NCBI GenBank assembly: GCA_021159225.1
Contig: JAGGSE010000232.1
Span: 23,015-87,014 of the forward strand
DNA: 64,000 bases
Direction: 5' to 3'
Source: a bacterium
Lineage (GTDB): Bacteria > Patescibacteriota > Minisyncoccia > Minisyncoccales > JAGGSE01
Shown: one piece after another, positions 1-64,000 of the stretch
Layout: each line of letters begins with the position of its first letter
How positions within the stretch are numbered: position 1 is the first letter of the stretch
Notes under the pieces: generated by a model
The model's input: the letters and a program-made list of their open reading frames with translations, nothing else
Told to the model about the DNA's origin: nothing
The model's database searches: none
Made by a program: the position numbers and the translations under genes

Positions 1-30
1 GTTCTTTTTAATGGAGTTGCGGGAAAGTGA
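1..30 (+). CDS. 3' end of an upstream gene entering from the left edge (partial)
   Basis: The open frame ...VLFNGVAGK* ends at TGA 28-30. It overlaps the next GTG start as GTGA, the coupling pattern used throughout the window. Confidence 0.25.
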   Translation, partial: VLFNGVAGK

Positions 31-410
31 GGTCGAAGTTCATGTTTAAGGGTATGTTTACCTTAATGAGCGGCGTGTTGTTGTCTCCTTATTGCGCCAG
101 TCAAATGGTGATTTTGGTTTGTCTGGTGATTGTGGAACTAGTCCTAAGTGTGTACTTGTCTTTGAAGTATCGGCGGTTTGATAGTCACATACTTCTTAGG
201 ACGTGTTGTAAATTCTTACTCTACTTCGGAGTCATTTTGACTGCAGTTGGAATCGACTCCTACTTCGGGTTTCGGAGGATTTTAGTACAGGGGTTTCTAC
301 TCCCTTTCTTGTCCGTGACAGAAGCCCTTGAAGTGTTCAGGCAAGCAACTGAATTAAAGTGGTTTGAGAGGAGATTTCCGCGTTTCTCTTATTGGGTTAG
401 ACATGGATGA
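27..410 (+). CDS. multi-pass membrane protein, possibly holin-family-like
   Basis: Three to four hydrophobic segments are present (VILVCLVIVELVLSVYL, FLLYFGVILTAVGI, LVQGFLLPFLSV). The architecture recalls phage holin family 4, but no diagnostic motif is present. The start is GTG 27 or ATG 42. Confidence 0.35.
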   Translation: MRSKFMFKGMFTLMSGVLLSPYCASQMVILVCLVIVELVLSVYLSLKYRRFDSHILLRTCCKFLLYFGVILTAVGIDSYFGFRRILVQGFLLPFLSVTEALEVFRQATELKWFERRFPRFSYWVRHG

Positions 411-723
411 GGAGTATAGTGGTGAGAATTTATATGGCTTGTTGGACGCAGTGATGTCCCGCTTACATCGGGATTTAAATGGCCCCCGCGACAGCGGAAA
501 AGATGGTTGGGATCTTTGTTGTAAGGCCCTACTGTGGTTTATGTTTAGCGAGGGAGTTTTATCTTTTCCGCGACGTAATAAAGCGGATGAGTTCTTTAGG
601 TACCTGTTTAAGAAGGTAGTGAACACGTCACGGAAGTTTGCTCTTAATGAGGACTTGATTTGTTTGGGCCTTTTTGCGCTGAAGAAGCAGTTTGAACAGA
701 AAGGAGAATCGAATGAAGTTTAG
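403..723 (+). CDS. hypothetical protein
   Basis: This is the in-frame part of ORF 364-723. ATG 403 overlaps the upstream stop (ATGGATGA). No motif was recognised. Confidence 0.35.
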   Translation: MDEEYSGENLYGLLDAVMSRLHRDLNGPRDSGKDGWDLCCKALLWFMFSEGVLSFPRRNKADEFFRYLFKKVVNTSRKFALNEDLICLGLFALKKQFEQKGESNEV

Positions 724-1696
724 TATTTACACGCACGGAGATTTTGACGGTTTGGTGTCAGGTGCAATTGGATATAATTTTTGTAAGGAAGTTGGTTTAA
801 GTTTGGATAAGATTACTTTTGTTGAGTATTCGACTTATCCTCCTGAAGTTTGGGATTCCTATCGGTTTGACCCTATTGTTAATGTGGTAACTGACTTTCC
901 ATATAGTCGTGCTCTTCCTTCTTCTGACTTCTTTATTTGGGCTGATCATCACCAGGAAAGGTTTGTTCCAGACTCTTCCGAAATAACTCGGGGAGTTTGC
1001 TTTTATGACTCCGACGCCCCTTCCTGTGCTAGAGTTCTTGAACCTTTAGCTAAGTTGAACCCTCTGTTGGAGTCTCTAGTACCTTGGGCTGATATGGTTG
1101 ATAGTGCTCGCTACGAATCTGCTGAACAAGCCGTCTTAATGAAGGACCCGCCGTTAAGAGTTGCTGTTGCTATGTCTCAAACGTTCAACGATGATGTTTT
1201 CAGAGCCGAGTTGCTGAAAATGATATGTCAAGTTCCTCCCGACCAGATACTCTCCCATCCGAAAGTAGACGATGCTTATCGACGGTATACTTGGAAGCAA
1301 GAGAGGTCTATAGATTTCTTACAAAAGAATTTGGTCCTTTATGAAGACAAAGACGTCTTAGTAGGGATATGTTCCTTTGTTGGTTATAAGTTTTCCTCTC
1401 GGTATGCCGCTTTCTTGGTTCAACCGAATTTAGACTTTTTAATACACATTCGTAGTATTCCTCCTTGGGATTCACCTGCAGTCAGCCTGTCGGTCTCTTA
1501 TAACCCGTGGAAGGAGTTTGATTGTGTAATACCTTTACACGAGATTCTTCGTGATGTTTACGACGGTGATTCGGGAGGTCATGTTCGTGTTGCCGCTGCG
1601 GTTTTACCCAATGCTCAAGCTGCTATGGAGCTAGCGCGGAAGTTGGCTCAGGTTGTATGTACACGTCTTACTACTGCGCGTGAAAAAGTCACTTGA
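713..1696 (+). CDS. DHH/DHHA1-family phosphoesterase (NrnA/RecJ-like)
   Basis: AAGGAG lies 6 nt before ATG 713. DHH motif I is THGDFDGLVSG, motif III is WADHHQ, and the DHHA1 GGGH-type motif is GDSGGHVRVAAA. Confidence 0.8.
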   Translation: MKFSIYTHGDFDGLVSGAIGYNFCKEVGLSLDKITFVEYSTYPPEVWDSYRFDPIVNVVTDFPYSRALPSSDFFIWADHHQERFVPDSSEITRGVCFYDSDAPSCARVLEPLAKLNPLLESLVPWADMVDSARYESAEQAVLMKDPPLRVAVAMSQTFNDDVFRAELLKMICQVPPDQILSHPKVDDAYRRYTWKQERSIDFLQKNLVLYEDKDVLVGICSFVGYKFSSRYAAFLVQPNLDFLIHIRSIPPWDSPAVSLSVSYNPWKEFDCVIPLHEILRDVYDGDSGGHVRVAAAVLPNAQAAMELARKLAQVVCTRLTTAREKVT

Positions 1697-1768
1697 CTTT
1701 GGCCATTTGTGAGGGTAAATTTTCTCTTGTTGAATGTTCAGTTCAGTTTAGTTTTAAGGAGGTAGGTT

Positions 1769-2035
1769 ATGAGTAATACTGATAAAGTGAAAGAGTTAAC
1801 CGAACTTGTCACTCAACTGGTTAAGGCTTTGGTGGACGACCCGGATACTGTAACCGTTGAGACTTACAAAGGGGATTCAATTGTGTTGTTTACGGTTAAA
1901 GCTGACTCTCCTAAGACGCTCTCGTTTCTAATTGGGAAGAAAGGAAGCACGGTGTCTGCGATGAGACATCTTGTTCGGTGCTTAGGAGCTCGGTTGGATC
2001 TTAAGACTGTCTTTGAGGTGTCTAGTCTTAAGTAA
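1769..2035 (+). CDS. KH-domain RNA-binding protein (KhpA-like)
   Basis: The 88-aa protein has LVKALVDDPDTVTVE...FLIGKKGSTVSAMRHLV with a GxxG loop (GKKG), the typical KhpA/UPF0109 layout. An AAGGAGG RBS precedes it. Confidence 0.75.
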   Translation: MSNTDKVKELTELVTQLVKALVDDPDTVTVETYKGDSIVLFTVKADSPKTLSFLIGKKGSTVSAMRHLVRCLGARLDLKTVFEVSSLK

Positions 2036-3026
2036 TTTTATGTACCTCGAGCATGTTGTAGCTTTTTGCTGTTTGTAGGATAGTTCTGATGGTGTTAACT
2101 GGAGCTGTGGTTTTGTTTTGTATTGTTGAGCTGTAAAGACGTACTCTTACCCTCTTTCCCTCGTTGTCTATGTAAACACTTACGTTGTAACAAGCTACTG
2201 CTACTACGTCGCCCTTGTTCAAGTAAAGTTCGGAGTTGTGACTTCTTCCTACTAGTTCGAGATCTCCTTTCTCGTTTGCAGCTCCTAGGTCGTAGTTATA
2301 GACACCTTTTGTCTTTGTGGGGATCCTGTTAATAACTTTGAGCGCGAATTCTATATACCGTTTAAACTTGATGAATGTTAAATTATGTGCATCTTGTTTA
2401 GTTGGTTTGAGTATTGCTCCTTCAAAGTGTCTGATTTTACAGAACTTGCGGACGTTCTTGTCGACCTCTGAGAGAGACCTTGCTCGCTCGTAAGGGACCC
2501 TGTTTAGGGGTGTATCTATAGGAGTTAGTTCTGAGGGGATGGGAAGTGCCTTGAGTTCTTCTAGGCGCTCCAGTGTTGTTTGATGAGAGATATCTTTATT
2601 GTCTATGTAGAGACAATCGAAAAGAGTCAATACCGCGTGAACGTTGTTGCGAGTTTTCCTTCTCCTATGGATTAAACCAATGGTAATTCCTCGTGGTTGG
2701 TGCTTTTTGTTTACGTAAGTTTCCAGTTCGCCCTCTGCGACAAGGTTGTTACAGGGGAGGTTCTTTAGGGCTTCTATGATTGGATTTGGTAGTTGTAATG
2801 GATTGCCTTGGTCACTGTACGCTTTAATGGAGTTACCTTCTTTACTAATTTGGATGTAGAGACCATCGTACTTGGGTTCAACAATGAAATCGAGCCGTGC
2901 TCCGTATTTTTTACGTATGAATGATAACAGTTCGCGCGTGTTAATTTTCTTCACGTTGAAGATGAAAGCTACATAGTCGTGTTGACGCCCGTTGAACTTT
3001 CCTGGTGTTATTTTTTTCGCTAACAT
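2028..3026 (-). CDS. ATP-dependent DNA ligase
   Basis: The adenylation motif I KxDG is present (VEPKYDGLY). Motif III is LVAEGELE, motif IV is LTLFDCLYID and motif V is FEGAILKP. The C-terminal half is OB-like. This is a lone - strand gene among + strand genes. Confidence 0.85.
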   Translation of the reverse strand: MLAKKITPGKFNGRQHDYVAFIFNVKKINTRELLSFIRKKYGARLDFIVEPKYDGLYIQISKEGNSIKAYSDQGNPLQLPNPIIEALKNLPCNNLVAEGELETYVNKKHQPRGITIGLIHRRRKTRNNVHAVLTLFDCLYIDNKDISHQTTLERLEELKALPIPSELTPIDTPLNRVPYERARSLSEVDKNVRKFCKIRHFEGAILKPTKQDAHNLTFIKFKRYIEFALKVINRIPTKTKGVYNYDLGAANEKGDLELVGRSHNSELYLNKGDVVAVACYNVSVYIDNEGKRVRVRLYSSTIQNKTTAPVNTIRTILQTAKSYNMLEVHKIT

Positions 3027-3096
3027 TGAGCCTCCTTGATTAGTGTTCTTAGTTGAGGTTAACTCCTTTTTTTGTTAGAGGCAAGTGAGGTTTGTG

Positions 3097-3876
3097 ATGG
3101 ATAGGACAATCTCTATAGTAATTGGTTATGAACATCATGAGCGACGTCTTCCTTTACTTCTTAAGTGTCTTTCCTCTCTCCAAGACATCGAGCAAATTTG
3201 CATCGTTGAGTCTGGTCCTTTTAAAGCACTAACTCGTAATGTGTTATCTCCTGTTTTAGCTGAGGATACTGAGTTGAAGTACTTGAAGATTTACACATCG
3301 ACCCCGTACAACAGGGCCTGGAACTTCAACATTGGAGTTCGTCATCTTTCGACTTGTGATATAGTTGTTCTAATTGATGCTGATTTGGTCTTTCCTCCCG
3401 ACTTCTCACGTATTGTACGTGAGCAGGTTACTTCCAAGGACTATGTCGGTCCTGCCTGGAACTGTATTGTGTACTTGAGTGAAAAGGATACTCTTCGGTC
3501 ACTCTCGCTCCCAAGGTATGAAGTAGAAATTACGTCTCCGTCTCGGGCTTGTCGCCCTTCTAAGGCAGGTGCTGCCGGAGGAGCCTTTGTGTGCTATCGT
3601 GATACTTACTTCGATTTTCAGGGTATGGACGAGAGGTTCTTTGGAAGGACGAGTGAAGACAACGCTCACTGGGCTAAGTTAGAGGTCCTAGGTTACAAGG
3701 TGAGGCCTCTCCCTGTAACTCTCTATCACTTGTATCATCCTATCAACCCTGTAATTGCATCAAATCGTAGTGAAGTCTTTGACATGTTAAATTGGTCTAA
3801 AGAGAGGTGGTTGGAAGAGATAAACTCTAAAGGTAACTGGGGGTCGATTGATGGATTCATTGTTAAACCTATCTAA
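3097..3876 (+). CDS. family-2-like glycosyltransferase
   Basis: ISIVIGYEHHERRLPLL...CIVE is followed by a DxD-type VVLIDADLVF, the GT-A fold pattern. The start is ATG 3097 (GTG 3085 also possible). Confidence 0.65.
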   Translation: MDRTISIVIGYEHHERRLPLLLKCLSSLQDIEQICIVESGPFKALTRNVLSPVLAEDTELKYLKIYTSTPYNRAWNFNIGVRHLSTCDIVVLIDADLVFPPDFSRIVREQVTSKDYVGPAWNCIVYLSEKDTLRSLSLPRYEVEITSPSRACRPSKAGAAGGAFVCYRDTYFDFQGMDERFFGRTSEDNAHWAKLEVLGYKVRPLPVTLYHLYHPINPVIASNRSEVFDMLNWSKERWLEEINSKGNWGSIDGFIVKPI

Positions 3877-4666
3877 GACTTGTTATCTATTTTGGTTGGT
3901 AAGAGGTGATGTACCTTTATATGTTACTGTAAGTGTGTCTTCTTTATGTGCAGTGGCTGGATTTGATGAAGTAATTATGTGTTTGGATGTTTCTGAGGTA
4001 GACATGCCGTTTGAGTTCGTTCGAGAAACTTATTTCCCGGAGGTAACCCAAGTTGTAACTCCTCAAGAGTTCTTTGAGAAAGAGGCATTTTCTATTTATT
4101 CGAGTTTGCACGGTCGTTATGAGGTAGTTAATAAAGCCGATTTTTTTCGAATTTACGCATTGTACCGGTTTGGGGGTTTTTATTGCGATACAGATACGCT
4201 GGCTCTTCGTCCATTTCAACCCCTTGTAACTGGTTCTTCCTATATTTCTTCTGAAGACGGCTCTCATTTAAGCAACGGTATTCTTTTTACGGAGAAAGGG
4301 CACAAGGCTTTGGAGTTTATGTATAAGAATTTTACTAACCGGTGGCAGCCCAATACTTTTAATTTAGTAGGGTCTCAATGGTTTACTGAACTAGAAGAGT
4401 ACTTCCTAGTTGATTGGAATAGGAATCATCATTACTACATTAGTTGGCAGGAATGGAAGAAACTGTTTTCTCCTTTCTCTGGAGAGGTTGAGGATTTGTT
4501 TACGCGAGAGGTATTCTCTGTGCATTTATGGGGTACCACGCTTCGTCGAAACAACTTTTATCTCTCGCCGGATTATGTACGTGAGCGCCCTTCAACCCTT
4601 TTTTCGAAGATCGTGCAGTTTCTTTCACAGAAGGATTCCGTAATTTGCAAGGAGTTGTGCCAATGA
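3848..4666 (+). CDS. glycosyltransferase with DXD sugar-binding region (Gly_transf_sug/OCH1-like)
   Basis: ADFFRIYALYRFGGFYCDTDT matches the conserved D..R...L...GG.Y.D.D signature. The start is uncertain and overlaps the upstream gene. Confidence 0.55.
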   Translation: MMDSLLNLSKTCYLFWLVRGDVPLYVTVSVSSLCAVAGFDEVIMCLDVSEVDMPFEFVRETYFPEVTQVVTPQEFFEKEAFSIYSSLHGRYEVVNKADFFRIYALYRFGGFYCDTDTLALRPFQPLVTGSSYISSEDGSHLSNGILFTEKGHKALEFMYKNFTNRWQPNTFNLVGSQWFTELEEYFLVDWNRNHHYYISWQEWKKLFSPFSGEVEDLFTREVFSVHLWGTTLRRNNFYLSPDYVRERPSTLFSKIVQFLSQKDSVICKELCQ

Positions 4667-5193
4667 GCGTTCTTGAACGATTGTCCCCGGATAATCGCCT
4701 CTTTGGTATTCCGATTCAACACTCATTTGCGTCACTCTATATCTTGGATCTAGTTTTTGACCAGTTTGATTTTGCTCAGGTTGTTGAGTTGGGTACTTAT
4801 AGAGGTGCTCTTTCAACTTTTCTGTGGCTAGAGTGTCAAGTTCGAGGTCACCGTTTCTTGTCGGTTGATCGCGCTGATAAGAGAGTCACGGATTTATTTC
4901 CTTTCTTAAGAGGTGATATTTTTGAATGTCAACGGACTAAGTTGAGAATTTTTGAGTTTTTAGGGCAGGCGCCCTCTTTCTTGTACTGTGACGATGGGAA
5001 TAAACCACGTGAGATTCAGGTTTACGCACCTGTCCTTCCCCCGAGAAGTGTACTCGGTGTACATGATTGGGGCACAGAAATCTCTGAGAAAGATGTTTCG
5101 TTTTTGGCTGACTTGAGTTTTCATCCGATTGATGACATAAATTGTTTAAGCACGGAACTCCACACGTTGCAACAGTTTTGGGTTCGAAGATAA
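4663..5193 (+). CDS. Rossmann-fold SAM-dependent methyltransferase-like protein (O-MTase family 3 / TylF / CmcI-like)
   Basis: GGAG lies 8 nt before ATG 4663, with an ATGA overlap. VVELGTYRGALSTFL resembles the glycine-rich SAM loop, and FLYCDDGNKPRE resembles the FIDADK region. Confidence 0.45.
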   Translation: MSVLERLSPDNRLFGIPIQHSFASLYILDLVFDQFDFAQVVELGTYRGALSTFLWLECQVRGHRFLSVDRADKRVTDLFPFLRGDIFECQRTKLRIFEFLGQAPSFLYCDDGNKPREIQVYAPVLPPRSVLGVHDWGTEISEKDVSFLADLSFHPIDDINCLSTELHTLQQFWVRR

Positions 5194-5453
5194 TGTCTCC
5201 TGAGTTTGTTCACGATTTTCGGAACGGGATTAGTTGTATTGCTGGGATTATCCTTAGAATTAACCGAAAACAGGAAAGTATCCTTGCTGCACAGGAAGAG
5301 TTGTCTCAGTTATTTTGCGAGCTTCGGCTCCAGTTACTTCGTGTTCTTTCAGCTTTGGAACGTTCCGTTGATAGCTTTGAAGAAGTGCATGGAGGTCAAA
5401 ATGCCCTCAAGCAATCCGTTCGCGATCACGAAAATCTTGACAGAAGTTCTTGA
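5193..5453 (+). CDS. hypothetical helical protein
   Basis: There is a TAATG overlap with the upstream gene. The 86-aa product has coiled-coil-like composition (QEELSQLFCELRLQLLRVLSALERS). It overlaps the next gene by 53 nt. Confidence 0.35.
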   Translation: MSPEFVHDFRNGISCIAGIILRINRKQESILAAQEELSQLFCELRLQLLRVLSALERSVDSFEEVHGGQNALKQSVRDHENLDRSS

Positions 5454-5970
5454 TTTGAAACCTCAAAGTATTTTGGATATTGGTCCGGGTTTCGGTAAGT
5501 GGGGTGTACTCTTTAGGGAGTACTTGGATGTTTGGAATTGGAGGGTGTTTCCTCCTGAGTGGAAAGTTCGAATTGATTGTATCGAAGCTTATTCCAAGTA
5601 CATCTCTCCTTTACACGAGTACATTTACAACAAAGTAATAGTTCAGGACGTTCGATCCATTTCTTGGGAGTCTTTCCCTACTTATGATCTCATATGTTTG
5701 TTCGATGTTATTGAGCATATGAGCAAACTCGAGGGCTACGATCTGTTACACACCTTGCTCCGGAAGGTTACTAAAGCAGTGTTTGTTTCAACACCATTGC
5801 CAGAGGATTTCTCTTCCTTTCCTCACGGAAGATGGGAAGATGATTATGAAGGACATAAGGAAGCTTGGTCTCCGGTAGAGTTTGTTGAAAATTTTGGCGC
5901 CGAAATAGTGATGTGTGACGGTGGTAAAAGAGGGTTCCGGACTTTTCTCGCGAAGATTATGATACGATAG
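5401..5970 (+). CDS. class I SAM-dependent methyltransferase
   Basis: GGAGG lies 5 nt before ATG 5401. Motif I is ILDIGPGFGKWG, followed by DLICLFDVIEHM. The ORF-track N-terminal extension from 5206 has no support. Confidence 0.7.
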   Translation: MPSSNPFAITKILTEVLDLKPQSILDIGPGFGKWGVLFREYLDVWNWRVFPPEWKVRIDCIEAYSKYISPLHEYIYNKVIVQDVRSISWESFPTYDLICLFDVIEHMSKLEGYDLLHTLLRKVTKAVFVSTPLPEDFSSFPHGRWEDDYEGHKEAWSPVEFVENFGAEIVMCDGGKRGFRTFLAKIMIR

Positions 5971-5981
5971 GAGGCTTTTTT

Positions 5982-7121
5982 ATGGAACTCGTAGAGTTTA
6001 AGGGTCGTAAAGGAATTTGGATTACTTACAAGGGCCGCAAGATCTTTATCCCTGAGGAAAGAATTCATCAACGAGAGTTGGGGTCACGTTCCCGTCTTGA
6101 TCCAAAGATGAAAGTCCTCGGAGGTATCACTTTAGCAACTTTAGCCGCTTACTTTTTAAAACCCGGTACGCCCATTTCTGAACTTTTTCGCAATAAAAGG
6201 TTTGTCGTGATCGCTAAACACCCAAATCCCACTCCCTCAATGAGAGAGAAGTTTTATGACATGATCACGTCGGCAATAATGGGGATGCGTGTAGTTCGTC
6301 CCAAAGCGGGCGCTAAACTTCCCAAAACTGCAGGCGTTGTTCATACCTGGTCGAAAGAAGCCTTTAAGATGAAACTTCCTAAGATTCAAGACTATGACTT
6401 GATGTCTGCTATTGACGATAAAGCGGTATTTCCAAAGCTGTTCAAGGACGACCCTAAAATTGTTCCTCAAACCTTCTTACTTCGTGAGTTTCACAGTCTT
6501 GAATCCGCACGCTATGCGTTCCAACGTGCTGGGAAGGGATTTGTGATTAAACCGCGCATTGGCTCACTTTCGAAGGAACTCCCTACTCATGAGTGGAGTG
6601 ACAAACGTTTGATGAAATATATTGAACAGCACGGTGGTCCTAATAATGTGATCATACAAGAAATGTTACCTTTTAGAAATGAGTTTCGTGTTCACTATGT
6701 GAATGGGAAGGTTTACTCTATTACACATCGTCGTTTTCCTGATCCTTTCCGTAAAATTTACAATAAAATCTTTTATCGATTCGGAATGGAGGGTGGTTCT
6801 TCTATTCCAGTGCTCAACCCTGTGAAACGTAAACGACTTAAGGAGTTTGTGACTCAAGCTATGAAACTATATGAGAAGAACGCCCATGTAGGGTTTGACA
6901 TCGTCGAATTACCTGACGGTTCCTTCCGATTTATTGAAGGAAACCCTGTTCCAGGTAGTTTAATGAACCCTGTTATTGCCAGGAAGTTACACAAGACTGT
7001 CACTGGAGTATGGACTAATGACTTACGCGCCGTTGCTCTAGCTGGAGGCGCGGCGGGTTTATGGTGGGCAGGAGAAGGAGTTTCCGAAGTACGGAAGAAG
7101 GAGAAGCAGCTGTGGGTGTAG
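5982..7121 (+). CDS. ATP-grasp ligase (RimK/GshB-like) with N-terminal WITYKGRKIFI motif and hydrophobic segments
   Basis: ATP-grasp signatures are FVIKPRIGSLSK, VIIQEMLPFRNEFRVHYVNGKVYSI and GFDIVELPDGSFRFIEGNPVPGS. Hydrophobic stretches are GGITLATLAAYFL and AVALAGGAAGLWWAG. Confidence 0.65.
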   Translation: MELVEFKGRKGIWITYKGRKIFIPEERIHQRELGSRSRLDPKMKVLGGITLATLAAYFLKPGTPISELFRNKRFVVIAKHPNPTPSMREKFYDMITSAIMGMRVVRPKAGAKLPKTAGVVHTWSKEAFKMKLPKIQDYDLMSAIDDKAVFPKLFKDDPKIVPQTFLLREFHSLESARYAFQRAGKGFVIKPRIGSLSKELPTHEWSDKRLMKYIEQHGGPNNVIIQEMLPFRNEFRVHYVNGKVYSITHRRFPDPFRKIYNKIFYRFGMEGGSSIPVLNPVKRKRLKEFVTQAMKLYEKNAHVGFDIVELPDGSFRFIEGNPVPGSLMNPVIARKLHKTVTGVWTNDLRAVALAGGAAGLWWAGEGVSEVRKKEKQLWV

Positions 7122-7495
7122 GAAAACACGTGTTGATTGACGTGTTTGAGGTGCCTTTTGAAGTTTTAGATAATGAGAAGTTGGTTCTTCAGTGTTTGAT
7201 TCGGGCCGCTAGTAAGGCCGGCGCAACCATACTTCATTCATTCGTTCATCATTTTGAACCTCACGGGGTAAGTTGTGTGGTTGTGATCTCTGAGTCTCAC
7301 TTTTCTATCCATACTTGGCCTGAACGACTTTACGCGGCCGTTGATTTGTTCACTTGCGGCGATTCCGTTGATTTAGATGTAGCGGTTCAGGAGATTCTTC
7401 AGTTTCTTAAAGGTAATCCTAAAGTTTTAGTCTTGGAGAGGGGGGATGTACATGATCGCCGATTGGGGACTTCACCTGATTTTAGATTTGTATGA
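7112..7495 (+). CDS. speH: S-adenosylmethionine decarboxylase proenzyme, small bacterial/archaeal class
   Basis: AAGGAG lies 9 nt before GTG 7112. GKHVLIDVFE...VVVISESHFSIHTWPERLYAAVDLFTCG contains the Glu-Ser self-processing site and the HTWPE and FTCG signatures. Confidence 0.8.
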   Translation: MGVGKHVLIDVFEVPFEVLDNEKLVLQCLIRAASKAGATILHSFVHHFEPHGVSCVVVISESHFSIHTWPERLYAAVDLFTCGDSVDLDVAVQEILQFLKGNPKVLVLERGDVHDRRLGTSPDFRFV

Positions 7496-7823
7496 TTGTG
7501 ATGAGTTCCTTATTTCTAGTAAGGGCAAACTTAGGGAATTCGTATTCGAACTTTGTGATATTCTTGATGTGAAAAGGTACGGTGACCCTATAATTGAGTG
7601 GTTTGGTAACGGCCCTTCTGAAGGATACACTCTTGTTCAGTTAATAGAGACGTCTCTGGTATCAGGACATTTTGCTCCTTCTAGCCGGACTGCTTACATT
7701 GATGTGTTTAGTTGTAAATTTTTTGACCCGATTAAGGTTCAGGAGTACATTGGAGGTTTCTTTAAAGCTAAGAAGGTTGATTCTACCCTTCTTGAAAGGG
7801 GGTCGAAGTTACGTGAAGTATAA
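7446..7823 (+). CDS. AdoMetDC-like paralog with altered processing site
   Basis: It aligns by eye with the upstream gene: GLHLILDLYDC...LVQLIETSLVSGHFAPSSRTAYIDVFSC...LLERG. ES-SH is replaced by ETS, and HTWPE is lost. Confidence 0.6.
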   Translation: MYMIADWGLHLILDLYDCDEFLISSKGKLREFVFELCDILDVKRYGDPIIEWFGNGPSEGYTLVQLIETSLVSGHFAPSSRTAYIDVFSCKFFDPIKVQEYIGGFFKAKKVDSTLLERGSKLREV

Positions 7824-9012
7824 GATAACATTTCTGGGTTCTAAGGGTATGATTGAGGAAAGTTCCCCTCATCACAAACTGAGAACAGGTATTGTAGTCG
7901 AGACTCGCAGAGCGCGTTTCCAAATTGACTGTGGTGAAGAGGAGTTCTTTGATAACCTTAAGGACGTGGATTTTTTGTATGTAAGTCATTGTTATGATGA
8001 GAAGACTGAAGTTTTTACTAATCGTGGCTGGAAGAGGTTTACTGAGTTAAGTAGTTCGGATTACGTCGCGACATTGGATGAGGACGATCGATTAGTGTTT
8101 GAGAAGCCTATAGATTATATTGAGCAAGATTACACTGGGTTAATGTATTACTTGAGTACGGATTTTTTGAATATGATGGTGACTCCTAATCACAATTTGT
8201 ATATTTCGGAGAACTTTGATGACCCTTCCTTTTCTCTTATCCCTGCCGCGAGGTGTTTTGGGCGCCCTAAGATGTTTACGTGCTCTTTTAAATGTGAACA
8301 ACACGATACTTCTCTGGCACAAGCAGTTTTTTCTGACAGTCGTTCCTCTACCGCTAAGTCAGTAACCTCCGGTAGTCAAGAGTCCTGGGTTCCTTACGAC
8401 GGGAAAGTTTACTGTGTTACTTTACCCGAGTACACTAGGCATATACTGTTGACTCGCCGTGAGGGTAAAGTGTGCTTTTCCGGGAACTCACACCCAGATC
8501 ATGTAAGTGGCTTAAAACACAAGGAAATTCCGACGACGTTGGTGTCTACGTCGCTCGTTCGACGTCAATTAGTCCGTAATTGGAAGGTCACTCCTACTCT
8601 TTTTTCTTCACTTCCTTTTGAGTACGAAGATGTGTCGTTAAAAGCTGTTTCTTGTTTTCACTCTATTCGATGTCCTATGTGGGGTGTTGTAATAAATAAC
8701 GAATTGGGTATCTTTACGGATGTTATACGACCACGTGCTGGCTGGGGGATTCTCAAGGGACTCCGAGTTTACATTGGTGATGGCTCCGCGATTAACCATC
8801 CCATAATCCGCGTTAAGGAAAAGGGAGGAGAACCGTTCGGGCACACTTGTATGAAATCTCAACTCCGATATGCTTCTCAATTGAATTGGCAAACAGTTGT
8901 TTTTACTCATCTTGGCCGCCAGCCTGTTTTGAAAGGTGATGAGAGAGTGAGAGAAATTCTCGGTGTGGAGGATTTAATTATTGCGAAGGATGGACTTACA
9001 ATCGAAGTTTGA
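7813..9012 (+). CDS. metallo-beta-lactamase-fold hydrolase interrupted by a mini-intein
   Basis: GTG 7813 gives VKYKITFLGSKG (an MBL-type N-terminus). LYVSH / intein / SHPDHVSG restores HxHxDH, and later His (CFHS), Asp (IFTDV) and His (FTHLG) motifs are present. Confidence 0.75.
   Translation: MKYKITFLGSKGMIEESSPHHKLRTGIVVETRRARFQIDCGEEEFFDNLKDVDFLYVSHCYDEKTEVFTNRGWKRFTELSSSDYVATLDEDDRLVFEKPIDYIEQDYTGLMYYLSTDFLNMMVTPNHNLYISENFDDPSFSLIPAARCFGRPKMFTCSFKCEQHDTSLAQAVFSDSRSSTAKSVTSGSQESWVPYDGKVYCVTLPEYTRHILLTRREGKVCFSGNSHPDHVSGLKHKEIPTTLVSTSLVRRQLVRNWKVTPTLFSSLPFEYEDVSLKAVSCFHSIRCPMWGVVINNELGIFTDVIRPRAGWGILKGLRVYIGDGSAINHPIIRVKEKGGEPFGHTCMKSQLRYASQLNWQTVVFTHLGRQPVLKGDERVREILGVEDLIIAKDGLTIEV
7990..8487 (+). 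mobile_element. mini-intein (166 codons, no endonuclease domain) in the MBL-fold gene
   Basis: It has Cys1 (CYDEKTEVFTNRGWK), block B TPNH, and C-terminal KVYCVTLPEY...VCFSGN followed by Ser+1. It is in frame, and its removal recreates a conserved host motif. Confidence 0.8.
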
Positions 9013-9220
9013 GTCAGAGGTGCCGAAGTACAGACATCGAACACGAAAACGTAGAATTCCTGTTTACTATCGACTTAGAAGGGAGTACCGAAGTAGGGTA
9101 CCGTGGTTTCGTGAGTGGGCCGTTCTAAAACGTTATGTCACCGTGGATGATGCTGAAAAAGCTGTTAAGGTCTTGAACGCTAAGGATAAGTGGTTTGAAT
9201 ATAGTTTAGATCCTTATTAA
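8981..9220 (+). CDS. small basic protein, unknown function
   Basis: The 79-aa ORF is very Arg/Lys/Tyr rich (KYRHRTRKRRIPVYYRLRREYRSR). The start is uncertain. Confidence 0.3.
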   Translation: MRRMDLQSKFESEVPKYRHRTRKRRIPVYYRLRREYRSRVPWFREWAVLKRYVTVDDAEKAVKVLNAKDKWFEYSLDPY

Positions 9221-9230
9221 GGAGATTGGC

Positions 9231-10229
9231 GTGAAATTTAGAGTCCCTCCTGAGTGGATTGAGAAATGGATTACCAAGGGCGGACGTAGAGTTCCGATTA
9301 TTAAAAAGGAGTTCCGCCAAGCTTTCTTGTGGACTTTCGCCTTTGCCAGGAAGTCTCCTCTTCGAGTTGTTGACTCCCGGTCTATTAATGAAACGCTAGA
9401 AGGGGCGGGCTTCGAGACTTTTAGGTTTCTCGAGAACGTTGCAGCGCCTCATCCCGAAGTCCGCAGGAAAGTCCTTCCTCAGGCTGATGCATTTTTGAAT
9501 TTTTTTATTGGGAGTGCTGAGAGTGAAAGAGCATTTCGTAATGTAAGTTTATCCTTTCATCGTTATACGTCGTCTGCTCCAATAGGGTGTTATGTTGATG
9601 CCTATATTCTTAGGTCGACGGGGAAAATTGAAAGAGAGCTCACACAACAGTGCCTTGAACAATTTTCCGCAAATGATCGTGTCCATCTCAGACACGTTCT
9701 GGGAATTACTCTTCCTAAGGTTCAAAGGGTTCCTTCTGAGGTTAAGGATCTTGCTGAGTACGCGTTTCCGCAAGGATCGGGGGCTATTAGTATGCTAGTG
9801 TACTCCCCTAGGCGGCGTGATGTTCCTTATGATCTTACTTTTCTCCATGAATGCTGTCATTTTGTTCAGAGTCAGCTTGCTACTCGGGCTCCTGATTATT
9901 ATGTAGAATTTGGTCGAAGTGTTTATGCTCCTTACCTTCAGAGAGTTTTGCCTGAAGCTGTACAGCTCTTTCAGCAAGCTACTAAGCATTATGGTTCGGT
10001 ACGCCCTTCAGTTAGGCGTAATTTTGTGAGGTTGCAGTTTTATCGGGCTTTAATGGACGACCCTTTTAACACGTCCGTGATATCAATTCCCAGCCTTCAA
10101 AGTCCAGAAGAGGGCTTTTCTGAGGCTTTTTCGCTTTTTGCACATTCAAATCTTCAGCATCGTAGGTTTCTTAGACTTAAGTGGCCTGAGGCACGTGACT
10201 ATTTTGCTACTTTGGAAGGAGTACTGTGA
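9231..10229 (+). CDS. HExxH zincin-like protein with N-terminal WITKGGRRVPI motif
   Basis: AAGGAG precedes GTG 9231. FLHECCHFV (HExxH) is followed about 85 aa later by EEGFSEAFSLFA. The portal fusion C-terminus shows the same HExxH...E.F.E.F arrangement. Confidence 0.5.
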   Translation: MKFRVPPEWIEKWITKGGRRVPIIKKEFRQAFLWTFAFARKSPLRVVDSRSINETLEGAGFETFRFLENVAAPHPEVRRKVLPQADAFLNFFIGSAESERAFRNVSLSFHRYTSSAPIGCYVDAYILRSTGKIERELTQQCLEQFSANDRVHLRHVLGITLPKVQRVPSEVKDLAEYAFPQGSGAISMLVYSPRRRDVPYDLTFLHECCHFVQSQLATRAPDYYVEFGRSVYAPYLQRVLPEAVQLFQQATKHYGSVRPSVRRNFVRLQFYRALMDDPFNTSVISIPSLQSPEEGFSEAFSLFAHSNLQHRRFLRLKWPEARDYFATLEGVL

Positions 10230-10468
10230 TGACTGAATTCGACCCAATTCGGTGGCTGTCCAAGTATCGAGCAAAACATCTCGGAGAAGATCACTTCTCC
10301 CTGTGCTCTTTTTGTAAACATTTCCGTGAGGATTGTACTTGTGTAGCGTTTCCCAAAGGAATTCCAGGAAAGTACTTGTTCTTTGATGTCTATCACCTTG
10401 AGAAAGATCCTTCTCAGAAAGGGGATGCTGTATTTGAATTGTCTTCTCGTTTTGTGAAGGAGAAGTAA
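10226..10468 (+). CDS. small Cys/His-rich protein
   Basis: The 80-aa product contains CSFCKHFREDCTCVAFPKGIP. It has a GTGATGA-type overlap with the upstream stop. Confidence 0.4.
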   Translation: MMTEFDPIRWLSKYRAKHLGEDHFSLCSFCKHFREDCTCVAFPKGIPGKYLFFDVYHLEKDPSQKGDAVFELSSRFVKEK

Positions 10469-10470
10469 CT

Positions 10471-11439
10471 ATGCTGAAGATTTTATATATTTGTAAAGAC
10501 TTTACTAACTGGATTGGACATGGACATCTAGCCTTTAAGAAAGCTCTTGCTAAAGTTGCTGATGTTACTTTTCATCACAAGCCCTGTCACGTACCTACGC
10601 TATTGAAGGAGCTCGCTGACAAAGGGAAAACTTTTGATCTACTCATGTTGGGTGAAGCTCCTCCAGTAACTCCTCCTTTGACAGGGCTAGCTGAGATTAA
10701 GCTTCCTAAGGTAGTTCACTATTGGGATGTTCATGCTTATCAGAGAGATCGGCTCCTGTTTATCAAGGAGAATAAAATCGACTTTGTGGTAGTAAAGTTT
10801 AAAGAAGGGACGCTCAAGTTGTTTCCTCGACTCCTTGATGTAGTTCCTTGTGAGTGGTTACCTATTGGAGTTGACACTCACGTGTTTAAGAAATGGTCTC
10901 AAACGAAGACCATAGACATCTTACTAACCGGAGCTATTCTCCCTGATGTTTATCCTATGAGAACATCTTATTTACGTACGTTTAAGGGGTACCCTGGTTT
11001 TGTACACGTCCCTCATCCTGGTTATGGTCACTTTGATTCACGAACTGCGATTGTTCATGATACCTACGCGAAGCTTTTGAACTCAGCTAAAGTTTGCCCT
11101 ACTTGTGGTAGTATCTACAATTACTCCATTCAGAAGTTCTTCGAGATTCCCGCGTCTTTTTCTCTTTTGGCAGCTCCACCTATTAACGACATTGTAGAAC
11201 TTGGGTACGTTCCAGATAAACACTTTTTGCCCGTCTCACCAACTTCCTTTGAGGATAAAATTCTCTCAGTGTTAAGGGACGAAGACCGCTTAGTTGAGAT
11301 TACGACACGAGGGTATAGATTAGTTCGTAAGTTCCACAGTGTCGATGTGAGAGCAAAGCAGTTTGTTAACTTGATGTGTAGAGCTGTATTGGGCGTTAAG
11401 CAGCCATTTGATGGGTTAAGGGAGTTTTCTCTGAGGTGA
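10471..11439 (+). CDS. possible CgeB-like / GT1-like glycosyltransferase
   Basis: MLKILYICKD... at the N-terminus and AKVCPTCGSIYNYSIQKFFEIPASFSLLAAPP resemble the CgeB-family C-terminal pattern. This call is from memory only. Confidence 0.4.
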   Translation: MLKILYICKDFTNWIGHGHLAFKKALAKVADVTFHHKPCHVPTLLKELADKGKTFDLLMLGEAPPVTPPLTGLAEIKLPKVVHYWDVHAYQRDRLLFIKENKIDFVVVKFKEGTLKLFPRLLDVVPCEWLPIGVDTHVFKKWSQTKTIDILLTGAILPDVYPMRTSYLRTFKGYPGFVHVPHPGYGHFDSRTAIVHDTYAKLLNSAKVCPTCGSIYNYSIQKFFEIPASFSLLAAPPINDIVELGYVPDKHFLPVSPTSFEDKILSVLRDEDRLVEITTRGYRLVRKFHSVDVRAKQFVNLMCRAVLGVKQPFDGLREFSLR

Positions 11440-12512
11440 GAATCGCAATTCTAGGGGCAGACGGCTACTTAGGTTTTGCACTTTCACATCATTTGCTTAG
11501 AGAAGGGCACTCTGTACTAGGCGTTGACAATTTAAAGCGGGAGTCTTTAGTAGAGGCGACCTCCTCTTATTCGATTATTCGTCACTCTTTTGAGTCCTTA
11601 AAAGATTTACAGACTGTTGAGTTAGATGTTACAGATTCCGCTGCCTTACGTGACCGATTGGAGAAGTTTGAGCCTGATTTGATTGTCGACTTATCCCGGT
11701 TATACAGCCCAGCCCTTTTTCAGCAGCGAGACCAATTGCTTTGTGTTACTAACCTTTACAACACCATTTCGGTTGTAAATACACTAGCTTCGTCCGCTTT
11801 ACGTAACGTTCCTTTATTTGTGGTAACCGATCTAAACTCCTATTATCCCTCACAACTACCGGTTCCAGAAGGTCCGTTATTGATTCACCACAATGAGCTT
11901 GAGGATTTTTTACCTTTTCCATTGAAAGGGGACTCTCTTAATCAGTGTACTGAAGCCTTTGTTCAAATTTTCTTAACATATGCTCGTAACCACTTAAAAC
12001 TCAAGTTAGTCGATCTCCGTGTAGGTTCTGTGTATGGTGTGTATCCAAGTGAGGAACCACTTCATCGATTGCACGTTGACAAGTTTCATAGTACCGTCAT
12101 TAACTACTATTGCGCCCGAGGCGTCCGTCAAGGGATCGTAAATGTGCCTCAGGAGGGTTACTATACTATTATCTCGTTGAATCAATTTGTTGAGAGTTTT
12201 ACTTACTTGTTGACTAAGAAGGTGGACAAACCCATTGTTCATTTGTTCGATCGGCTGGTCAGCTTTCAGGATTTGATTTATAAGATAAAACATGTTTTTG
12301 CGGAGGATTTTGGGTATAGACTACGAATTGGGTTCTTTCGTACTAAAACATTTGAGTTTACTTGGCCACAGTTTGTCCACATTGAAAGGGAACTCTTGAG
12401 TGATTGTTTCTTAAGTGATACAATTGAGCTTGAGGATGATTTGAGAACGTTGATCGATGTGTGCTTCAGGAATAAGAAGAAAATCACTTCGTTACCTCGT
12501 TCTTTGTGGTAG
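11436..12512 (+). CDS. NAD(P)-binding extended-SDR (epimerase/dehydratase-like) protein, catalytic YxxxK not evident
   Basis: The Rossmann motif is IAILGADGYLGFALSHHLLREGHSVLGVDN. At the expected PYGxSKxxxE position the sequence reads SLNQCTEAF. Confidence 0.6.
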   Translation: MRIAILGADGYLGFALSHHLLREGHSVLGVDNLKRESLVEATSSYSIIRHSFESLKDLQTVELDVTDSAALRDRLEKFEPDLIVDLSRLYSPALFQQRDQLLCVTNLYNTISVVNTLASSALRNVPLFVVTDLNSYYPSQLPVPEGPLLIHHNELEDFLPFPLKGDSLNQCTEAFVQIFLTYARNHLKLKLVDLRVGSVYGVYPSEEPLHRLHVDKFHSTVINYYCARGVRQGIVNVPQEGYYTIISLNQFVESFTYLLTKKVDKPIVHLFDRLVSFQDLIYKIKHVFAEDFGYRLRIGFFRTKTFEFTWPQFVHIERELLSDCFLSDTIELEDDLRTLIDVCFRNKKKITSLPRSLW

Positions 12513-12523
12513 GAGGAAAGAGT

Positions 12524-13411
12524 ATGAGAGTCCTAATCTTGGACGATGAGGCGCCAGTAAGGGACTTTTTTAAGTCTTTCCTCGAGAGTAGTTTTGACAA
12601 TTGTGAGTGTTATACTTGCGGTTCAGTTCAAGAGTTTAAGAAGTTAAATACTGAAGTCAATCCCGATTTCTACATCCTTGACGTTGTCCTACTCAATGGG
12701 CAAGTGTTCTCAGCGGTGGACCAGTTTGACCCTGCACGGGCGATACTTGTGACAGGTTACGATTCGGATAGAGTTCGTAAAATCGCCCGCGTATATGGGT
12801 TTCACGGGGTTCTTCCCAAGCCTGTAAATGGAGACGTGTTGAAAAGTATGCTGGATTCTTTGGTATTGAGGGTGAGCCCCCGCTTACGGTCTAGAGTTCA
12901 GGATTTAATGGGCGTTTTCCCGAAACTGTTTGAAGTTCTTGCAAAGAGTTTGGTTAGTGGGCAGAAAGTGCAAGAATGTGTTGAGATAGTTGGTAAAGCT
13001 CTTAACGCAACAGTGATAGTTTCCCCATTTGAACAAGGTGGTATGATTAGTTTCCCTTTGTTTGCATACTTTAAAGAGGGCGAACCTAAAATGCCCCGAC
13101 GATTTAAGTTACCTAAAGGTTGGTTTGATCAGTTGTTGAACGGGAAATTTGTTACCTGTTTCGAACAGGGACTCGACGAGCTTGGCATCGATGTTAAGAG
13201 GGCTTTAGCATTTCCTATCAAGGGCGAAGGTATAGGTCAATGGGGTTTCTTCTTGACTTATGATGATAAGGATGCTCCTTATTCTCAAGAGGAAATTACG
13301 TTCGTGAAGTGTGTTACGGATATTCTTGCTCTTGCATTACTCCGGCTACGTCATAATACTACTCTCGAGACTGTGCTTCGCAACGCCATTACGAAGGTGA
13401 GTGCTTTTTGA
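12524..13411 (+). CDS. response-regulator receiver domain fused to a GAF-like domain
   Basis: AGGAGG precedes ATG 12524. The receiver residues are MRVLILDDE (acidic pair), DFYILDVVL (phospho-acceptor Asp), AILVTGY (Thr) and VLPKP (Lys). The C-terminal half has GAF-like periodicity. Confidence 0.65.
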   Translation: MRVLILDDEAPVRDFFKSFLESSFDNCECYTCGSVQEFKKLNTEVNPDFYILDVVLLNGQVFSAVDQFDPARAILVTGYDSDRVRKIARVYGFHGVLPKPVNGDVLKSMLDSLVLRVSPRLRSRVQDLMGVFPKLFEVLAKSLVSGQKVQECVEIVGKALNATVIVSPFEQGGMISFPLFAYFKEGEPKMPRRFKLPKGWFDQLLNGKFVTCFEQGLDELGIDVKRALAFPIKGEGIGQWGFFLTYDDKDAPYSQEEITFVKCVTDILALALLRLRHNTTLETVLRNAITKVSAF

Positions 13412-13700
13412 AGTAACGGTGGACTTAAGGAATCTCTCTACAGTCGAAGAATTGTTGGTTGAACTAGTACGAGGGAATACGTCTGCCACGGAGAAGTTAG
13501 TTGAGCGGGTGACTGTGATTGAACGTAAGGCAGAAAGTCTGTGTGAAAATCAAACTTCTGTTGTGTCGAGTGTGACTGAAGTTAAACTCCGAGTAGATGA
13601 TATTTGGCGTATTTTACGGAGTTTGTTCATTAAAGTTATCCTAGTTTGTGGCTCCGTTTGTGCGATTAGTTTCGTGTTAGGATATCTTTTAAAAGGATAG
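13401..13700 (+). CDS. tail-anchored membrane protein
   Basis: The 99-aa product has a helical N-terminal part and a C-terminal TM segment (VILVCGSVCAISFVLGYLL). Confidence 0.4.
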   Translation: MLFEVTVDLRNLSTVEELLVELVRGNTSATEKLVERVTVIERKAESLCENQTSVVSSVTEVKLRVDDIWRILRSLFIKVILVCGSVCAISFVLGYLLKG

Positions 13701-13702
13701 GA

Positions 13703-14494
13703 TTACATCTCCGTGATCTTGAAAGAGACCTTCCGCAGTGTTAGATCGTACACCGGAATACAGTTTTGGTGTACTCCCCCCTTTAGCGCTTTAATCTCTG
13801 GCCTCTCTTCTACCGGGAACATTCTCTGTAGTCTAATATAAAGAGGAACGAAGTAGTAAATAGGTATTTTGGGTATTAAGAAGAGATGATATGCAGGTGC
13901 GTAGTGTATAAAGTTTTTGATAAGTGTCTGTTTTTCGGGTAAGTCGTTGACTATTTTGTGAAGATCAATGGAAATTGGGTTGGTATAGTTTTTAGGGTAC
14001 ATAGGCGCGTACTTCCTACTCAAGACCGGCGGTGTGAGCTCTAAATTGTAGATGGGAGCGAACGTTGAGAAAGGTGTTCCGTAGTATGCGTTTGACCAGT
14101 GAACATAAGTTGGTAGAAATTTTTCGAGGACTTGTTTGGTCACTCTGGCGATTGGGTCTTCTTCAATCTTGAGAGGAGTGAAGACCATAAAATCGAGATC
14201 GTGCGGTGTTCCGTAGAAGACTGATCCTGTTACGATCACGTAGGGGTTTTTGATCTGGAAAGGTAACATCCTGTTCAAACTTCTTTTTACTTTATGAGCG
14301 TTTACCCCTCTCTTACGCAGTTCTCTGACTATTAAGCTGTCGAGTTTCATAAGCTGCGATAGAGTCAAACCCCCGACTTTCCCTCCTTTTTTTCGGGCCT
14401 TTTTAATCAGGGCTACTACAATTGAGTGCTTAAAAAGCAGGTCTTTAGTAGGGATTTTTGATAAATCGGCCCCTAAAAGCTGAGTTACTTTCAT
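13703..14494 (-). CDS. Pol-beta-superfamily nucleotidyltransferase-like protein
   Basis: On the - strand AAGGAG lies 6 nt before ATG 14494. VTGSVFYGTPHDLDFMVF fits the GS-x(n)-DxD minimal NTase motif. This is the second lone - strand gene. Confidence 0.5.
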   Translation of the reverse strand: MKVTQLLGADLSKIPTKDLLFKHSIVVALIKKARKKGGKVGGLTLSQLMKLDSLIVRELRKRGVNAHKVKRSLNRMLPFQIKNPYVIVTGSVFYGTPHDLDFMVFTPLKIEEDPIARVTKQVLEKFLPTYVHWSNAYYGTPFSTFAPIYNLELTPPVLSRKYAPMYPKNYTNPISIDLHKIVNDLPEKQTLIKNFIHYAPAYHLFLIPKIPIYYFVPLYIRLQRMFPVEERPEIKALKGGVHQNCIPVYDLTLRKVSFKITEM

Positions 14495-14503
14495 ACTTAC
14501 TCC

Positions 14504-14532
14504 TTGCACTAGTTGGTTGGTTCTAGTATAAA
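14504..14532 (+). promoter_or_regulatory. sigma70-like promoter candidate for the head operon
   Basis: TTGCAC (14504-14509), a 17-nt spacer and TATAAA (14527-14532) lie in the 78-nt divergent intergenic region upstream of the portal gene. Confidence 0.4.
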
Positions 14533-14572
14533 GGTAAGGAGACGCCGAGTCAACCCGTAGAGGAGGAAGACT

Positions 14573-17500
14573 GTGGAGAGACAACTTGAGAAGAAGGAGA
14601 AGGAACAACAGGTTAAGGAGCGATTAGTTGGAGAGACTTCGATCACTGCAGGAACTTTCGCAAGTTTGGTTACTTCTCTTTCCGCCTCGCAACTCCGTCA
14701 AATCTATAAAGAGACTAATGTTGTGAGGCGGTGTGTTGACCATATTGCGAGTTCTGTTGCGGACCTTCCGCGAGAGTATGATGTAAAGTTTGGTTTGAAG
14801 AAAAGTGAAGTAATCGATCTTATTTTTGTGCGCGAGACTATAACTGGAGAGACTTTTCGAGATGTGTTAATCGCTTTGACAGTGGATTTGTTGGTGTTGA
14901 ACAAAGGTGTGTTAGTACCTTTGAAGACATTTGGCGGAAGGTTAACCGGATTTACGGCACGCGATGCAGCCACTTTTTCTCCAGTGTATGAGAAAGACGG
15001 CAGGCTTCGTGGGTTCATTCAACAAGTCGGCTTGGGTAAGGTGTATAAGTTTCGCCCAGATGAGTTAGTGTACATTCAACTTATTCCTAAAACTTACACT
15101 GCTACTGGAGGGTCTATCTTAGAGTCTCTTACTTATGAAGTTACGAGCTTGTTAAAGAACTTAGTGAAAAGCGATCCTGAATCTAGGAAGCCTATCGGGA
15201 CATTTATTTTTCCGGAGAGTTTGGACGAGGCAGTTGTTAATAGGTTTCAAGAGGACTTAACCTCGTTAGTATCTGGAGGTAAAGTGAAAATCCCCGTGGT
15301 ATGGGGCGCTGGTAAAGGGGAGTGGATCGAGTTGGTTAAACAATTTGACATTCAGATGGTTGCTACGTTCTTGGATCGCTTAGATTGGCTAGTTCGGAGC
15401 GCTTTTGGATTTGTGCCTCCTGGAAGTAGTTTACTTCAGTCACGACCTAACGAAGATTTGATGTATTCTACCTTAGTCCCTGTGGTTGCTCGGGCGATCC
15501 AGAATCGACTGAATCGGTTTCTTAAACCTTATGGAGTTACTTTTAGTTTTAAGATTCCTCCTGCACACTCGTTGCAACGTATTATTGAAGGGACTAAGTC
15601 AGGGTTGATCTCACCTAATGAGGCCCGTCAGTTTATGTACTTACCACCGGTTAAAGGCGGCGATCAGTTGTCAGTTATGCAGCCTCAAGGTTTAACTCCT
15701 GTAGGGAAGAGTGGGCAACAATCTCCTGTGGTACCTCTCTCGGACGCTAAACAAGATACAGATATTACTCGCTCGCTTTCTATAGAAGAAGTGAAACAGC
15801 TTAGGAATCTCTCTCTTTTGTCCGATGAGAAGGTAGCACGGTTTGTTCTTAGGAGAATTAAGTTGCTGAAATCGATGCAAGAGGAGTTAAGAGAGGCAGT
15901 TCTGGATTATCGTTCTTCTTTTGAAGAGAAGGTGATGTTGCGTCAGGATACCCCTGCTTTACCTTCTTATGTGCCTTTCTTACTACGAGTAGAAGGGATC
16001 ATTGATAATTATGAGGCCCAGTCGATTGCGCTGGGTTATGAACGCGTGCTCCAGTTTTGGAACAGACGCGAGTTCGATAAGGATCTGATTGACGCTGAGA
16101 TTGCTGAACACGATCGACGACTTCGTCGAGAGTCTATTCGGAGTTGGAAAGAGCGTTTAGATTCTATTCACAATGAAGCAAAAAGAGGTGAGTGGGATCA
16201 AGTTAAAAAAGCTCTTGACAATTTTATACGCGCGATTATTGCCGCCGCAGGGTTTGTCACTTTGTTTGCGAATCTCCCTCTTGTACTTGTGTCTAAGTTT
16301 TTTGAGGAGACACAAGGAGTGCTCTTACGCTGGGTGGGCATATCTGATGATGTTACATGTTATGATGAAGCAACTAAAGTGTTGACGGATCGGGGGTGGA
16401 AGTTCTTTAAGGATTTGGATGGTACGGAGAGGTTGTTGAGTATTAACCCTGATGATTTGACTCAGGTTGAGTGGCTTAAACCTGTTGCCTATCAGACGTT
16501 TGAGTACGATGGTGAGATGATTCATTTCGAGGGCTATCAAACGGATCTACTCGTGACACCTGATCATCAGTGTTTTGTGTATGATAATGGAAGACTTCGG
16601 AAAGTTCGCGCAGGAGAGCTGACTCAATTTGCGAAGGTTTCTTTCTACCATGGTGTTCCCGTCGATGTTGCTGACGTGTCTAGTATTTCCTGTAGTGAAG
16701 CAGAAGTTCGCCTTTCTTACTACAAGGGGAAGGTCTACGACGTGACTCTTCCTAAATGGCACACTCTTTACATCATGCGCAATGGGAAGTGTATGTGGAG
16801 TGGTAATTGCGAAGACTGTGCAGCTCTTCAAGGGCGCGTTTTTAAACCATCCACGCTTGAACTGCTTCAAACTTGGCCCGGTTATGGTGTGCGTTGTGGC
16901 CATAACTGTAGGTGTGCCCTTGAACCTGTTTCTAATATTACGCAAGCAAGTGTTAACGAGTGGATCGGTAAAGTTATCAAGTTTAGGAATTTGCACGTCC
17001 CTCTAAAGGAAGCAGCGCTTGTTTATTCTGACGTAATCGAACATATCGATAAGAAGATCGCAGAAGCTCTCAAAAAGAACCCTCACTTACGGGAGCCTTC
17101 GTACGTTGCTTTATTTAAGGAAATCCGATTGCGCGAGACTTTAACCCAACCTAAATACGATGCTATACGAAATATACTCGAAATCCCCGCCTCTTTTACT
17201 GAGGAGCAGATTCGTTCAGCTTTTGTCGATGCAGTCGCCCTGAACGTCCTGTTACGTCAGAACTTTCAGTATCCTAGCTCACCTTTCGTCTCTGAGATAA
17301 TGTCTATAATGGAGCGGGCCAGGAAAGTGCTTTGGAACGAGCAATTAAGTAAGCTTTTACCTTCAGAGTTGAAAGAGTCTTGGTTGGAAGGTGATTTCGC
17401 TCCTTTTGAGAAATTGTCACTTAAGCTGTTTGATATTCCAGTTAAGGCTTACTTTGATCCCAGAGAGTTTTTTACTTACATGTTCCGGGCGTCCATTTTT

Positions 17501-18841
17501 AGCCCTCATCGAGAGGATATAGTAGGGATGCCCGCTTTTCGAGAACTCCTGGCAACCCATGTGTGGTCCCCAACTACTTATGAGAATTGGCTTAACCGTG
17601 TTTATAAGGCCCGTTCCGCCCCTTGGCGGGCCACGTTAACTCCTGATAGAGTACTTACTCGACTGGAATACGTTGACTCAGAGTTCCGTGATAGATTGGT
17701 AGAAATCCTTAAGAGTTATCCGATGTTACGAGTTCCATCTTTTTGGGATGGGTTGAAGGGAATTAAGTTGTCAGATGTATCTCGCTACGACGCGTCTTAT
17801 AGTTTGGAGGGGACCTATGATGAGTTTGTGAAGTCCTTTGTTGGTTCTATCTTGACTACGGGGGATACATTTCAGTTCCTCCACGAGCTAGGCCATCATG
17901 TGTTTGAGCGTCATTTTACCGCGCGCTCTACACTAAGAGACGCGTTTGCTTATGTGTACCGTGAACGAGTTTTGATCCCGTTTTACGAGCAAGTTTTACC
18001 TTATTTGACTGAAAAGGAAGCTCAAAAGTTCATGGGGTACATGAACGAGATGCTTGATGCAAGTGAGAAGAGAACTCTTGGGAGCTTTTTCTTAGGGTCT
18101 CGAGACGTATTTAGAGAGGAAATTTTTAAGCCTATTTATCCTAAGTTACAAGAGGTGATGCGGAACTGGGCACTTCCGATGCGACTGTACTCATTACAGA
18201 GCATCGACGAATCCTTTGCCGAGTTGTTTGCCACTTATATACGTAACCCATCGGTGTTGTACTTCAGTGACCCCGAGTTGTACTTGTTTATGGAATCGCT
18301 CTTGCAGAACCTTGCTGTACGTCCAGAAACTTTGATAAGTAAGCACCCTATGTGGAAACGTGTTTTTGAGGCCCTTTCACGTATAGGTTTAACACGGAGT
18401 CAGATAAAGCAACTTCTTCCGAACCTTCTGTGGGCACATATTAGAGAAGATGTTGGGTTTGAGGAGTTGATAGCGTTGTTCGAGAGCGCTGCTACTGCAG
18501 AGGGCGAAGACTTACGGAAGAAGATAAAAGATATTGTCGAGCGCTTTTTCAAAGCGCCTGAGAAGAAGAAAATGCCTAGTTCTGAGCCGAAACCCAAAGA
18601 GATTAGGAAGCCTCGTAAGGCACCTTCTCTTCCCGAAAAGACTCTAGTAACTCTAAAGGATGTGCGCGAAGTTCTTGAGAAGACTTTGAAGCTCGAAGGT
18701 AGAGACTTAGAGGTTTTTATGGACAAGATTGTTTCGGTTGTAGCTGAAGGTAAGATGAGTATGATTGATGTGTATGAGAAATTGACTTCTTTCAAGACTA
18801 AAAAGGAGGCTTTGAAGTGGCTAGCCGGTTTGAAGAAGTAA
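14573..18841 (+). CDS. portal protein fused to a MuF-like head-morphogenesis domain (intein-interrupted) and an HExxH zincin-like C-terminal region
   Basis: AGGAGG lies 6 nt before GTG 14573. The N-terminal third is portal-like (LRQIYKETNVVRRCVDHIASSVADLP...). After intein removal the MuF signature reads ISDDVT-CEDCAALQGRVF...CGHNCRC. The C-terminal region has FLHELGHHVF ... DESFAELFATYI and ends in a Lys/Glu-rich tail. Confidence 0.75.
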   Translation: MERQLEKKEKEQQVKERLVGETSITAGTFASLVTSLSASQLRQIYKETNVVRRCVDHIASSVADLPREYDVKFGLKKSEVIDLIFVRETITGETFRDVLIALTVDLLVLNKGVLVPLKTFGGRLTGFTARDAATFSPVYEKDGRLRGFIQQVGLGKVYKFRPDELVYIQLIPKTYTATGGSILESLTYEVTSLLKNLVKSDPESRKPIGTFIFPESLDEAVVNRFQEDLTSLVSGGKVKIPVVWGAGKGEWIELVKQFDIQMVATFLDRLDWLVRSAFGFVPPGSSLLQSRPNEDLMYSTLVPVVARAIQNRLNRFLKPYGVTFSFKIPPAHSLQRIIEGTKSGLISPNEARQFMYLPPVKGGDQLSVMQPQGLTPVGKSGQQSPVVPLSDAKQDTDITRSLSIEEVKQLRNLSLLSDEKVARFVLRRIKLLKSMQEELREAVLDYRSSFEEKVMLRQDTPALPSYVPFLLRVEGIIDNYEAQSIALGYERVLQFWNRREFDKDLIDAEIAEHDRRLRRESIRSWKERLDSIHNEAKRGEWDQVKKALDNFIRAIIAAAGFVTLFANLPLVLVSKFFEETQGVLLRWVGISDDVTCYDEATKVLTDRGWKFFKDLDGTERLLSINPDDLTQVEWLKPVAYQTFEYDGEMIHFEGYQTDLLVTPDHQCFVYDNGRLRKVRAGELTQFAKVSFYHGVPVDVADVSSISCSEAEVRLSYYKGKVYDVTLPKWHTLYIMRNGKCMWSGNCEDCAALQGRVFKPSTLELLQTWPGYGVRCGHNCRCALEPVSNITQASVNEWIGKVIKFRNLHVPLKEAALVYSDVIEHIDKKIAEALKKNPHLREPSYVALFKEIRLRETLTQPKYDAIRNILEIPASFTEEQIRSAFVDAVALNVLLRQNFQYPSSPFVSEIMSIMERARKVLWNEQLSKLLPSELKESWLEGDFAPFEKLSLKLFDIPVKAYFDPREFFTYMFRASIFSPHREDIVGMPAFRELLATHVWSPTTYENWLNRVYKARSAPWRATLTPDRVLTRLEYVDSEFRDRLVEILKSYPMLRVPSFWDGLKGIKLSDVSRYDASYSLEGTYDEFVKSFVGSILTTGDTFQFLHELGHHVFERHFTARSTLRDAFAYVYRERVLIPFYEQVLPYLTEKEAQKFMGYMNEMLDASEKRTLGSFFLGSRDVFREEIFKPIYPKLQEVMRNWALPMRLYSLQSIDESFAELFATYIRNPSVLYFSDPELYLFMESLLQNLAVRPETLISKHPMWKRVFEALSRIGLTRSQIKQLLPNLLWAHIREDVGFEELIALFESAATAEGEDLRKKIKDIVERFFKAPEKKKMPSSEPKPKEIRKPRKAPSLPEKTLVTLKDVREVLEKTLKLEGRDLEVFMDKIVSVVAEGKMSMIDVYEKLTSFKTKKEALKWLAGLKK
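16358..16807 (+). mobile_element. mini-intein (150 codons) in the MuF-like domain of the portal fusion
   Basis: It has Cys1 (CYDEATKVLTDRGWK), block B TPDH, and C-terminal KVYDVTLPKW...CMWSGN followed by Cys+1 (the first Cys of CEDC). It is clearly homologous to the intein at 7990-8487. Confidence 0.8.
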
Positions 18842-19473
18842 AAACTGAATTGGGTTATATCGTTGATAAGGAAGGTACCCTTGTAGGGACGTGGTTGTGG
18901 AAAGAAGGGAATATGACTGTGAGCACAAAGAACAAAGCTCTACAAGAGGTACTATCTCGAGGGGTACAGTTAGTAGAGCGTGTATTTGATCGAGGGGAGA
19001 TTCAGCTTAGCTATTCCCCCCCAACAGTTCGAGTAGTAAAGTTTACCCCTGTTGAACTCAGTTCGATTCTTGCGCCTGATTTCTACTGTATTACAGCTGA
19101 GGAGCGAAAGAAAGGAGTATCTTTACCTGCTAATACTGGCAGACACTCTCGCACGTTTAAACAAGTTCACCGGGGTTATGTCCTCGAACGATTAAAAGGG
19201 CGTGATATCACCATAGGAATTTGGTTTTATTCCCCGGGAGGAATTGTATGTCAGACTAATAGCAGGACGTTTGATAGGGAGTTCCACGAGGTTAAAAAGA
19301 AGTTAACAAGGACAGTGTTTACACGGGATGGGGTAAGGGAGGTTCCTCTTCCATTTAACGAGGCTACTTATTTTGATGTTAACTTGAAACTTCCCTCACG
19401 GTATTTTCTGGTACCTAGTTGGGGAATTGAAACCTCAGAGAAGGAGAAGTTCGAGGATGTCAAAGAAACTTGA
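18817..19473 (+). CDS. hypothetical protein
   Basis: GGAGG lies 7 nt before GTG 18817. The 218-aa product has no recognised motif. Confidence 0.4.
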   Translation: MASRFEEVKTELGYIVDKEGTLVGTWLWKEGNMTVSTKNKALQEVLSRGVQLVERVFDRGEIQLSYSPPTVRVVKFTPVELSSILAPDFYCITAEERKKGVSLPANTGRHSRTFKQVHRGYVLERLKGRDITIGIWFYSPGGIVCQTNSRTFDREFHEVKKKLTRTVFTRDGVREVPLPFNEATYFDVNLKLPSRYFLVPSWGIETSEKEKFEDVKET

Positions 19474-19822
19474 AGATTTTCTTGATCACTCGTTAGACGA
19501 TTTAGAGTCTCCTCCGGTCTTGGGGTTGGGTAAAGCTGCCTCTGAGGACTTACCTAAGCAGGAGGACATTCCATCTGAGGTTGGTTCGCCTGAACAGGAA
19601 GCGATTGATACAATTGCTGAGAGGATAATAGAAGAGTTACGCGGTAATGAAAGCATTAGGCCGAAGAATTGGAGTGACGTTCTCCGTGGTTTGGAATTAG
19701 TATTAAAGTTTAAGCATGAGTTACACGGCAAGCACAAGAAAGGAGAACAGGACCTCGCATACCAAGCTCTTCAGGAGTTTAAGGAAGTGGTAGATGCCTT
19801 CTCGAGATTTGAGTCAAAGTAA
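19457..19822 (+). CDS. acidic protein, possible small terminase subunit (by position only)
   Basis: It lies immediately upstream of, and overlaps, the large terminase gene. No motif was recognised. Confidence 0.3.
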   Translation: MSKKLEDFLDHSLDDLESPPVLGLGKAASEDLPKQEDIPSEVGSPEQEAIDTIAERIIEELRGNESIRPKNWSDVLRGLELVLKFKHELHGKHKKGEQDLAYQALQEFKEVVDAFSRFESK

Positions 19823-21239
19823 GTTCCACATTTCGTTAAAGAAGCTTCGTACTATTTGCCAAAATAGTTTCCTTCACTACTTGATCTTCGTTTTTGGGTT
19901 TCCAGTGTCGGCAATGCATCGAGAGTGGATTGACGCTCTTATGAAGTGTTCTCGAGTTGTGATTGCTGCTCCTCGGGCCCACTCTAAAACTACCATAGTT
20001 TCTATTGCGTATTCGACGTGGTTGATTGGGCGTAACCCCAATATAAGGATTAAGATCATAACTAACTCTATTGACAAGGGTAGAGAGATTTTAGCCGCAG
20101 TTTCGAGTACTCTTCTTTTTAATAAAAGGTACCAGTTTGTTTTTCCTGAGATTAGACCCGCAAAGACACGTTATTGGACGAAGGATAGATTGTATGTGGA
20201 GCGTTCTTTGGTTCTTCGTGATCCTACGATCGAAGCAAGAAGTGTTCTATCTACAGGGGCCGGAGGTAGGTCAGATGTGATAATTGGAGATGACATGGTT
20301 GATAATTTGAACTGCGTTACTGAAGGTTTGCGGAGAAAAGTAAAGGAAGCTTTCTATGATACTTGGATGAATACTCTCGAACCACAAGGGAACCAAGCGG
20401 TAGTTGTTGGTACTATTTGGCATGAAGACGATCTGCTCTCTGAATTGCTCAGGAATAAAGACTGGGAGTTTCGTAAAGTTTGGGCGATAAATGATAACTT
20501 TGACCCTCTATGGCCCCAAGTGTGGTCGCGAGAGAAGCTTTATAAGAAGTGGAAGGAAAACCCTTTGGCTTTCGATAAAGGCTTTCGCCATCGTCCAACA
20601 CGTGTAGATACTGCTCTTTTCCCGCCATCTTCATTTAAACAACGGTCTGATTGGCCTCTTTCTCCAGGGTCTAATCCTCCTGAGTATAACGATGTGGATC
20701 CTTCTCTTATCAAGTGTTACTTTGGGGTGGATATTTCAGCTGGACATGGAGATGATTTTTCGGTGATTTTTGTGGTGCGGGTGAATGCTGAAACTCTAAT
20801 TCGGTGGCCTGTTGAAATAGCTCGGTTGAAGCAACCAGCTCCTGATGTGACCCGCAAGCTCATTCGGATGTACAAGCAGTACCAACCCGAAGTGATTATG
20901 ATTGAGTCAAACGCTACTCAGTCTATGATGCAAGATTGGATTTCTGAAGTAAGTAAATTACCTCTAAAACCGTATTACACAGGCGTTCAAAAGCACTTGA
21001 TTTCGGTAGGGATCCCTTCTCTTAGAGTGGAACTTGATAATAATATGTGGATGATCCCTTCTTGGGATCACCCTCTTGAGTGTAGTTGTTCTTGGTGCCA
21101 ATGGAAAAGAGAGGTACTGTCGTATCCTTATAGTAAGAAAGACGACACTGTTTTTGCTTGGTGGTTTAGTCGTGAAGCAATTAGGCTTTTCCTAGAAGGA
21201 AAGCGAGTAGGCCGCGGATATGCTGTCGTAGAACTCTGA
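19794..21239 (+). CDS. terL: terminase large subunit
   Basis: The Walker A-like motif is AAPRAHSKTT, Walker B is DVIIGDDMVD and the coupling motif is GTIWHEDDL. The C-terminal RNase-H-like nuclease has FGVDISAGHGDDFSVIFVV and IMIESNATQ. Confidence 0.85.
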   Translation: MPSRDLSQSKFHISLKKLRTICQNSFLHYLIFVFGFPVSAMHREWIDALMKCSRVVIAAPRAHSKTTIVSIAYSTWLIGRNPNIRIKIITNSIDKGREILAAVSSTLLFNKRYQFVFPEIRPAKTRYWTKDRLYVERSLVLRDPTIEARSVLSTGAGGRSDVIIGDDMVDNLNCVTEGLRRKVKEAFYDTWMNTLEPQGNQAVVVGTIWHEDDLLSELLRNKDWEFRKVWAINDNFDPLWPQVWSREKLYKKWKENPLAFDKGFRHRPTRVDTALFPPSSFKQRSDWPLSPGSNPPEYNDVDPSLIKCYFGVDISAGHGDDFSVIFVVRVNAETLIRWPVEIARLKQPAPDVTRKLIRMYKQYQPEVIMIESNATQSMMQDWISEVSKLPLKPYYTGVQKHLISVGIPSLRVELDNNMWMIPSWDHPLECSCSWCQWKREVLSYPYSKKDDTVFAWWFSREAIRLFLEGKRVGRGYAVVEL

Positions 21240-21243
21240 CGTC

Positions 21244-21273
21244 TTGCACTTTTCTGTGTTATCCTAGTAAGCT
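21244..21273 (+). promoter_or_regulatory. promoter candidate sharing the CTTGCAC / CTTTTCTGTG box
   Basis: TTGCAC (21244-21249), an 18-nt spacer and TAAGCT (21268-21273) lie in the 62-nt gap after terL. The -10 element is weak. Confidence 0.3.
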
Positions 21274-21301
21274 TTTCTTAAGATGTTAGGGGGATTAAGG
21301 T

Positions 21302-22192
21302 GTGGGAGAGAATATCTCGGTAACTTCCTATACTTTTAAGAAGTACCTCAGCCCTTTTTTAGTTTGGTGTGAAGGTAAATTCGACTACATTCTTCACGTT
21401 CATTGGGCTAGCGTCCTCCACGGAGACTTGCGAATGGGTTACTGTGGCGACCCCAATAACGTGATTGGAGTTACCTTGTTCATTTACAAGCAAGGTGCTG
21501 TCAAACGCCGCCCCAATGGACCGAAGGGTTGGACAGAGTTCTTGAAAGTTGTTCGAGACCCTAAGAACTTCAAACTAAACTTCAAAACAGGAGAAATTCA
21601 GGGCCAGCGCAGCTTAGCGGCAACTGTTAAGTTACCGGAAGCTAAGGCATGGATGAGAGTGAAAAAGTACATCTCTCCTCCAGGCACTATTGGCGCTCGA
21701 GTTTTGCGCAAATGGTGGTCCTATATGACGATTGTTGATAAAGGTAAAGTGGAACATTTAACTCGGAAACTGGACGAGTTTGAGTTTTACTTTACTGAGG
21801 GTAAGGCTTTTAGAGGACGGTACATTCTTCGACCTTTTGGTAAGAACTTTACCTTCTTTACTGCCAGTGCCCGACCCGTACTTGTTGGGACGACCCAGAA
21901 GCTGGAAGAGGGTAAGGAAATTAGTGGTTTTCTTTGGATTAAAGCAAAGAACCAGACCCCGTATGTTCTTTCTACACGAGCTGTAAAGAAACGATTTATT
22001 TCCCCTGTGCATTTTAGTGGGCTGCCCCAGGCACTGAAGGAGAGAATTCCAAGAGCTTTTCAGTATTGGACTATAGAGTCAAAAGCGAAACGTTTAAAGG
22101 TGCGGGATAGTTTGGTGTTAGCTCTGAAGAGCCAGAGACAGTATCAGTACTTGGAAGAGGGGGCTTGGCATAAGGTCAGTTTGAAAGTGTGA
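21302..22192 (+). CDS. protein with N-terminal LigD 3'-phosphoesterase-like domain
   Basis: YILHVHWASVLHGDLRMG matches the H.A..LH.DLR metal-site signature. ISPPGTIGARV...IVDKGKVE and FYFTEGKAFRGRYILRPF match the later G..GA / D.G / G..GRY.L.R blocks of the LigD PE domain. The alignment is by eye. Confidence 0.5.
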   Translation: MGENISVTSYTFKKYLSPFLVWCEGKFDYILHVHWASVLHGDLRMGYCGDPNNVIGVTLFIYKQGAVKRRPNGPKGWTEFLKVVRDPKNFKLNFKTGEIQGQRSLAATVKLPEAKAWMRVKKYISPPGTIGARVLRKWWSYMTIVDKGKVEHLTRKLDEFEFYFTEGKAFRGRYILRPFGKNFTFFTASARPVLVGTTQKLEEGKEISGFLWIKAKNQTPYVLSTRAVKKRFISPVHFSGLPQALKERIPRAFQYWTIESKAKRLKVRDSLVLALKSQRQYQYLEEGAWHKVSLKV

Positions 22193-22269
22193 CCGTGGAC
22201 CCCTTGCCCAAATTTAGGTTCCCTGTGACTTTATTATGGAAAAAATTTGGAACAGGAAGGAGGTGCAAG

Positions 22270-23415
22270 ATGAGGTTTGAGAACGGCTTGTTTCAGTTAA
22301 ATCCAGAATTCATTCGCGCTCCAGCTGAGGTTTCCGAGAAGATTGCTAATCCGGGGGAGTTGGTGATCGCAGGTTATGCTACAACTTATGATAAAGGTTT
22401 GGATAATGCTGTCATATCTAGGAAGGCATTGTCTAACGCTGCTGAGGACCTGAAGAAGAGAAGCACAGTGTTGTTCAATCATGATCAAAATCGCCCTATT
22501 GGCCGCATTCATGAGGTGAAGTTGGATAATAAGGGGTTGTTTACAATTGCTGTAATTGATAAGACAGAGCAAGAGATTCAGGAGAAGATCAAATCAGGAA
22601 CGTTGAACAAGTTCTCGATCCGCGGACGGATTTTAGCTTCTCATGAAGAGTGGGATGAGAATACTGGAAGGTCCACGTCAGTTGTTGATAACTTGAAGTT
22701 GCTTGAGGTATCTGTTGTTTCCGTACCTGCTGTTGATGAAGCAGAGATTCAATCGTGGTATGTACAAAGGAGTGCGAGCGATAATGACTTCGTCCCCTTA
22801 CAAAGGGATGTTAATTCAGAACAAGGAGGTGACAAAATGAGTGATAAGGAAATGAAAGAGCTAGAGGAGCAGGAGCTTGAGGAGAAGGAAGAGGAAGCTC
22901 TTGAAGAAGAGGAAGGAACTGAGGAGTTGATTGAGGCAGTGGAATCCAGTCAGCTTGAACTGTTACTAGACCTTGATGAGCGTGTTTCTGCGTTGGTTGA
23001 GCGGGCGGACGAACTTCTTAAGGCCGCGAATTTAGATGCTGTTATGAAGAAGTTGGATGAGGCGATGGAGATGCTTAAGAAGATTTTGGACAAGTTGGAA
23101 AAATATCCTTACCCCTATCCTTATCCCTACCCTGCAAAAAAGTCTGCAGAGATTGAAGAGAGTGTAGAGGAGCTCGATCTTGAAGAGAATGCGGAGGAGC
23201 CGATGCAAGAAGTGCTCGAAAGTGTTCGGGCTCTTACTGATGAAGTTAAGGAGTTGAAGGAAACTGTAGTTGTTCGTGGCGAGAGGTCTGAAGAGGCTCC
23301 CGAGGATGCAATCCGGCAGTTTCTCGAGTCGGAAGAGTACAAAAACGCAGATCCTTCTGAGAAGATGAGGATGCTGTGGGATTTCACAGAAAAGTATAAA
23401 GGAGGTGAAAAGTAA
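22270..23415 (+). CDS. prohead serine protease (HK97/S78-type) fused to an acidic coiled-coil scaffold
   Basis: GGAGG lies 6 nt before ATG 22270. The protease signatures are LVIAGYATTYD...VLFNHDQNRPIGRI...KFSIRGRI...LLEVSVVSVPAVDEAEI. A Glu-rich helical region follows, containing KYPYPYPYPYPAKK. Confidence 0.8.
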   Translation: MRFENGLFQLNPEFIRAPAEVSEKIANPGELVIAGYATTYDKGLDNAVISRKALSNAAEDLKKRSTVLFNHDQNRPIGRIHEVKLDNKGLFTIAVIDKTEQEIQEKIKSGTLNKFSIRGRILASHEEWDENTGRSTSVVDNLKLLEVSVVSVPAVDEAEIQSWYVQRSASDNDFVPLQRDVNSEQGGDKMSDKEMKELEEQELEEKEEEALEEEEGTEELIEAVESSQLELLLDLDERVSALVERADELLKAANLDAVMKKLDEAMEMLKKILDKLEKYPYPYPYPYPAKKSAEIEESVEELDLEENAEEPMQEVLESVRALTDEVKELKETVVVRGERSEEAPEDAIRQFLESEEYKNADPSEKMRMLWDFTEKYKGGEK

Positions 23416-24365
23416 TGTTGAATCCTATATCTGAACTTCGAAGGGCATTAGCAGAGAATACTGGTGGCGGTTATGAAGGTATCGCTGATATCCTGCCGAA
23501 GGAAGTTGATAAGATCATCACCCAGATGGTCGAGCACCTTAACCCGCTGAGACAGAATATACCTAGGAAACCCGGTTCTGGTGCAGGGGTTTACATCAAT
23601 CGTAGAACCCCTGGTGCTGCTAAGGCTGCGTTCTATGCTGATACTGATTCTTTTGATGAAGAAACCGGTACTTATGAACAGGTCGAGTTCCTTTATAAGA
23701 CTATCGGAACACAAGGGAAGGTTACTCGTAAGGCGCGCGCTATCGGTTCTAAGTACGTTGATATTCTAACAGCTGAGATGGAGGCGAAGGCAGAGGATTT
23801 CAAAGATAAAGAGGAGTATGCTATTTGTTGGGGAGACTCCAGCGCCAACGCTAAGGAGTTTGACGGACTGTACAAGCTGTGCGATTCCTCGAATATTATT
23901 CCTGCTGGGTCCGACAACACAGGTGGTGATTTAACTCTGGCACTGCTGGATCAGGCTTTGGACGCCATTCGTGGTATGCCCAGTTTGATCGTATGTTCAA
24001 AGAGGACCCGTAGAAGGATTAGGGCATTGCTCCAGGCACAGCAAAGGTTCATTAACATGGTGAAGGTGAAAGGTGGATTTGAGGTTTTGAGTTATAACGA
24101 GGTTCCTATTTTGGTTAGCAACCAGATTCCGGATACTCAGCAGGTGAGTGCTAGCGGTGCTACAATTACTTCTCTCACAGGAGGTAATTTGAGTACTCTG
24201 TTTGTAGTTGATACAAGCAAAGTATTCGTCTCTGAGTTGACCCCGCTAACCGTTCAACCGCTGGCTAAGGAAAGTAGTCAGTATGATAAGTTTGATATCT
24301 TCGCTGATGAGGTGTTGGTAGCCAGAGATCCTCAAGCAATTTCGTGCATTGTAGGTATCAGGTAA
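23415..24365 (+). CDS. major capsid protein (HK97-fold by position and size)
   Basis: The 316-aa gene is start-stop coupled (TAATG) directly after the protease-scaffold gene. It is followed by the strongest terminator in the window. Confidence 0.7.
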   Translation: MLNPISELRRALAENTGGGYEGIADILPKEVDKIITQMVEHLNPLRQNIPRKPGSGAGVYINRRTPGAAKAAFYADTDSFDEETGTYEQVEFLYKTIGTQGKVTRKARAIGSKYVDILTAEMEAKAEDFKDKEEYAICWGDSSANAKEFDGLYKLCDSSNIIPAGSDNTGGDLTLALLDQALDAIRGMPSLIVCSKRTRRRIRALLQAQQRFINMVKVKGGFEVLSYNEVPILVSNQIPDTQQVSASGATITSLTGGNLSTLFVVDTSKVFVSELTPLTVQPLAKESSQYDKFDIFADEVLVARDPQAISCIVGIR

Positions 24366-24373
24366 TTAGTTCA

Positions 24374-24436
24374 GTTAAGAAGTAGTATAAAAACCCTCAA
24401 CGTGTTGACGTTGGGGGTTTTTTGTTGCTTCTTAAC
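24374..24436 (+). terminator. rho-independent terminator after the capsid gene
   Basis: A 9-bp GC-rich stem (CCCTCAACG 24394-24402 / CGTTGGGGG 24409-24417, one G-U pair) is followed by a T-run at 24418-24424. The outer arms GTTAAGAAG / CTTCTTAAC extend the hairpin. Confidence 0.7.
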
Positions 24437-24446
24437 TAGTTGGTAC

Positions 24447-24475
24447 TTGCTTTTCTGTGGGAAAGTCGGTAAAAA
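24447..24475 (+). promoter_or_regulatory. promoter candidate sharing the CTTGC..TTTTCTGTG box
   Basis: TTGCTT (24447-24452), a 17-nt spacer and TAAAAA (24470-24475) lie directly after the terminator. Confidence 0.3.
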
Positions 24476-24513
24476 CTTACTATAAGTACTTGTGGTGTAA
24501 TGAGGAGGTTGTT

Positions 24514-24882
24514 GTGATAGAGTTAGAATATAAAGGGCCTTATGAGGGTGAATATTGGGAGATGCCCACGTATAGGGAGTTAGTTCGAGTTTATAAGGGG
24601 CGGTGTAAGGTGAAGTATGAAGACACCGCACAAACTTTGGAGATGCACGGGTTTGTTCGAGTTACCAAAAGTGAACCGGTTAAGAAGGTCGAAGTGTCTG
24701 TAGATACTACTCCGGCTCCTCTCCCAGAGTCGAGTCGAGAGCGCAAAGTGATTGAAATGTATAGAGACGGAAATGCTTCGGTCTCGATGATTTCTAAAAC
24801 TTTGCGAATGAGTAAGAAGAAAGTTGAGGCGATTCTCGAGACTTACAAAGCTTGCTTAAACGAAGGAGACAGGAATGTTTAA
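24514..24882 (+). CDS. small protein with C-terminal helix-turn-helix
   Basis: GAGGAGG lies 5 nt before GTG 24514. RERKVIEMYRDGNASVSMISKTLRMSKKKVEAIL resembles sigma-region-4/LuxR-type HTH. Confidence 0.45.
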   Translation: MIELEYKGPYEGEYWEMPTYRELVRVYKGRCKVKYEDTAQTLEMHGFVRVTKSEPVKKVEVSVDTTPAPLPESSRERKVIEMYRDGNASVSMISKTLRMSKKKVEAILETYKACLNEGDRNV

Positions 24883-25690
24883 ACAAGTTTACACCGGGAG
24901 TGAGATAAGGCTGCAGTTTGATTTCGTTGTAGGAGGTCAAACTGTCCTTGTTTCACAACCTCAGGCAGATGTTTTCGATCCTTTTGGAAATAAAGTGGAT
25001 GTAGTTGATCTTGTTTTTTCTGGCGGACATTATTTGACTTATTGGACTACTCCTTCTGCTACGTTAGGGTCCTACGTTGCAATCGGCCGAGGAAAGTATG
25101 GTTATGAAGACCTTCTAGCCAATTCTCAAGTCAGGTTCGATGTCGTTTCGTCGTTGACTACTGAGCTTGTTACATTAGATGAAGTAAAAGAGTATTTGCA
25201 CGTAGATGATTTTTCTGAAGATCCCTTTCTCAGAGCCCTCCTTTTGGCTGCCTCGTCCGCGATTTTGGCGTATACACAGTTGAAATTAGGTTCTGTTAGT
25301 GAAACAGAGCGCTGTTTCTTGTCGGGAGCTACTCAGTATGGACTGAGATACTTTCCCATTTCTGAAATCACTGAGATTAAGCTCGACAGTGTGGATTTGG
25401 TTGAGGATACTGATTATTTTGTAGAACTGTCCACAGGTCTTATTAAGTTTTTCGTACCACAAACTGGTTTCTTTGAATGTACTTACACTTTTGGACTTTC
25501 CCAAATCCCTTCTCCGGTTAAACTCGCCTGTTTGAAGCTCGTTGCCGCTCTTTATAACCTGCGGGAATCTGAAGGTTTTTCCAGTCGCCGTTTATTGAGT
25601 AACGTTGAGAACTACTTGAGAGACGCGAAGATGGATGTAATGACTGAAGTTAGGAGTTTACTCGCTCCGTATAAACGTAAATTAGTTTAG
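24875..25690 (+). CDS. head-tail connector/adaptor (gp6-like) with an extra N-terminal domain
   Basis: LVTLDEVKEYLHVDDFSEDPFLRALLLAASSAILAYTQ is the typical gp6-like head-tail connector signature. Confidence 0.65.
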   Translation: MFKQVYTGSEIRLQFDFVVGGQTVLVSQPQADVFDPFGNKVDVVDLVFSGGHYLTYWTTPSATLGSYVAIGRGKYGYEDLLANSQVRFDVVSSLTTELVTLDEVKEYLHVDDFSEDPFLRALLLAASSAILAYTQLKLGSVSETERCFLSGATQYGLRYFPISEITEIKLDSVDLVEDTDYFVELSTGLIKFFVPQTGFFECTYTFGLSQIPSPVKLACLKLVAALYNLRESEGFSSRRLLSNVENYLRDAKMDVMTEVRSLLAPYKRKLV

Positions 25691-25709
25691 TTACAGGAAG
25701 GAGGTTGTT

Positions 25710-27602
25710 ATGATTACCGCTGTAACGTTTACGTCGGAAGATGTAGTCGCGTTTTTGAACACTACACTACCTTTTCACATTGAGGGCATTCCTTTAGTTG
25801 TAGTTGGACAGGATCAACGAGATCTTACCAAAGTCTTGAACTGTCGTACTTATGAAGGGGGAAAGACTTTTGGTAGGAAGTTACTTGCTGGATTAGAGAA
25901 GGTCGAAACGGAGTATTTTGTTTTTGTACACCCAAAGGCGGCTCTCTCTAATTTAGACTTCCTTGGTGAGGCTTTGAAAGTTCTTTCTTCCCCTGAAGTT
26001 GGTTTTGTAGTTCCTGGACTTCCTAAGGGTGTGGGACCACAGAGCTATAAGAGGAAAGACAGAGGAGCATTAGCTCGGATTGCCCCTTGGTGTTTCGCGT
26101 TCAGAACAGAGGAGGCTATTACTCTGTTTGAGAAAGCTCTGAAGGTGTTTCAAGACGAGCGAATTGTTCAGCTTGTATGTTATGAGCTGATGAAGCAAGG
26201 TCGTTTTAGCTATGTACTCCCAATGTACACTTTGGATATGGAAGAGGATTTTAGTGATCTGAAACTTGACGCGAGGTTCAGAACTCAACCGTTGGAGCCA
26301 GTATTAATCTATCAATATCGCCGGTTGAAGGACATCCCCTCTACTGCGAAATCTTTGTTCAAGGATGTCATTGTTTGCACTCCTTTAGACGTTCCTGAAA
26401 TTGATCAGGGAAAGTTGATTTTTGTTCTGAGAGAGGGTGAGGATTTTGCCGATATTTTTACCCTTGAGCAATTGCAAAGGATGTGTGACAATCCTGATCC
26501 GTTTGTTTTCGCGTACCAATTTCCTGTACTACGGACTTGGTCGGATAATCGATATTTGAAAGATCAAGTTACTTGGGAAATTAGGGCTTTTGCTTCCTTT
26601 GAAAAGATTGCCCCGCGTATTTTGATTAATCCTTACTACGGGCAACAGCTTCCTTATGAAGGCCTACGCCCAGTTAATGTGCCCATTATCAAGAAGGTTA
26701 ATGACTTACCCGACAATTGTTCTATTGCGAGACTTCGTACTCCTACCTTGACTATTGCAACGATTATGAAGGACGAAATGAAAAACCTCCCCACGTATTT
26801 GGGCACTGCTCTTCCTTTTGCTCAACAGGTGATTTTGGTAGACACCGGTTCTCAAGATGAATCTCTGTCTTTTGCAAAGCGCTTTGGAGCTGAGGTGTTA
26901 GAGACTAAATTAGATAAAGACTTCTCTAAAGCGCGGAATTTGTACTTACAGAGGGCGAACGGCACTTGGCTCCTTCAACAGGACCTGGACGAAATTGTTG
27001 ACTATAAGCAGATTTACGCAGTGATGTTGGAAACACCTGAGAATACAGACGCGGTCCAGCTTCAGGTGCACAATTTAACTCCGCAAGAGGGGACGGTCAT
27101 CTATCAAGATGCCATTCGTTTGGTTAAGAACCCACGAACTTGGTACTACTCAAATCGGGTTCACGAGACGTTTGAACGCTGCGCTACTGAGGAGAACCGT
27201 GTTGTATCACGAGTTAATGATGTAGTGATTTACCACCTAGGATTTCTGTCCCCACGCATGAAAGAGAAACTCTCTTTTTATCGAGAGTTGATCAACATGC
27301 AGTTAGAGGAGGAACCGGAAAACCCCTTACCGTATTTTAATCTCGCGCTCGATCTGTTGAACGAGTATGAAGAGCATCCTGAAAATTTGGACGTAGCGCT
27401 CAAACTCCTCCTTCAAGCAACTTCTCTCCATCCGAGTTTTGCCCTTGCACAGTACGAAGTTTCGAGAGTATATTGTCAAAAAGCACTCGAGGCAATTGAG
27501 AGGACCCTCGAAGTTGTGCCACCTCAACATCCTATGGTGAATGCTATTAAGAAGGTTTACGGACCTTTGAAAGAGTACACCAAAAGGTATATTGTGAGAT
27601 GA
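25710..27602 (+). CDS. family-2 glycosyltransferase with TPR-like C-terminus (630 aa)
   Basis: LTIATIMKDEMKNLPTYLGTALPFAQQVILVDTGSQDESLSFAKRFGAEV...LQQDLDEIV is a GT-A fold pattern with D.DE. TPR-like helices occupy the last ~100 aa. The N-terminal half may be a second GT-like domain. Confidence 0.7.
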   Translation: MITAVTFTSEDVVAFLNTTLPFHIEGIPLVVVGQDQRDLTKVLNCRTYEGGKTFGRKLLAGLEKVETEYFVFVHPKAALSNLDFLGEALKVLSSPEVGFVVPGLPKGVGPQSYKRKDRGALARIAPWCFAFRTEEAITLFEKALKVFQDERIVQLVCYELMKQGRFSYVLPMYTLDMEEDFSDLKLDARFRTQPLEPVLIYQYRRLKDIPSTAKSLFKDVIVCTPLDVPEIDQGKLIFVLREGEDFADIFTLEQLQRMCDNPDPFVFAYQFPVLRTWSDNRYLKDQVTWEIRAFASFEKIAPRILINPYYGQQLPYEGLRPVNVPIIKKVNDLPDNCSIARLRTPTLTIATIMKDEMKNLPTYLGTALPFAQQVILVDTGSQDESLSFAKRFGAEVLETKLDKDFSKARNLYLQRANGTWLLQQDLDEIVDYKQIYAVMLETPENTDAVQLQVHNLTPQEGTVIYQDAIRLVKNPRTWYYSNRVHETFERCATEENRVVSRVNDVVIYHLGFLSPRMKEKLSFYRELINMQLEEEPENPLPYFNLALDLLNEYEEHPENLDVALKLLLQATSLHPSFALAQYEVSRVYCQKALEAIERTLEVVPPQHPMVNAIKKVYGPLKEYTKRYIVR

Positions 27603-28180
27603 CCAATCTCGTTGGCTTTCATTACAGACAGCGTGTTTACACGGTTCGTCGGTATACCACTTGTGTTACAGTGGAGTTATCTTGCAAAAGAGGAGTTCCT
27701 ACTGCTTTGAACATTTCGCAAATACATCCTGAAGCTACGTTGCGATTGACCTGGTTAGGAGATACACCGAGCGTGTTGTGCACGTTAGTCGGGGCCTCTG
27801 TAACTGAAACTCTTACTTTAACTAAGTTTAGCGCGTCTCTTACGTCAAATAAGTTTCCTGGGCTGGAGTACGTTACGTGTACTCAGGATGGTTCCCTTTC
27901 GATTTATACCACCGAAGAAGTTGGTCTTGACATAGGACAAGTCACCGGCGCGGTTTATACTACTAGAAGGGCTATAGGAACGGATGAGTTTGGTCGTGTT
28001 ACGTTAGTCTCTTCGAGTGTAATGGTGTGTTTACCCGGAGTTGAAATTCGCTCTGACGATGTACTGATTGACCAAGAAACGAACGAGACTTTTTCTGTAG
28101 TAGAGGCACAGCAAGCTTTTGATCGAAGAGGTAGATTGCATCATTGGGAACTTGATGTTGTACGGATAAGAGAACGATGA
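27599..28180 (+). CDS. hypothetical head-tail joining region protein
   Basis: It has ATGA coupling at both ends and is called by position only. Confidence 0.4.
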   Translation: MTNLVGFHYRQRVYTVRRYTTCVTVELSCKRGVPTALNISQIHPEATLRLTWLGDTPSVLCTLVGASVTETLTLTKFSASLTSNKFPGLEYVTCTQDGSLSIYTTEEVGLDIGQVTGAVYTTRRAIGTDEFGRVTLVSSSVMVCLPGVEIRSDDVLIDQETNETFSVVEAQQAFDRRGRLHHWELDVVRIRER

Positions 28181-28554
28181 GACTGTTAATTCGATTACCT
28201 TCTGTTTCGAAGATTTACGATGACCTTGAGAGAAGGAAGCAAAAGTCCATCGATGTGATATTTGAGGAGGTTATTCGACTCGTTAGTGGTGAACCTCTTT
28301 CTAACGAGGAGTTACGCAGACGAGGACATCCTTACTCAAGGCGACGTCCTACTAACTTGTCCCCTTTGGTTCATATTCGTACTGGACGTTTAAAGGCTTC
28401 GATTCGTAAGAATCGCGACGGAATTGCTTTTGACACTGGTAAAGCACCCCATCTAAAATATGTGACTAAAGGTACAAGGCGGATGATCCCTCGAGACTTT
28501 ATTGCGGCTGCTCTCCAAAGGGCTTCAGATCGATTGAGGGAGATTTGGGAGTAG
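28177..28554 (+). CDS. HK97 gp10-like tail/neck component
   Basis: GHPYSRRRP...GKAPHLKYVTKGTRRMIPRDFI resembles the HK97 gp10-family C-terminal pattern. Confidence 0.5.
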   Translation: MRLLIRLPSVSKIYDDLERRKQKSIDVIFEEVIRLVSGEPLSNEELRRRGHPYSRRRPTNLSPLVHIRTGRLKASIRKNRDGIAFDTGKAPHLKYVTKGTRRMIPRDFIAAALQRASDRLREIWE

Positions 28555-28560
28555 GATAGT

Positions 28561-28989
28561 ATGATTTATTTGCACGAAGTTCAGTCGGATTTGAGTAGTA
28601 AGATTGAGTCCGTTTTGACGGATTTGGATCAAACGTATAATTTGGGGTTGATTAGAGCTCCGGTGATAGTTTCCTCCTTACCAGAGGATCGCGTTACTCC
28701 TTCTACTTACTTGAAAATGGAAGAGGTTTCAAGTCAAGAGAAGGTTTTCTTTCGGTGTACTGGAACGTTACTCGTTGAGTTATCTTTTGAGATAGGTGAA
28801 GATGTGGCTTCGAGCCTGATCCGGAAGTTAGGTAATAAGTTGCAAGATCAATTGGAGCGAAGAAATAATACTACCCATACCTACTATTCAGGTAGTGTTA
28901 AAAGAGTCACGTGGTCTCTTCCTAAGGAAGAGATGGTTAGAACAATTAAAGTTGAGTTCGAGGTACAAGGCATTGAGCAACCAATCTAG
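28561..28989 (+). CDS. hypothetical neck/tail-terminator-position protein
   Basis: The call rests on its position between the gp10-like gene and the tail tube gene. No motif was recognised. Confidence 0.4.
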   Translation: MIYLHEVQSDLSSKIESVLTDLDQTYNLGLIRAPVIVSSLPEDRVTPSTYLKMEEVSSQEKVFFRCTGTLLVELSFEIGEDVASSLIRKLGNKLQDQLERRNNTTHTYYSGSVKRVTWSLPKEEMVRTIKVEFEVQGIEQPI

Positions 28990-29209
28990 TGCTTGGAAGT
29001 GCTCAAGTTGTGGGGCCGTCCTAGGTTACCTGGATGGTACAGACATCTTGCGTATCAAGTATAAGGACTTATACTTTTACGTAAATGTTATAAGAGGAGC
29101 TTCGTTGATAAAGTGTTTGTGTCGTAAGTGTGGTAAAGTTAATGAAGTTATGGCGAAAGCGATGAAGATGAGTGAACCTGCTGTGATCGAACTGGAGAAG
29201 TACTTGTAG
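28973..29209 (+). CDS. zinc-ribbon protein (Mu Com-like layout)
   Basis: Two CxxC pairs (CSSCGAVL ... CRKCGKVNEV) are separated by a beta-like segment. The start is probably TTG 28973. Confidence 0.4.
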   Translation: MSNQSSAWKCSSCGAVLGYLDGTDILRIKYKDLYFYVNVIRGASLIKCLCRKCGKVNEVMAKAMKMSEPAVIELEKYL

Positions 29210-29291
29210 TGAGTTAGGTTGTTGAGGTACACACTTAATTTGAGGAGGTGAGAATTGTAAATGAACACACCAACTTATAACACCAAAAGAT

Positions 29292-30498
29292 TGAGTTTCG
29301 GGCCTAAGTGACACTGGGCCCGTAAAACCTCTGCTGATCAACGGGGAAACACAATGGTATCCACTCAGCTAAATGAGATTTTAGATGGATTAATTTTCAG
29401 TGATGGGCATATTGCTTATTGTAAGGCTGGTGACTATAGGTTCGAGTTGGGGACGACCAAGCGTTTGTACGCAGAGCAAGTTTGTAACCTTCTTCGTCCT
29501 GTTATTTCCTGTTCTATTAGAGAACAAGTACGTATTGGATTTGGGAAGAAATTTATCTCTTACAGAGTTGTTGGATATAAAGCTCCTGTTATGAAGAATC
29601 TTCACTATCGTTGGTATGATGATAAAAAGAAAAAGCTTCCCAAAGATTTTAGATGGACGCCTACTACTTTGAACGTTGCTTATTGTGGTGATGGTACTGT
29701 TATTGAGAATAGCCCGACTATGTGCTTAAATAGTTGGGCGGTTCCCGAGGTGAAAGAGATAGTTAGGTGCTTTGAAGAGTTGGGCTTGTATGGGACGGTT
29801 GTCCAAACCCCAACAGGACCGATTTTTAGGTTACATCAAGATTGTGCCCTAGATTTCTTCGAGTACATAGGAGACCCACTAATTCCGTTTCACTCTTATA
29901 AGTGGATTACCGTTGTCAACCCCCAGCAAGCAGTTCGCGCGACTCTGTGGGACGATGACCTAGCTCAAAAGGTTGCGAGGTGTATTAAGAAGATTATGAT
30001 TTTACGCGTTTGGGGAGGTTCGAAGGAACGGCGGTACTTGTCGTACTTTCCTGAGTTAGTCGTAATGGTTAATGATAAAGACGTTAAAGATGCCCTTCAG
30101 AGAATCAGAACTTCAAGGAAGAAAGGTGAGGTTGTAGTTAGAGGTCGACAAGCGAAACGTGTTTTAGAAAGGGTCCATTTGTTTCTTCCGGACGATAAAC
30201 GAATGTTAGCTACAATTGCGTTAGCTTTGCCTCTTGGGCGGAGGAAGAAAGATTTGAAGGAAGTTCTATATCAGTTTTTCTGGACGAAATTTAATGAATT
30301 AAATCCGCCCGAGAGAAGACGGGGACCCAAAAGAGAGTTGAATAGCGAACTGCGGCTGCAGAGACTGAGCGTAGAGGACACTAACCTCTTTCAGGATCTG
30401 GTTAGTGTATACGACAGTCCGACCCCTACGGTGACGTAGGGAAGTAGTTGTACTACTTGCCCGAAAGGGTCAAGAAAAATAACAGGTTAAAGCGGGTG
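29292..30498 (+). mobile_element. hypothetical self-splicing (group I-type) intron carrying the homing endonuclease gene
   Basis: This is inference only. An orphan RBS plus 16-codon ORF lies upstream, and the tail tube ORF has no RBS. A U precedes the proposed 5' splice site and a G precedes the proposed 3' splice site. Hairpins, including a GAAA tetraloop, flank the endonuclease ORF. Confidence 0.25.
29354..30439 (+). CDS. LAGLIDADG-family homing endonuclease
   Basis: Two LAGLIDADG-type motifs are present: LDGLIFSDGHI and LNVAYCGDGTV. The C-terminal region is basic. Confidence 0.75.
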   Translation: MVSTQLNEILDGLIFSDGHIAYCKAGDYRFELGTTKRLYAEQVCNLLRPVISCSIREQVRIGFGKKFISYRVVGYKAPVMKNLHYRWYDDKKKKLPKDFRWTPTTLNVAYCGDGTVIENSPTMCLNSWAVPEVKEIVRCFEELGLYGTVVQTPTGPIFRLHQDCALDFFEYIGDPLIPFHSYKWITVVNPQQAVRATLWDDDLAQKVARCIKKIMILRVWGGSKERRYLSYFPELVVMVNDKDVKDALQRIRTSRKKGEVVVRGRQAKRVLERVHLFLPDDKRMLATIALALPLGRRKKDLKEVLYQFFWTKFNELNPPERRRGPKRELNSELRLQRLSVEDTNLFQDLVSVYDSPTPTVT

Positions 30499-30998
30499 TG
30501 CTTTATATTGGAAGCGCCGGCCAAACACCTACTATTGATATAGGCGCTGTTAAGACTGGAGCAACTCTAACATTTACTCGAGATAAACTCGAGGTTAAAC
30601 AGGGTTCTCCCGAGAAGTTGATCAAACAGTGGGTTGTTACTGAGACAGTTAAACTAGATGTTGTTGGTCATGAATGGAATCTTGAGAATTTGAGGTATGC
30701 TATTGGTTGTGGTATCATTCAAACTTCGGGAAATGAGAAGACGATGGATTTCGGCGGAGATATGGAAGTTACTGAAGCGTCGCTGAAGTTCGTTCACCAG
30801 ATGCCTGCTGGAGGAACTGTGGAAATTGATATTTGGAGAGCTCAGTCCGCAGGAGAACTCTCGATCGAGTTTGGGAACGATCCACACGAATTCCCTTACT
30901 CGTTCGTTGCTCTGGATGCCGATACTGCTTGGGATGGCACTACCTTGGATGAGAGGGGAAGGTTGTGCCGAATTAGGTTAATCGGTGACTTCTCCTAA
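30498..30998 (+). CDS. major tail tube protein (N-terminus possibly encoded upstream at 29261-29291)
   Basis: The 166-aa gene lies directly before the chaperone pair and the tape measure gene. It has a GTG start with no recognisable RBS. Confidence 0.55.
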   Translation: MLYIGSAGQTPTIDIGAVKTGATLTFTRDKLEVKQGSPEKLIKQWVVTETVKLDVVGHEWNLENLRYAIGCGIIQTSGNEKTMDFGGDMEVTEASLKFVHQMPAGGTVEIDIWRAQSAGELSIEFGNDPHEFPYSFVALDADTAWDGTTLDERGRLCRIRLIGDFS

Positions 30999-31051
30999 TT
31001 TTAGGTTAACTTAGTTAGTACAATTTAGACGCCCCAGGAGGTGCATTTATT

Positions 31052-31450
31052 ATGAAAGCTTTTGAAGAGTACATTGAAGGAGCTCGTGAAGTTACCTTAA
31101 GCAATGGGAACACGGTTGAGATTCCTCCGCTTACTTGGGGGAAGGAACTTAGGCTCTACAACATTCTAACTAAGGTCTTTTCTAAGCTTTCCGTTAGTAC
31201 TGATGCAGAAGGCAATCCTCAGTTCGATGAGTCCCAAGTCTACGCGTTCATGACCGCCTTTGCTAATGACGTGTCTGAGATTGCATCGATTATTTTCAAC
31301 AAAGACAAGAAGTGGGTTGAAAATAATCTGACCTCAAAGGATATGGTAGAGTTTATCGTCCCTTTGTCGCTTCACATTTTCGGAAAGCTAAATCTCGGAC
31401 TAACCAACGCGGTAACGAAGTTGGCAGAAGAGGCGGGGGAGACCCCATAG
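31052..31450 (+). CDS. tail assembly chaperone (gpG-like)
   Basis: It lies between the tube and tape measure genes. GGAGG precedes ATG 31052. Confidence 0.55.
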   Translation: MKAFEEYIEGAREVTLSNGNTVEIPPLTWGKELRLYNILTKVFSKLSVSTDAEGNPQFDESQVYAFMTAFANDVSEIASIIFNKDKKWVENNLTSKDMVEFIVPLSLHIFGKLNLGLTNAVTKLAEEAGETP

Positions 31451-31479
31451 AGAAGACCATAGCGCAGGTAGTCGACTTC

Positions 31480-31713
31480 TTGTGCTCTCAGTATGGATGG
31501 ACTCCTGACCAGGTTTTCGCCTTGACAAGGCCCACGATTGAGGGTTTACTAGAAGAAGCGAGAGAACGACTCCACGCTCAGTATCGTTTCTATGCTTCTC
31601 TAGTAGGCGCAGAACTTCGTGATGATTACGTTCGGCCAGATAGTGATGATCCACGTACCTTGTTGAAGAAAGTGCGAGATATTGGAGTCGATTTTGAGGT
31701 GGTTGGTGGGTAA
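31480..31713 (+). CDS. gpT-like frame, probably expressed as a -1 frameshift extension of the chaperone
   Basis: The ORF is in the -1 frame relative to 31052-31450. That frame is open from 31327, so it overlaps the end of the G frame. It has no RBS of its own. Confidence 0.45.
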   Translation: MCSQYGWTPDQVFALTRPTIEGLLEEARERLHAQYRFYASLVGAELRDDYVRPDSDDPRTLLKKVRDIGVDFEVVGG

Positions 31714-31718
31714 AGAAT

Positions 31719-34700
31719 ATGGCCGAAGAGTATATAGTAGAAATAGGTGTTGAGAATAAGGAGGAGTTAGAAAAACTCCGTACCCAAGTCGCGAAAACCG
31801 CTGAGTCTGTCCAAACCCTTTCTGAAACTGTACGTAAGCTCGCTGAAAGTCAACGACAATTAGTTGAGTCGATTCGTAATACCGCCCGGAGTACCCAAGC
31901 TTCTGTTAAGTCCACCCAAAGTGCTTCGAAGGCCACTTCACAGTACGCCTCCTCTGTTCTCACGTTAAGGACTGCGTTTATTGCTATTGCCTCTGCAGCT
32001 GGGTTGGTAACTGCAGCGATTAACTCTAAAAAGATCTCGATGAGCTTAGCGAATAAGTTGTACGTACTTTATACGCGCTCAGCCCAAAGCGCTGCTCGAG
32101 CAGTCACCTCATTTGCAGTACAGCATCGCTTCCTTGGTACCGTTTTGACGCAAACCGTTCATATACTTTCCACTACAACTTCTGCTTGGATTACTTGGGC
32201 AAAAGGATCAATCCCTGCTACTGCCGCAATGAAACAGTCTTTAAATTCTGTGCGAGATGCGCTCAGAGTGTTGTTCACCGAGTTTCGCAGGGGACCTTTT
32301 ACTTGGATAGCTTCTCAGTTTACGCACGTTGCAGAAGTTGGTAAGTCTGCGTTCGTTTCTATTGCTGTTTATGCTGTAAGGGCAGCTACTAGGTTAGTTG
32401 AGTTCTTGACTCCTGCTGTTGCTACGGTAACGCGCTTGTTTTTGAAGTTGAGCGATTCTCTTACTCCAGTAAGGGAAGCTCTTTCTCGTCTGTTTGTTAG
32501 ACTGAGAATTCCAGACGCCTTTACTAAGCTAACCGAAGTTTTTACCAGGCTTAAAGTGATAATCGTTGATGTCGCGGATGTTATCTCTACTAAGTTTGTG
32601 TCTGGACTTCGTGTCGTAGCCGACCTCTGGAAAGGCTTACTCCGACTTGCTTATTCCCTACGTGATCGTGTAGCCCAGATCGGGAGTGTGGTGAAGTCTA
32701 AGTTAGCCGGCAAGATAGGACTGACCGCTAGTTTTGCGTTTTTAGGTACTGTATTGGATAAGGTGCGAGACAAGATCTTGCAGCTCGGGGCTCGTATTAA
32801 CGAATCCCTAGGTGGTGAGGCCGTTTCTATAGGCGCGAAGTTATCTAAACCTTTTGTGGCGATGATGGGGAGTTTGACCATTCTTTCCGGGAAACTGTTG
32901 CGTTTCTTTCCCTTGACTAAGAAGTTAGGCTCTACACTAACTACGTTGGGGTACTCCCTCGCTTCTGTGTCCTCGTTTTCGCGGTCGTGGTCTATGGTAA
33001 TGTCCCATTTGGATAAGACATTACCTGGAGTCAACGACCGATTACGCAGAGTTACTCGCGGTTTCTCAGAGTTGACCGGTAAGATTAACATACAAACGGC
33101 CGCGCTTCCTAGATTGATCAAGGCACTTGGGGAAGTCACCTTTCACTACCTTATGATATTCAAGTTTAATGTTAGTCTAGCTCACGGATTCGAGCTCTTG
33201 GGTGAGAAGCTCTCTTACTTTGGTGAAGCCATGCTCGAGCACTTCTCCGAATCGTATAGAGTCAGTTCTGAGATGATTCGCACGCAGGTTGATTTGAACC
33301 GAGCGGTTCGGAGGTATGCTGAGTTGACCGGCGATGCTTCTATGAGTGCAAAAGATTGGCTCCAGTGGTCCGACAGACTTGCTCTTTCTGCAGGTAAAAA
33401 CGTTTCAGAGATGCGCCGGGTTACCGGTGCTCTGTTGGATTTTGCGGCTTTGTATAAGTTGAACCAAAAGGAGACGAAGCGATTCATTTCTTTGATGACA
33501 GACGTTTCGAGTTTCTTGGGCAAAGATGTGTTCGAGACCTTGCAACATGTCCACGGTGCGTTGGCTGGGTTAACTAATTCAGCCATGATTTTGGGCATTA
33601 ACATAGACCACCTCAGAGAGAAGACTAAGTTTTACGAAGAACAACTCCGGAAAGAAGGCACCGAAACTGGAAAGTCCGTCAAACAAAAAGCGAGGATGCT
33701 CGCTCTTATACAGGAGTTGAGTTACTTACAGGGTGTTAACAATAGGTTGATGGAAACAGGGTATGGTATTCTGAGACGTTATCGCGTTTCTCAAGAACTT
33801 CTCGCGGCCCAAACTGGAAATTATGTAACTCCTATTTTGAATGCTTATTACAAAATTTTGACCCGAATTAACGAGGTCATGGCTCAGCCCGGGATTGGAG
33901 GTTTTATCACTACGATGAAGGCCGCTGGTGCCGCCTCACTTGATTTGCTAGGACGTTTTGTAAAACTCGGAGCGCAGTTGTTTGTATTGATTGAGACTGT
34001 ACATTTAGTTGAAAAGGCGTTAACAGCACTAAACGCAGCCTTTGACGTCTTTGGGATGACTCAGAGAACAGCTCTTGCTCCTCTATTCGTGATGAGAGAT
34101 GGTATGGTCAAAACTAGTTTTACTGCCTCGTCACTAAGCAAAGTTCTCAAGAGGTTAAGCGTTTACATTGGTACTACCTTTGTAAACTTCTTCAAAAACG
34201 GTGCCAAGGCTGTTAAAGGCCTTGTTGTAGAGTTAAGAACTGCGATCTCCACATTAATGGCGACTAAAGTTCCCAAGGCCATTTTTGGCCCAGCTCTAGC
34301 ATCTGCTATGGTTCCAGAAAGGGGTGTGATTAGGAAAGCTCTGGCTGCTAGTAAGTTGATGCAAGCGACTTTTATGGCCGAAGGGTTGGTGCTGGCGAAG
34401 AAGGTAACTCCTATGGTACAGAAGCACGCTAAACAGGTTCGAGATTTGTACTTAATTACTCATGACGTCGCCGGAGCTCAACGGGAGTGGGCTAATACCA
34501 TAATTACGTTTACTGGGGCGGCCGGGGGTTTGTCTAAAGTATGGTACACTTTCTTAGGTGTCGTTACAAAAGTTAAAGGTGCCGTGTTAAAACTCATTAA
34601 CATATTCAAAGGCTTTGCCAAGATTTTTGGGATTATTTTGATCGTCATTCCCGCGGTGTATAAAGCCTTCAAAGAAGCGCTTATCCCGGCTTTTAAGGAA

Positions 34701-37700
34701 ACTTTTGGGGAGTCCGAAACTTTTCGGGCCGCGGTTTCTGCACTAGGGAAAGTTTTGGGTTGGTTAGGAAAAATCATTGTACAGATTGTTACTGGCCCCG
34801 TTAAGCTGTTTGCGACGGGAATCGCTGGGACTGCAGGTGTTATTTCGTATGCACTGGGATTGATTATTAAGTACAGGGGCGTTCTTCTCCGCTTAACAGG
34901 ACCTTTCTATTTACTCGGGAAGTCCGTCTTTAATGTGGGGAAGTGGTTCGGTATTTGGGGTAAGTCTGTTGACTCCTTGAACAAGAAACTTGACAGTGCT
35001 GGCGAGACTTTGATCAAGTTTGGAGAACGGTCTGCAGATAATGCTCGAGCTATAATTGGGCTGAACAAGGTACTACAGACTAACATCGATCGTACTGCGC
35101 GGTTGCGAAAGGAACTTGCTGAAGGAATGAAGAGACGACAAGAGGAACTGGGACTGAACCTTTCGTCTGCTAAGTCGTTGGAGCGAGTTGTTAACGCTAT
35201 TCAGGAGTATCGAGATGCCTACCAAGAGTTCCTCGAAGTTCAAGATGAGATTGAGAAAGGTAGGACGACTGAGGGTAAGCAGTTAGAAGATGCAGAGGCT
35301 TTACATAGGAGAAGTACCGAAGCGGTTCAGGAGCTTTCGAAGGCGCGTTCCGCTCTTGCAGAGAATTTGAAGAAGCAGTTTGAAATTACAGGAGCCCAGA
35401 TTAAGGAAACTAAAACGTTGGTAAGTTTGTACTCAAAGTACACTAAAGCTATTGGCGACGTTTCGACTGGACAAGTAGTTACTCTCAAAACTGGGCAAGC
35501 TATTTCACGGATTTGGCAAGGCTTAAATCAGATTACACAGGGAAACTTAAGTGGGATTAAGACAACCGCAGAAGCGTACAACTCGTTAGCAGGTATACTT
35601 CGTGATATGGCCTCTAAAGCTAGCCCTTCACTACGGGCCGCGTTGGTAGCAGAAGCTAAGTCTTATGAGAAGCAAGCTGGTATACTAACTAAGGTAATGG
35701 AGAGGACCAAAGGGAAGGTCAAAATTGATGAAAAATTAATCGAGACTTCCTTCAAAGTCTCCGCTGCCCAACGTGCTGTGAATGACGAATTACAAAGGCA
35801 CCAAGCAATTTTGACTTACTTACATAAATCGATTTCCGATACAACTGAGGGACTGGGTCAGTTCGCGAATGTGTATTCTAAAGATGTAACAGTCTCGGCC
35901 GAAACTGCCGCCCGTGTACAGCTCGCTTTAGCGAAGATCTCCGAAGTAGGTGCTCGTCGCTACGAAGAAGCTATCAATGGTAATATAGACTCTCTTAAAG
36001 TGTACCGGAACTATCTTGAAACAATTCAGAAGTCCCAGAACGACGAATTTGCCACTCTTGTTAAGGACGCAAAGGGGAGACAGCTCCTGAATGCTTACTT
36101 GGAAGCACAGATTCGAACCGTTGATAACTTGATAAAGTCTTATGAGAGTGAGTCTCAAGTTCATGTAACTTTATCGGCTCGTATAAAAGCACGACTCGCT
36201 ACTTTGAAGGCGCAGAATAAGGTAACAACGGAAACTCTGAAGCTTCGGAAACTTCTACTTGACCTTTGGAAGTCTGAGTTTAACCTCCATTCTCGGTTAA
36301 ACGCCCTTACGTTACAGGGGTTGACTACAAGAGAAAAGAGAGCCCAAGCAGAACAGTATCTTAGCGAGGCTTTACAACAAAGTATCGAGCAGTATAGCAG
36401 AGCAGGACTTTCTCTCAAAGCCTTTGATGATTACGAGAAAGGGGCTATTTCAACTACTACAGCCGTTAGACAGGCTCTGGTGCAATTACAAGGTCGTACC
36501 GACTTGTTAAGTAGGGCTATTAAGGAAACCCTCTTAGAAGCTCTGTCTCGTGCTACATCTCAACAGCGTGAGTATGCGGCTATGACGATCCAAAGTGCGA
36601 GGCGGATTAAAGAACTCGAGAAAGTAATTCACCCTGTTTATACTACTTTTGGGAATTACTCGAATCTGATCGCTGATTTGGTTAATCGTTCTCGTGACCT
36701 AGCAAAGCAGACAGGGATTTCGGCCCTCGCCTTTGATTCCTCTACGGTTACTGTGAGTGAACTGGCTTCTTATCTCGCCCTTTTAAGCGCACATCAAGTT
36801 GATTACAACAATGTTTCAAAAGAGACCGCTCAAGAAGTTACCTCTCTAGTTGAGAAGTTACTCGAGCTGACCAGAGTTGATGTCCCCCAATGGGGGTCAA
36901 GCTTAGCTAATGTATTTGAGAGCTTACAAGGGAAGACTAAGGATTTCATTTCAGCGAATGATTACCTCAAACCCGCTCTCCTGAACGCTATCTTTGGATT
37001 TAGGGGGTTGGTTGACAGAGTCCGTGAGCTTGATGCTAACCTCGCTCCTGTTATACAAAGCGTGTTAGACAGCGCTTCGGCGATGTATGAAGCTAAGAGT
37101 TCTTCTTCGGCTTATAGTGAGGGGTTGAGTAAAATCACGAGTTTGGAAGAGCAAGTACGTACCGCCCTTAGTAGCGTACTCCCTCATTTAAACGCGCAAG
37201 TTCAGGCTTTAGCTAAAGGGAAAGTGCAAACTGCTGACATGATCGCGAAGACTCAAGATTATGCTAGGATCGTTTCAATACTGGTTTCCCAGTTAAACAC
37301 ATTGACTGATGCTGAGGAACGTTTGCGAGAAAGCCGCCGTAAGAATTTGGAGTTGAGTTCCTCTTTGGTATTTTCCACTCAGCAACTTCATGAGAATGTG
37401 TCCGAGCTCGCTAACATTGCTGTACAAGATCTGATTCAACAGTACCGACGAGCGGGTGTGGTACTGAGTGAATCGCAGAAACAAGCACTGGAGGACATAA
37501 CAAGGACTATTACAGGTTACACAGAGTTAACTGAGTTGGCTCGTAGACGAGTTGATACTTTTACGAAGTTCGTGGACGCTAAGCTGGCCGAACAAACACG
37601 CGCTTGGTCGCGCAATAAGGATGAAGTTGAAGCTTTTGCTAATGGCTTGAGGACTATTGGCGAGAGTGCAATGCAAGGAATCTTGAAGAACTATGCTGAG

Positions 37701-38336
37701 ATTGGGGCGAAGATCGAGGAAATGGGCGGGTTCTTTGGCGCCCTCGGACAAATGACTCAAGAGGCTGTTGCGAGGACCGCTGCGAGCGCGTTTGATGAGT
37801 TGAACAGGGCAATAATTGATTCTATAGTATACGGAAAGCGATTTCAGATGAACTGGCAGGAAATTTTGAGAAGCTTTACGGCAGGTCTTGCTCAGGCAAT
37901 GCTACAGTTGTTAGAATTTAAACTAGCTATGATGGCGCTGCAGGCGATGGGAATTCGAGTTCCTATGATGAGACGTGGGGGTTTGGTTCCTTTAAGGAGG
38001 CAGGCCGGCGGCCCGGTACCTGGGCAAGGACGTGGAGATAGCGTCCCCGCTTTACTAGAACCAGGAGAATATGTTGTTCCAAGGCCTGTGGTAGAAAAAA
38101 TAGGAGTTTCGTTCTTTGACGCGCTACGTAAAGGTGTTGTACCTCCGACGATAACACCTTTTCATTACCAAGCGGGAGGCTTGGTTACGCCGATGCAACA
38201 ACAAACGCAGGAACCGAAGGTAACGGTTGTGACTATTTTCGATGAGAAGGAGCTTAATAAGTATTATAGCTCTCCCACTTATGGCAGGGTTGTTGCGAAC
38301 AATGTAGGTGAGAGAATCGCGAGGAGGACTAGCTAA
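31719..38336 (+). CDS. tail tape measure protein (2205 aa)
   Basis: It is very long and helical, with hydrophobic central segments. The C-terminal region GGLVPLRRQAGGPVPGQGRGDSVPALLEPGEYVVP is typical, and the gene follows the chaperones. Confidence 0.9.
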   Translation: MAEEYIVEIGVENKEELEKLRTQVAKTAESVQTLSETVRKLAESQRQLVESIRNTARSTQASVKSTQSASKATSQYASSVLTLRTAFIAIASAAGLVTAAINSKKISMSLANKLYVLYTRSAQSAARAVTSFAVQHRFLGTVLTQTVHILSTTTSAWITWAKGSIPATAAMKQSLNSVRDALRVLFTEFRRGPFTWIASQFTHVAEVGKSAFVSIAVYAVRAATRLVEFLTPAVATVTRLFLKLSDSLTPVREALSRLFVRLRIPDAFTKLTEVFTRLKVIIVDVADVISTKFVSGLRVVADLWKGLLRLAYSLRDRVAQIGSVVKSKLAGKIGLTASFAFLGTVLDKVRDKILQLGARINESLGGEAVSIGAKLSKPFVAMMGSLTILSGKLLRFFPLTKKLGSTLTTLGYSLASVSSFSRSWSMVMSHLDKTLPGVNDRLRRVTRGFSELTGKINIQTAALPRLIKALGEVTFHYLMIFKFNVSLAHGFELLGEKLSYFGEAMLEHFSESYRVSSEMIRTQVDLNRAVRRYAELTGDASMSAKDWLQWSDRLALSAGKNVSEMRRVTGALLDFAALYKLNQKETKRFISLMTDVSSFLGKDVFETLQHVHGALAGLTNSAMILGINIDHLREKTKFYEEQLRKEGTETGKSVKQKARMLALIQELSYLQGVNNRLMETGYGILRRYRVSQELLAAQTGNYVTPILNAYYKILTRINEVMAQPGIGGFITTMKAAGAASLDLLGRFVKLGAQLFVLIETVHLVEKALTALNAAFDVFGMTQRTALAPLFVMRDGMVKTSFTASSLSKVLKRLSVYIGTTFVNFFKNGAKAVKGLVVELRTAISTLMATKVPKAIFGPALASAMVPERGVIRKALAASKLMQATFMAEGLVLAKKVTPMVQKHAKQVRDLYLITHDVAGAQREWANTIITFTGAAGGLSKVWYTFLGVVTKVKGAVLKLINIFKGFAKIFGIILIVIPAVYKAFKEALIPAFKETFGESETFRAAVSALGKVLGWLGKIIVQIVTGPVKLFATGIAGTAGVISYALGLIIKYRGVLLRLTGPFYLLGKSVFNVGKWFGIWGKSVDSLNKKLDSAGETLIKFGERSADNARAIIGLNKVLQTNIDRTARLRKELAEGMKRRQEELGLNLSSAKSLERVVNAIQEYRDAYQEFLEVQDEIEKGRTTEGKQLEDAEALHRRSTEAVQELSKARSALAENLKKQFEITGAQIKETKTLVSLYSKYTKAIGDVSTGQVVTLKTGQAISRIWQGLNQITQGNLSGIKTTAEAYNSLAGILRDMASKASPSLRAALVAEAKSYEKQAGILTKVMERTKGKVKIDEKLIETSFKVSAAQRAVNDELQRHQAILTYLHKSISDTTEGLGQFANVYSKDVTVSAETAARVQLALAKISEVGARRYEEAINGNIDSLKVYRNYLETIQKSQNDEFATLVKDAKGRQLLNAYLEAQIRTVDNLIKSYESESQVHVTLSARIKARLATLKAQNKVTTETLKLRKLLLDLWKSEFNLHSRLNALTLQGLTTREKRAQAEQYLSEALQQSIEQYSRAGLSLKAFDDYEKGAISTTTAVRQALVQLQGRTDLLSRAIKETLLEALSRATSQQREYAAMTIQSARRIKELEKVIHPVYTTFGNYSNLIADLVNRSRDLAKQTGISALAFDSSTVTVSELASYLALLSAHQVDYNNVSKETAQEVTSLVEKLLELTRVDVPQWGSSLANVFESLQGKTKDFISANDYLKPALLNAIFGFRGLVDRVRELDANLAPVIQSVLDSASAMYEAKSSSSAYSEGLSKITSLEEQVRTALSSVLPHLNAQVQALAKGKVQTADMIAKTQDYARIVSILVSQLNTLTDAEERLRESRRKNLELSSSLVFSTQQLHENVSELANIAVQDLIQQYRRAGVVLSESQKQALEDITRTITGYTELTELARRRVDTFTKFVDAKLAEQTRAWSRNKDEVEAFANGLRTIGESAMQGILKNYAEIGAKIEEMGGFFGALGQMTQEAVARTAASAFDELNRAIIDSIVYGKRFQMNWQEILRSFTAGLAQAMLQLLEFKLAMMALQAMGIRVPMMRRGGLVPLRRQAGGPVPGQGRGDSVPALLEPGEYVVPRPVVEKIGVSFFDALRKGVVPPTITPFHYQAGGLVTPMQQQTQEPKVTVVTIFDEKELNKYYSSPTYGRVVANNVGERIARRTS

Positions 38337-39310
38337 TGGCTTTTAGAAAAACGTCTGGAACTGTATCTTCGCTGTCGGATTTATTTGCTCGAATTAGGAC
38401 TTTCTTTGTTGGCTCTCTCGGATGGACACAAGTTCACTCAGGAACTCAAATGGGGAGTGCTTACTACTTTTATCATAGTACAGGAGAGGCTGGAAATAAA
38501 GACATTTACATTGGTGTTAGATCTTTCCGGCGCAGTAGCACTTTGTGCGGCTTTCAGTTTACAGCTTGTACAGATATAAACACGTCGGAGGATTTCGATA
38601 GTCAGCCGGGGGGTTTTGGAACTCCAGACTGTTGTTGCTGCCAGTTTGTAAGGTATCCTATCTTAAGCGCTGTTGATGATGGGACGTCGATGGCGTATTG
38701 GTTTATTGGGGATAAGGATTTTGCATTTCTTTTGTTTAGAATTGGTTCTAAATATTTATCAGCTTACGTGGGGTTGATTAATTCGTACTGGAGTGATTAC
38801 CCTTTACCATTAGTAGTTCTTGGTTCTTTAACCTTCGACCCCTATCTTAGATTTGGCTGTACTAGCGTTTGTTGGCGTGATCGTCAGCTTGCAATCCCGT
38901 ATCGCCGGAATCTGGGGAGTGGTGAAGGTTATGACGCCTTTTTCGGTTGCTGTGGTTCCTGGCTTCGAAATTGCGGAAATACTGAGTGGTTTCGCCGCTT
39001 TGTAACTAATTGTGTAGATAGTTATAATAACTGTGAATTTCTAAGCCATACTAATTCTTGTTGGTGGTTGGTTACTTACTTCTATTGCCAATCGTATTCG
39101 ACCCGGTCTCAAGGGCACGTTTTATTTCCTATTTATGTCGGGAGCCCAGAGATTGACCTACTCGGTGAGTTGAAATATGTTTACTATTCATACTTTTATG
39201 GTAATGTACCGTCTGAGTCTACTATTTACGTTGGGGGCGACCCTTACTTGGTTTTTGTAAGTACTTATGGAGAAGACTCCGTTTCAATAGCAATAAGGGA
39301 TTACGAATAA
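38336..39310 (+). CDS. post-tape-measure tail-tip protein, paralog A (Cys/Trp/Tyr-rich)
   Basis: It has TAATG coupling and is paralogous to the next gene (LGW..., DIYIGV, CG.Q, WFIGDKDF, VGLI.SYWS). It contains the CCCC run in TPDCCCCQF. Confidence 0.5.
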   Translation: MAFRKTSGTVSSLSDLFARIRTFFVGSLGWTQVHSGTQMGSAYYFYHSTGEAGNKDIYIGVRSFRRSSTLCGFQFTACTDINTSEDFDSQPGGFGTPDCCCCQFVRYPILSAVDDGTSMAYWFIGDKDFAFLLFRIGSKYLSAYVGLINSYWSDYPLPLVVLGSLTFDPYLRFGCTSVCWRDRQLAIPYRRNLGSGEGYDAFFGCCGSWLRNCGNTEWFRRFVTNCVDSYNNCEFLSHTNSCWWLVTYFYCQSYSTRSQGHVLFPIYVGSPEIDLLGELKYVYYSYFYGNVPSESTIYVGGDPYLVFVSTYGEDSVSIAIRDYE

Positions 39311-40260
39311 TGGCATATCATATAGAACACTTAACTGATATAAACGGGCCTCAAGCGTTATACAACGCCTTGATTGACTTTATGACAAGTACGTTAGGGT
39401 GGGAAGTCAAGAAAACTGGAACTACTGGAGGTAGTTACGGAAGAGATTATACTATCCTTTATTCTAGCGGCGAATCAGAGCAAGAAGATATTTACGTTGG
39501 ATTTAGTTGGTATTATCGTACTAATATTCGTTGCGGCATTCAAGTAAACGCTTATACAGGGTTCGACAGTGCTTACGGCTTTAGTAGTTTAGGTTCTCTA
39601 AATACGGAGAAGTCCCACGGTGTTTATAGGTGGTTGCCCACCGTACTACTTCAGGACACAAATTACGATCACGTGTGGTTTTGTGGAGATAAAGATAGTT
39701 GTTTCGGTGTAGTTAGGTGTGTTACTATTTACCCCCACTTTTGTGTTGGCCTCTTACGACGTTATTGGTCACGGTATTTTGATCCTTACCCTCTTTATGC
39801 GTTTGGAACTTTCAGTGGCGGATACAATTACCCTTATGACTATGACTGGAACGACTCTTCGCGGTTCAGAGGAATCAGTTCTTACCGACATGGGGATTAC
39901 TGTAGAGATTACTTGTGGTACAATCAGGATACTTGGCATTCGGATTTTGGTTACTACCCCGTGGATCCTGGTACAGGAGATACTATGCGACATGAACATC
40001 CTGAAAGAAAAAAGAAAATCTTTACCGCTAATATGTTTATCCACGCAATGGAACTGCCTAACAACGAGAAAGCTATTGCCCCTTTTATGATCGCCGATGA
40101 GACAGGTATACGCGGCGAAATTAAGTGGGTTTATAAGTTATCTCGAGCTGTTGGGCTGGATCCGGAGGACGAAGTTACAATTAACTCGGCTTCGTACAAA
40201 GTATTCCCTGGTACAGTAGATCTGAATCTCTCAAGATGGTTTGCAATTAGACTCGCTTAG
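39310..40260 (+). CDS. post-tape-measure tail-tip protein, paralog B
   Basis: It has TAATG coupling and shares blocks with 38336-39310 (LGWEV, DIYVGF, CGIQV, WFCGDKDS, VGLLRRYWS). Confidence 0.5.
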   Translation: MAYHIEHLTDINGPQALYNALIDFMTSTLGWEVKKTGTTGGSYGRDYTILYSSGESEQEDIYVGFSWYYRTNIRCGIQVNAYTGFDSAYGFSSLGSLNTEKSHGVYRWLPTVLLQDTNYDHVWFCGDKDSCFGVVRCVTIYPHFCVGLLRRYWSRYFDPYPLYAFGTFSGGYNYPYDYDWNDSSRFRGISSYRHGDYCRDYLWYNQDTWHSDFGYYPVDPGTGDTMRHEHPERKKKIFTANMFIHAMELPNNEKAIAPFMIADETGIRGEIKWVYKLSRAVGLDPEDEVTINSASYKVFPGTVDLNLSRWFAIRLA

Positions 40261-40273
40261 GAGTTAATTGAGC

Positions 40274-41221
40274 ATGGGTGTGATTAAACTCTATAAGTCA
40301 AAAATTGTTAACGATTCGGAGTTCAACGGAGGTTATGAAGATTGCTCGTCCGAGATTTTCTCAGGACAATATGAGAACCTTTTTCCAGATGTCTCGCCCT
40401 CCGAACGTGCTTCTGGGTACGTTCGTTATCGAAAGTTCTTCGTTCACGCAACTGCTCAAACTATCTCTAGTTCGTACGTAGGAATCTTTGACAGGAGCCC
40501 TGCAGGAGATTATTTTAGACTTCACGCAGCAACTGTTGCTCAGACTCAAGGAAGTTTACTCGCACTTCCTTCGCACAAGTGGTATGGTACTGGTAGGATT
40601 ACCCAACCCGTTGCCTCTGGGGCTACAGTTGTAGTTGCGTCTTTTGATGGTGATGTCCCTGATATTGAAGTGAACGATACCGTTCTTTTGGCTAGTGCGA
40701 CTGATAATGAACTGCATACTGTGGCCGCTGTTACCAGTTCCGGACTGAGTGTAACCGTTACTTTGAGTAATGGTACTAACCACTCGTACGATACGGGTTC
40801 TCGTTTGTGCCACTTACTTCCGTTGGGTAGTATTGCCCCTAGTTACTCTGATTGGTTGGAGTCTAGCTCTTCAGGGACTTATGATGAAGTGAATTACCCT
40901 CCTAGTGTGTATAATGTGGGGACGGTTGAAGATGTTTGGACTTTGACGTTTTATAGTTCCTCTGCGTTTACGTGTGTAGGTTTAACTACGGGAACTGTTG
41001 GAACAGGAGATATTAACAACGATTTTTCGCCCAGTAATCCTGTGGGGGGCACCTATTTCACACTCTACGCCTCCGGTTGGGGAGGTTCATGGCAGTCTGG
41101 AGATTCTGTCTCGTTTAAAACTCACCCGTCTTCGAAGCCTGCTTGGGCTAAAGAAGTTATCCCTGCGGGCGCTGCGCCTTGTTTCTCGAATGAGGTGCCC
41201 TTTATTGTGATCTATGCTTAA
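40274..41221 (+). CDS. tail/baseplate-region structural protein
   Basis: The call rests on position. The product is Ser/Thr/Gly-rich and beta-type. No motif was recognised. Confidence 0.4.
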   Translation: MGVIKLYKSKIVNDSEFNGGYEDCSSEIFSGQYENLFPDVSPSERASGYVRYRKFFVHATAQTISSSYVGIFDRSPAGDYFRLHAATVAQTQGSLLALPSHKWYGTGRITQPVASGATVVVASFDGDVPDIEVNDTVLLASATDNELHTVAAVTSSGLSVTVTLSNGTNHSYDTGSRLCHLLPLGSIAPSYSDWLESSSSGTYDEVNYPPSVYNVGTVEDVWTLTFYSSSAFTCVGLTTGTVGTGDINNDFSPSNPVGGTYFTLYASGWGGSWQSGDSVSFKTHPSSKPAWAKEVIPAGAAPCFSNEVPFIVIYA

Positions 41222-41315
41222 GGGGACCCAGATGACTCTTAAGACGACTACTCCAATTCTCGAGTCTTACACTCCTAGTGGGCTACTGCGATTATAACTT
41301 AAGGAGAGGAAGTAA

Positions 41316-44300
41316 ATGGGCTGGCTCCCAGAATATTCACACAGAATCAGGTTCAAGATTGATCATGCAAAGATTGACTCTGATCTTACTCACTTCCCTA
41401 TTACCCTCTTCTTGACTGAAGATAATGCTGATGCAGTCTTTAATGAACTGGGTTCTAACTATAAGAAGATTGCAGTTACTTCTGATGATGGTACTACTCA
41501 ACTTTATGTAGAAGTTGAAGTATGGGACTCAGCGAATAAACAGGCAGTTCTCCATATTTCTAGGTCGTCTTGGACTATTTCGTCATCTTCAGATACTTAT
41601 TTTTATCTTTACTACGACGCGTCTGTTGCAGACAACACAACTTACGTTGGAGATCCTGGAGATTCTGTTGCTGCAAATGTTTGGGATGACAACTTTAAAG
41701 CGGTTTACCATTTATCTCAAAATCCCACAGGAGGCAATGGATGTATTAAAGATAGCACCAGCAACAATAATGACGGTACTCCTCATGGAAGTATGACTTC
41801 AGATGATTTAGTTGATGGGGGGGTAGGAAAGGCTCTGGACTTCGACGGAAGTGACGACTATGTGGATTGTGGGAGCGACGGCAGCTTGGATATTACTGGT
41901 CCTCTTACAATAGAGTCAGTTGTGAAGTTATCTTCTACAGGCGGGAGTCAAGCTTTTTTTGAAGGGCGTCTGCAATATACATTGTGGGTGAATTCAAGTG
42001 GTAGAGTACGCCTTGCAGACACGCAAGGTAACTACTGTGATTCAGATTCTGGTGATTTTGCCTGGGATGTTTATCAGTACGTAGCTGGCAAGTTTTCGGG
42101 TTCTTCTGGAGACTCTATTACCACGTCCAATGCTGCTGTTTTTATAAACGACGCTAATGTAACAGCAGCTACGGGAGGTACGTGGTTGCCACAGTCTCTT
42201 TCTACTGCTGTAATTGCGTGTTCTCCTCAAGCTACGCCCATCTCTTTTGCAGATGGTTTGATAGACGAAGTAAGAATTTCCAACGTGGCTCGTTCCGATG
42301 CTTGGATCAAGGCGACTTATTATTCTTTATTTAATAGTTTGATAACTGTTTGTGAGCATGTAACGGCGTGGAGTTATAGAAAGAAAATTACTATTTCTGG
42401 TTCTCCAGGAGCCGGAACAGGTTATCAAGTCCTTTTAAAAGTAGGAGAAAGTTCTGGAGCTAGTAACTGTGATTTCCATGTTGAAGGGCATTCTGCCAAG
42501 TTCCCTTCAGGAACCAATGATTCAGGAGACCTTCGTTTTGTAGATAACGATGGTTCTACTTTTTTAAACTTCTGGGTTGAGAAGGTAGAAGGTGAGGCAC
42601 CCAATAGAGTAGCTTATTGTTGGGTTAAGATAAACGACAACTTAGATTCGGATGTGAATATTTACTGTTATTATGGCAACCCTGGGACAGGTAATGTAAG
42701 CAACGGGAAAAATACGTTTGAGTTCTTTGACGATTTTAGCATTGACTCACTTTCAAACTATGATCTGATTTCGGTGTTTCACTTCGGCGACGGTACTGAT
42801 GATAAAACAGCAGGAACTTATGATGTAGTTAATCAGAGAGTAAACATTAACACTGGTGATAACCTTGAAACGGTTTATTCCCCGAAAAATTTTACCATCA
42901 GAAATTTTCATGCCCAGGCTAAGTTTCTTGTTTCAGGAGGCTACCCGTATGGTGCTACGGGTACTGTAGTAGGACGGTATCAAGATGACAACAATATGTA
43001 CACAGGCCAAAAGGCAGCACAACAGTATAGTGAGACTGGGGGGACAGGTTCTTATTGTAGTTATACATCACCAATAATACGTAAGTGGGTTGCTAGTACC
43101 GAGAGTGACATTGCTACACCCCCGTCAAATAATTACATTCCAATGAATACTGAAACTATACTAGCTCTAGCAATATATGAAAACAATATAAAATTCTTTG
43201 TTGACGGTTCAGAGGTTTTATCGACTACAGACTCTGATTTATCTGATGCAGGCAGGGTGGCATTTGGAGCGGGTCAGTGGGAGGGCTGGCTGGATGAGAT
43301 CAGAGTCCGTAAATATGTGTCTCCCGAACCTTCTTTCTCTACTGCAGGAGACGAAGAGCAACTTGTCGGCCCTACCTGGTATCAGGCTATTTCTTGTATT
43401 CGAAATCGCCTTTACGAGATTGCCTACAATTCTAAACATTACCTTACTTCTACCTTTTATATGTTCTTTAGAATTTGGGGAGGTGATATTACTAAAGTCA
43501 AGAACAAAGTATTTGCTGATGCGTTAACTTTAATAGCCAACCAAGTTCGATCCTATCAGCTCGTGGTCCCTCATTTGATTCAACATTGGGACGGCCCTGA
43601 AGGTGATTACCGGCTCGTTCCTCCTTCTACTCGCGAACGTCCATGGTGGTGGTGGCCTTATTCTTGCGGTGAACCCGTATCTAAAGGGCAGGAGGGTATT
43701 AACTATTCACGTATTTCGAAGGATCGTCGTTACGACACGTTTTTCTCCCCCCAACGGTATTATTGGGGTGTAATAGTAGGGACACCGTACTCACGAACTC
43801 CCTCATCTTACGCAGGTAAAACAATTGAGGACAAACCAAAGAATTTCTTCTGGAACAGAGTTTACGTTGTCCCTACAAAAATTGATTTCGGATTTACTAA
43901 GGTAGGTTCGTCTCGGTTAATTCACATTTTACATCGTTATGAAGACACCTCTCACGATTTACAATCTGTTTCTTCTTCGGATCCTACGTTTTCGGTAACT
44001 CTTCCTGAGCCTTTGCCTCACACTATGGCTCCCGGGGCTGAGATGGACGGTCTTGTGAATGTGGCACAGGTGGGGGCAGTGAGAGTAGTAGACGCGCCCA
44101 TCTACTTCCATTTTGATACAGTAGGAGACGCCATTTGTTATGTTTCTGCTACGTTCGCTATAGTCCTCTTGAAACCGAGAAAGTATGATCAATGGAATAC
44201 ACCTCATACTTTTCAGAAGATAAAGTTCAAGTTCGAAACAGAATTGGTTCACAACTTAGCAAGCAAGCCCACCCGTATTCCTAAACTTTATTACCCTACC

Positions 44301-45308
44301 CGCTCGTCTTCGTTGCACTTGGGAGCTGTTGATGAGGTTGCATATGATCTTGATTATGATGCTATCAATGCGGCTCGTTATTTAGTAGTAGTGCCTGAGT
44401 TTCCTCTTAGAGTACGATTAGTGAGCAACGCGCACCAACATGATACCCAGATAGTGGTAGAAGATGTCACAGACTTTGAGGTAGGGTATTCTGCTGTTTT
44501 GTGTAGCTCGCGTCATTTAGAAGCGGGCCAGATCACCGAAATTGACGCAGCCTCGAAAACACTTAAGTTTGCTGGCCAGCTTCAGTATGATTATGATGTG
44601 AACGATACCTGGGTGTACCCCAGTTTTACGGGGTACGGCCACGTGCGACGGACTCGTTCTTTAGTGAAACATAATGTTTACAACCTTGAGATTGACGTAG
44701 ATGAAATAATCCCTGAGGGCTGTAACGCATTGACAGGTACTACTTCGCAGTGGTACAAACGGCCAAGAACGGTGCTTGTTGAAGGGTCTGTAGTTGATAG
44801 TAGGGATGTTAAGGGTCTTGAAGTTGGCGTCCCGTCCATTAAAAATCCTTTGAGCTCTCGTCTGCGTGATAAAATTGTTGTAACGCATAGTTACCAGTTC
44901 TTTGGAACTGCTTGGAGGGATTTCAAAGACTTGTTTTTATACGCAAAAGGGCGCTATCAGAAAGTCAATATAATCACTTGGTTGAGTGAATTACGCGTTT
45001 ACGAAGACGCTTATCAAGGTTCTGCTTCGCTAAAGATCATACCTCGGACTTACTCTGAGATTTGGAGTGCTTACAAGAAGGTGGTGATTGATTATGGATC
45101 TACTATAGTTCACACGACCGTTACGGGCGTAGTTACTGCTGAGGATCATTGTGTAGTTACCCTTCAAGATAATTTGTCGTTAGACACACCGAAGGGTACC
45201 CCACTCCACTTTAAGATTGACGCTTACTTAACAGAGGATACCATCGAGTTTGATTTCAAGGGCGATGGCTGTTTCGTAACTGTTACTTGGGAGGAAGCGT
45301 ATGACTAA
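41316..45308 (+). CDS. large tail fibre/adhesin with LamG (concanavalin-like) and DUF2341-like domains
   Basis: The LamG_3-type signature is GKALDFDGSDDYVDCG ... LIDEVRISNVARSDAWIKATYYS, with a second ...GWLDEIRVRKYVSPEP. The DUF2341-like signature is WSYRKKITISGSPGAGTGYQVLLKV...NIYCYYGNPG. Confidence 0.65.
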   Translation: MGWLPEYSHRIRFKIDHAKIDSDLTHFPITLFLTEDNADAVFNELGSNYKKIAVTSDDGTTQLYVEVEVWDSANKQAVLHISRSSWTISSSSDTYFYLYYDASVADNTTYVGDPGDSVAANVWDDNFKAVYHLSQNPTGGNGCIKDSTSNNNDGTPHGSMTSDDLVDGGVGKALDFDGSDDYVDCGSDGSLDITGPLTIESVVKLSSTGGSQAFFEGRLQYTLWVNSSGRVRLADTQGNYCDSDSGDFAWDVYQYVAGKFSGSSGDSITTSNAAVFINDANVTAATGGTWLPQSLSTAVIACSPQATPISFADGLIDEVRISNVARSDAWIKATYYSLFNSLITVCEHVTAWSYRKKITISGSPGAGTGYQVLLKVGESSGASNCDFHVEGHSAKFPSGTNDSGDLRFVDNDGSTFLNFWVEKVEGEAPNRVAYCWVKINDNLDSDVNIYCYYGNPGTGNVSNGKNTFEFFDDFSIDSLSNYDLISVFHFGDGTDDKTAGTYDVVNQRVNINTGDNLETVYSPKNFTIRNFHAQAKFLVSGGYPYGATGTVVGRYQDDNNMYTGQKAAQQYSETGGTGSYCSYTSPIIRKWVASTESDIATPPSNNYIPMNTETILALAIYENNIKFFVDGSEVLSTTDSDLSDAGRVAFGAGQWEGWLDEIRVRKYVSPEPSFSTAGDEEQLVGPTWYQAISCIRNRLYEIAYNSKHYLTSTFYMFFRIWGGDITKVKNKVFADALTLIANQVRSYQLVVPHLIQHWDGPEGDYRLVPPSTRERPWWWWPYSCGEPVSKGQEGINYSRISKDRRYDTFFSPQRYYWGVIVGTPYSRTPSSYAGKTIEDKPKNFFWNRVYVVPTKIDFGFTKVGSSRLIHILHRYEDTSHDLQSVSSSDPTFSVTLPEPLPHTMAPGAEMDGLVNVAQVGAVRVVDAPIYFHFDTVGDAICYVSATFAIVLLKPRKYDQWNTPHTFQKIKFKFETELVHNLASKPTRIPKLYYPTRSSSLHLGAVDEVAYDLDYDAINAARYLVVVPEFPLRVRLVSNAHQHDTQIVVEDVTDFEVGYSAVLCSSRHLEAGQITEIDAASKTLKFAGQLQYDYDVNDTWVYPSFTGYGHVRRTRSLVKHNVYNLEIDVDEIIPEGCNALTGTTSQWYKRPRTVLVEGSVVDSRDVKGLEVGVPSIKNPLSSRLRDKIVVTHSYQFFGTAWRDFKDLFLYAKGRYQKVNIITWLSELRVYEDAYQGSASLKIIPRTYSEIWSAYKKVVIDYGSTIVHTTVTGVVTAEDHCVVTLQDNLSLDTPKGTPLHFKIDAYLTEDTIEFDFKGDGCFVTVTWEEAYD

Positions 45309-46170
45309 AATAGCACTTGAGCTCACTGGGGGGTTAGGGAAGAATATTGCTTTTACTGCAGTGCTCCCTTACCTCGACTCTAAACCAACCATTTTATGTT
45401 CGTTCCCTGTTGCCTTTGAGAATAGTCCTTATGTGGAGGAGTGTGTGCCGTGGCCTTCTTCCAACTTTAGGGTGCTGAGTGAGTTTGATATAAGGAAAGT
45501 TGAACCCTACTACGTTGCGGATTACCGTCAAGGGAAGATTACTCTGATTGAGGCAATATTTAGATCCTGTGATGTTAAGCTTGTGCAGGGCGCTGCCCCG
45601 AAGCTTTACTTAACTGATAAAGAGAAGAAGGATGCACGGGCCTATCTCGATCGGAAAGGGCGCCCTGTTATTTTATTCCAACCTTTTGGAGCTTCTACCG
45701 ACGTATCCAGCCCCCTCTCTTCAGGTCAACGCTCTTTGAGTAAAGATCAAGCGCTGAAGTTAGCCCGGTTCTTGAGCGATTTTGGTACTGTACTCGTACT
45801 GCGCGGTTTGTCCCAACCCTCGCTACCTGGATTTGAGCATCCTGATTTGAACTTAAGGTTTTCCATCTCTCTTGTGTCAGAAGCGGACGCTCTAGTGGGT
45901 GTGGATAGTTGGCTTTGCCACGCCGGGGCTGCACTGGGGAAGAGAGGTTTCTTTATCTTTACGTCTACGGACCCGAGACAGTTGTCCTATCCTCTGCACA
46001 TTTCAGTTCAGTCACCTAACCGCTGCGATTTGTACCCATGCCGCCGTCCTTGGCCAGGAGTTCCTGACAATTTTGTGTGTCCCTTTGGTTTGAAGTGCCA
46101 AGATTTTAATCCTGAAGTATTTTTTGAAGAGATAGAGTCCTATTTGAAGGAGGCCCTCGTTGAAGTTTGA
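45301..46170 (+). CDS. GT9 (heptosyltransferase)-like glycosyltransferase
   Basis: LELTGGLGKNIAFTAVLPYL at the N-terminus and SEADALVGVDSWLCHAGAALGKRGFFIF match the GT9 D-S-G..H.A.A.G pattern. Confidence 0.55.
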   Translation: MTKIALELTGGLGKNIAFTAVLPYLDSKPTILCSFPVAFENSPYVEECVPWPSSNFRVLSEFDIRKVEPYYVADYRQGKITLIEAIFRSCDVKLVQGAAPKLYLTDKEKKDARAYLDRKGRPVILFQPFGASTDVSSPLSSGQRSLSKDQALKLARFLSDFGTVLVLRGLSQPSLPGFEHPDLNLRFSISLVSEADALVGVDSWLCHAGAALGKRGFFIFTSTDPRQLSYPLHISVQSPNRCDLYPCRRPWPGVPDNFVCPFGLKCQDFNPEVFFEEIESYLKEALVEV

Positions 46171-46960
46171 CGGCGTAATTCTCGTTTATGGCATGCATAC
46201 AGACTATTTAATTGCGACTAACTTCCCGTTTACGACCAATGACTCTATTACCTGGGAACCTCTTATCACGTCTGATATTTCATACGAGCTTTCTGGCGTA
46301 GATCGGAAAGAAGCGTTTACTATTAAAATTTTACGGGATAAAGTACCCGATCTCTCAAGTTACCTTGTAAATCGAGTTGGTTCTGTGACAGTTCGCGCTG
46401 TTGAGATTGATGTGGATACGGCAACTTGGTCAGAGTTTTATCAAGGTAATGTCACTAAGTTTAAAATCGACCTCCACTTTGTCGAACTCGAAGTTGAGAG
46501 TATGGTGTCGTTAGGTCTTAGGTCAGCGAATCGTGTCCGCCTTTCTCTAGGATGTATTCGAACTTTAGACGAATGTGGAGTCGCATGGGATTCTTATTCT
46601 GCTTCTGGAATAGTAGCTGGTATTAGTGGGAGAACTATCTCGATTAACTATACTACTCGGGGTTCAAACTTCCCAGACCCCGTTCCAAATAATTTTCTGA
46701 AATATGGGAAGTTAGTTGCGCCAACGGAAGTTAGGAGTATAGTTTTTAATGATGCGGGTTCTGTGGTGGTGAGGTTTGCTACTCGTGATCTGTCTGTAGG
46801 AGATGTTGTTACTGTTTACGCCGGGTGTGATAAATCGATTGCAACTTGTAGAGACAAGTTTAACAATTTGGATAACTACTTAGGTTTTCCTCATACTCCT
46901 ACAGAGAGTGCGACTTTAAGAGGAAGACAGGGAAAGACTGCGTCTGGTGGAAAGAAGTAA
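46160..46960 (+). CDS. tail hub protein, DUF2163 / BR0599-like (GTA g13-like)
   Basis: AGGAGG precedes TTG 46160. The C-terminal YAGCDKSIATCRDKFNNLDNYLGFPHTP matches the BR0599-family GCDK..C...F.N..N..GFP signature. Confidence 0.6.
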   Translation: MKFDGVILVYGMHTDYLIATNFPFTTNDSITWEPLITSDISYELSGVDRKEAFTIKILRDKVPDLSSYLVNRVGSVTVRAVEIDVDTATWSEFYQGNVTKFKIDLHFVELEVESMVSLGLRSANRVRLSLGCIRTLDECGVAWDSYSASGIVAGISGRTISINYTTRGSNFPDPVPNNFLKYGKLVAPTEVRSIVFNDAGSVVVRFATRDLSVGDVVTVYAGCDKSIATCRDKFNNLDNYLGFPHTPTESATLRGRQGKTASGGKK

Positions 46961-47408
46961 GTGCTACAATTGCGTACTCTTTGAGAAGGCTAATGAATGG
47001 ATTGGTACCCCATTTAAACTCAGGGATTGTGTTAAAGGTAGGGGGGCTGATTGTGTGAGTGCGCCTCTTTCGATCTTGGTAGATGTAGGTCTACTTCCTA
47101 AGGAAACGTTTCTAGATATTTACAGCGCGCGAATGCTCAAACTATTTCGTCAAAACCATCAAGAGTTCTTACGGCAACTGGCGCATACTTTTGGTGACAA
47201 TTACATGGTGGTAACTGGAGATAAAAGTGTGAAGTGCGGAGATATTGTGGTGCGAGACATTGGGCGCTATAGAGAGATGTTCGCCGCAGTCTATGTGTCC
47301 GATAAGTTTCTCGTTGCTAGACCTGTAACCGGAGTTCAGTGGGTTGCTAACTTTGAATTTGACTACAAAATTTCTAAAGTCAATTTTAGGTGTCCTTGTG
47401 AAGTGTGA
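46947..47408 (+). CDS. NlpC/P60-like protein, copy 1 (gpK / GTA g14 position)
   Basis: A.EWIGTPFKL...GRGADCVS fits the A..y.GtPY...G.DCSG pattern and KCGDIVV fits GD.v. No catalytic His is visible at the expected HVGIY position. Confidence 0.45.
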   Translation: MERSKCYNCVLFEKANEWIGTPFKLRDCVKGRGADCVSAPLSILVDVGLLPKETFLDIYSARMLKLFRQNHQEFLRQLAHTFGDNYMVVTGDKSVKCGDIVVRDIGRYREMFAAVYVSDKFLVARPVTGVQWVANFEFDYKISKVNFRCPCEV

Positions 47409-47862
47409 GAATTGTTATTATTATCAGTTAGCACAGAAGTGGGTTAATACCCCTTTCAAGCTCGGGGGTACTTCTCTTAAGGGAATTGACTGCTTTGGAG
47501 TCTCATTACGTATAGCACAAGAGAGTGGTTTGATTTCGGAGGATCAGTTCAAAGTAATTCATACTACAACGGTACTTAGGATTCTAAGGAAAGAGGGTGT
47601 ACATAAATTCAAAACGTTTATTCAGGAAGGGAGTGGTGGACGACTTGTTGAAACAACTAACCCAGCAGACTTGAAGTGTGGGGACTGGGTGTTAAGAATT
47701 ATAGGAAGAAATTTTGACGTTGAGAGTGCTCTGTTTGTAGGAGGTCAGTTTATTACATCTTTCCCGAAAGAGTGTGTTACTATCACACCTGTGTTTAAGT
47801 TTGACTTTGCAATCTCGTGGGGAGGATTTTCGTTTAGGAAATGGCGGTCTTTGCAACTCTAG
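47398..47862 (+). CDS. NlpC/P60-like protein, copy 2 (tandem paralog)
   Basis: GTG 47398 gives VKCENCYYYQLAQKWVNTPFKLGG...KGIDCFGVS...KCGDWVL, which is collinear with copy 1. Confidence 0.45.
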   Translation: MKCENCYYYQLAQKWVNTPFKLGGTSLKGIDCFGVSLRIAQESGLISEDQFKVIHTTTVLRILRKEGVHKFKTFIQEGSGGRLVETTNPADLKCGDWVLRIIGRNFDVESALFVGGQFITSFPKECVTITPVFKFDFAISWGGFSFRKWRSLQL

Positions 47863-50180
47863 CAATTTATGCGGCGTTGTTTCTCGCGAGCTACTTTTTG
47901 GCGGGGCCACCTAAGACTGAGGACAGTCCGGGCGACCAAAGTGCTAATGAAGTAAAGATTCCTCGCAACCGAGTTGGGCTGGCGATTCCCTCTGTTTTTG
48001 GAAGGGGCCAGGTTGCTGGCGTAATGATTGATATGGTTCCTAAAGTAGAGGCATATGGTCGTTTCAAGCGGTCATTTCAAGAGGTTGAACATAAGAAGAA
48101 GGTAGGTTCTGGTAAGGCTAAGGCAGAAATTACCTATTACACCTACGTGATGGTTGCTCGTTGGGCCTTTTCTATAGGCCCGGTCGATGAGTTTACGAAG
48201 CTAATCCTTGAGTCCACTCGAGTGGATGTAGATCACCCTTCTTCGGGGTGCGATCAGAGTGAACGAGGTAAGTACCTCGGGGGCTATTGGTACTATGGTA
48301 CGTCTACGCAAACTCGACATTCTCACGACACCGCTCTTCATGACAGTTCCGACCTATTGAACTATCGCAATGTGGCGTACGCTACACTAAATATTTGTTT
48401 AGGACAATCTCCATCTCCTATCCACCCACAATGTGAGTTGAAAAGGTTCGTTCAGCCCTTGACTTCACTTGGGAAGAAAGTTGGAGATGACGCTAATTTG
48501 ATGCAAGTCCTTTACTACATTCTAACGAATCGATGGTATTTGAACATCCCGGAAAGTTTGGTCGATAAAGATTCGTTTATAGAGGCAGGTAATGTTCTTG
48601 CGTCGGAGGGAATTGGAGGTTCATATGTAGTTTCAACTTCAGCCGACCTAGGACAGGTAATAAGAGAGATCTTAGATTGGTGCGGGGCCAAGCTTTATTG
48701 GTATCAAAACAAAATTTGCGTTAAGGTAATTAGAAATACAGGGGCTGCAACGTTGACTTTAACTGATGATGACATTGACAACTTGTCACTCGAGGGGAAT
48801 CTTTGGACCGCAGTTCATTGTGCAGCTTCGCTGGAGTGGATTGATCCTCACAATGATTATGAGACGAACTGGATTTATCAGGTTGACCACGGTACCGAAG
48901 CAGTTGCAGGTAATTTTAAACTAAACGAGTTTAGTTATAGGATTATTGCTTCTGATACTATTGCAAAGAAAGTGCTTGATCGTAAGATGACTGAGGTTAC
49001 GTTCCCCCGTATTAAAGCTACTTTCACGACTACTGTGTCTATCGAACCTTACCAAATCATTGAGATTGATTCTGACCAGTTTGGAGTAACGGGTACATTT
49101 AGGGTTACATCAATTGTTCGAAAGGGAGTGGGCGTTTACGAGCTTGAGGCTATAGAACTTGTTGAAGCAGAACCTGTTGACATGTCAGACGTTCCTTCTG
49201 TTGGTCCAGGAGTAGTTACGCAGGACTTCGAGAGTAGTTGGATTTCCTGGGGTTATCTCGAAAACCCAATTGGAGGTGTTTACTTCTGGTGTAAACCTGA
49301 TTTAAGCAATCCTTACTTAAAAGGTTTCTCGATAACCTTGAGTTACGACTCTTTAGAGCTTTCTACGGCAGAGATTTTGGTTAACTACTTAGGGACGCTA
49401 ACTCACGATGTTCCTGTTACTCATAAGACTTCTAGGACTTATCAGATCGATGTTACTAGTGACGTCGCTTTTTCACTACTTGGATCTAGTGATGCTGGTT
49501 GGTTCGCTGGTTCTTTGTTATTACTGATCAATAACGAGATAATTTCTGTTAGAGATGTAAGTGTAGATGAGAGTGGATACCATTTTGTAGGAGTAATCAG
49601 GGGATTCTTCAAGACAATCATCTCTTCACATGCTGCTGGAACTGACGTGTTCTATCTGAATTACAACTCTCCCGTTACTACGGATAGAAATACGTTTGCG
49701 CCTCTTGCTAACCAAACCCTCGATATTGACATGACCCCTCGACATCACTTCCTTGGAGCGGAAATCGACGATACAGAACACGCGGAGACAGACTCCTTTA
49801 CGTACAAGGGTAATCCTTTTAGGCCATTGCCAATCTGTAATCTCCAGGTTAATGAGCAAGGTAATAATCACCGCGTTTCTTCGGGCGATGACGTCAGCAT
49901 TAGTTGGAGGAACCAATCTAGAGATGGGGCGGGGTTTCATTTCCCAAGTCAGCAAAAGCCACAGGATCCTACTCCTGATTATGACCAGATCCGGTTAGAG
50001 ATTTATGATGGTACCACGCAGGTGAGAGAAGAGATATTAGATGGCACAACTACGTCGTATGACTACACGTCCGCGCTGCAATCTTCAGACGGCGTGCTTA
50101 ACAAGAACTTCACGATTAAAATTACGCCAAGGAACAACGTATGTGAGGCGGACACTGTTGAACTAACAGTACTACGCTGA
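47841..50180 (+). CDS. host-specificity / central tail fibre protein (lambda J / GTA g15-like)
   Basis: An N-terminal hydrophobic segment is followed by IPRNRVGLAIPSVFGRGQVAGVMID, typical of J-like proteins. The 779-aa gene follows the hub and NlpC-like genes. Confidence 0.6.
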   Translation: MAVFATLAIYAALFLASYFLAGPPKTEDSPGDQSANEVKIPRNRVGLAIPSVFGRGQVAGVMIDMVPKVEAYGRFKRSFQEVEHKKKVGSGKAKAEITYYTYVMVARWAFSIGPVDEFTKLILESTRVDVDHPSSGCDQSERGKYLGGYWYYGTSTQTRHSHDTALHDSSDLLNYRNVAYATLNICLGQSPSPIHPQCELKRFVQPLTSLGKKVGDDANLMQVLYYILTNRWYLNIPESLVDKDSFIEAGNVLASEGIGGSYVVSTSADLGQVIREILDWCGAKLYWYQNKICVKVIRNTGAATLTLTDDDIDNLSLEGNLWTAVHCAASLEWIDPHNDYETNWIYQVDHGTEAVAGNFKLNEFSYRIIASDTIAKKVLDRKMTEVTFPRIKATFTTTVSIEPYQIIEIDSDQFGVTGTFRVTSIVRKGVGVYELEAIELVEAEPVDMSDVPSVGPGVVTQDFESSWISWGYLENPIGGVYFWCKPDLSNPYLKGFSITLSYDSLELSTAEILVNYLGTLTHDVPVTHKTSRTYQIDVTSDVAFSLLGSSDAGWFAGSLLLLINNEIISVRDVSVDESGYHFVGVIRGFFKTIISSHAAGTDVFYLNYNSPVTTDRNTFAPLANQTLDIDMTPRHHFLGAEIDDTEHAETDSFTYKGNPFRPLPICNLQVNEQGNNHRVSSGDDVSISWRNQSRDGAGFHFPSQQKPQDPTPDYDQIRLEIYDGTTQVREEILDGTTTSYDYTSALQSSDGVLNKNFTIKITPRNNVCEADTVELTVLR

Positions 50181-50192
50181 GGAGGTTAGTAG

Positions 50193-51041
50193 ATGGGATT
50201 CTTAGAGCCTTACGAGTTTGAGGAGATGGGGAATGTAATTGGATGGGATGCTATTTGCACAGGAAACACTCAAAAAGTAAGAGATGCAATCGGTGCTCCT
50301 TGTTATTCGGTTACAGCTGGAGAAAACCTCTCTAAAGGACAAGCTGTTTATATCGCAAGTGATCAAAGGGCTTATAGAGCTAGCAATACTTCTGACAGTA
50401 CCATGCCTTGTGTAGGGTTTGTCTATAAGGATGCATCTGCAGGTAACGATGTGTGGATACAGTTTGACGGGCGTGCCGCGCTGTTTTCAGGTCTTACAGT
50501 TGGGTCTAAGTATTTCGTAGGTACAAATGGAGGGATTACTTCTACACGGCCTACTGGGTCGAATATAGTTCAATGTGTTGGGATTGCTGTTTCTTCAACC
50601 ACACTCCTGCTCGTATCTTTGGGGTGCGACTTTGCTAGCACTAGGACGGCAGAAGTAGGAGGTTTACATATAGTAGGGGCAAGTGACAGCTTTGGAACCG
50701 CTCAGGTGATTGATGTTGATGCTTCCCAGAGCGACCCATCTGCTATTACGTCTACTGCAGTTACCTATGCCGATGCTGCGGCTGTTACTTTAGGAGACGC
50801 AGACTTAACGTATGACGCGAATGAGAGAGACTTGATTAACGATCTGAAATCCAAATATAACGATCTTGTACCTCTGGTAAACGAGATAAAGAGTGACTAT
50901 AATGCGTTAAGAGCTGATGTTACTTCTATCCACTCTGTCTTGATAGGGACTATTGATTACTGTGATGCTTTAAAAGCGAAAATTAACGAATTACTAGGAG
51001 AGCTCCGTAAGACCGGTGGTTGCGGAGTTTTGAATGATTAG
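50193..51041 (+). CDS. putative tail fibre / receptor-binding protein
   Basis: GAGGAGG RBS. A beta-rich N-terminal domain (GQAVYIASDQRAY...GSKYFVGTNGGITSTRP) is followed by a helical C-terminus. The call rests on position. Confidence 0.4.
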   Translation: MGFLEPYEFEEMGNVIGWDAICTGNTQKVRDAIGAPCYSVTAGENLSKGQAVYIASDQRAYRASNTSDSTMPCVGFVYKDASAGNDVWIQFDGRAALFSGLTVGSKYFVGTNGGITSTRPTGSNIVQCVGIAVSSTTLLLVSLGCDFASTRTAEVGGLHIVGASDSFGTAQVIDVDASQSDPSAITSTAVTYADAAAVTLGDADLTYDANERDLINDLKSKYNDLVPLVNEIKSDYNALRADVTSIHSVLIGTIDYCDALKAKINELLGELRKTGGCGVLND

Positions 51042-51053
51042 AGGAGGTAGCTT

Positions 51054-51467
51054 ATGATAGAGTATCCTGTTGTTGAAATTGTAAGGCTAGAGGAGAATGA
51101 ATCTTACGGCACCTTTGGAGTGCTTCGTATTCAGAAGCAAGTCTTTTGTGTGACTCTCGAACCTGCGGACCGATTCAATATGCCCGGAGTTTCATGTATT
51201 CCCGCACAGCAGTACATATGTAGAAGGCACGTTTCTAGCCGGTTTGGGGAGACTTTCATAGTTACAAATGTACCGGGCCGTGTTGGTATTCTATTCCATC
51301 CGGGCAATGAAGTTGAAGATACTGCTGGGTGCATTCTTTTGGCGGAACATTATGGGAAGTTACACGGTGATAGAGCTGTGCTGAATTCGGGTAAGACGTT
51401 CAAGAGGTTTATGGAGGTTATGAAGGACTTTGATAAGTTTCATTTGACAATTCTGGAATGTTATTAA
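51054..51467 (+). CDS. DUF5675-like protein with L,D-transpeptidase-like His...Cys signature
   Basis: GTFGVLRI...FCVTLEP...CIPAQQYIC...VPGRVGILFHPGNEVEDTAGCILL is recognised from memory of the family. Confidence 0.45.
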   Translation: MIEYPVVEIVRLEENESYGTFGVLRIQKQVFCVTLEPADRFNMPGVSCIPAQQYICRRHVSSRFGETFIVTNVPGRVGILFHPGNEVEDTAGCILLAEHYGKLHGDRAVLNSGKTFKRFMEVMKDFDKFHLTILECY

Positions 51468-51478
51468 AGGGGGTTAAA

Positions 51479-51922
51479 TTGGTGAAAAGAGTTTTAATAG
51501 GAGTATTATTGTTGTTTTTAATGAACAGTTCTCTTTGCCTGGCGAAGAATCGGATTACTTGGCTTAGTTTGCTAAACAACAAGCATTTCTCTGCTGGTGA
51601 AGTTGTTTCCACTCGAGTCCTCGATCTTGATAAACTACGCGCTACAGGGTACTTTTCGTTACAAGTGACGATTACTGGAGGAGGTGTTTACACTATTAAG
51701 GAGAAGTGCAGTCTCGATGAACAGTTTTTCAGAACCCCCGAAGGAGTCCCAGATATTGCGACTGAGCTTACTTCTACTTCTGGTCCGGAGAGCGACGGCC
51801 ATTTGTTTATACCAGTTGATTTGGGTGCAATGACGAAGTATTTGCAGTTTGAGGTGGTTGAAACTTCTGGGACTTCCGGAGGTACTGTAACAATTCTATT
51901 GGGGATAACTGTGGATCGATAA
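51479..51922 (+). CDS. secreted protein
   Basis: A signal-peptide-like N-terminus (KRVLIGVLLLFLMNSSLCLA) is followed by a beta-rich body. Confidence 0.45.
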   Translation: MVKRVLIGVLLLFLMNSSLCLAKNRITWLSLLNNKHFSAGEVVSTRVLDLDKLRATGYFSLQVTITGGGVYTIKEKCSLDEQFFRTPEGVPDIATELTSTSGPESDGHLFIPVDLGAMTKYLQFEVVETSGTSGGTVTILLGITVDR

Positions 51923-52399
51923 GTGATGGTCAGGAAAGTCCTTTCAATTAGTATATTGCTCTTGGCGATTTTTACAACAAGTGTTTGTGCTCAATGGGTG
52001 CGTAAACGTCAATTCGTCTCAGACTCTACAATTACTGTCGCGTGGAACGCTCCTATAGTGCTGTCTACAGGTGACCCGATTCCAACTGATGCTGTTTTAA
52101 AGTACCGGGTTTACATTCGAAGAGTTGGGTCTCCTCCGCGAGAGATTACTTCTGCTCCTATTACAGAGACTCAATTTACGTTCGCTCCTCCTAAAGTTGA
52201 CTTTTGTTTTATTGGTGTACGTGCAGTACTTTACGATTCTAACGGAGTTCAAATTAGTGAATCACCTATCGCGTGGTCGTACGACCTTAGAGTAGCAGCT
52301 AATGGTCGTACGTTCGGGATGCGTAACTATTCCTCGAAGTTGATAACTATATTGGGGCGAAGACCTCGATGGGGCCAGCTTTGGCATCATCGATGGTAA
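51923..52399 (+). CDS. secreted FN3/Ig-like protein
   Basis: The signal peptide is VRKVLSISILLLAIFTTSVCAQ. The FN3-like pattern is ITVAWNAP...LKYRVYIRR...FCFIGVRAV. Confidence 0.5.
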   Translation: MMVRKVLSISILLLAIFTTSVCAQWVRKRQFVSDSTITVAWNAPIVLSTGDPIPTDAVLKYRVYIRRVGSPPREITSAPITETQFTFAPPKVDFCFIGVRAVLYDSNGVQISESPIAWSYDLRVAANGRTFGMRNYSSKLITILGRRPRWGQLWHHRW

Positions 52400-52435
52400 A
52401 AAGCACACTAAATTCTAAAACAGGAGGTAGTTAAG

Positions 52436-52651
52436 ATGGAGATTAAACCAGGATACAAAACTACTGAGTTTTGGGTAACTGTAACAGCGAAAGCAATTGC
52501 CCTGCTTGCGGCTCTAGGTGTGTTTACACCTGAGCAAGCTTCTGTGGTAACTCAAGCGATTACTCAACTAGCCGGAGTAGTGGGAGTTGTAGCAGCTGCA
52601 TTTGGCTACTCTCTGGCAAGAGGTTCTGCTAAGAAAGGGAGTCAACAATAG
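52436..52651 (+). CDS. holin-like small membrane protein
   Basis: The 71-aa product has two TM segments (FWVTVTAKAIALLAALGVF; LAGVVGVVAAAFGY) and a charged C-terminus. AGGAGG RBS. Confidence 0.5.
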   Translation: MEIKPGYKTTEFWVTVTAKAIALLAALGVFTPEQASVVTQAITQLAGVVGVVAAAFGYSLARGSAKKGSQQ

Positions 52652-52740
52652 AATACTAACTCGCATTAGGGGGTAGAAGAGTGTTTACGAGGCTGGTGAT
52701 CGCTTTAATCTTGTGCTTTTTTCGTGTTTGTTAGTCACGC

Positions 52741-52774
52741 TCTGGGAGTAGCACGTACTAGCGCCACTCCCAGA
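52741..52774 (+). other. strong hairpin in a 256-nt non-coding gap
   Basis: The stem is tCTGGGAGT (52741-52749) / ACTCCCAGa (52766-52774), 9 bp with a 16-nt loop. There is no U-tract, so it is not a canonical terminator. Confidence 0.35.
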
Positions 52775-52907
52775 CCCGGTCCAGTAAGACCTACAGCACT
52801 TAGGGTACTTCATTAGGTGAGTCAGACCGCTTTGAATCATCGGCAGAGCTTTACACGAGGGTACAACTGTATTACAGCTATTATCTTCAATTGGGAGGTC
52901 CGAAAAA

Positions 52908-53450
52908 ATGGCCGAACTATTAGTCAAGTCTAGTGATACGACAAACCCCGATCCAATAAAAGATTTACGCGGATGCTACAAAAAGGGTGACGTTGTAGTT
53001 GTGAAGCCAGATGGATGGAAATGGGGGAAAGAAGAGTTGAACAAGAATAAGTTCTACATTCTGTGTGTGCCTGACAAAGAAGTCGATGAATTAAAGTTTT
53101 TGACAAAGGAAGATGAAATTGTGCTGGGAAATCGGTACATTGCTGAGTCTCCTGAATTAGGAGTAATGGCAGAAGGTCCTGATGCAGAGACAGCATCTAA
53201 GACTTGCCAAACCCTAGCTGATGCTGTTCTGAAGAGATTACAAGACCACGATTTATCTCCTAGTTACCAAATCGTAACAAGAATAGAACCTATCAGACAC
53301 GTTGTGGCCAGGCGCAGACATAGGATCAACATTGAAGATATTGAGGACATCCTACAAAGTGAGGTAGTTGCTGAAGTAACCAGTGACAAAATCAGCGTAA
53401 CAGACAAACCTCAGAAAATATCAGCAACCTTAGCGAAGCTGGCTAAGTAA
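52908..53450 (+). CDS. hypothetical protein
   Basis: GGGAGG RBS. The 180-aa product has no recognised motif. Confidence 0.45.
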   Translation: MAELLVKSSDTTNPDPIKDLRGCYKKGDVVVVKPDGWKWGKEELNKNKFYILCVPDKEVDELKFLTKEDEIVLGNRYIAESPELGVMAEGPDAETASKTCQTLADAVLKRLQDHDLSPSYQIVTRIEPIRHVVARRRHRINIEDIEDILQSEVVAEVTSDKISVTDKPQKISATLAKLAK

Positions 53451-53451
53451 A

Positions 53452-56103
53452 ATGGCAACTGAAGTTGTAAAGATAGTCGATACAGGAGGAAGTGGAGATT
53501 ACTCATCTCTAGCTGCTTGGGAAGCAGACTTCGGGAGCTGTACCCAGTCGAACTACCCTTCTATGTCTGGAGACGGTGACCTTGTGGGAGCGGACTTGAT
53601 CGCTGTTGCTGATTGTAGGTGTTCAACTGGGGATGAGGATGATAGTGCAGTTACTATTGATGGATGGACTTCTGTAGACTCGGATCACTACATTAGGATT
53701 TGGACCGATCCAGATCAGGGGTACAGACACCCAGGGAAATGGGATGACACAAAGTACAGGCTTGTGCTCTCCGAAGGAACTATTTTTGACATACAAGAAG
53801 AGTATGTGAGACTTATTGGCTTACAGATGAAAGGAACGAGATCGACAGGGTCTCAGTTGTTGATACATACATATTACACAAGCCGTTATCTGCGGGTCGA
53901 AAAATGTATCCTCTGTAGAGAGAATGCTGGTGGAACAGTAAATACTGGAATTAGTTGTGATAATTCTGCTGTACAAATTTATTTGGTCAATAATCTTTTT
54001 TATGACATACCTCAATATGCCATTCGTGGAAACGACTATTACTACTTATACAACAATACTATTATCAACTGTGGTACTGGTGTAGATGGTGGATCATCAG
54101 GGTATTGCAGAGCTATCAACAACATTGTTGACTGTACTACTTGTTTTGTTGGAGTTTTCGACTCTGATTCAGATTTCAACATCTCGTCAGATGATACAGC
54201 TCCAGGACCAAATTCAATCCATAATGCTACGGTCACTTTTGTAGACGCAGCTAATGGCGACTTTCACCTTGATGCTTCTGATACAGTAGCTAGAGACGCA
54301 GGTACAGACCTTTCATCTGATCCTTATTTAGCTTTCACTGACGACATCGATGGTGAAACTCGCTCTGCTCCTTGGGATATTGGAGTGGATGAATATGTGA
54401 GCGGAGGTGGAGGAGTACTTACAGCTATAGCTGATATACTATTAGCGTCTCTCACTCCGGCCACGTCGTTTAGCGTACTCAGGAGTATATCAGCTTCCCT
54501 CAGTTCTCTAAGCACTACTTCTCTTTCCCACTTAGGACTGCTCCTTACCCTTACTTCAAACATTCAACCTAGTTCCTCTACTGACGAGATTATCCTCTCT
54601 TTAACTAAACTAGCGATGGTCGGTGTAAGTAGTCAATCAACTACTGCCGATTCGGATTTAGTCATCTTACGGTCGCTGTTAAGTAACGTACTCCCAGTCT
54701 CTGACTCTAGCATCTTTCATTTAGATATACTGAGGAACGCTTTAACACAATCTCAGGTTGGTACGTTTACTCCGAGTGGTGCTCTCTCAGTACTACGCCG
54801 TGTAACTAGTTCTGAGCCAATTCAGTCGTACGCAAGCACTACTGCCCTCAGAGTTTTGAGGAATCTCACAAGCTCGCTACAAGCGCAGTCTTTTACATCA
54901 GCTCTGATTCACTTACACGTAGTTAGGGAGTTGCTGGCAAATATACCCTTGCAATCCGACGCCTCTGACGAAGTCATACTTTCGCTGGCCGAGCTGTTTA
55001 CAGCGATCGCGAACATTGTCACTGGAACAAGTACTAACACGCCACGTCTCTTGGTACTCCGGTCACTTGTAACGAGCGCTTCTGTGTTGACGGACTCCAA
55101 CAGTGTAGTACTTCGACTACTGAAAAGGGTGTTTACCTACGTTTTGAGTCACACTGTTACGTCACCTACGACATTGAACGTTCTACGGATTGCTTTAAAC
55201 TCGATCACCGCACAATCGTCAACTCCCGACGACGCCGAACTTCTCCTAGCGCAGTTGATCACAGCAGTCTCAAACATTCTTGCGCTAGTTATACCTTCAA
55301 CTACTTCTCTGGCAATAAAACGAGCTCTCGTATCACATATTCAAACGACTACTGGCACGGGCGATGTACCTCTTGAGTTATTGAGAGAAGTGCTCGTTAA
55401 TATTTTAAGTCAAGCAAGTGGTTCAACAGCTCCGCTACGAGTGCTAAGACCTGTTTCGAGTGCTACCTCAGTCCAAACACTGGCTGCTGATGACGTTGTC
55501 TTGTTGTTAGTCGAAGTGCTTATTGCTGCGGCCAACGTTGTAACTACTGTTACTACCAGTGAAGTTAGTTCGAATGTACTACGCGAGTTGTTAACACTAA
55601 CCGAAGTTAAGACTACCTCTTCAGATTCTGTTGAACTTTCTATTGCCGCGCTCATAAAAGCAGCCGCTGATGTTGTTTCACAAGTTCTTACTGGTAATGC
55701 GAAGTTCTCGATATTAAGACTGATTTCAACTGAAGTTCAAACTCAAACCGCTTCGCACGCTGTGGTACTCGAGCTGATTCGCTCTGTTACTTCTGCTATT
55801 CAGGCCGCTGTTACGTCGTCGAACAGCGTCGGGCTAATAATCGTTAAAGTTGGGCAAGTAGAGATTGTAGTCACTGCTCAGGTTGCTCAAGCAGCTCTCG
55901 CGATTCTAAAGGCACTTGCTATAGATATTACCTCTAACACCATTACTGCGGATGTGTTGCTCAGGGTACTAAGATCGACATCTTTGGGAGTAGATAGTAC
56001 GACCTTAACTGGAGCGGTTGAGTTGATCACTACCATGTTAGGTTTGATTGTAGACACAACTATAGAATCGCTTACGCCGAGGCGAACCATAGAGGAGGTT
56101 TAA
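53452..56103 (+). CDS. tailspike-like protein: right-handed beta-helix domain plus long Ser/Thr/Leu/Val repeat rod
   Basis: Beta-helix-type repeats include NNLFYDIPQYAIRGN, YNNTIINCGTGV and INNIVDCTTCF. The terminal block is GDFHLDASDTVARDAGTD...DIDGETRSAPWDIGVDEY. About 26 degenerate repeats follow. Confidence 0.6.
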   Translation: MATEVVKIVDTGGSGDYSSLAAWEADFGSCTQSNYPSMSGDGDLVGADLIAVADCRCSTGDEDDSAVTIDGWTSVDSDHYIRIWTDPDQGYRHPGKWDDTKYRLVLSEGTIFDIQEEYVRLIGLQMKGTRSTGSQLLIHTYYTSRYLRVEKCILCRENAGGTVNTGISCDNSAVQIYLVNNLFYDIPQYAIRGNDYYYLYNNTIINCGTGVDGGSSGYCRAINNIVDCTTCFVGVFDSDSDFNISSDDTAPGPNSIHNATVTFVDAANGDFHLDASDTVARDAGTDLSSDPYLAFTDDIDGETRSAPWDIGVDEYVSGGGGVLTAIADILLASLTPATSFSVLRSISASLSSLSTTSLSHLGLLLTLTSNIQPSSSTDEIILSLTKLAMVGVSSQSTTADSDLVILRSLLSNVLPVSDSSIFHLDILRNALTQSQVGTFTPSGALSVLRRVTSSEPIQSYASTTALRVLRNLTSSLQAQSFTSALIHLHVVRELLANIPLQSDASDEVILSLAELFTAIANIVTGTSTNTPRLLVLRSLVTSASVLTDSNSVVLRLLKRVFTYVLSHTVTSPTTLNVLRIALNSITAQSSTPDDAELLLAQLITAVSNILALVIPSTTSLAIKRALVSHIQTTTGTGDVPLELLREVLVNILSQASGSTAPLRVLRPVSSATSVQTLAADDVVLLLVEVLIAAANVVTTVTTSEVSSNVLRELLTLTEVKTTSSDSVELSIAALIKAAADVVSQVLTGNAKFSILRLISTEVQTQTASHAVVLELIRSVTSAIQAAVTSSNSVGLIIVKVGQVEIVVTAQVAQAALAILKALAIDITSNTITADVLLRVLRSTSLGVDSTTLTGAVELITTMLGLIVDTTIESLTPRRTIEEV
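54415..56079 (+). repeat. about 26 degenerate tandem repeats of about 21 aa (protein level) in the tailspike
   Basis: Units look like VLRSISASLSSLSTTSLSHLG, ILRSLLSNVLPVSDSSIFHLD, VLRNLTSSLQAQSFTSALIHLH and VLRELLTLTEVKTTSSDSVE. The DNA copies are diverged. Confidence 0.6.
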
Positions 56104-56105
56104 AA

Positions 56106-56912
56106 ATGGGATCACTATCAAATTATTTAGAGAATGCATTACTAGATCATGTTCTTAATCAGAATACGTACACACCACCTACTACTATTTACATAGCTTT
56201 GTCTACTGCAGATCCTCAAGATGATGGTTCTGGAGTGAGTGAACCATCTGGAGGTGGTTATGCTAGGCAACCTATTACATTTGGAGCAGCTTCTAATAGG
56301 AGAGTGGTTCAAAACACGGATGTTGAGTTTCCTCAGGCCACCGCTGATTGGGGTACTATTACTCACTGGGCTCTTTTTGATGCTAGTACAGGTGGTAATA
56401 TGTTAGCGTATGGCGAATTGGCGTCTGCTAAGACAGTTTATGAAGGCAACACTCCTTCGATAGCGTCAGGTGAAGTGTATATAGAATTCACTGCAGGGTA
56501 CATTTCCAGCTACCTTGCCAACGCATTACTTGATTTTGTATTTCGTAACCAAACCTACACACCGCCTTCTACTTACGTAGCTCTAACTACTGCTACTATT
56601 AGTGATAGTGACACAGGGTCAACTATTTCTGAACCGCCAGGAAATGGCTACTCTAGAGTGTTAGTGAATCCCAATGGAGGTAGCTCTCCTGCTTGGGGAA
56701 CAGTTTCGAATGGGGCTATTGAGAACGCGGATAACATTGATGTGGGCCCTGCTTCAGGGGGTTCTTGGGGTACTATAGTAGCCACTGCCTTGGTAGACGC
56801 TTCGAGTGCAGGTAACGTGTTGTTCTACGATAACGGAGTAACAGATCAGGAAGTCGGCGATGGAGATACTTACCGGTTCCCCGCTGGAGATTTCAACATA
56901 AGTATGGACTAA
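56106..56912 (+). CDS. tail-fibre-associated protein with internal two-fold duplication
   Basis: SNYLENALLDHVLNQNTYTPPTTIYIALSTA...VSEPSGGGYARQPI is repeated as SSYLANALLDFVFRNQTYTPPSTYVALTTA...ISEPPGNGYSRVLV. Confidence 0.5.
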   Translation: MGSLSNYLENALLDHVLNQNTYTPPTTIYIALSTADPQDDGSGVSEPSGGGYARQPITFGAASNRRVVQNTDVEFPQATADWGTITHWALFDASTGGNMLAYGELASAKTVYEGNTPSIASGEVYIEFTAGYISSYLANALLDFVFRNQTYTPPSTYVALTTATISDSDTGSTISEPPGNGYSRVLVNPNGGSSPAWGTVSNGAIENADNIDVGPASGGSWGTIVATALVDASSAGNVLFYDNGVTDQEVGDGDTYRFPAGDFNISMD

Positions 56913-56960
56913 TAGTACGCGCTTTCACATTTTTTAAATTAATTTGCGATACGAGACTTT

Positions 56961-57284
56961 TTGAAGATGATAGTCGAAGTCTTCTACTTAGGGCATGACA
57001 ATAGCATAGATTTGCTTCTGAAGTCTAATAACTCAGTTGTTGACCTTTCCCCAGTTACGAAGATGGAACTGGAGATCAAGGGGGTTACTACTCTTTCAAC
57101 TGAAGATTATCCCGGACTGATACAGTGGGCGGGTTCACTGGAAAGGGGAAGGGTTGTGATTGACCTAAATAGGTACACTGGTACGTTGCCAACGGGTAGA
57201 TTTATTGCTCGATTAATCGTTTACGACCCATCTCACCCACATGGTATTGTGTGGGGTGAGTTTGTGCTTTATATTCGTGATTAG
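56961..57284 (+). CDS. small beta-rich protein
   Basis: The 107-aa ORF has no recognised motif. The start is TTG 56961 or ATG 56967. Confidence 0.4.
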   Translation: MKMIVEVFYLGHDNSIDLLLKSNNSVVDLSPVTKMELEIKGVTTLSTEDYPGLIQWAGSLERGRVVIDLNRYTGTLPTGRFIARLIVYDPSHPHGIVWGEFVLYIRD

Positions 57285-57301
57285 GGAAGGACTTAGGAGG
57301 T

Positions 57302-57607
57302 TTGACGAAAAAAGACAACCTCTCTTTCAATCTTAATTGGTGCCTTTCTTTTCTCAGTGATTGTGCTTGCTCAACAAGTAAATTGGCACGTAGTTAATCA
57401 AGTTACAGTTACATGGGACCTACAATTCTAGCAAACGGTAATCCTGTCCCCAGGGACAATTCACTTAAGTATCGTGTTTACGTCAAGCGAGATGCCTCTG
57501 ATGTCCAAGTTCAAGAAGTGACTACAGATCTCATTTCTGAGGCACAGTATACAATTACACTATCTGAGGAAGGTTGCTACTTCGTTGGAGTACGTGCTTT
57601 AATCTAA
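57302..57607 (+). pseudogene. frameshifted, truncated paralog of the secreted FN3-like gene 51923-52399
   Basis: AGGAGG precedes TTG 57302. The signal-peptide-like segment KKTTSLSILIGAFLFSVIVLAQQ...VTVTWD is in another frame (57306-57431). GPTILANGNPVPRDNSLKYRVYVKR...CYFVGVRALI is back in the first frame. The shifts fall at an A6 run and a GGG run. Confidence 0.55.
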
Positions 57608-57630
57608 GGGATTCATCCTCAGGTGTTAAC

Positions 57631-57798
57631 ATGAGTCCGTTCACAACACCTTTGATAGTAGAACCTATAAGTACTAGACGTTGGAGATTGGTAGCGCCGT
57701 TTGAGTATCACGTAGGAAGTTATCCAAGTTCTAAGCCTAAGTGGAAACGTTTCATCAAAAGTCTTCGGAGAAAAGAGGATTTTAATTTTAGACGATGA
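57631..57798 (+). pseudogene. truncated DUF1353-like fragment
   Basis: MSPFTTPLIVEPISTRRWRLVAPFEYHVGSYP resembles the N-terminus of DUF1353-type proteins (from memory). The ORF ends after 55 aa without the expected C-terminal part. Confidence 0.3.
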
Positions 57799-57934
57799 CG
57801 GGATGGCTTATTAATTTTCTATAGTGGTCTAGGCTAACTATAGCTGACCTATTGAAAAATTGGAGGGTGTACCTACTGATGAAGAGCTGAGGGCGTAACA
57901 GTGGTAGTCTACATCTGTTAGGAAGGTGGTTCTT

Positions 57935-59065
57935 ATGTCGATAACATATGATTCAGAAAACAGTACAATTATCATTACGGATTTTACACTGGAAAGTCCT
58001 TGTACTTTTGAAGATATTTATCAAACTGACGTGTCAAATGGATGGGGAGTTGTAGAAAAGAAGGAGACTGCATATTTCATACATGCTATTATCCAGCTTG
58101 GTGATAGTGACCATGATGCTTGGCTGGTTGATAAGAATAAACAACTATTTTTCTTTGCTGATTGTGCTTTTAAAAATTCTGTTCGGACGGGGCATTTAAT
58201 TTTGGGAGAAATTGAAAATGAATAAGAAAAAACTGCAAAGAATGGATGCTATATAGAGTGTTATGGAAATTATTTTATTGATGGTAATATTCAAGAAATT
58301 GATTTGCTTGATATAAAAGTTGTTTCAAGAAATGCTGATAACTATAGTATCTTGGCAGTTGATAACTGTATCGGAAAGATTTGGAATAGTGAATTGCATC
58401 TTTTTGTATTAAGAGGGAGTGCTGCAAATTTAGATATATACAATGTGGAACTTGGTAATTTTCCCCAAGATAGCTTTGTTTCACCTTTTTTGTATTTTAG
58501 TGTTGGCTCTGGAAATATGGAAAAAATCACTGTTGTTAATTGTTCATATACAGCTATTATTTTTATGTACGCTGGATTTGCTATCAAAAATCTTGTTGGG
58601 AGAAATATCAGGAATGCTCTTGTTTTGTGCAGGTTTGCTAGAAGTGAATCTTTTGCGATTGATTGGGATGTTGATTGGAATATGGCCGTTCTTGAGGGAA
58701 CCGCATATGAAGGTCTTAATAAACTTTGGCGGCAGTATTCTTTTAACGTTAGAGTTCAAGATGAAAGAAATAATCCCATATCAAACGCATCGGTTATTTT
58801 GAAAGATAATAACGGTAATACTGTTTATTCTGAAACGTCAGATGAGTCAGGAAGGAGTCCCATTCAAGTCCTCGACTGGGGATATTATGCTCTCGACGAC
58901 AGTAGTAATTGTATTGAGTATCCATCAACTCCTCATACCCTTGTTGTTACAAAACAAGGGTACCAAAAGTATGAAACAAAGATCGAACTAACTAAAAAAC
59001 TGGCGGACTTTCCAGTAGTTCTTAAGAAAGAGAATATTAATGTTGACCAAGAGGCCTTAGTATGA
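57935..59065 (+). pseudogene. AT-rich island gene interrupted by one in-frame TAA (beta-helix-like plus carboxypeptidase-regulatory-like domain)
   Basis: ORFs 57935-58225 and 58304-59065 are in the same frame. Only TAA 58223-58225 lies between them, and the intervening codons read like protein (EKTAKNGCYIECYGNYFIDGNIQEIDLL). The C-terminal FNVRVQDERNNPISNASVILKDNNGN...VVTKQGYQKYETKIEL is CarboxypepD_reg-like. Confidence 0.45.
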
Positions 59066-59808
59066 GGTATGCCAAATCAGAGTCCACAAACATTTTAGCG
59101 TTATTTAATAGCGGAGATACTGTAACGATTAATGTGTACAGGTTGTCAGACAATACGAAGGTGGTGGATGGTGCTTCTTGCTCTGAAGTGGCAGAAACAG
59201 GGATATTTAAGTATCTTTTTAGTCAGACGATTTCGCAGAAAGAAGAATACTTGTGGGTAATGAACAATGGAGAATATAGCAAGTATGGGAAGATAGTGTT
59301 AAGCGGGTGGATGGATGATACTGCTGACGAGATTCAAAACCACCGTAATATGGTAGAACCTAAGATAGATATAACTATCAGCTCCAGGGCTTCCCAAGAG
59401 TCTGTTGATGCCATTCCTACAGCAGATGAGATTGCCGATGTTGTATGGGATGAGACAACCTCTGATCATACTACTTCTGGATCATTTGGTGAGGAAGTTC
59501 AAAGTCACGCAACCAAAACTGAGTTGGATCAAGCTGAAGCGAACATAAGAGGTGTTGACAGCGACTCTCTCAAAACCCTTTCTGACCAGATAGACTCAGT
59601 AAAAGAGCAAACGGATAAGATTCCCACTATTCAGTTAGATGTGTCTTTTATTAAGGACATTGAAGGTGGTCGTTGGGTGCTTGACGGACATCAAATGGTG
59701 TTTTATAAAGAAGATAACACTACGGAAGTTGCTCGATTTGATCTCTACAATAAAGACGGGGCATTGATTAGTGAAGAAGATGACGCCTATGAAAGGCGTC
59801 GAGTTTAA
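59062..59808 (+). CDS. hypothetical structural/accessory protein
   Basis: ATGA coupling. The 248-aa product has no recognised motif. Confidence 0.45.
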   Translation: MRYAKSESTNILALFNSGDTVTINVYRLSDNTKVVDGASCSEVAETGIFKYLFSQTISQKEEYLWVMNNGEYSKYGKIVLSGWMDDTADEIQNHRNMVEPKIDITISSRASQESVDAIPTADEIADVVWDETTSDHTTSGSFGEEVQSHATKTELDQAEANIRGVDSDSLKTLSDQIDSVKEQTDKIPTIQLDVSFIKDIEGGRWVLDGHQMVFYKEDNTTEVARFDLYNKDGALISEEDDAYERRRV

Positions 59809-59830
59809 AAAAAGAGAAGGAGGGATTAGG

Positions 59831-60169
59831 ATGATTAGGATGTCGAAAGTATTGACAGGAATTTTTCTTCTGGCTTTTTGTATTTTCATGGCAGGGAGTG
59901 CATTTGCCGCTCCTTATCTAGTTTGCGACCCCCAAACTAACGTAACCTCTTACATAGTTACCCTAGATGGAACTGAGACCGAAGTACCTGCTCAAGATTT
60001 GGGTAATGGTACTGTACGTCTCCATTTCGATCTAGCTAGTGTAACAGAAGGGGAGCATCATGTTGAAGTAAGAGCGAAGAACATTTGGGGGGTGAGTGAT
60101 CCGGTCCCTTTCGACTTTACAAAAACACTACCCGCTCTTCCTTCGGGCTTCTCTATATCGACAGAATGA
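59831..60169 (+). CDS. secreted Ig/FN3-like protein
   Basis: GAAGGAGGG lies 5 nt before ATG 59831. The signal peptide is MIRMSKVLTGIFLLAFCIFMAGSAFA, and the body is beta-rich. Confidence 0.55.
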   Translation: MIRMSKVLTGIFLLAFCIFMAGSAFAAPYLVCDPQTNVTSYIVTLDGTETEVPAQDLGNGTVRLHFDLASVTEGEHHVEVRAKNIWGVSDPVPFDFTKTLPALPSGFSISTE

Positions 60170-60191
60170 TCTACTACTTGGAGGTTGAGCC

Positions 60192-60596
60192 TTGTCGGTA
60201 GGAAGAGTGAGTACCTTATTAGGGGTGCTGGTGGGGCTTTGCTCTCTGATAGGAGCTGTAGCGGCAGTGGACTCCCGTTATGCTAAACAGGTGTACGTGG
60301 AGAAAATAGAGCAGCGCTTGGACCAGAAGATATGGTCTGATAGGTATTACCAAATACAGCAGAGAATTTGGCAGCTTCAAGATCGTTACCCAATTCCCCA
60401 AAATATGCCCCAATCTGTGAAGGAGGAGCTGCGTAAACTCAAGTTTCTGAAAGAGCAGATTGAGAGAAAACTGAGAATTCCTGCTGACCAACTAGGGACG
60501 ATAGAACTGGCAGTGGCTCATGCTAAAGCCACTGCCGGCGCCCCTGTACCTCCTAAACGTATTAAAGTTTCCGAGAACTACAGTATGGGAGTGTAG
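60192..60596 (+). CDS. N-terminally anchored coiled-coil protein
   Basis: GGAGG lies 6 nt before TTG 60192. The TM segment is LLGVLVGLCSLIGAVAAV, followed by a helical region. Confidence 0.45.
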   Translation: MSVGRVSTLLGVLVGLCSLIGAVAAVDSRYAKQVYVEKIEQRLDQKIWSDRYYQIQQRIWQLQDRYPIPQNMPQSVKEELRKLKFLKEQIERKLRIPADQLGTIELAVAHAKATAGAPVPPKRIKVSENYSMGV

Positions 60597-60604
60597 GTGA
60601 TGTT

Positions 60605-60790
60605 ATGACGAGTTTGATTATCACAAGAGGTTTTGGAAAATGTAAAGGTGAAGCTCAACCTGTAGTAGTAAGTGGGGGTGAAGTGATTACTCAGGAAAAA
60701 CCCCGAATTTATATTGATAGGTTAGTTACCAAAGATGCTCCTGACACAAGTCAGCTCTTGAAGGTGATTGTGGAGTCGGTACATGATTGA
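60605..60790 (+). CDS. small hypothetical protein
   Basis: The 61-aa ORF is coupled to the next gene. Confidence 0.35.
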   Translation: MTSLIITRGFGKCKGEAQPVVVSGGEVITQEKPRIYIDRLVTKDAPDTSQLLKVIVESVHD

Positions 60791-61136
60791 GGCATATTTA
60801 CAATCTGCAAAAACGTTCGAATTCAGAGTTACCATTGAAGGGGTCCACTACTCCGTACTAACAGCTTATTTAAGAGTGCAAGTCGGTAAAATTGAGCTGG
60901 GGTTTCCTGGTGAAGTCCTACGAGACAAGATCGTTGTTACCATTCCCGCATTACAGAAGTTCGTGAGTCTTGCGCTTGATAGGACTTATAAAGTAAGATT
61001 AGAAGTGATTGGCGGCGGTTTCTATTTGGTTCCTTGGGAAGATAGCATTGTGTTTAAACCTTCGATTGCAGTCAAGAACGTTGAGGTAGTAAATGAGAAG
61101 ACGCCGTGTATAGTTTTGAAAAGGAGGTCAGTATGA
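60783..61136 (+). CDS. hypothetical protein, paralog 1 of a tandem pair
   Basis: It shares blocks with the next gene: GV...YLRV..G.IELGFP...VVTIP...FV...KV.LEV...PWEDSIVFKP. Confidence 0.45.
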   Translation: MIEAYLQSAKTFEFRVTIEGVHYSVLTAYLRVQVGKIELGFPGEVLRDKIVVTIPALQKFVSLALDRTYKVRLEVIGGGFYLVPWEDSIVFKPSIAVKNVEVVNEKTPCIVLKRRSV

Positions 61137-61573
61137 AACTCGCTCCTAACAAACCTTACAACCTCTCCTTCGAATCCGAAATCACGGGAGTTGATACGTC
61201 CAACTTAAAGGGATTCCTGAGAATGTCCATCAATGGCATTGAATATGGAGTTCCTGCTACAATTCGAAAGAACTCGATCGACGTTTCTATCCCACCTTTT
61301 GAGAGCTTTGTTAAGGTCTCTTTCGAGAAGGAATTGAAGGTACCAGTTAAGTTGGAGATAGTAAGCCCTGAATTCTGTTTGTGTGTTTGGGAGGATACAT
61401 TTGTAGTTAAACCTGTAGTTAAAGCTCGTGTCGCCCCAGTAAATATCCAGGGTTCAGGAAAGGTTGTAGTTAAAGGGTTGAAGAAAACTACTGATATTGA
61501 CAAGCAGTTTGAAAGAGCCGGGATTACAGATCCCCGTGTTAAAGAGTTGATCAAAAAGAAGATGAAGAAGTAA
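61133..61573 (+). CDS. hypothetical protein, paralog 2 of a tandem pair
   Basis: AGGAGG lies 6 nt before ATG 61133, with an ATGA overlap. It is collinear with 60783-61136 (GV...FLRM..G.IEYGVP...DVSIP...FV...KLEI...VWEDTFVVKP). Confidence 0.5.
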   Translation: MKLAPNKPYNLSFESEITGVDTSNLKGFLRMSINGIEYGVPATIRKNSIDVSIPPFESFVKVSFEKELKVPVKLEIVSPEFCLCVWEDTFVVKPVVKARVAPVNIQGSGKVVVKGLKKTTDIDKQFERAGITDPRVKELIKKKMKK

Positions 61574-61585
61574 AAGGAGGTTAAC

Positions 61586-61957
61586 ATGATCAAAGTTGAA
61601 GTTCTTGCTAAAGATGGTGGTACTAAAGTGGTAAACCTCACTCGTACCAAAGCGGTACATGAAAGGTGCTTGAACTGTTCCGCGTGGAATGCTTACGCAG
61701 TTTCACAGTGTACCTTTACAGACTGCCCTCTGTACCCTTTCCGAACTGGTAAAGGTGTACGAGGTAGATCCGCTGAGAGAAATAAAGCAATAGTTAGATA
61801 TTGTCAATGGTGTTCAAATAGCAGAACACCTAAAGATTGCACTGCGAGATTGTGCCCTTTATATGTGTACAGAACAGGTCGTATTGATAACAATGTAGTC
61901 CTGGAGAGGGTCAAGAGTCCCCGAGAGTTTCGCTTCAGTAAGAACATGAACGACTAG
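61586..61957 (+). CDS. zinc-binding protein with duplicated Cys4-CPLY motif
   Basis: GGAGG RBS. CLNCSAWNAYAVSQCTFTDCPLYPFRTGKG and CQWCSNSRTPKDCTARLCPLYVYRTGR are two copies of CxxC-x(n)-C-x(4,5)-CPLY.(F/Y)RTG. Confidence 0.5.
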   Translation: MIKVEVLAKDGGTKVVNLTRTKAVHERCLNCSAWNAYAVSQCTFTDCPLYPFRTGKGVRGRSAERNKAIVRYCQWCSNSRTPKDCTARLCPLYVYRTGRIDNNVVLERVKSPREFRFSKNMND

Positions 61958-62114
61958 TATAAAATTTTCTTTTTCCACTACAACGAACTTACCCCACACC
62001 CTCGGGTATAACTAAGTATAGGTTGAGCGTTACCTGCGATTTAAGTGCCAAAGGTATGCGCACTTCTGGGCTAAAAATCGATTTTTACAAGCAACTGAAG
62101 ATCACGTCTCCCCC

Positions 62115-62143
62115 TTGCTTTTACGACACGTTAACGTAATAAT
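62115..62143 (+). promoter_or_regulatory. promoter candidate in the 265-nt gap
   Basis: TTGCTT (62115-62120), a 17-nt spacer and AATAAT (62138-62143). The -35 context CCTTGCTTTT matches the box at 24446-24454. Confidence 0.3.
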
Positions 62144-62222
62144 CACTATTGACATCCCTCTTTGCTTAGAAAGGGAGAAACCTTGCAGACTTGAAATTAG
62201 GTAAAAACTTAGGAGGAAGCTT

Positions 62223-62408
62223 GTGAAACAAACACGAAAAGTCAAGGTATTTGATCTCTCGAGGTTGATCGACGACGAGTGGATTCACAAGGCTCCACAT
62301 GAAGGAGTTCCCTTTACTACGTTGATAGGCGACGCTATTTCGCTGACTCCTATCTCAGAAGCGCGTCTGCTACGTCGTAAACTCAAGAGAAGGGAGAGGA
62401 GGAAATGA
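62223..62408 (+). CDS. small hypothetical protein
   Basis: AGGAGG lies 6 nt before GTG 62223. The 61-aa product has a basic C-terminus. Confidence 0.4.
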   Translation: MKQTRKVKVFDLSRLIDDEWIHKAPHEGVPFTTLIGDAISLTPISEARLLRRKLKRRERRK

Positions 62409-63724
62409 ACTACTTTCGCACTTCTTTTTTCCACAAGATTCGCAACAAACTTTTCAGGATCTACTTGAATGGAAGTGGAGAAGAGGGTGTCTTCATTACA
62501 AAGGGAGGTCGGAGGATATTCCTAAAGTTAAAGTCCAAGGGAGCTCGCGTCAACGAGCAACGTGTTAAATACTGGATGGATAGAATTGACGAAGTAGGAC
62601 TATACAAGCTGGTAAAGGATCGTAACTTTAAAACCTTCTTAGGGAACACAGGAAAATATGTACATCCTCTCTTCTCAGAACTATATCGTACTTGGCCAAA
62701 CAAACAGGATAAGTTGTGGTATAGGAAGTTGATCGAGAACTGGCATTGGAACCGTTCTAGAGCTAGGGATACTCTACAGAAGCTAGTTTCTGGGGAACTT
62801 AAGAACCCTTTTTGGGATGAAGTATCCGCACTGAACAGGGCACTTTTGCTAAAAGAGTCTAAGGAACTACCTCGTATTACTTTGTACAGAGGTGTGTGGG
62901 TTTCAACCCCTTATTCGCCAACCTACGCGCACCATATGATCCAGTTTTTTGCAGACTTAAAAGAGATGCAACTCAACCCACAGAAGTACATTCTCAAGGA
63001 CTTCCCGTTCGCATCTTTTTCAACCCTTCAAAGTCAGGCTCAGAAGTTTGGAATGGTCGATCACGCCAAAATCCCTGTCTCCCGTATTGTTGGGCACTAT
63101 AGGATTGGTTTTGGTTCAACAAGAGAGAAGGAATTTATCGTCCGTACATCGTACAGGAGAGTTCCTGAGTTAATAACACGGGCAAGTTCGAGTTTAAAGA
63201 GCGCGAAGAAGTGGCCGGACATACAGTATTCCCCACTCCCGGAGACCGCTACTAGAGTTTACAGGTTTAATAGAGAAGTGTTCTCTGAAGTACCTTTTCG
63301 GAGGAACTTCGCTTTTCGCGAAATTCGCCTAGTAACACACGCGGGTGACACTGATTACGTAGCGGGCTCCCACCGCATTCACTACGTAACACTTCAATTT
63401 AACAGCGCGTTCTATGACCGAACAAAAACGTTTTTAGAATCCATGCAAGTCTTAAACAGGGAATGGGTGTTTTACGTTAAGAATCGAGACGACGCCCTCG
63501 AACTCTACTCAACTTTCTGTGATCAACTGACTCGCGGCCGTAGCCGTGATCTTGTTTCCAACATCCCCAAAGTAATTGATCGAGTTACGAAAAACTACGA
63601 CTTAGAGTGGTATTTTGCAATTCCAACTACTCCTAAGAGTCTGCTCACGTCTCCATTTAGTACTACCAAAGACACGACGCACGCTTTTTACTTCGCCTCA
63701 AGGGATATACTCAAACCCTTCTAA
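62405..63724 (+). CDS. ADP-ribosyltransferase-like protein (R-S-E class) with N-terminal FITKGGRRIFL motif
   Basis: ITLYRGV supplies the Arg, FASFSTLQS the STS-like turn and REKEFIVR the ExE, with about 45 and 40 aa spacings. The layout resembles C3/VIP2/Alt-type ARTs. Confidence 0.55.
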   Translation: MNYFRTSFFHKIRNKLFRIYLNGSGEEGVFITKGGRRIFLKLKSKGARVNEQRVKYWMDRIDEVGLYKLVKDRNFKTFLGNTGKYVHPLFSELYRTWPNKQDKLWYRKLIENWHWNRSRARDTLQKLVSGELKNPFWDEVSALNRALLLKESKELPRITLYRGVWVSTPYSPTYAHHMIQFFADLKEMQLNPQKYILKDFPFASFSTLQSQAQKFGMVDHAKIPVSRIVGHYRIGFGSTREKEFIVRTSYRRVPELITRASSSLKSAKKWPDIQYSPLPETATRVYRFNREVFSEVPFRRNFAFREIRLVTHAGDTDYVAGSHRIHYVTLQFNSAFYDRTKTFLESMQVLNREWVFYVKNRDDALELYSTFCDQLTRGRSRDLVSNIPKVIDRVTKNYDLEWYFAIPTTPKSLLTSPFSTTKDTTHAFYFASRDILKPF

Positions 63725-63788
63725 AATAGTAATCCCACAAAAGGGAACTGAGTTCAATTTTACTAAGTGTTTAAATTTATTTGAGTTA

Positions 63789-64000
63789 CTATCGACCCTG
63801 TTTACTTCCATAGGCAACGTAACTGCCTCGGGTCAACAACTGTTTCTTAGAGAGCCACTGAATTCGCTTTTCCCATCTATCGAGCTCGACCTCTTCCTTG
63901 AACCCTCCGAGGCCAAAGTTTGATACCTTTACTCCATTCCAGGAAATACTCCTTTCTATAACTAGAAGTTCCTGTACGGTGAAGTTACCTCCCTCGAAGC
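63789..64000 (-). CDS. 3' end of a - strand gene entering from the right edge (partial)
   Basis: The reverse-complement frame is open from the window edge to TAG (complement of 63789-63791). It reads ...FEGGNFTVQELLVIERSISWNGVKVSNFGLGGFKEEVELDRWEKRIQWLSKKQLLTRGSYVAYGSKQGR*. It is absent from the ORF track because no start lies inside the window. Confidence 0.45.
   Translation of the reverse strand, partial: FEGGNFTVQELLVIERSISWNGVKVSNFGLGGFKEEVELDRWEKRIQWLSKKQLLTRGSYVAYGSKQGR

Follow-up and report, generated by a model that had tools for sequence, protein, structure and literature searches.

Tagged genes and the portal region

The 64-kb stretch of DNA analyzed here, hereafter the window, carries three copies of a short motif (the tag), each near the N-terminus of a well-supported open reading frame (ORF), together with a portal ORF. 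The relevant features, all on the + strand, are as follows.

5982..7121, +, p1 (379 aa): tag, hydrophobic helix (residues ~41-58), ATP-grasp ligase and C-terminal helix
6018..6050, +, tag copy 1, WITYKGRKIFI: residues 13-23 of p1; regular expression and profile HMM matches
9231..10229, +, p2 (332 aa): zincin-like metallopeptidase (HECCH ... SPEEGFSEAF) behind the tag
9267..9299, +, tag copy 2, WITKGGRRVPI: residues 13-23 of p2; regular expression and profile HMM matches
10226..10468, +, small Cys-rich protein, directly 3' of p2
14573..18841, +, portal ORF (1422 aa): portal domain followed by an intein-split MuF-like motif and a C-terminal HExxH region
16958..17005, +, possible degenerate tag EWIGKVIKFRNLHVPL: junction of the MuF-like and zincin-like parts of the portal ORF
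62405..63724, +, p3 (439 aa): putative R-S-E ADP-ribosyltransferase (TLYRG ... FASFST ... EKEF) behind the tag
62492..62524, +, tag copy 3, FITKGGRRIFL: residues 30-40 of p3; regular expression and profile HMM matches

The first-pass annotation had listed these three copies, and both the regular expression and the translations agree with its coordinates, while a relaxed regular expression applied to all six frames found no fourth copy in the window. With three profile HMMs the window copies scored 20-36 bits and the next-best window segment 5-6 bits. A Shine-Dalgarno-like sequence precedes the start codon of all three tagged ORFs. The genes p1 and p2 are located on the portal strand amid metabolic-looking genes, 4-8 kb upstream of the portal gene; p3 is 44 kb downstream of it, and none of the three is part of a post-portal array.

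The portal ORF was supported by PHROG portal matches and a weak match to Pfam Phage_portal, and its MuF and zincin parts were assigned from motifs only. It is a candidate for the hub or receptor of the tagged proteins, as well as for the covalent counterpart of the tagged solo effectors. The possible degenerate tag EWIGKVIKFRNLHVPL was matched by none of the motif HMMs, and its BLASTP match to residues 8-24 of p2 (15 bits, E ~10) is without statistical support.

The tagged proteins

The p1 protein gave weak Pfam matches to R2K_3 and R2K_2, and its AlphaFold2 model (mean pLDDT 86.5) had ArgX, LysX, RimK and Ddl as the best Foldseek matches (E=3e-12). A structured unit was predicted at residues 4-33 (nt 5991-6080), comprising strands at residues 4-6, 9-16 and 19-24 and a helix at 25-33, with pLDDT ~90 over residues 1-30 and a low-confidence linker (residues 33-37) after the tag helix. 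At least 50 homologues of p1 were found, and many single-domain ones carry the tag. Within the ATP-grasp family it is at the N-terminus in at least 15 members, at the C-terminus in P0053, P0058 and P0059, and at both ends in P0004. Large multidomain members of the family are without the tag. ATP-grasp homologues of p1 also occur fused to SNF2, InPase, C39 (peptidase) and LigD domains, and tagged p1 homologues are present in the post-portal arrays of relatives.

The HExxH motif of p2 and a downstream Glu are invariant in an alignment with its homologues P0039, P0054, P0055 and P0060, and weak Pfam matches to ATLF were obtained for p2 homologues. The same tag-plus-ATLF architecture recurs in two solo proteins bearing the window's form of the motif, L107, above the Pfam cut-off, and L099. 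The stretch conserved in the p2 family is P.EWIEKW[IV]T..G[RH]R.P[IV].KK, for which a low-confidence AlphaFold2 model of p2 gave strands at residues 10-16 and 19-24 and a helix at 26-41. The small Cys-rich protein encoded next to p2 is homologous to the domain ahead of the tag in P0054 and P0055 (BLASTP, 49% identity, E=6e-11), and this relationship of split and fused genes makes a functional tie to the tag-plus-zincin module likely.

As for p3, which had been annotated as an ADP-ribosyltransferase-like protein, the R and S-x-S motifs were aligned with those of ADP-ribosyltransferase domains by hhalign, but the score was not significant, and no match was found in Pfam, PHROG or PDB. Its motif triad is kept in P0005, the sole homologue found, and a family-conserved leader of 28 residues precedes its tag. 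We refer to p3 as a putative ADP-ribosyltransferase, solely on its R / S-x-S / E-x-E pattern. In L008 and L009, from a contig related to that of p3, a second tagged gene adjoins the p3 homologue.

The motif as a peptide module

The likeness among the three copies was evaluated over the first 45 residues of the 71 called genes, with within-protein shuffling and BLOSUM62 sum-of-pairs scoring. The best three-protein 11-mer block scored 101, compared with a maximum of 87 in 300 shuffles, so that none (0/300) matched the observed score, and most yielded no triple whatever. Third codon positions vary at nearly all conserved residues (ACT/ACC/ACA, GGC/GGA/GGT, CGC/CGT/CGG), and nucleotide comparison of the flanks detected no DNA similarity among the three copies outside the motif. 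Because third codon positions differ and DNA likeness stops at the motif, it is conserved as a peptide and not as DNA.

A recombination junction for the swapping of effector cassettes, such as VENN of CdiA or the Rhs junction, would require no peptide function. The polymorphic-toxin layout of the fusions described below, with the motif ahead of variable effector domains and behind a constant portal part, is in line with this explanation. However, synonymous positions are saturated among the copies, the flanks are without DNA identity, and where the motif is at the very start or end of a free-standing gene there is no constant partner for recombination. We consider a recombination junction extremely unlikely; the motif is genuine, and selection acts on it as a peptide.

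The real conserved unit is a hairpin with the helix after it, ~20-30 residues in all, which exceeds the 11 residues proposed in the first-pass annotation. Two forms can be distinguished, GxW[VI]TxxG[RK]x[VI][FP][IL], to which the window copies belong (consensus GxWVTIxGRxVFI), and [VI]xF[IV]RxxGR[IV][IV]PI[RK], designated the F-I-R form, and the window motif is one divergent form of a widespread module. The module is predicted by AlphaFold2 to be a beta-hairpin of two strands, whose turn contains the invariant Gly and after which a short helix usually comes; linkers are predicted to set the hairpin apart from the catalytic domain. Positions -3 and +2, counted from the invariant Gly, are predicted to oppose each other across the hairpin and are occupied by R with I/V in the F-I-R form and by T with R/K in the window's form.

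In the F-I-R form, F (90%), G (100%), P (91%) and I (83%) are conserved, and basic residues occupy defined positions (R at -3 and +1, R/K at +6, K at +8 and +9). A motif and flanks so strongly basic might constitute a nucleic-acid-binding hairpin, resembling arginine-rich beta-hairpin peptides, which would hold its carriers on RNA or on the end of the phage DNA and thereby let them accompany the genome. SPP1 gp7, a MuF-family protein whose gene adjoins the portal gene and which binds DNA, provides a precedent. Nevertheless, the best-conserved positions are aromatic, Gly, aliphatic and Pro, and therefore a specific protein-protein interface fits better than charge-driven binding; acidic residues, moreover, flank the window's form, which often comes after a stretch of acidic residues closed by Gly (EEEG, DDDG, GEEG). 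Nucleic-acid binding is thus regarded as very unlikely.

Distribution and portability of the module

DNA-pattern scans and profile searches of viral and metagenome contigs added over 200 copies to those of the window. Their carriers represent over 100 unrelated protein families, and almost all of the copies are located at the very N- or C-terminus. The pattern [VI]xF[VI]RxxGR[VI][VI]PI matched 58 IMG/VR stretches, while ~1 match was expected by chance according to our own estimate, which assumes equal base frequencies and 3-6e10 bases. A profile HMM run on these 58 loci identified 182 copies, of which 165 are unique. Among the latter, 129 are N-terminal (median 4 residues past the nearest Met), and 36 end within 25 residues of the stop codon (34 within 14 residues, 14 exactly at the stop); only one is possibly internal, and the position is terminal in 164 of 165. 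N-terminal position, as described in the first-pass annotation, is too narrow and does not define the motif, since in relatives it is also found C-terminally and where two domains meet.

When 161 tagged proteins encoded on related contigs were clustered by BLAST after masking of the motif, 106 clusters resulted, and the motif itself was usually the best pairwise BLAST match between the window proteins and other tagged proteins. These results bear out the earlier suggestion of a transplanted module rather than paralogy, and the orthologous ATP-grasp proteins tagged at the N-terminus, the C-terminus or both speak to the same portability. The module moves among unrelated proteins and between N- and C-termini. 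It is also retained in homologues of all three window proteins (P0004, P0005, P0039, P0054, P0055), and some proteins (cluster 0, P0004) have two copies, one at each end.

Carriers of the F-I-R form, which belong to an uncultivated myovirus group, include many small and basic proteins rich in glycine-zipper segments, which could be membrane-active or DNA-associated and not cargo enzymes. A hydrophobic helix follows the tag in many carriers, while soluble carriers, among them ADP-ribosyltransferase, GNAT and SLT proteins, are without any hydrophobic segment.

We give almost no credence to a chance likeness, an integral part of each enzyme fold, or a generic signal (Tat, membrane anchor, AbrB-like). 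The hydrophobic helices might indicate a generic signal, as might the resemblance of RRIFLK in p3 to the Tat consensus RRxFLK and of GR[IV][IV]P to the AbrB/MazE signature. Chance similarity is refuted by the shuffles and by hundreds of independent copies, and a fold part or generic signal is at odds with copies at C-termini and internal junctions, the latter also with the carriers lacking a hydrophobic segment. A Tat signal peptide was rejected, as 36 C-terminal and several internal copies exist and the twin arginine lacks conservation, with I/V at +2 in 95% of the F-I-R form. The AbrB/MazE/SpoVT swapped-hairpin domain was rejected as well, with Pro at +4 from the invariant Gly and not +5, and with no Pfam match to PF04014 at E<=0.1 on p1-p3 or their homologues.

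The first-pass annotation knew of no description of the motif, and this still holds: Pfam and PHROGs contain no model of it, and no paper printing the sequence was found in the literature searched. No cultured phage bearing it was found.

Association with portal genes

The module shows a tight association with portal genes and with fusions to the portal. In the 38 loci with a portal gene, all 122 tagged ORFs (122/122) are co-oriented with the portal, and in 25 of the 38 the portal end and the start of a tagged ORF are no more than 100 nt apart. Tagged genes form arrays that usually start just past the portal gene, with up to 6-7 per locus, although these copy counts are partly ascertained because the loci were found via the motif itself.

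In four fusions the window's form lies between the portal and a further domain, namely ADPrib_exo_Tox (L098), ART-PolyVal (L091), DUF7699 (L113) and a domain without assigned family (L093), and in L124 it is at the extreme C-terminus of the portal. Within portal fusions it is surrounded by linkers of low complexity that contain many charged residues, Gly or Pro. Solo carriers of the window's form include, besides ATP-grasp proteins and the two ATLF-type zincins, an ART-PolyVal protein (L084), a protein with zinc ribbon, motif and GNAT domain (L097), and SLT (lytic) transglycosylases with the motif C-terminal (L105, L109). The cargo set of the tag matches virion-delivered effectors, and the overlap with polyvalent, MuF- and portal-linked effectors noted in the first-pass annotation is substantiated by these proteins and by the fusions of p1 homologues.

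An effector fused to the portal is already tethered, which makes a pure recruitment role for the motif redundant there and therefore leaves room for a role in processing, self-association or ejection.

The motif might be a processing signal, i.e., a cleavage or recognition site for the prohead protease or a co-encoded zincin that marks effector-module boundaries, through which effectors would be cut off their portal/MuF carrier or a terminal propeptide removed, as in the phage T4 capsid targeting sequence. Its place exactly at the portal/effector domain junction in flexible linkers, the acidic run ending in Gly ahead of the window's form, and the head protease-like protein and two zincin-like regions encoded in the window are all consistent with such a signal, and autoprocessing of polyvalent proteins by zincin peptidases has been proposed by Iyer et al. 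(PMC5512222). However, a structured hairpin of 12-20 residues found across phage groups with unrelated proteases exceeds the need of a typical cleavage site, cutting the extreme C-terminal copies that end exactly at the stop codon would free nothing, and no conserved scissile motif is evident past N-terminal or ahead of C-terminal copies. We judge processing unlikely, though compatible with a docking role.

Alternatively, the hairpin might be self-associating, with copies on portal tails and on cargo pairing by beta-sheet extension into a mixed portal-vertex assembly without a separate receptor. The presence of the motif on portals (C-terminal or internal) and also on cargo, the proteins with a copy at each end and the number of tagged proteins per locus would all suit this explanation. 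On the other hand, the motif HMMs detected no copy in the portals of the large F-I-R group or in the window's own portal, and we hold self-association to be distinctly unlikely.

Proposed role of the tag

Since the tag is movable and is found on proteins encoded beside or fused to the portal, loading of cargo into the particle seems the most likely role. From this genomic context, we give an even chance to the proposal that the portable tag docks effectors at the portal or procapsid for packaging in the virion and delivery with the DNA. The module would bind its carrier to a receptor shared by all carriers and located within the procapsid or at the portal vertex. Candidates are the scaffold, the portal crown, the inner face of the capsid and other hairpin copies; tagged effectors would then be packaged and enter the next host along with the DNA. 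The tagged ATP-grasp ligase, zincin-like metallopeptidase and putative ADP-ribosyltransferase of the window would accordingly be free-standing equivalents of portal/MuF-fused effector domains. Receptor binding, packaging and ejection, and with them any choice of receptor, are what we infer here; the docking or capsid-targeting role suggested in the first-pass annotation is strengthened by context, namely portal adjacency, portal fusions and cargo types typical of ejected proteins. The positions of p1, p2 and p3 outside a post-portal array count against the proposal, as do the small basic carriers of the F-I-R form and the redundancy of recruitment in portal fusions.

A broader proposal, to which we give somewhat less than an even chance, is that several uncultivated tailed-phage lineages have in common a transferable cargo-loading peptide of ~20 residues, a predicted hairpin and viral counterpart of encapsulin targeting peptides. 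This peptide would be sufficient to recruit arbitrary proteins, such as enzymes, membrane-active peptides and lytic transglycosylases, to the portal vertex or procapsid and would define the injected set, with portal-/MuF-effector fusions as its covalent extreme. If the tag is a loading signal, a plain sequence search would list the proteins that a phage injects with its DNA, a set that is at present almost invisible for uncultivated phages. One mechanism would then join solo effectors to portal-/MuF-fused polyvalent proteins, and phage engineering would gain a short peptide with which proteins of choice could be packaged and delivered. Apart from function, the motif defines a large family of protein modules that is without a model in Pfam or PHROGs.

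Comparison with known systems

Hub-docking linear motifs, such as the sliding-clamp-binding motif and the C-terminal tip of SSB, bring unrelated enzymes to one partner by a short terminal peptide; this is an analogy only, and the systems and sequences differ. Pre-toxin junctions (VENN in CdiA, PT-TG, Rhs) are similar in placing a short conserved element behind a constant part used for delivery and ahead of a C-terminal effector that varies, and in L098, L091, L113 and L093 the motif lies directly upstream of the variable domain. Unlike these junctions, with which it has no sequence similarity, the tag is also present on free-standing proteins and at C-termini, and it is conserved at the peptide level only.

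The polyvalent and MuF-/portal-linked effectors of Iyer et al. 2017 (PMC5512222) are comparable in their repertoire (ADP-ribosyltransferase, zincin peptidase, GNAT, InPase and SNF2 neighbors). Their genes are located in late or structural modules; of the tagged genes, those of relatives are often close to the portal gene (25 of 38 loci), while p1, p2 and p3 are at the distances from it given above. The window's portal ORF (portal, MuF-like motif, HExxH region) has the layout of such a polyvalent fusion, with its MuF and zincin parts read from motifs only. The domain repertoire is shared, as indicated by the fusions of p1 homologues and by the tag on ART-PolyVal, ADPrib_exo_Tox, ATLF-type zincin and GNAT proteins; p1, p2 and p3, however, have one catalytic region each, not two or more effector domains behind a portal/MuF head. 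Capsid deployment of solo versions encoded with late genes was already proposed in that study (PMC5512222). In its searched passages, a short motif shared by solo and fused effectors is not described, and the ATP-grasp family appears only in another context (PMC5512222).

Encapsulin targeting (cargo-loading) peptides are likewise short conserved terminal peptides on diverse enzymes, whose cargo genes adjoin the structural gene, and they load cargo into a shell of HK97-fold protein. Their Gly/Leu-rich sequence is unlike the tag, and their receptor is the inner surface of the shell protein, while the genomic neighbor of the tag is the portal gene.

The capsid targeting sequence of phage T4, found on internal proteins and Alt, is also a short terminal peptide common to otherwise unrelated proteins, an ADP-ribosyltransferase included, and the tag shares this property (164/165 terminal, 106 clusters). 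No sequence likeness between the tag consensus and the T4 consensus was seen by inspection. T4 carriers are taken into the head and enter the host with the injected DNA, which for carriers of the tag is our proposal. The T4 sequence, only N-terminal and ~10 residues long, attaches to the scaffold core and is cleaved off by the gp21 protease, whereas the tag is a longer predicted hairpin that occurs at either terminus or at the portal-effector junction in several uncultivated phage groups.

Motif Copies and Carriers in the Window

The three motif copies placed in the window by the first-pass annotation, WITYKGRKIFI in p1, WITKGGRRVPI in p2 and FITKGGRRIFL in p3, are all exactly positioned, and the three long ORFs that carry them have good ribosome-binding sites.

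Motif-carrying proteins of the window
5982-7121, + strand: p1, ATP-grasp ligase (weak Pfam R2K matches, AlphaFold2 model, Foldseek)
9231-10229, + strand: p2, small zincin-like family (invariant HExxH motif and downstream Glu)
62405-63724, + strand: p3, putative ADP-ribosyltransferase (conserved R / S-x-S / E-x-E pattern)

Searches of the whole window in six frames, with a relaxed regular expression and with three profile HMMs, recovered these three copies and no more, with scores of 20-36 bits for the copies and 5-6 bits for the next-best segment. Chance similarity was rejected by shuffling the first 45 residues of the 71 called genes: the three-protein motif block scored 101, against a maximum of 87 in 300 shuffles, most of which gave no qualifying triple. 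The third codon positions of the copies differ throughout and DNA similarity is confined to the motif, showing that it is the peptide that is under selection. A DNA-level recombination site was also rejected, as were a Tat signal peptide, an AbrB/MazE half-domain and a simple membrane anchor as identities of the motif.

The three carriers have no mutual similarity beyond the motif. The AlphaFold2 model of p1, with 38 homologues in the alignment, has a mean pLDDT of 86.5, and ArgX, LysX, RimK and Ddl are its best Foldseek matches (E=3e-12). Relatives of p2 show weak matches to the anthrax lethal factor family (ATLF). The quality of its own AlphaFold2 model is below what a fold search needs. As for p3, its description as ART-like fits the conserved R / S-x-S / E-x-E pattern, which is typical of ADP-ribosyltransferases. 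The fold itself is putative: sequence searches of Pfam, PHROGs and PDB found no match, and the hhalign comparison fell short of significance.

The Phage Genome of the Window

The window genome looks like that of a siphovirus-like phage and contains a portal ORF, a large terminase, a protease and capsid block, a 2205-aa tape-measure-like protein and tail proteins. No close cultured relative was found, the best terminase match being at most 25% identical.

Further features of the window
7061-7495 and 7446-7823, + strand: two adjacent S-adenosylmethionine decarboxylase proenzyme-like ORFs (ESHFSIHTWPE motif, sequence reading only)
7672-9012, + strand: metallo-beta-lactamase-fold-like protein, 446 aa (H-x-H-x-D-H motif, LYVSH / C...SGNS / HPDHVSG)
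10226-10468, + strand: small Cys-rich protein, a separate gene directly downstream of p2
14573-18841, + strand: portal ORF
29354-30439, + strand: LAGLIDADG homing endonuclease within the structural module (PHROG E=3.5e-20)

The H-x-H-x-D-H motif of the 446-aa protein appears to be split by an intein, with a weak Pfam Hint match, and this intein-like insertion is also retained in the close relative L001. A second intein-like insertion, at about residues 590-760 of the portal ORF, divides a MuF-like motif (WVGISDDVT / C...MWSGN / CEDCAALQGRVF). Together with the homing endonuclease, the two inteins indicate a genome rich in self-splicing and homing elements. The decarboxylase-like pair is located between p1 and the intein-containing gene. 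At its end, the portal ORF carries an HExxH region (FLHELGHHVFERH ... SIDESFAELFATY) that resembles the active-site motifs of p2. A degenerate motif copy at the MuF-zincin junction of this ORF was considered and rejected, as it came from one BLAST alignment and had no profile support.

Homologues and Mobility of the Motif

An exhaustive HMMER scan with the concatenated query yielded 61 non-self relatives of p1, p2 and p3. Persistence in homologues had been proposed as a check on the motif, and the closest relative of each window protein (P0004, P0005 and P0039) keeps it. P0004, the closest p1 homologue, is tagged at both ends, its second copy being C-terminal. Its gene (L004 5603-7302; also in L005 and L006) immediately follows one of the holin family (Phage_holin_4_1), with the protease, capsid and connector genes upstream. 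Among single-domain ATP-grasp proteins, the more distant ones begin with the related F-I-R form, [VI][RK]F[IV]RxxG[RK][IV][IV]PI[RK], and P0053, P0058 and P0059 carry this form at the extreme C-terminus instead, while large multidomain ATP-grasp proteins (SNF2, InPase, peptidase C39 or LigD fusions) are without the motif. The window's form (GxW[VI]TxxG[RK]x[VI][FP][IL]) and the F-I-R form align position by position. The conserved positions are -5 (aromatic), 0 (invariant Gly), +1 (R/K), +3 (aliphatic), +4 (P/F) and +5 (I/L).

In the metagenome proteins P0054 and P0055, an extra N-terminal Cys-rich domain (residues 1-65) precedes the motif and zincin module, and the Cys-rich protein encoded behind p2 is 49% identical to it (E=6e-11). 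Because this Cys-rich protein is split in the window and fused in these two proteins, it may partner functionally with the tag or with the peptidase.

Size of the Tagged Family

In IMG/VR, the window's motif, back-translated into a strict pattern, matched one close relative contig only, and related-locus searches with p2, p3 and the motif alignment gave the same single contig. Homologous-protein searches with the short motif alignment or concatenated p1-p3 returned nothing, and 132 tag sequences used as queries yielded only 22 tagged proteins, all very short and uninformative on domain architecture. With a degenerate DNA pattern, the F-I-R form was found in 58 IMG/VR stretches, where we estimate about one match by chance (equal base frequencies, 3-6e10 bases). 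In these loci, which were retrieved through the F-I-R pattern itself, a profile HMM identified 182 copies, with at most seven, spread over six ORFs, in any one locus.

Of the N-terminal copies (129 of 165 unique ones), one is possibly internal, and the median distance from the nearest Met to the match start is four residues. The other 36 are C-terminal: all end 25 residues or fewer before the stop codon, 34 of them 14 or fewer, and 14 exactly at the stop. The earlier description of the motif as N-terminal fits most of these copies but does not cover the motif as a whole, which also occurs at C-termini and at portal-effector junctions. After motif masking, the 161 unique carriers fall into 106 BLAST clusters, some of which mix N- and C-tagged members, in agreement with the earlier proposal of a transplanted module rather than paralogy. 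Almost no carriers match Pfam or PHROGs, except a few GNAT acetyltransferases and glycine-zipper segments, and many are small and basic, with Gly/Ala-rich hydrophobic segments.

In a species-representative genome collection, the pattern is confined to a few metagenome-assembled genomes, mostly on 45-kb phage-like contigs. Three contigs of 26-46 kb in a 'Bacteriovoracaceae' metagenome-assembled genome (CBDCYX010000009.1, CBDCYX010000011.1 and CBDCYX010000004.1; L072-L080) carry terminase, portal and sheath genes of the myovirus-like group described below, as well as many genes with the tag. These contigs probably represent phages that were binned with the bacterium, and the bin could be a host hint or a binning artefact. 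Queries of cultured-phage records with p3, the myovirus-group portal, a 659-aa tagged protein or a segment joining motif and ADP-ribosyltransferase yielded no relative with the tag. Their sole match was a MuF-ADP-ribosyltransferase fusion of Bacillus phage S4-3 (PQ069205.1, L101 3402-5429), in which no tag was detectable, indicating that the tag is not universal among MuF-linked effectors.

Predicted Structure

In the AlphaFold2 model of p1, residues 1-30 have a pLDDT of about 90. Strands are predicted at 4-6, 9-16 and 19-24 and a helix at 25-33, followed by a low-confidence linker before the remaining protein. The low-confidence model of p2 places a matching hairpin at 10-16 and 19-24. The turn is often N-G or G-G, and hydrophobic and basic residues alternate, so that the pattern would fit a tight hairpin with a two-residue turn. 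At -3/+2, the F-I-R form pairs R with I/V, and the window's form pairs T with R/K, which we consider consistent with cross-strand compensation, as these positions would face each other in such a hairpin.

A conserved ATP-grasp core hairpin (E[FY]RVHxxNGxxxxxxHR; p1 residues ~232-250, window ~6675-6731, and homologues) is superficially tag-like (FxRxxxGxx), and was matched once by a loose tag regular expression, in P0064. This likeness is probably a coincidence of hairpin sequence patterns.

Linkage to the Portal

The motif is tightly tied to the portal through gene order and fusion. The 58 loci (L012-L069, IMG/VR) represent one uncultivated myovirus-like group with genomes of ~40 kb and a conserved order of terminase, portal and an array of tagged genes; the tail sheath gene is preceded, at 1-2 kb, by a second tagged cluster. 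The array directly behind the portal comprises up to six tagged genes (e.g., L029 3816-6446, L051 1711-4816 and L060 660-3597), and many of the array-encoded proteins are small and basic, with glycine-zipper-like segments; one conserved family is tagged at both ends (L035 768-1328, L060 1223-1750). Of the loci, 38 contain a portal gene; their 122 tagged ORFs all share its orientation, and in 25 of these loci no more than 100 nt separate the portal end from the start of a tagged ORF. Tagged ATP-grasp homologues of p1 are located inside these post-portal arrays. As well, on the contig with a p3 homologue, a second tagged gene (motif GRKGIWVTVRGKRIFI) adjoins that homologue.

Patterns for G[RKH]WVTIxGRxVFI gave 13 viral and 27 metagenome stretches, in which the window's form occurs in the following arrangements.

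Arrangements of the window's form in related loci
Portal, motif, ADPrib_exo_Tox: L098, L121
Portal, motif, ART-PolyVal: L091
Portal, motif, DUF7699: L113
Portal, motif, domain without assignment: L093, L112
Portal, motif at the very C-terminus: L124
Solo motif and ART-PolyVal: L084
Solo motif and ATLF-type zincin, layout identical to p2: L099, L107
Zinc ribbon, motif, GNAT: L097
SLT lytic transglycosylase, C-terminal motif: L105, L109
N-tagged genes in tandem arrays: L104, L108

Where the motif is part of a fusion, low-complexity linkers with many charged residues, Gly or Pro flank it on both sides, and a conserved xGQSxxDAM stretch often lies downstream of the window's form. The motif is the best BLAST match of p3 and P0005 to these carriers, and likewise one of those of p2. 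The pattern and profile searches suggested by the first-pass annotation thus found the motif on ADP-ribosyltransferase, zincin, GNAT, SLT and ATP-grasp proteins, and the overlap it had noted with the polyvalent and MuF-linked repertoire was borne out by the ADP-ribosyltransferase, zincin and GNAT carriers and the portal fusions.

A Candidate Docking Tag and Known Systems

The motif is a portable, terminal peptide, separated by linkers from catalytic domains and common to many unrelated proteins per genome, and its carriers (ADP-ribosyltransferases, zincins, GNATs, SLT transglycosylases and small membrane-active proteins) are of kinds known or proposed to be virion-delivered. Given these properties and the portal linkage, a common docking tag for packaging and co-ejection is the most economical explanation, and the motif is a candidate for this function. 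The tag would bring its carrier to the portal vertex or the procapsid interior, where the docked carrier would be packaged and later co-ejected. The many different tagged proteins per genome suggest a many-copy receptor (scaffold or capsid interior) or self-association, while the portal fusions point to a receptor in the portal region. Because the motif persists even in proteins already joined covalently to the portal, a role in the processing or release of effectors, or in hairpin-hairpin assembly, is still a serious alternative or additional function to docking.

The nearest functional precedents for a docking tag are the capsid targeting sequence of phage T4 and encapsulin targeting peptides, and the portal-motif-effector fusions are similar in layout to polymorphic-toxin pre-toxin junctions. 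Biologically, the tagged carriers belong to the polyvalent and MuF-linked effectors (Iyer et al. 2017, PMC5512222), and the passages of that study that were searched suggest deployment in the capsid for solo effectors encoded with late genes and contain no description of a shared tag. The analysis found no sequence relationship of the motif to any of these systems. Neither Pfam nor PHROGs has a model of the motif, and a literature search found no occurrence of its core strings in the papers it covered, in line with the earlier remark that no description of the motif was known. On these grounds, the motif is rated as a candidate cargo-targeting or docking peptide, a device of known type of which it would be a new version.

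What the first reader, a model, noticed from the sequence alone, without database searches (positions are those of the whole stretch)
7990..8487. Mini-intein splits the HxHxDH metal-binding motif of an MBL-fold hydrolase
The ORF reads ...DFLYVSH | CYDEKTEV...VTPNHNLY...KVYCVTLPEY...VCFSGN | SHPDHVSGL.... Deleting the 166 in-frame codons joins LYVSH to SHPDH, giving H-S-H-P-D-H, the signature motif of the metallo-beta-lactamase superfamily. The later His/Asp/His motifs of the fold are also present.

The insert has Cys1, a TxxH block B and a terminal Asn with Ser+1. It is too short to hold a homing-endonuclease domain. Its penultimate residue is Gly and not the usual His.

Inteins typically sit in catalytic motifs of replication and packaging proteins. 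I am not aware of one in an MBL-fold enzyme, but I cannot check this here.
Basis: partly seen in the sequence, partly recalled or inferred. Interest (0 to 1): 0.75.

Follow-up and report, generated by a model that had tools for sequence, protein, structure and literature searches.

The report
Mini-intein inside a phage metallo-hydrolase gene
A tailed-phage gene for a metal-dependent phosphodiesterase-type enzyme is interrupted, exactly inside its metal-binding motif, by a genuine 166-residue self-splicing protein element (a mini-intein); this is a new host protein for an otherwise ordinary, well-known kind of element.

Summary
The gene 7813-9012 (+) encodes a 399-aa precursor. Codons 60-225 (7990-8487) form an in-frame insert, C1...TPNH...VYC...SGN|S.

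Syntenic orthologs in related phage contigs are exactly 233 aa. They align without a gap except for these 166 residues and read SH|THSDH or SH|KHPDH across the site.

The insert belongs to a large phage and giant-virus intein family:
- tblastn gives E=1e-17 to Lak-A1, and it also matches the inteins of CP-P1201 ThyX, Staphylococcus phage NAMPT, RNR and TerL.
- A family profile hits solved inteins (6ZGQ, E=1e-9).

The missing penultimate His is the family norm: Gly in 242 of 263 members. A Gly-penultimate phage intein has been shown to splice.

Other MBL homologs carry the same intein at the same site, some with a LAGLIDADG endonuclease. This copy is therefore most likely an endonuclease-less derivative.

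dN/dS against a diverged allele is 0.035 for the extein, 0.03-0.06 for the splicing modules and 0.31 for the linker, so both gene and intein are maintained.

The extein has a PhnP/RNase Z/Apyc1-like MBL fold. Apyc1 membership is not supported.

Verdict: a real, probably active class-1 mini-intein in a host family for which I found no published intein. It is mechanistically ordinary.

The parts
7813..9012 (+). Precursor gene: 399 codons plus stop, GTG start. Encodes N-extein, mini-intein and C-extein.
   Evidence: ORF and sequence. The identical 399-aa product is called on 12 public contigs. A 93%-identical allele, P0001, lies in syntenic contigs.
7813..7989 (+). N-extein, 59 codons. Contains MBL motif 1 (D39) and ends at H59, the first His of HxHxDH.
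   Evidence: Alignments A1, A4 and A5. H59 and D39 are invariant in 94 relatives.
7990..8487 (+). Mini-intein, 166 codons, with no homing endonuclease.
   Evidence: Exact gap relative to the 233-aa orthologs. tblastn hits to inteins in phage ThyX, NAMPT, RNR, TerL, DNA polymerase and Lak-A1. Family profile hits solved inteins: 6ZGQ E=1.2e-9, 2JMZ, 7CFV, RecA mini-intein. hmmsearch with the family profile gives 155 bits over the full length (the profile includes this sequence).
7990..8244 (+). N-terminal splicing region (intein residues 1-85), covering blocks A and B. Cys1 is at 7990-7992, Thr65 at 8182-8184 and His68 at 8191-8193.
   Evidence: Among family members, C1 is present in 287 of 287 and the block B His in 294 of 296. 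dN/dS is 0.056 against allele L009.
8245..8394 (+). Linker (intein residues 86-135) occupying the position where related MBL inteins carry a LAGLIDADG endonuclease. It evolves fast.
   Evidence: Alignment A5 against P0008, P0009 and P0013, which hit LAGLIDADG_3 at E=3e-10 to 4e-7. dN/dS is 0.31. Residual similarity to the endonuclease is weak, p about 0.013 for one of three comparisons.
8395..8487 (+). C-terminal splicing region (intein residues 136-166), covering blocks F and G. Cys142 (F:4) is at 8413-8415, His151 is near F:13, Gly165 is penultimate, and Asn166 is at 8485-8487.
   Evidence: Family counts: F:4 Cys 253 of 277, Gly 242 of 263, Asn 250 of 263. dN/dS is 0.034.
8488..9009 (+). C-extein, 174 codons. 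Starts with Ser+1 (8488-8490), followed by H227, P, D229 and H230 (8491-8502). Also holds H283, D303, H344 and H366.
   Evidence: Every intein-bearing MBL allele whose C-terminal junction is present has Ser at +1. Intein-less alleles have T, K, A or G there.

Best explanation
The insert is a bona fide class-1 mini-intein, a member of a large phage and giant-virus intein family, sitting in the HxHxDH metal-binding loop of a phage MBL-fold phosphodiesterase-type enzyme.

**Shown**
- The insert is homologous to inteins.
- Its boundaries are exact relative to empty-site orthologs.
- All catalytic positions are intact: Cys1, Thr65/His68, Cys142, His151, Asn166 and Ser+1.
- The splicing modules are under purifying selection.

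**Inferred**
- After translation the 399-aa precursor cannot assemble its metal site, because H59 is separated from H227/D229/H230 by 166 residues.
- The intein then removes itself by the canonical four steps: (1) an N-S acyl shift at the H59-C1 bond; (2) transesterification to the Ser+1 hydroxyl; (3) Asn166 cyclisation, probably helped by the block F His in place of the missing penultimate His; (4) an O-N shift.
- This yields a 233-aa enzyme reading ...LYVSH-SHPDH..., plus the free 166-aa intein.
- The intein most likely descends from the LAGLIDADG-endonuclease-bearing inteins found at the same site in other members of this MBL family. Having lost the endonuclease, it is now inherited vertically with the gene.
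For: **Empty and occupied sites**
- Orthologs of 233 aa sit at the same place in syntenic phage contigs (...methyltransferase, two AdoMet_dc genes, MBL...). The only alignment gap is the 166 residues.

**Homology to inteins**
- tblastn E=1e-17 to Lak-A1 and 1e-11 to the CP-P1201 thymidylate synthase gene annotated as containing an intein. NAMPT, RNR, TerL and nucleotidyltransferase inteins also match.
- The family profile hits solved inteins and hedgehog Hint domains.

**Family-wide residues**
- C1 287 of 287; block B His 294 of 296; F:4 Cys 253 of 277; penultimate Gly 242 of 263; Asn 250 of 263; +1 Ser, Thr or Cys in all 254.

**Same-site relatives**
- P0007 (mini), P0008, P0009 and P0013 (LAGLIDADG_3 above threshold) carry an intein at the same site. 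They are the closest relatives of this intein, at 80-124 bits against 78 bits or less for inteins in other hosts.

**Selection**
- dS is about 0.5-0.6 in both intein and extein. dN/dS is 0.035 for the extein, 0.056 and 0.034 for the splicing regions, and 0.31 for the linker.

**Literature**
- A Gly-penultimate phage intein splices, and mutating Gly to His slows it (PMC5050341).
- Cys is the second most common residue at F:4, and natural mini-inteins can be as small as 134 aa (PMC4031507).

**Extein fold**
- The P0002 model has pLDDT 96.9. Foldseek gives E=4e-13 to PhnP-family 6B9V and 3G1P; RNase Z and Apyc1 7U2R and 7T28 also match.
Against: - Splicing has not been observed. All evidence is comparative.
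- Curated models do not reach threshold: Pfam Hint 17.7 bits against 29.7, TIGR01445 13 against 24.5. The annotated CP-P1201 and Staphylococcus phage inteins of the same family also fail these models.
- AlphaFold2 did not fold the intein part (pLDDT 20-30, with a 7-sequence alignment).
- The intein alone finds no solved structure by phmmer.
- The direction of change (endonuclease loss rather than gain) is inferred. Residual similarity of the linker to the endonuclease is weak.
Confidence: 0.87

Rival explanations
1. The insert is a decayed, splicing-dead intein relic. It is intein-derived but no longer splices, so the MBL gene is effectively inactivated, or it works as an insertion-bearing protein.
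For: - The endonuclease has been lost.
- The penultimate His is absent.
- Curated intein models score below threshold.
- There are no experimental data.
Against: - All catalytic residues are intact.
- The splicing modules have dN/dS of 0.03-0.06 and the extein 0.035 at dS of about 0.5. A dead insert in a dead gene would not show this.
- The same intact arrangement persists in diverged alleles and on 12 contigs.
- Gly at the penultimate position is the family norm and is compatible with fast splicing.
- A 166-residue block between H59 and H227 would prevent metal-site assembly, so conservation of the extein implies that the block is removed.
Confidence: 0.06
2. The insert is an intein, but it does not splice by the plain class-1 route. 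The invariant block F Cys142, with His68 and Ser164 (G:5), resembles the class-3 Cys-His-Thr triad. Cys142 could carry the N-extein as a branched intermediate. Alternatively it could form a disulfide with Cys1, making maturation of the enzyme redox- or metal-conditional.
For: - F:4 Cys is present in 253 of 277 family members, G:5 is Ser, Thr or Cys in 235 of 265, and the penultimate residue is not His.
- Class 3 inteins use Cys F:4, His B:10 and Thr G:5 (PMC7664689, PMC4031507).
Against: - Cys1 is invariant (287 of 287), whereas class 3 inteins lack an N-terminal nucleophile.
- Trp at B:12 is absent: this intein has Leu, and the family has Met or Leu.
- Cys is simply the second most common F:4 residue among ordinary inteins.
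- The second intein of this family in the same window has Asp at F:4.
Confidence: 0.07
3. The insert is an ordinary lineage-specific insertion or accessory domain of the MBL protein, unrelated to inteins.
For: No curated domain model passes threshold on the insert.
Against: - It is significantly homologous to many inteins in unrelated host proteins. In most of the listed matches the best match starts within a few residues of Cys1.
- Its boundaries coincide exactly with the nucleophile residues.
- The same-site relatives carry LAGLIDADG endonucleases.
Confidence: 0.01

Closest known systems
Phage and giant-virus class-1 intein family that includes CP-P1201 Thy1 (thymidylate synthase), Staphylococcus Twort-like phage NAMPT and RNR inteins, the Vibrio phage PWH3a-P1 TerL mini-intein, and Lak megaphage inteins
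   Same: - Same signature: C1, W14, VTPNH block B, (V)YC block F, RRNGK..(W)SGN ending, and Ser, Thr or Cys at +1.
- 28-51% identity to this intein.
- Insertion into a catalytic motif of the host protein.
- Both mini and LAGLIDADG-bearing forms exist.
   Different: - The host protein is an MBL-fold hydrolase and the site is H|xHxDH. None of the phage records matched has an MBL host.
- There is a small insertion (EYTR) in block F that is shared only with the other MBL inteins.
Same-site inteins in metagenomic MBL homologs (P0007, P0008, P0009, P0013; fragments P0021, P0087)
   Same: - Identical insertion point (SH|C...N|SHPDH).
- They are the closest relatives of this intein in both splicing halves.
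   Different: - P0008, P0009 and P0013 are 355-370-aa inteins with a LAGLIDADG_3 endonuclease. P0008 and P0009 end in SMN.
- P0007 is a 141-aa mini-intein whose deletion boundaries differ.
- The host exteins are only 34-51% identical to this one.
Mycobacteriophage Bethlehem gp51 (RDF) intein (Kelley et al. 2016, PMC5050341)
   Same: It is a phage class-1 intein with Cys1 and a penultimate Gly. It was shown experimentally to splice efficiently, and the G-to-H mutation slows splicing.
   Different: It has a different host protein and carries a homing endonuclease. I did not compare its sequence directly with this intein.
AceL NrdHF-1-1 intein (PDB 6ZGQ) and other solved mini-inteins (Mja KlbA 2JMZ, Spl DnaX 7CFV, Mtu RecA mini-intein)
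   Same: HINT-fold splicing domains matched by the family profile (E=1.2e-9, 1.3e-4, 2.8e-4 and about 1e-2).
   Different: The relationship is distant. This intein alone does not match them by phmmer. Several of them have the canonical His-Asn ending.
PhnP / ElaC (RNase Z) / YhfI / Apyc1 clade of MBL-fold phosphodiesterases (the extein)
   Same: - HxHxDH plus the downstream His, Asp and His ligands.
- About 235-250 aa, single domain.
- Foldseek TM 0.64-0.74 and E=1e-13 to 1e-8 for the ortholog model.
- Distant cellular relatives are named phosphoribosyl 1,2-cyclic phosphodiesterase or RNase BN by their sources.
   Different: - Sequence identity to any solved member is only 10-19%.
- The substrate is unknown.
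- The Apyc1 Pfam model matches only 2 of 94 family members at E<=1e-3 and does not match the protein itself.

Membership tests
Intein (HINT superfamily, class 1) | In-frame insertion that is absent from orthologs, with boundaries such that its removal restores a contiguous conserved host sequence | tested here: met
   The 233-aa orthologs P0002, P0003 and P0004 align with one gap of exactly 166 residues. HxHxDH is restored.
Intein (HINT superfamily, class 1) | Cys or Ser nucleophile at intein position 1 | tested here: met
   Cys1 (TGT 7990-7992). C1 is present in 287 of 287 family members.
Intein (HINT superfamily, class 1) | Block B TxxH | tested here: met
   T65-P-N-H68. Thr is present in 283 of 296 and His in 294 of 296 family members.
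Intein (HINT superfamily, class 1) | C-terminal Asn (rarely Gln or Asp), followed by Ser, Thr or Cys at +1 | tested here: met
   Asn166 and Ser+1. In the family, Asn is present in 250 of 263 and Gln in 12; +1 is Ser 192, Thr 43, Cys 19.
Intein (HINT superfamily, class 1) | Penultimate His (G:6). This is common but not obligatory. | tested here: not met
   The residue is Gly165. This is the family norm (242 of 263). Splicing without this His is documented (PMC5050341; Chen et al. 2000 as cited in PMC4031507). His151 lies near F:13 and is the inferred substitute.
Intein (HINT superfamily, class 1) | Significant sequence similarity to established inteins or HINT domains | tested here: met
   tblastn E=1e-17 to 1e-4 against annotated phage inteins. 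Profile against the PDB: 6ZGQ 1.2e-9, 2JMZ, 7CFV, hedgehog 1AT0, RecA mini-intein.
Intein (HINT superfamily, class 1) | Curated Pfam or NCBIfam intein model above its gathering score | tested here: not met
   Hint scores 17.7 bits (cut-off 29.7) and TIGR01445 scores 13 (cut-off 24.5). The annotated CP-P1201, Staphylococcus phage and Vibrio phage inteins of this family also give no Hint-type hit, so the models cover this family poorly.
Intein (HINT superfamily, class 1) | HINT fold | tested here: inconclusive
   The AlphaFold2 model of the precursor has pLDDT 20-30 over the intein, from a 7-sequence alignment.
Intein (HINT superfamily, class 1) | Autocatalytic protein splicing that gives ligated exteins plus free intein | not testable with these tools
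   Only indirect support: purifying selection on the splicing modules and the extein.
Mini-intein | No homing-endonuclease domain between the splicing halves | tested here: met
   The intein is 166 aa and gets no LAGLIDADG or HNH hit. Relatives at the same site have an additional block of about 200 aa that hits LAGLIDADG_3.
Class 3 intein | No N-terminal nucleophile, plus the Trp(B:12)-Cys(F:4)-Thr(G:5) triplet | tested here: not met
   Cys1 is present and B:12 is Leu. Only F:4 Cys (C142) and a hydroxyl residue at G:5 (Ser164) match.
Metallo-beta-lactamase-fold superfamily (extein) | HxHxDH motif plus the downstream His, Asp and His metal ligands | tested here: met
   After in-silico splicing the motif reads H59-S-H-P-D-H. 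H117, D137, H178 and H200 are invariant in 94 relatives.
Metallo-beta-lactamase-fold superfamily (extein) | MBL alpha-beta/beta-alpha fold, or curated family models | tested here: met
   The ortholog P0002 (82% identical) models at pLDDT 96.9. Foldseek gives 177 PDB hits at E<=1e-3, and all 50 listed are MBL-fold-type proteins. Lactamase_B_2 is below threshold on the protein itself (15.7 against 27) but hits 93 of 94 relatives at E<=1e-3.
Apyc1 (anti-Pycsar cyclic-nucleotide phosphodiesterase) | Match to the Apyc1 family model PF23023, or closest structural similarity to Apyc1 | tested here: not met
   PF23023 gives only 'weak' precomputed hits. It gives no hit at E<=1 on P0002 or P0003 in my scan and matches 2 of 94 relatives at E<=1e-3. 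Apyc1 structures rank 20th to 39th, behind PhnP, YhfI and RNase Z.
Apyc1 (anti-Pycsar cyclic-nucleotide phosphodiesterase) | Hydrolysis of cCMP/cUMP and inhibition of Pycsar defence | not testable with these tools
   This needs an enzyme assay or an infection assay.

The most novel reading that the evidence does not exclude
The MBL enzyme is a phage counter-defence or nucleotide-signal-degrading phosphodiesterase (Apyc1-like). The intein, placed in its metal-binding loop and carrying two conserved cysteines (Cys1 and Cys142), acts as a post-translational switch. It would make maturation of the enzyme depend on redox state or on Zn2+ availability in the infected cell, rather than being a purely selfish passenger.
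Probability: 0.05. Interest if true: 0.7.

Novelty: new member of a known kind. Interest (0 to 1): 0.33.

Why it matters
**A new host for inteins.** This adds a new host protein family and a new insertion site, the H|xHxDH loop of MBL-fold phosphodiesterases, to the catalogue of natural inteins. It fits the rule that inteins settle in the most conserved catalytic motifs.

**A natural series at one site.** The data hold empty sites, occupied sites with a LAGLIDADG endonuclease, and at least two mini forms that differ in length and linker. This series is useful for studying the homing cycle.

**A possible tool.** The intein is compact: 166 aa, with Cys1, a Gly-Asn ending and Ser+1. Relatives are as small as 141 aa. 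It may be of practical interest for protein engineering.

**Limits.** It does not reveal a new mechanism or a new kind of element.

Tried and rejected
- **Curated models.** Pfam and NCBIfam scans of the insert and the extein gave only sub-threshold hits. They are not decisive, because annotated inteins of the same family also fail them.
- **Word-index search.** The protein search with the intein alone returned nothing. The exhaustive search with the whole precursor was needed.
- **PDB search with the intein alone.** phmmer found no intein. A 31-sequence family profile did.
- **Structure of the precursor.** AlphaFold2 did not resolve the intein.
- **Known phages.** Megablast of 20 kb of the window against GenBank phages found no match.
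- **Apyc1 assignment.** The 'weak' precomputed PF23023 hits suggested it, but rescanning did not support it and the structural ranking did not either.
- **Endonuclease remnants in the linker.** One of three comparisons was marginal (p about 0.013) and the others were at chance level. The result is inconclusive.
- **Free-standing LAGLIDADG ORF.** The ORF at 29354-30439 shows no similarity to the intein endonuclease of P0008, the one relative compared.
- **Class 3 reading.** Rejected on Cys1 and the missing Trp at B:12.
- **Literature.** Searches for a natural intein in an MBL-fold protein or in Apyc1 found only purification tags, split-reporter uses and unrelated mentions.
Full report
**1. Observation**

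The + strand ORF that contains the finding runs to the stop at 9010-9012. Its likely start is GTG 7813, just before the stop of the upstream gene. This gives a 399-aa product. Gene calls on 12 independent public contigs give exactly this protein.

TGT at 7990-7992 encodes Cys and AAC at 8485-8487 encodes Asn. The segment between them is 498 nt, or 166 codons. The junctions read ...DFLYVSH|CYDEKTEV... and ...KVCFSGN|SHPDHVSGL....

**2. The insert is absent from orthologs, with exact boundaries**

I searched with the in-silico spliced protein (233 aa). The hits were:

| Protein | Length | Identity to spliced query | Query coverage |
|---|---|---|---|
| P0002 | 233 aa | 82% | 100% |
| P0003 | 233 aa | 71% | 100% |
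| P0004 | 233 aa | 51% | 99% |
| P0001 | 399 aa | 93-94%, intein-bearing allele | 76% (best local alignment) |

In the alignment the only gap is the 166 residues. It falls between the first His and the next residue of the motif:
- SH|THSDH (P0002)
- SH|THKDH (P0003)
- SH|KHPDH (P0004)
- TH|GHPDH (P0005 and P0006)

P0002 and P0003 sit at the same position of syntenic phage contigs. The order there is DNA ligase on the opposite strand, two glycosyltransferases, a methyltransferase, AdoMet_dc genes, then the MBL gene. The occupied allele P0001 has the same neighbours. The DNA flanks of the occupied site align to the continuous empty site.

IMG/VR holds two more empty alleles and one occupied allele among close relatives.

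**3. The insert is an intein by descent**

*Matches in annotated phages.* tblastn of the 166 residues against GenBank phages gives 177 records. All listed matches start at residue 1. They lie inside genes that are known or typical intein hosts:
- Lak-A1 (51% identity over 74 aa, E=1e-17)
- the Corynebacterium phage P1201 thymidylate synthase, annotated 'contains hypothetical intein'
- Staphylococcus phage NAMPT and RNR
- T5-like phage RNR
- mycobacteriophage nucleotidyltransferase
- DNA polymerase, primase/helicase, portal and methylase genes
- the Vibrio phage PWH3a-P1 large terminase, where a mini-intein of about 146 aa splits the Walker A motif (GGSAG|C...ITGN|SGKS)

*Exhaustive search.* An HMMER search of 1.84 billion representative proteins with the precursor finds 7362 proteins at E<=1e-3. 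In most listed hits the best match begins at query residues 55-60, close to Cys1.

*Family statistics.* From the top 155 proteins I delimited 272 inteins. Of these, 34 are mini forms of 130-200 aa and about 200 are 300-400 aa.

| Position | Residue count |
|---|---|
| Intein residue 1 | Cys 287 of 287 |
| Block B His | 294 of 296 |
| Block F position 4 | Cys 253 of 277 |
| Penultimate residue | Gly 242 of 263 |
| Last residue | Asn 250 of 263 (Gln 12) |
| +1 residue | Ser 192, Thr 43, Cys 19 |

*Solved structures.* A 31-sequence profile of family mini-inteins hits:
- AceL NrdHF-1-1 (6ZGQ), E=1.2e-9
- Mja KlbA (2JMZ), E=1.3e-4
- Spl DnaX (7CFV), E=2.8e-4
- hedgehog Hint (1AT0), E=3e-3
- Mtu RecA mini-intein, about 1e-2

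*Curated models.* Pfam Hint and TIGR01445 stay below threshold. The annotated members of this family fail them as well, so this reflects model coverage and not the sequence.

**4. The missing penultimate His**

Gly at this position is the rule in this family.

Kelley et al. 2016 (PMC5050341) showed that a mycobacteriophage class-1 intein with penultimate Gly splices essentially to completion. They also showed that mutating Gly to His slows it. They note that an upstream block F His can take over the role. This intein has His151 at about F:13.

Mills, Johnson and Perler 2014 (PMC4031507) state that Cys is the second most common residue at F:4 and that natural mini-inteins can be as small as 134 residues.

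The intein is not class 3. It has Cys1, and it has Leu rather than Trp at B:12.

**5. Origin of the mini form**

The exhaustive search also returned other MBL homologs that carry an intein at the identical site:

| Protein | Total length | Intein type | Junctions |
|---|---|---|---|
| P0007 | 385 aa | 141-aa mini-intein | SH\|C...SGN\|SHPDH |
| P0008 | 588 aa | with endonuclease | SH\|C...SMN\|SHPDH |
| P0009 | 600 aa | with endonuclease | SH\|C...SMN\|SHPDH |
| P0013 | 557 aa | with endonuclease | SH\|C...SGN\|SHPDH |

There are also fragments: P0021 and P0087 (N-terminal) and P0010 (C-terminal).

P0008, P0009 and P0013 contain a LAGLIDADG_3 endonuclease above the Pfam threshold.

These MBL inteins are the closest relatives of the window's intein in both splicing halves. 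They score 80-124 bits, against 78 bits or less for inteins in other hosts. They therefore form one allelic group.

The window's linker (residues 86-135) occupies the position of the endonuclease. I infer endonuclease loss, as in the standard homing cycle. Residual similarity of the linker to the endonuclease is only marginal, so the direction of change is not proven. P0007 has different deletion boundaries, which suggests an independent loss.

Every intein-bearing allele whose C-terminal junction is present has Ser at +1. Empty alleles have Thr, Lys, Ala or Gly there.

**6. Is it maintained?**

I compared the window allele with the L009 allele, using 399 aligned codons.

| Region | dN/dS |
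|---|---|
| Extein | 0.035 |
| Intein residues 1-85 | 0.056 |
| Intein residues 86-135 (linker) | 0.31 |
| Intein residues 136-166 | 0.034 |

dS is 0.49 in the extein and 0.62 in the intein.

The intein has therefore diverged together with the gene. Its splicing modules are as constrained as the enzyme, and only the linker is relaxed. This is what is expected if the enzyme is needed and can form only after splicing. It argues against a dead relic.

**7. The host protein**

The spliced sequence, but not the precursor, matches MBL, RNase Z and PRK02113 models across the junction.

A profile search finds 110 relatives. Most are proteins of about 240 aa that their sources name phosphoribosyl 1,2-cyclic phosphodiesterase or RNase BN. 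H59, H61, D63, H64, H117, D137, H178 and H200 are invariant among the 94 relatives aligned.

AlphaFold2 on P0002 with that alignment gives pLDDT 96.9. The Foldseek matches are:

| Structure | E-value | TM-score |
|---|---|---|
| PhnP-family 6B9V | 3.7e-13 | 0.73 |
| E. coli PhnP 3G1P | 9.4e-13 | 0.74 |
| ElaC homologue 1ZKP | 2.1e-12 | 0.66 |
| YhfI 6KNS | 4.5e-12 | 0.72 |
| RNase Z 1Y44 | 8.0e-12 | 0.72 |
| Apyc1 7U2R (rank 20) | 2.6e-10 | 0.64 |
| Apyc1 7T28 (rank 39) | 4.1e-08 | 0.66 |

The insertion point lies in the loop between strand 54-56 and helix 62-68 that carries the metal ligands.

Precomputed annotations list 'weak' hits to the Apyc1 Pfam model. In my scans that model matches none of the close homologs and only 2 of 94 relatives. 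I therefore file the extein as a PhnP/RNase Z-like MBL phosphodiesterase of unknown substrate, not as Apyc1.

**8. Context**

The window is a tailed phage with no close relative in GenBank. PHROG matches give:
- large terminase at 19794-21236
- head protease / major head protein at 22189-23412
- tape-measure protein at 31719-38333
- tail proteins at 47841-50177

**9. Mechanism (inferred)**

The precursor cannot assemble its metal site. Canonical class-1 splicing proceeds through these steps:
1. a Cys1 thioester
2. transfer to Ser+1
3. Asn166 cyclisation
4. an O-N shift

The product is the 233-aa enzyme with H-S-H-P-D-H, plus the free intein.

**10. Novelty**

I found no paper describing a natural intein in an MBL-fold protein or in Apyc1. 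The library does not include InBase or subscription journals, so earlier catalogue entries cannot be excluded.

The element itself is a standard member of a known intein family, and same-site alleles already exist unannotated in public metagenomes. I rate it a new member of a known kind, of modest interest.

Noticed in passing
window 16358-16807 (+), inside ORF 14573-18841: There is a second mini-intein of the same family (150 aa)...DDVT|CYDEATKVLT...VTPDH...KVYDVTLP...RNGKCMWSGN|CEDCAALQGRVF. It scores E=2e-34 against the family profile. Here F:4 is Asp and +1 is Cys. After in-silico splicing, the junction region gives a weak Phage_Mu_F hit (E=4.5e-4) and the N-terminal part gives a weak Phage_portal hit (E=1.6e-4). 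The host therefore looks like a portal/MuF-type fusion protein.
   Followed up: partly
window 29354-30439 (+): This is a free-standing 361-aa ORF that matches a LAGLIDADG homing-endonuclease PHROG (phrog_11023, E=3.5e-20). It shows no detectable similarity to P0008, the endonuclease-bearing MBL intein relative that I compared it with.
   Followed up: partly
window 5982-7823 (+), and the syntenic loci L001, L002 and L009: Directly upstream of the MBL gene lie two tandem, overlapping AdoMet_dc (PF02675) genes at 7061-7495 and 7446-7823 (E=5e-33 and 2e-20). Before them is an ATP-grasp-like ORF at 5982-7121 (weak R2K_3 hit). In the related contigs a methyltransferase and two glycosyltransferases lie upstream of this block. 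The relative L002 also carries QueC. This may be a nucleotide, polyamine or DNA-modification module. The MBL enzyme could belong to it rather than to counter-defence.
   Followed up: partly
L001 1-67 (gene runs over the locus end; JGI 3300033141 contig Ga0366833_1000561): The related phage with the empty MBL site carries an intein (PF14890 Intein_splicing) in its family A DNA polymerase. Its homolog of the 1422-aa protein is 1426 aa, so it probably also carries the second intein. This phage lineage harbours several inteins.
   Followed up: no
proteins P0011-P0155 (not in the window): The intein family combines an invariant Cys1 with Cys at block F position 4 (91%), Ser, Thr or Cys at G:5 (89%) and a non-His penultimate residue (Gly 92%). 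This is a class-3-like Cys-His-Ser/Thr arrangement without the B:12 Trp. Many members occur two or three per protein in proteins of 2000-3700 aa. Junction motifs such as DK[LMF]|...|S[SA]R[YF] recur, which from memory resemble the conserved motif of the RNA polymerase second-largest subunit.
   Followed up: partly
window 7813-7823: The GTG start of the MBL precursor overlaps the end of the upstream AdoMet_dc gene by 11 nt (7813-7823), which suggests translational coupling. In L001 the two genes abut exactly, at 10000 and 10001.
   Followed up: no

Follow-up and report, generated by a model that had tools for sequence, protein, structure and literature searches.

Evidence for a class-1 mini-intein at the CxxC motif of a MuF-like domain in a portal fusion protein of an uncultured tailed phage

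The 150-amino-acid insert encoded at positions 16358 to 16807 of the window (the whole 64,000-nucleotide stretch of DNA analyzed here) is, with a probability that we put at about 85%, a class-1 mini-intein without a homing endonuclease, located in the MuF-like domain of a protein that fuses portal, MuF, and HExxH regions and is encoded by an uncultured tailed phage of ~97 kb. A sequence-only reading of this DNA had called the insert an intein, and its homology, HINT fold, catalytic residues, junction polymorphism, and apparent purifying selection all agree with that call. Splicing is predicted from the combination of sequence, fold, polymorphism, and constraint.

The insert and its splicing residues

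The insert is 450 nt (150 codons) long and in frame inside a continuous open reading frame, and the coordinates and peptides quoted for it in the sequence-only reading are exact. Its boundary codons are TGT (Cys1; 16358-16360) and AAT (Asn150; 16805-16807), followed by TGC (Cys+1; 16808-16810). In silico excision yields ...RWVGISDDVT-CEDCAALQGRVF...CGHNCRC (a hyphen within a motif marks the insertion point), with the spliced junction peptide DDVT-CEDCAALQGR lying in ...WVGISDDVTCEDCAALQGR. The features of the insert are as follows, with counts referring to a clade of related inteins described below.

16358..16807, plus strand: predicted mini-intein of 150 aa, class-1 type, without homing endonuclease; a clean indel relative to the natural homologues P0003-P0006, supported by homology and fold
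16358..16402, plus strand: block A (CYDEATKVLTDRGWK), Cys1 nucleophile at 16358-16360; Cys1 in 148/148 clade members, with T10 and G13 invariant
16556..16567, plus strand: block B, T67-P-D-H70 (TxxH motif), aligning with VTPtH of the Pab/Pho CDC21 inteins
16637..16696, plus strand: variable linker, intein residues 94-113; pLDDT <50, 50% identity to P0002
16730..16768, plus strand: block F (KVYDVTLPKWHTL), with Asp128 (F:4) and His135 (F:13), aligning with VYDlqvPgyHnf of the CDC21 inteins
16787..16807, plus strand: block G (KCMWSGN), with penultimate Gly149 and terminal Asn150; GN end in 139/148 clade members
16808..16810, plus strand: Cys+1, C-extein nucleophile; invariant in 49/49 relatives, whether the intein is present or absent

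The +1 nucleophile had been proposed to be the Cys that opens the CxxC motif of the host, and its invariance bears this out. Block F is kept in the window, L013, and P0002 alleles, and the penultimate His (block G:6) is missing, with Gly149 in its place. The 20-aa linker that separates block B from block F is modeled with low confidence and gives no match to an endonuclease domain; its identity to P0002 contrasts with 75 to 78% in the splicing lobes, and the ~200-aa insert of full-size relatives maps to this position, the customary site of a homing endonuclease. Assignment as a class-3 intein was rejected on the presence of Cys1, Asp at F:4, and the absence of a WCT triplet.

Alleles with and without the insert

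Four natural homologues (P0003, P0004, P0005, and P0006) lack exactly 150 aa and are collinear on both sides, reading straight through DDVT-CxxC, and one of these intein-less alleles, P0003, lies on a syntenic contig (L003). The insert is present at the identical site in four alleles, those of the window, L013 (85% identity), P0002/L004/L006/L007 (72%), and the truncated P0007. Chance does not account for this pattern. A profile built from intein-less homologues only matches the window protein as two abutting pieces, aa 446-599 and 745-841, and the MuF-like motif, WVG..D..T followed by the CxxC module, is contiguous in 49/49 relatives once the intein is removed where present. The junction is best judged from the protein alignment, as a MAFFT DNA alignment against L003 misplaced the gap because the flanks have diverged.

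The intein at this site is currently passed on vertically, and its patchy distribution, together with relatives at other sites, points to homing or ectopic transfer in the past. An upstream gene on the minus strand (13703..14608) was considered as a free-standing endonuclease and rejected, since it is also conserved beside intein-less alleles.

Homology, fold, and the CYDExT...GN clade

Translated searches (tblastn) with the insert match inteins of unrelated phage proteins, namely, those in NAMPT, RNR (both alpha and beta), methyltransferase, primase, and portal genes, to E values of 2e-10. The weak sequence matches in PDB, Pfam, and NCBIfam are all inteins or intein-containing models, although the Pfam Intein_splicing score of 14.8 bits is below the gathering threshold of 35.8, the Pfam Hint model is matched only sub-threshold, and the NCBIfam matches are weak. 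An AF2 model of the insert, computed from a three-sequence alignment and of moderate confidence (pLDDT 71), gives 50 top Foldseek matches in the PDB that are all HINT structures, namely, inteins, bacterial intein-like (BIL) domains, and hedgehog domains (best E value, 3.7e-6), with TM-scores of 0.5 to 0.6 against HINT structures. The insert is thus predicted to have the HINT fold.

The bare intein returned no matches in a word-indexed homology search because inteins sit within larger proteins, and members of the clade were collected instead by pattern scans. Among the 148 relatives, the last residue is Asn in 146 and the +1 residue is Ser, Thr, or Cys in all; block B has its Thr in 137/138 and its His in 137/138. 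A Gly-Asn end (139/148) is normal for the CYDExT...GN clade and is no oddity. Most relatives (131/148) are ~320 to 400 aa long versus 150 aa here, and the clade appears to occupy housekeeping genes, with flanks that by eye resemble ThyX, RNR, and RNAP beta.

The insert is, as had been noted, the second mini-intein of the window, and both end in Ser-Gly-Asn. The first is a paralogue in a gene of the metallo-beta-lactamase (MBL) fold, where it interrupts the HxHxDH motif; the L004 orthologue of this gene is without it and reads YVSH-THSDH.

7990..8487, plus strand: first mini-intein, 166 aa, C1...SGN-S; phmmer E value of 5.9e-16 to the MuF intein, 36% identity

The host protein and its MuF-like region

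The host gene lies in a head module, with TerL, protease, major capsid protein (MCP), and adaptor genes downstream of it, and its product is a portal-MuF-(HExxH) fusion rather than a stand-alone MuF protein. The same layout of portal, MuF-like domain, and C-terminal HExxH region is found in P0002-P0006.

14573..18841, plus strand: host gene, one continuous ORF coding for a 1422-aa precursor
14672..16090, plus strand: portal domain (aa ~34-506); phrog_12 (E 3.5e-19) and phrog_2662 (E 1.4e-13)
15908..16357, plus strand: N-extein part of the MuF-like region, C-terminal end LLRWVGISDDVT; positions 3-156 of the intein-free profile A3 correspond to aa 446-599
16808..17095, plus strand: C-extein part of the MuF-like region, CEDC...G.VF...WPG.G..C...NCRC.LEP; profile A3 positions 152-248 correspond to aa 745-841
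17882..17899, plus strand: HELGHH, the HExxH motif of the C-terminal region; invariant in all five homologues

The Pfam Phage_portal match of the protein is sub-threshold. Its HExxH region is probably a metallopeptidase-type cargo domain; P0006 has a weak Peptidase_M90 match at the equivalent site, and a PDB sequence search and Pfam returned no significant match for this region of the window protein. Within the MuF-like region, the W and D of WVGxxD in the N-extein are near-invariant among relatives, and C749, C775, C779, and C781 of the C-extein are each kept in at least 44/47.

The evidence supports the host region as a MuF-like head-morphogenesis domain, although more weakly than the sequence-only reading implied. 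The spliced flank had been expected to align to Phage_Mu_F; it does so over the C-terminal half of the model, at positions 67-111 of 112, with an E value of 3e-4, but the score of 21.9 bits is below the gathering threshold of 29.6. The unspliced fragment gives no Phage_Mu_F match in Pfam, and the intein thus masks the MuF domain, which is matched only upon in silico removal. Every family member, including the intein-less homologues, is sub-threshold for Phage_Mu_F (PF04233), with scores of 14 to 24 bits against 29.6 and an alignment limited to model positions ~61-112. These partial matches leave room for the reading that the region is unrelated to MuF and serves as a linker in a giant portal protein, rich in Cys and similar to a zinc ribbon, which would leave the intein call unaffected. 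A Foldseek search with the MuF-region model against the PDB, which found no significant match, and the weakness of the BFVD fold matches (E values of 3e-4 at best, TM ≤0.35) could be taken the same way. However, almost every named BFVD match is a minor capsid, head morphogenesis, or MuF protein, and the flank profile retrieves 46 remote relatives, of which 26 belong to Pfam Phage_Mu_F and none to a rival family; some of the 26 bear typical MuF toxin cargo (ADPRT, ART). Moreover, hhalign against canonical Mu gp30 gives a probability of 75.6% and an E value of 2.4e-5, with WVG..D..T....G.VF...NCRC aligned, and the location directly behind the portal domain fits the known order of portal and then MuF genes (PMC5576092). 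We therefore consider an origin unrelated to MuF improbable.

Predicted splicing pathway and its possible control

If the MuF-site intein splices by the class-1 route, translation of the precursor would be followed by an N-S acyl shift by Cys596 (intein Cys1) at the Thr595-Cys596 bond, in which Thr662 and His665 of block B would assist. Cys746 (+1) would then attack the thioester with the help of block F Asp723, and Asn745 would cyclize with the help of block F His730, with Gly replacing the usual penultimate His. A final S-N shift would generate the native peptide bond in ...ISDDVT-CEDCAALQGR.... The resulting protein would be 1272 aa long and collinear with the intein-less orthologues, and the WVGxxDxxT-CxxC...C...CRC module would be contiguous again. 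We infer that the Cys module of the MuF-like region binds metal and that the unspliced precursor is incompetent for assembly; it is likewise reasonable to suppose that function depends on splicing.

It is conceivable, if doubtful, that the intein is a conditional switch on head assembly that responds to redox state or metal. Cys1 and Cys+1 adjoin the host CxxC...C...CRC cluster, and disulfides or metal could keep the precursor unspliced until conditions in the cell are suitable, such that delayed splicing would time maturation of the portal/ejection-protein complex. Were this so, the capture of inteins of the same clade at two MuF Cys positions (see below) would reflect selection for control, beyond the availability of a nucleophile.

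Selective constraint and alternative fates of the insert

Selection was measured by pN and pS only. In comparison with the closest relative, the intein and the exteins share a pN of 0.154, with pS of ~0.8; no dN/dS ratio is computable because dS is saturated. The GC content of the intein (44.7%) is close to that of the host ORF (44.2%), and all splicing residues are kept among alleles differing at ~15 to 28% of positions. These comparisons support the view that the insert evolves under purifying selection.

This constraint bears on whether the insert is a degenerate intein that no longer splices and is tolerated as a permanent domain of the mature protein. The homing endonuclease is absent, and the mini-intein in the MuF protein of Methylococcus capsulatus has been viewed as apparently degenerate and of doubtful mobility (Ward et al. 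2004). An insert of this kind could also be accommodated in a loop, as the N and C termini of inteins are close together and the junction lies between a strand and a helix in the structure model. A dead intein would, however, probably have lost Cys1, Asn, and the residues of blocks B and F, all of which are retained across this divergence; pN matches the low value of the host despite saturated synonymous sites, and the linker is the sole fast-evolving part. We consider a degenerate intein quite unlikely.

Still less probable, and in our view very unlikely indeed, is a Hint-type release domain that undergoes N- or C-terminal cleavage only, freeing the C-terminal part of MuF and the HExxH cargo from the portal part. 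HINT domains of polymorphic toxins act by such cleavage, cargo release is plausible in portal-MuF-effector layouts (PMC5512222), bacterial intein-like and hedgehog autoprocessing domains are among the fold matches (ranks 3, 7, and 13), and the insert has no penultimate His. But BIL and Hint release domains lie in variable stretches or at the borders of domains, often have no +1 nucleophile or Asn, and cleave where an intein would ligate, whereas this insert lies within the most conserved motif, away from domain borders, and retains the terminal Asn along with both nucleophiles. Cleavage alone would break a motif that is otherwise unbroken, and a release step at this site is superfluous because intein-less orthologues retain both the fusion and the contiguous motif. 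Relatives with the ThyX-, RNR-, and RNAP beta-like flanks, moreover, occupy positions where ligation would be obligatory.

Implications

We conclude that the insert is a true class-1 mini-intein: the type of element is known, the insertion site is new. Current concepts are unchanged, and inteins had already been described in the portal, terminase, and Mu F proteins of phages, but one more insertion site in a virion-morphogenesis protein is added, and a large intein clade with Gly-Asn as its normal C terminus is documented. For annotation, the intein enlarges an already giant portal fusion, and its recognition gives the true mature protein of 1272 aa with the junction DDVT-CEDC. If splicing holds, it is an obligatory step in portal/MuF maturation in this lineage and could in principle be rate limiting or regulated.

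Comparison with known systems

The best structural and sequence matches of the insert are the AceL NrdHF (6zgq), Pab/Pho CDC21 (6rpp/6rpq), and DnaX (7cfv) mini-inteins. These share the HINT fold and the signatures VTPxH (block B) and VYD...H (block F), but are only 17 to 20% identical and reside in other host proteins; 6zgq is furthermore a class-3 split intein, whereas the insert has Cys1, Asp at F:4, and no WCT triplet.

Mycobacteriophage portal and terminase inteins are likewise of class 1 and occur in phage proteins for virion assembly and packaging (PMC5050341). The portal inteins among them are in the portal body and several have endonucleases, whereas the insert described here is in the MuF module behind the portal and belongs to the separate and very widespread CYDExT...GN clade. 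An intein in a GX15bay "portal protein" (H18) was rejected as a case of the same site, as it is in the portal body at ~aa 140. Many phage inteins are without a penultimate His (PMC5050341), and the RDF intein of phage Bethlehem gp51, which has a penultimate Gly, splices completely, with a G-to-H mutation slowing splicing (Kelley et al. 2016, PMC5050341).

The closest precedent in host function is the mini-intein in protein F (a Mu gp30 homologue) of a Mu-like prophage in M. capsulatus Bath, for which it was proposed that head morphogenesis possibly depends on intein excision (Ward et al. 2004, PMC517821). Both are mini-inteins without an endonuclease and interrupt head-assembly proteins of the MuF family in tailed phages, but the M. 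capsulatus host is a stand-alone Mu F rather than a portal-MuF-HExxH fusion of an uncultured phage, and its intein is reported to be similar to archaeal IF-2 inteins (PMC517821). It is unlikely to be at the CxxC site because canonical Mu F has Arg at the equivalent of Cys+1 (Arg155 in Mu gp30 by hhalign). A homology search with Mu gp30 for the M. capsulatus MuF intein returned just close enterobacterial homologues without inteins.

Inteins of the same clade are also present at a second MuF site, HPN-C[R/I/L]C, in L014, L015, L018-L021, L023, L024, L037, L039, and L095. The hosts are stand-alone MuF or minor head proteins, unfused to a portal; four of five tested after in silico splicing match head morphogenesis or minor head protein PHROGs (E values of 1e-50 to 1e-111), the exception being the host in L021, with no MuF match in Pfam at E values up to 0.01. 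These inteins share with the insert Cys1, the CYDExTEV start, the Gly/Ser-Asn end, Cys+1, and a location directly before a conserved MuF Cys, but they lie ~30 residues downstream, at NCRC rather than CxxC, and are mostly full size (~340 to 350 aa). Together, the CxxC and HPN-CRC sites mark the MuF Cys motif as a repeated intein target in uncultured phages.

An in-frame insert with the hallmarks of a mini-intein

A single long ORF of 1422 codons occupies 14573..18841 (+), and within it lies a segment of exactly 450 nt (150 codons) that keeps the reading frame and has a GC content of 44.7%, versus 44.2% for the host ORF. The sequence-only reading had placed here a mini-intein that ends in Gly-Asn and is followed by the first Cys of a host CxxC; all of its peptide strings are found at 16358..16807, and we regard the observation as confirmed and the interpretation, an intein within a MuF-like head-morphogenesis domain, as supported. 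The defining codons are as follows (slash, predicted junction).

16358-16360 (+), TGT, intein Cys1, in ...ISDDVT/CYDEATKV...
16805-16807 (+), AAT, terminal Asn of the intein, in ...CMWSGN/
16808-16810 (+), TGC, Cys+1, which opens CEDCAALQGRVF

In a tblastn search of 50,697 phage records, the insert alone matches insertions within NAMPT, RNR alpha and beta, DNA methyltransferases, primase/helicase, and a portal gene, as well as an annotated 'hint domain protein', with E values down to 2e-10. Its three PDB sequence matches are weak but all are inteins, with correspondence in block B (llVTPdHqcFV with irVTPtHpfFV) and block F (VYDvtlPkwHtl with VYDlqvPgyHnf); matches to Pfam Intein_splicing and the NCBIfam intein-containing models are sub-threshold only. 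The AlphaFold2 model (input alignment of three sequences; pLDDT 71) is all-beta, and the top 50 Foldseek matches in PDB are all HINT-fold, with the AceL NrdHF intein at E 3.7e-6; other matches include a Clostridium BIL domain, the CDC21, DnaX, DnaB, RecA, and DnaE inteins, and hedgehog. Cys1, T67-x-x-H70, D128 (block F:4), H135 (F:13), N150, and Cys+1 are all present and are kept across the window allele and those of L013 (an IMG/VR contig) and P0002 (a homologous protein). Disorder is limited to a linker of 20 residues (94-113, with pLDDT below 50). Full-size relatives have ~200 additional residues separating their splicing lobes, whereas the MuF intein is too short to accommodate an endonuclease.

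Alleles with and without the intein

The spliced protein found four relatives in a large protein collection, not counting the window protein. P0002 (74% identity by BLASTP) has a 152-aa homologous block at the intein position in the alignment, and the whole block is absent from P0003 (1283 aa; ...WVGIEDDVT-CKVCAAM...), P0004 (1276 aa; ...WVGIHDAAT-CTDCAAL...), and P0005 (1441 aa; ...WVGTGDENM-CQDCREM...). A deep profile search added P0006, which is without an intein (...GILDKHT-CKDC...), and P0007, a fragment from the end of a contig. Here the host's ...WIGILDGHT leads into CYSEDTYVLTDQGWKLFKDLD, an intein at the identical site that is visible over its first ~23 residues only. The P0007 C-terminus, ...AVSYTHLTLPTTPYV, is presumably translated sequencing-adapter sequence, and because this end is an adapter-derived artefact, the contig is chimeric or truncated. 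Among IMG/VR contigs, L013 has an intein 85% identical to that of the window at the same site, and L006, L007, L011, and L012 represent the P0002 allele. An HMM built from intein-less sequences only gives two abutting matches in the window protein (model positions 3-156 to aa 446-599, and 152-248 to aa 745-841). Synteny with the window extends to the contigs of P0003 (L003) and P0002 (L004), and alleles of both kinds, with and without the intein, occur in sample 3300033150. The predicted splice junction shows a textbook presence/absence polymorphism.

The host protein

The N-terminal roughly 500 aa of the host are a portal (phrog_12, E 3.5e-19; phrog_2662, E 1.4e-13), and downstream of the fusion are TerL, a prohead protease/scaffold, the major capsid protein, and a head-tail adaptor. 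No cultured phage has a TerL that exceeds about 25% identity to this one, and related contigs are 97-99 kb.

The weakest point of the sequence-only reading is the MuF assignment, and the interrupted module could be something other than MuF. The unspliced 387-aa fragment has no match to Phage_Mu_F; the in-silico spliced flank does align, over model positions 67-111 of 112 (E 3e-4), but at 21.9 bits against a gathering score of 29.6, and natural intein-less homologues match the same part (E 6.6e-5 to 0.08). With scores below the cut-off, the module is therefore not a Phage_Mu_F member by Pfam's own criterion. We consider this outweighed by transitive and profile-profile evidence. When 1.84 billion representatives were searched with a profile of the intein-free region, 47 proteins were recovered, nearly all aligning to WVxxxDxxxCxxC...G...C...CRCxLxP; 26 of 46 relatives are Pfam Phage_Mu_F members, with no competing family. 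Some of these members bear ADP-ribosyltransferase or ATLF-type cargo, which is typical of MuF toxins. In hhalign, the module pairs with WQYVAVMDGRTRPEH...NGWNCRCRV of the Mu gp30 family alignment (probability 75.6%, E 2.4e-5), and named BFVD fold matches, with weak scores, are with few exceptions 'minor capsid', 'head morphogenesis', or 'MuF-like' proteins, or a portal; the MuF-region model found no relative in PDB. We conclude that the flanks are a divergent MuF-type module, consistent with the portal-then-MuF gene order and portal-MuF-effector fusions described previously (PMC5576092, PMC5512222).

Cys+1 (profile position 153) is invariant in 49/49 relatives, and the remaining four Cys of the module are kept in 44-48 of 47-48; the Mu gp30 equivalents are Arg155 and His158. 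An AlphaFold2 model of the intein-less P0003 region (pLDDT 78, above 90 near the motif) places the junction between a beta-strand (RWVG) and a helix starting at CxxC, a modeled geometry compatible with a metal-binding knuckle.

The C-terminal region (17096..18838, roughly 580 aa) has an HExxH motif, HELGHH, at 17882..17899 that is invariant across homologues, and P0006 has a weak Peptidase_M90 match at the equivalent site; the window region itself gave nothing significant against Pfam and PDB. The region is probably a cargo/effector domain of metallopeptidase type, of the sort found in portal-MuF-effector 'polyvalent' proteins.

Selection, inheritance, and splicing

In the comparison of the window with L004, pS is about 0.8, at saturation, the non-synonymous proportion is 0.154 in both the intein and the exteins (1268 extein codons), and the linker alone evolves fast. 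The equal proportions at saturated pS thus show that intein and host gene have diverged together under purifying selection of equal strength, as expected if splicing failure destroys an essential protein. The intein is inherited vertically today, since it lacks an endonuclease, shares the divergence of its host, and is not anomalous in composition. Its distribution is nonetheless patchy: the clade of the window, L013, and P0002 has the intein, P0003 and P0004 do not, and P0007 has it whereas its nearest relative, P0006 (48% flank identity), does not. This pattern requires two or more events, either gains or precise losses. P0007 and the window share 27% identity in the flank and 70% in the first 23 intein residues, the latter being weak evidence because block A is conserved clade-wide.

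All of the parts needed for splicing are thus present and under selection. Most likely, by steps drawn from family knowledge, the 1422-aa precursor would undergo canonical class-1 splicing through Cys596, Cys746, and Asn745 to give a 1272-aa portal-MuF-HExxH protein with the native junction DDVT-CEDC and a free 17-kDa intein; we infer both this reaction and the need of assembly for it. It is unlikely that the insert is instead a Hint release domain, since it lies within an invariant motif, the fusion is unbroken in intein-less orthologues, and neither a nucleophile nor the Asn is missing. The conservation pattern likewise speaks against a dead intein that is permanently retained, which is also unlikely.

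The Gly-Asn end and the wider clade

Pattern scans derived from the intein alignment, using patterns without the C-terminus, yielded 260 relatives in IMG/VR and 135 in one-per-species genomes, and end residues were counted in the 148 with both ends aligned. Residue 1 is Cys in 148/148, the last two residues are GN (139), SN (7), GQ (1), or SQ (1), and the +1 residue is Ser (79), Thr (39), or Cys (30); 131 are full-size (about 320-400 aa) and 17 are mini-inteins. A penultimate Gly, found in the GN end of 139 of the 148, is thus the norm of the clade. A penultimate-Gly phage intein splices completely in experiment and a G-to-H change slows it (Kelley et al., PMC5050341), and a block-F His is able to take the role of the penultimate His (PMC5050341); by analogy, His135 is the corresponding block-F His here.

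The clade (loci L011-L170) is very large, its members starting with CYDExTEV and ending in (W/I)(S/C)-Gly-Asn; about 100 of the 148 have Cys at block F:4, and Cys1 is nevertheless always there. Many hosts appear from their sequences to be housekeeping enzymes from archaea, bacteria, and giant-virus MAGs, with phages and other genes represented too; by eye, we take the flanks HELVRHR, GNSIGVVTINL, and GDKF/.../SRHGQKG to be ThyX, RNR, and RNAP beta.

Neighboring features

The MuF intein had been called the second in the window, and the other is indeed its paralogue (first line below).

7990..8487 (+), first mini-intein, 166 aa, Cys1...Ser-Gly-Asn/Ser, in a gene at about 7813..9012; E 5.9e-16 and 36% identity to the MuF intein
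12506..13411 (+), response-regulator receiver-domain protein (Pfam Response_reg), just upstream of the head module and kept in L003 and L004
13703..14608 (-), sole minus-strand gene in the neighborhood, directly upstream of the portal gene, with no family match

The 7990..8487 intein has Cys at block F:4, whereas the MuF intein has Asp, and it interrupts the HxHxDH metal-binding motif of an MBL-fold protein (YVSH/SHPDH). The L004 orthologue (3721-4422) has no intein (YVSH/THSDH) and a weak precomputed Pfam label, Anti-Pycsar_Apyc1; our own Pfam run gave weak Lactamase_B matches only. The intein is present in this gene on the contig of L013 (L057), and a Woesearchaeota-binned contig (L097) carries a mini-intein of 139 aa at this position. 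The 13703..14608 gene was rejected as an intein-associated endonuclease, as it adjoins intein-plus and intein-less alleles alike. Upstream of the head module (window about 3085-12512; L004:3018-3720 and neighbors) are several glycosyltransferases, an epimerase, a split AdoMet decarboxylase-like pair, and a DNA ligase, an auxiliary set unusual for a phage of about 97 kb; a further glycosyltransferase (25710..27602) lies within the structural module.

Comparison with known systems

Same-clade inteins also occur at a second site, HPN/C[R/I/L]C, in stand-alone MuF or minor head proteins (L014, L015, L018-L021, L023, L024, L037, L039, and L095), in other viral contigs and one Bacteroidales MAG. These inteins are 148 to about 349 aa, four of five spliced hosts tested match head-morphogenesis PHROGs (E 1e-50 to 1e-111), and the L018 host carries an ADP-ribosyltransferase toxin domain at its C-terminus. 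What the case adds, modestly, is that inteins have repeatedly targeted the Cys motif of MuF; the finding is useful for annotation and the junction peptide is directly testable, although a specialist is unlikely to be surprised. Portal and terminase inteins are documented in mycobacteriophages, as are non-canonical penultimate residues (PMC5050341), and some crAss-like phages are dense in inteins; two MuF-family surveys (PMC5512222, PMC5576092) do not mention inteins. The closest precedent is the mini-intein in Mu protein F of a Methylococcus capsulatus Mu-like prophage, reported in 2004, for which regulated head morphogenesis was also speculated on (PMC517821). Both are endonuclease-less mini-inteins in a MuF-family protein, and what is new here is the insertion site (T/CxxC), the portal-MuF fusion architecture, and the phage lineage.
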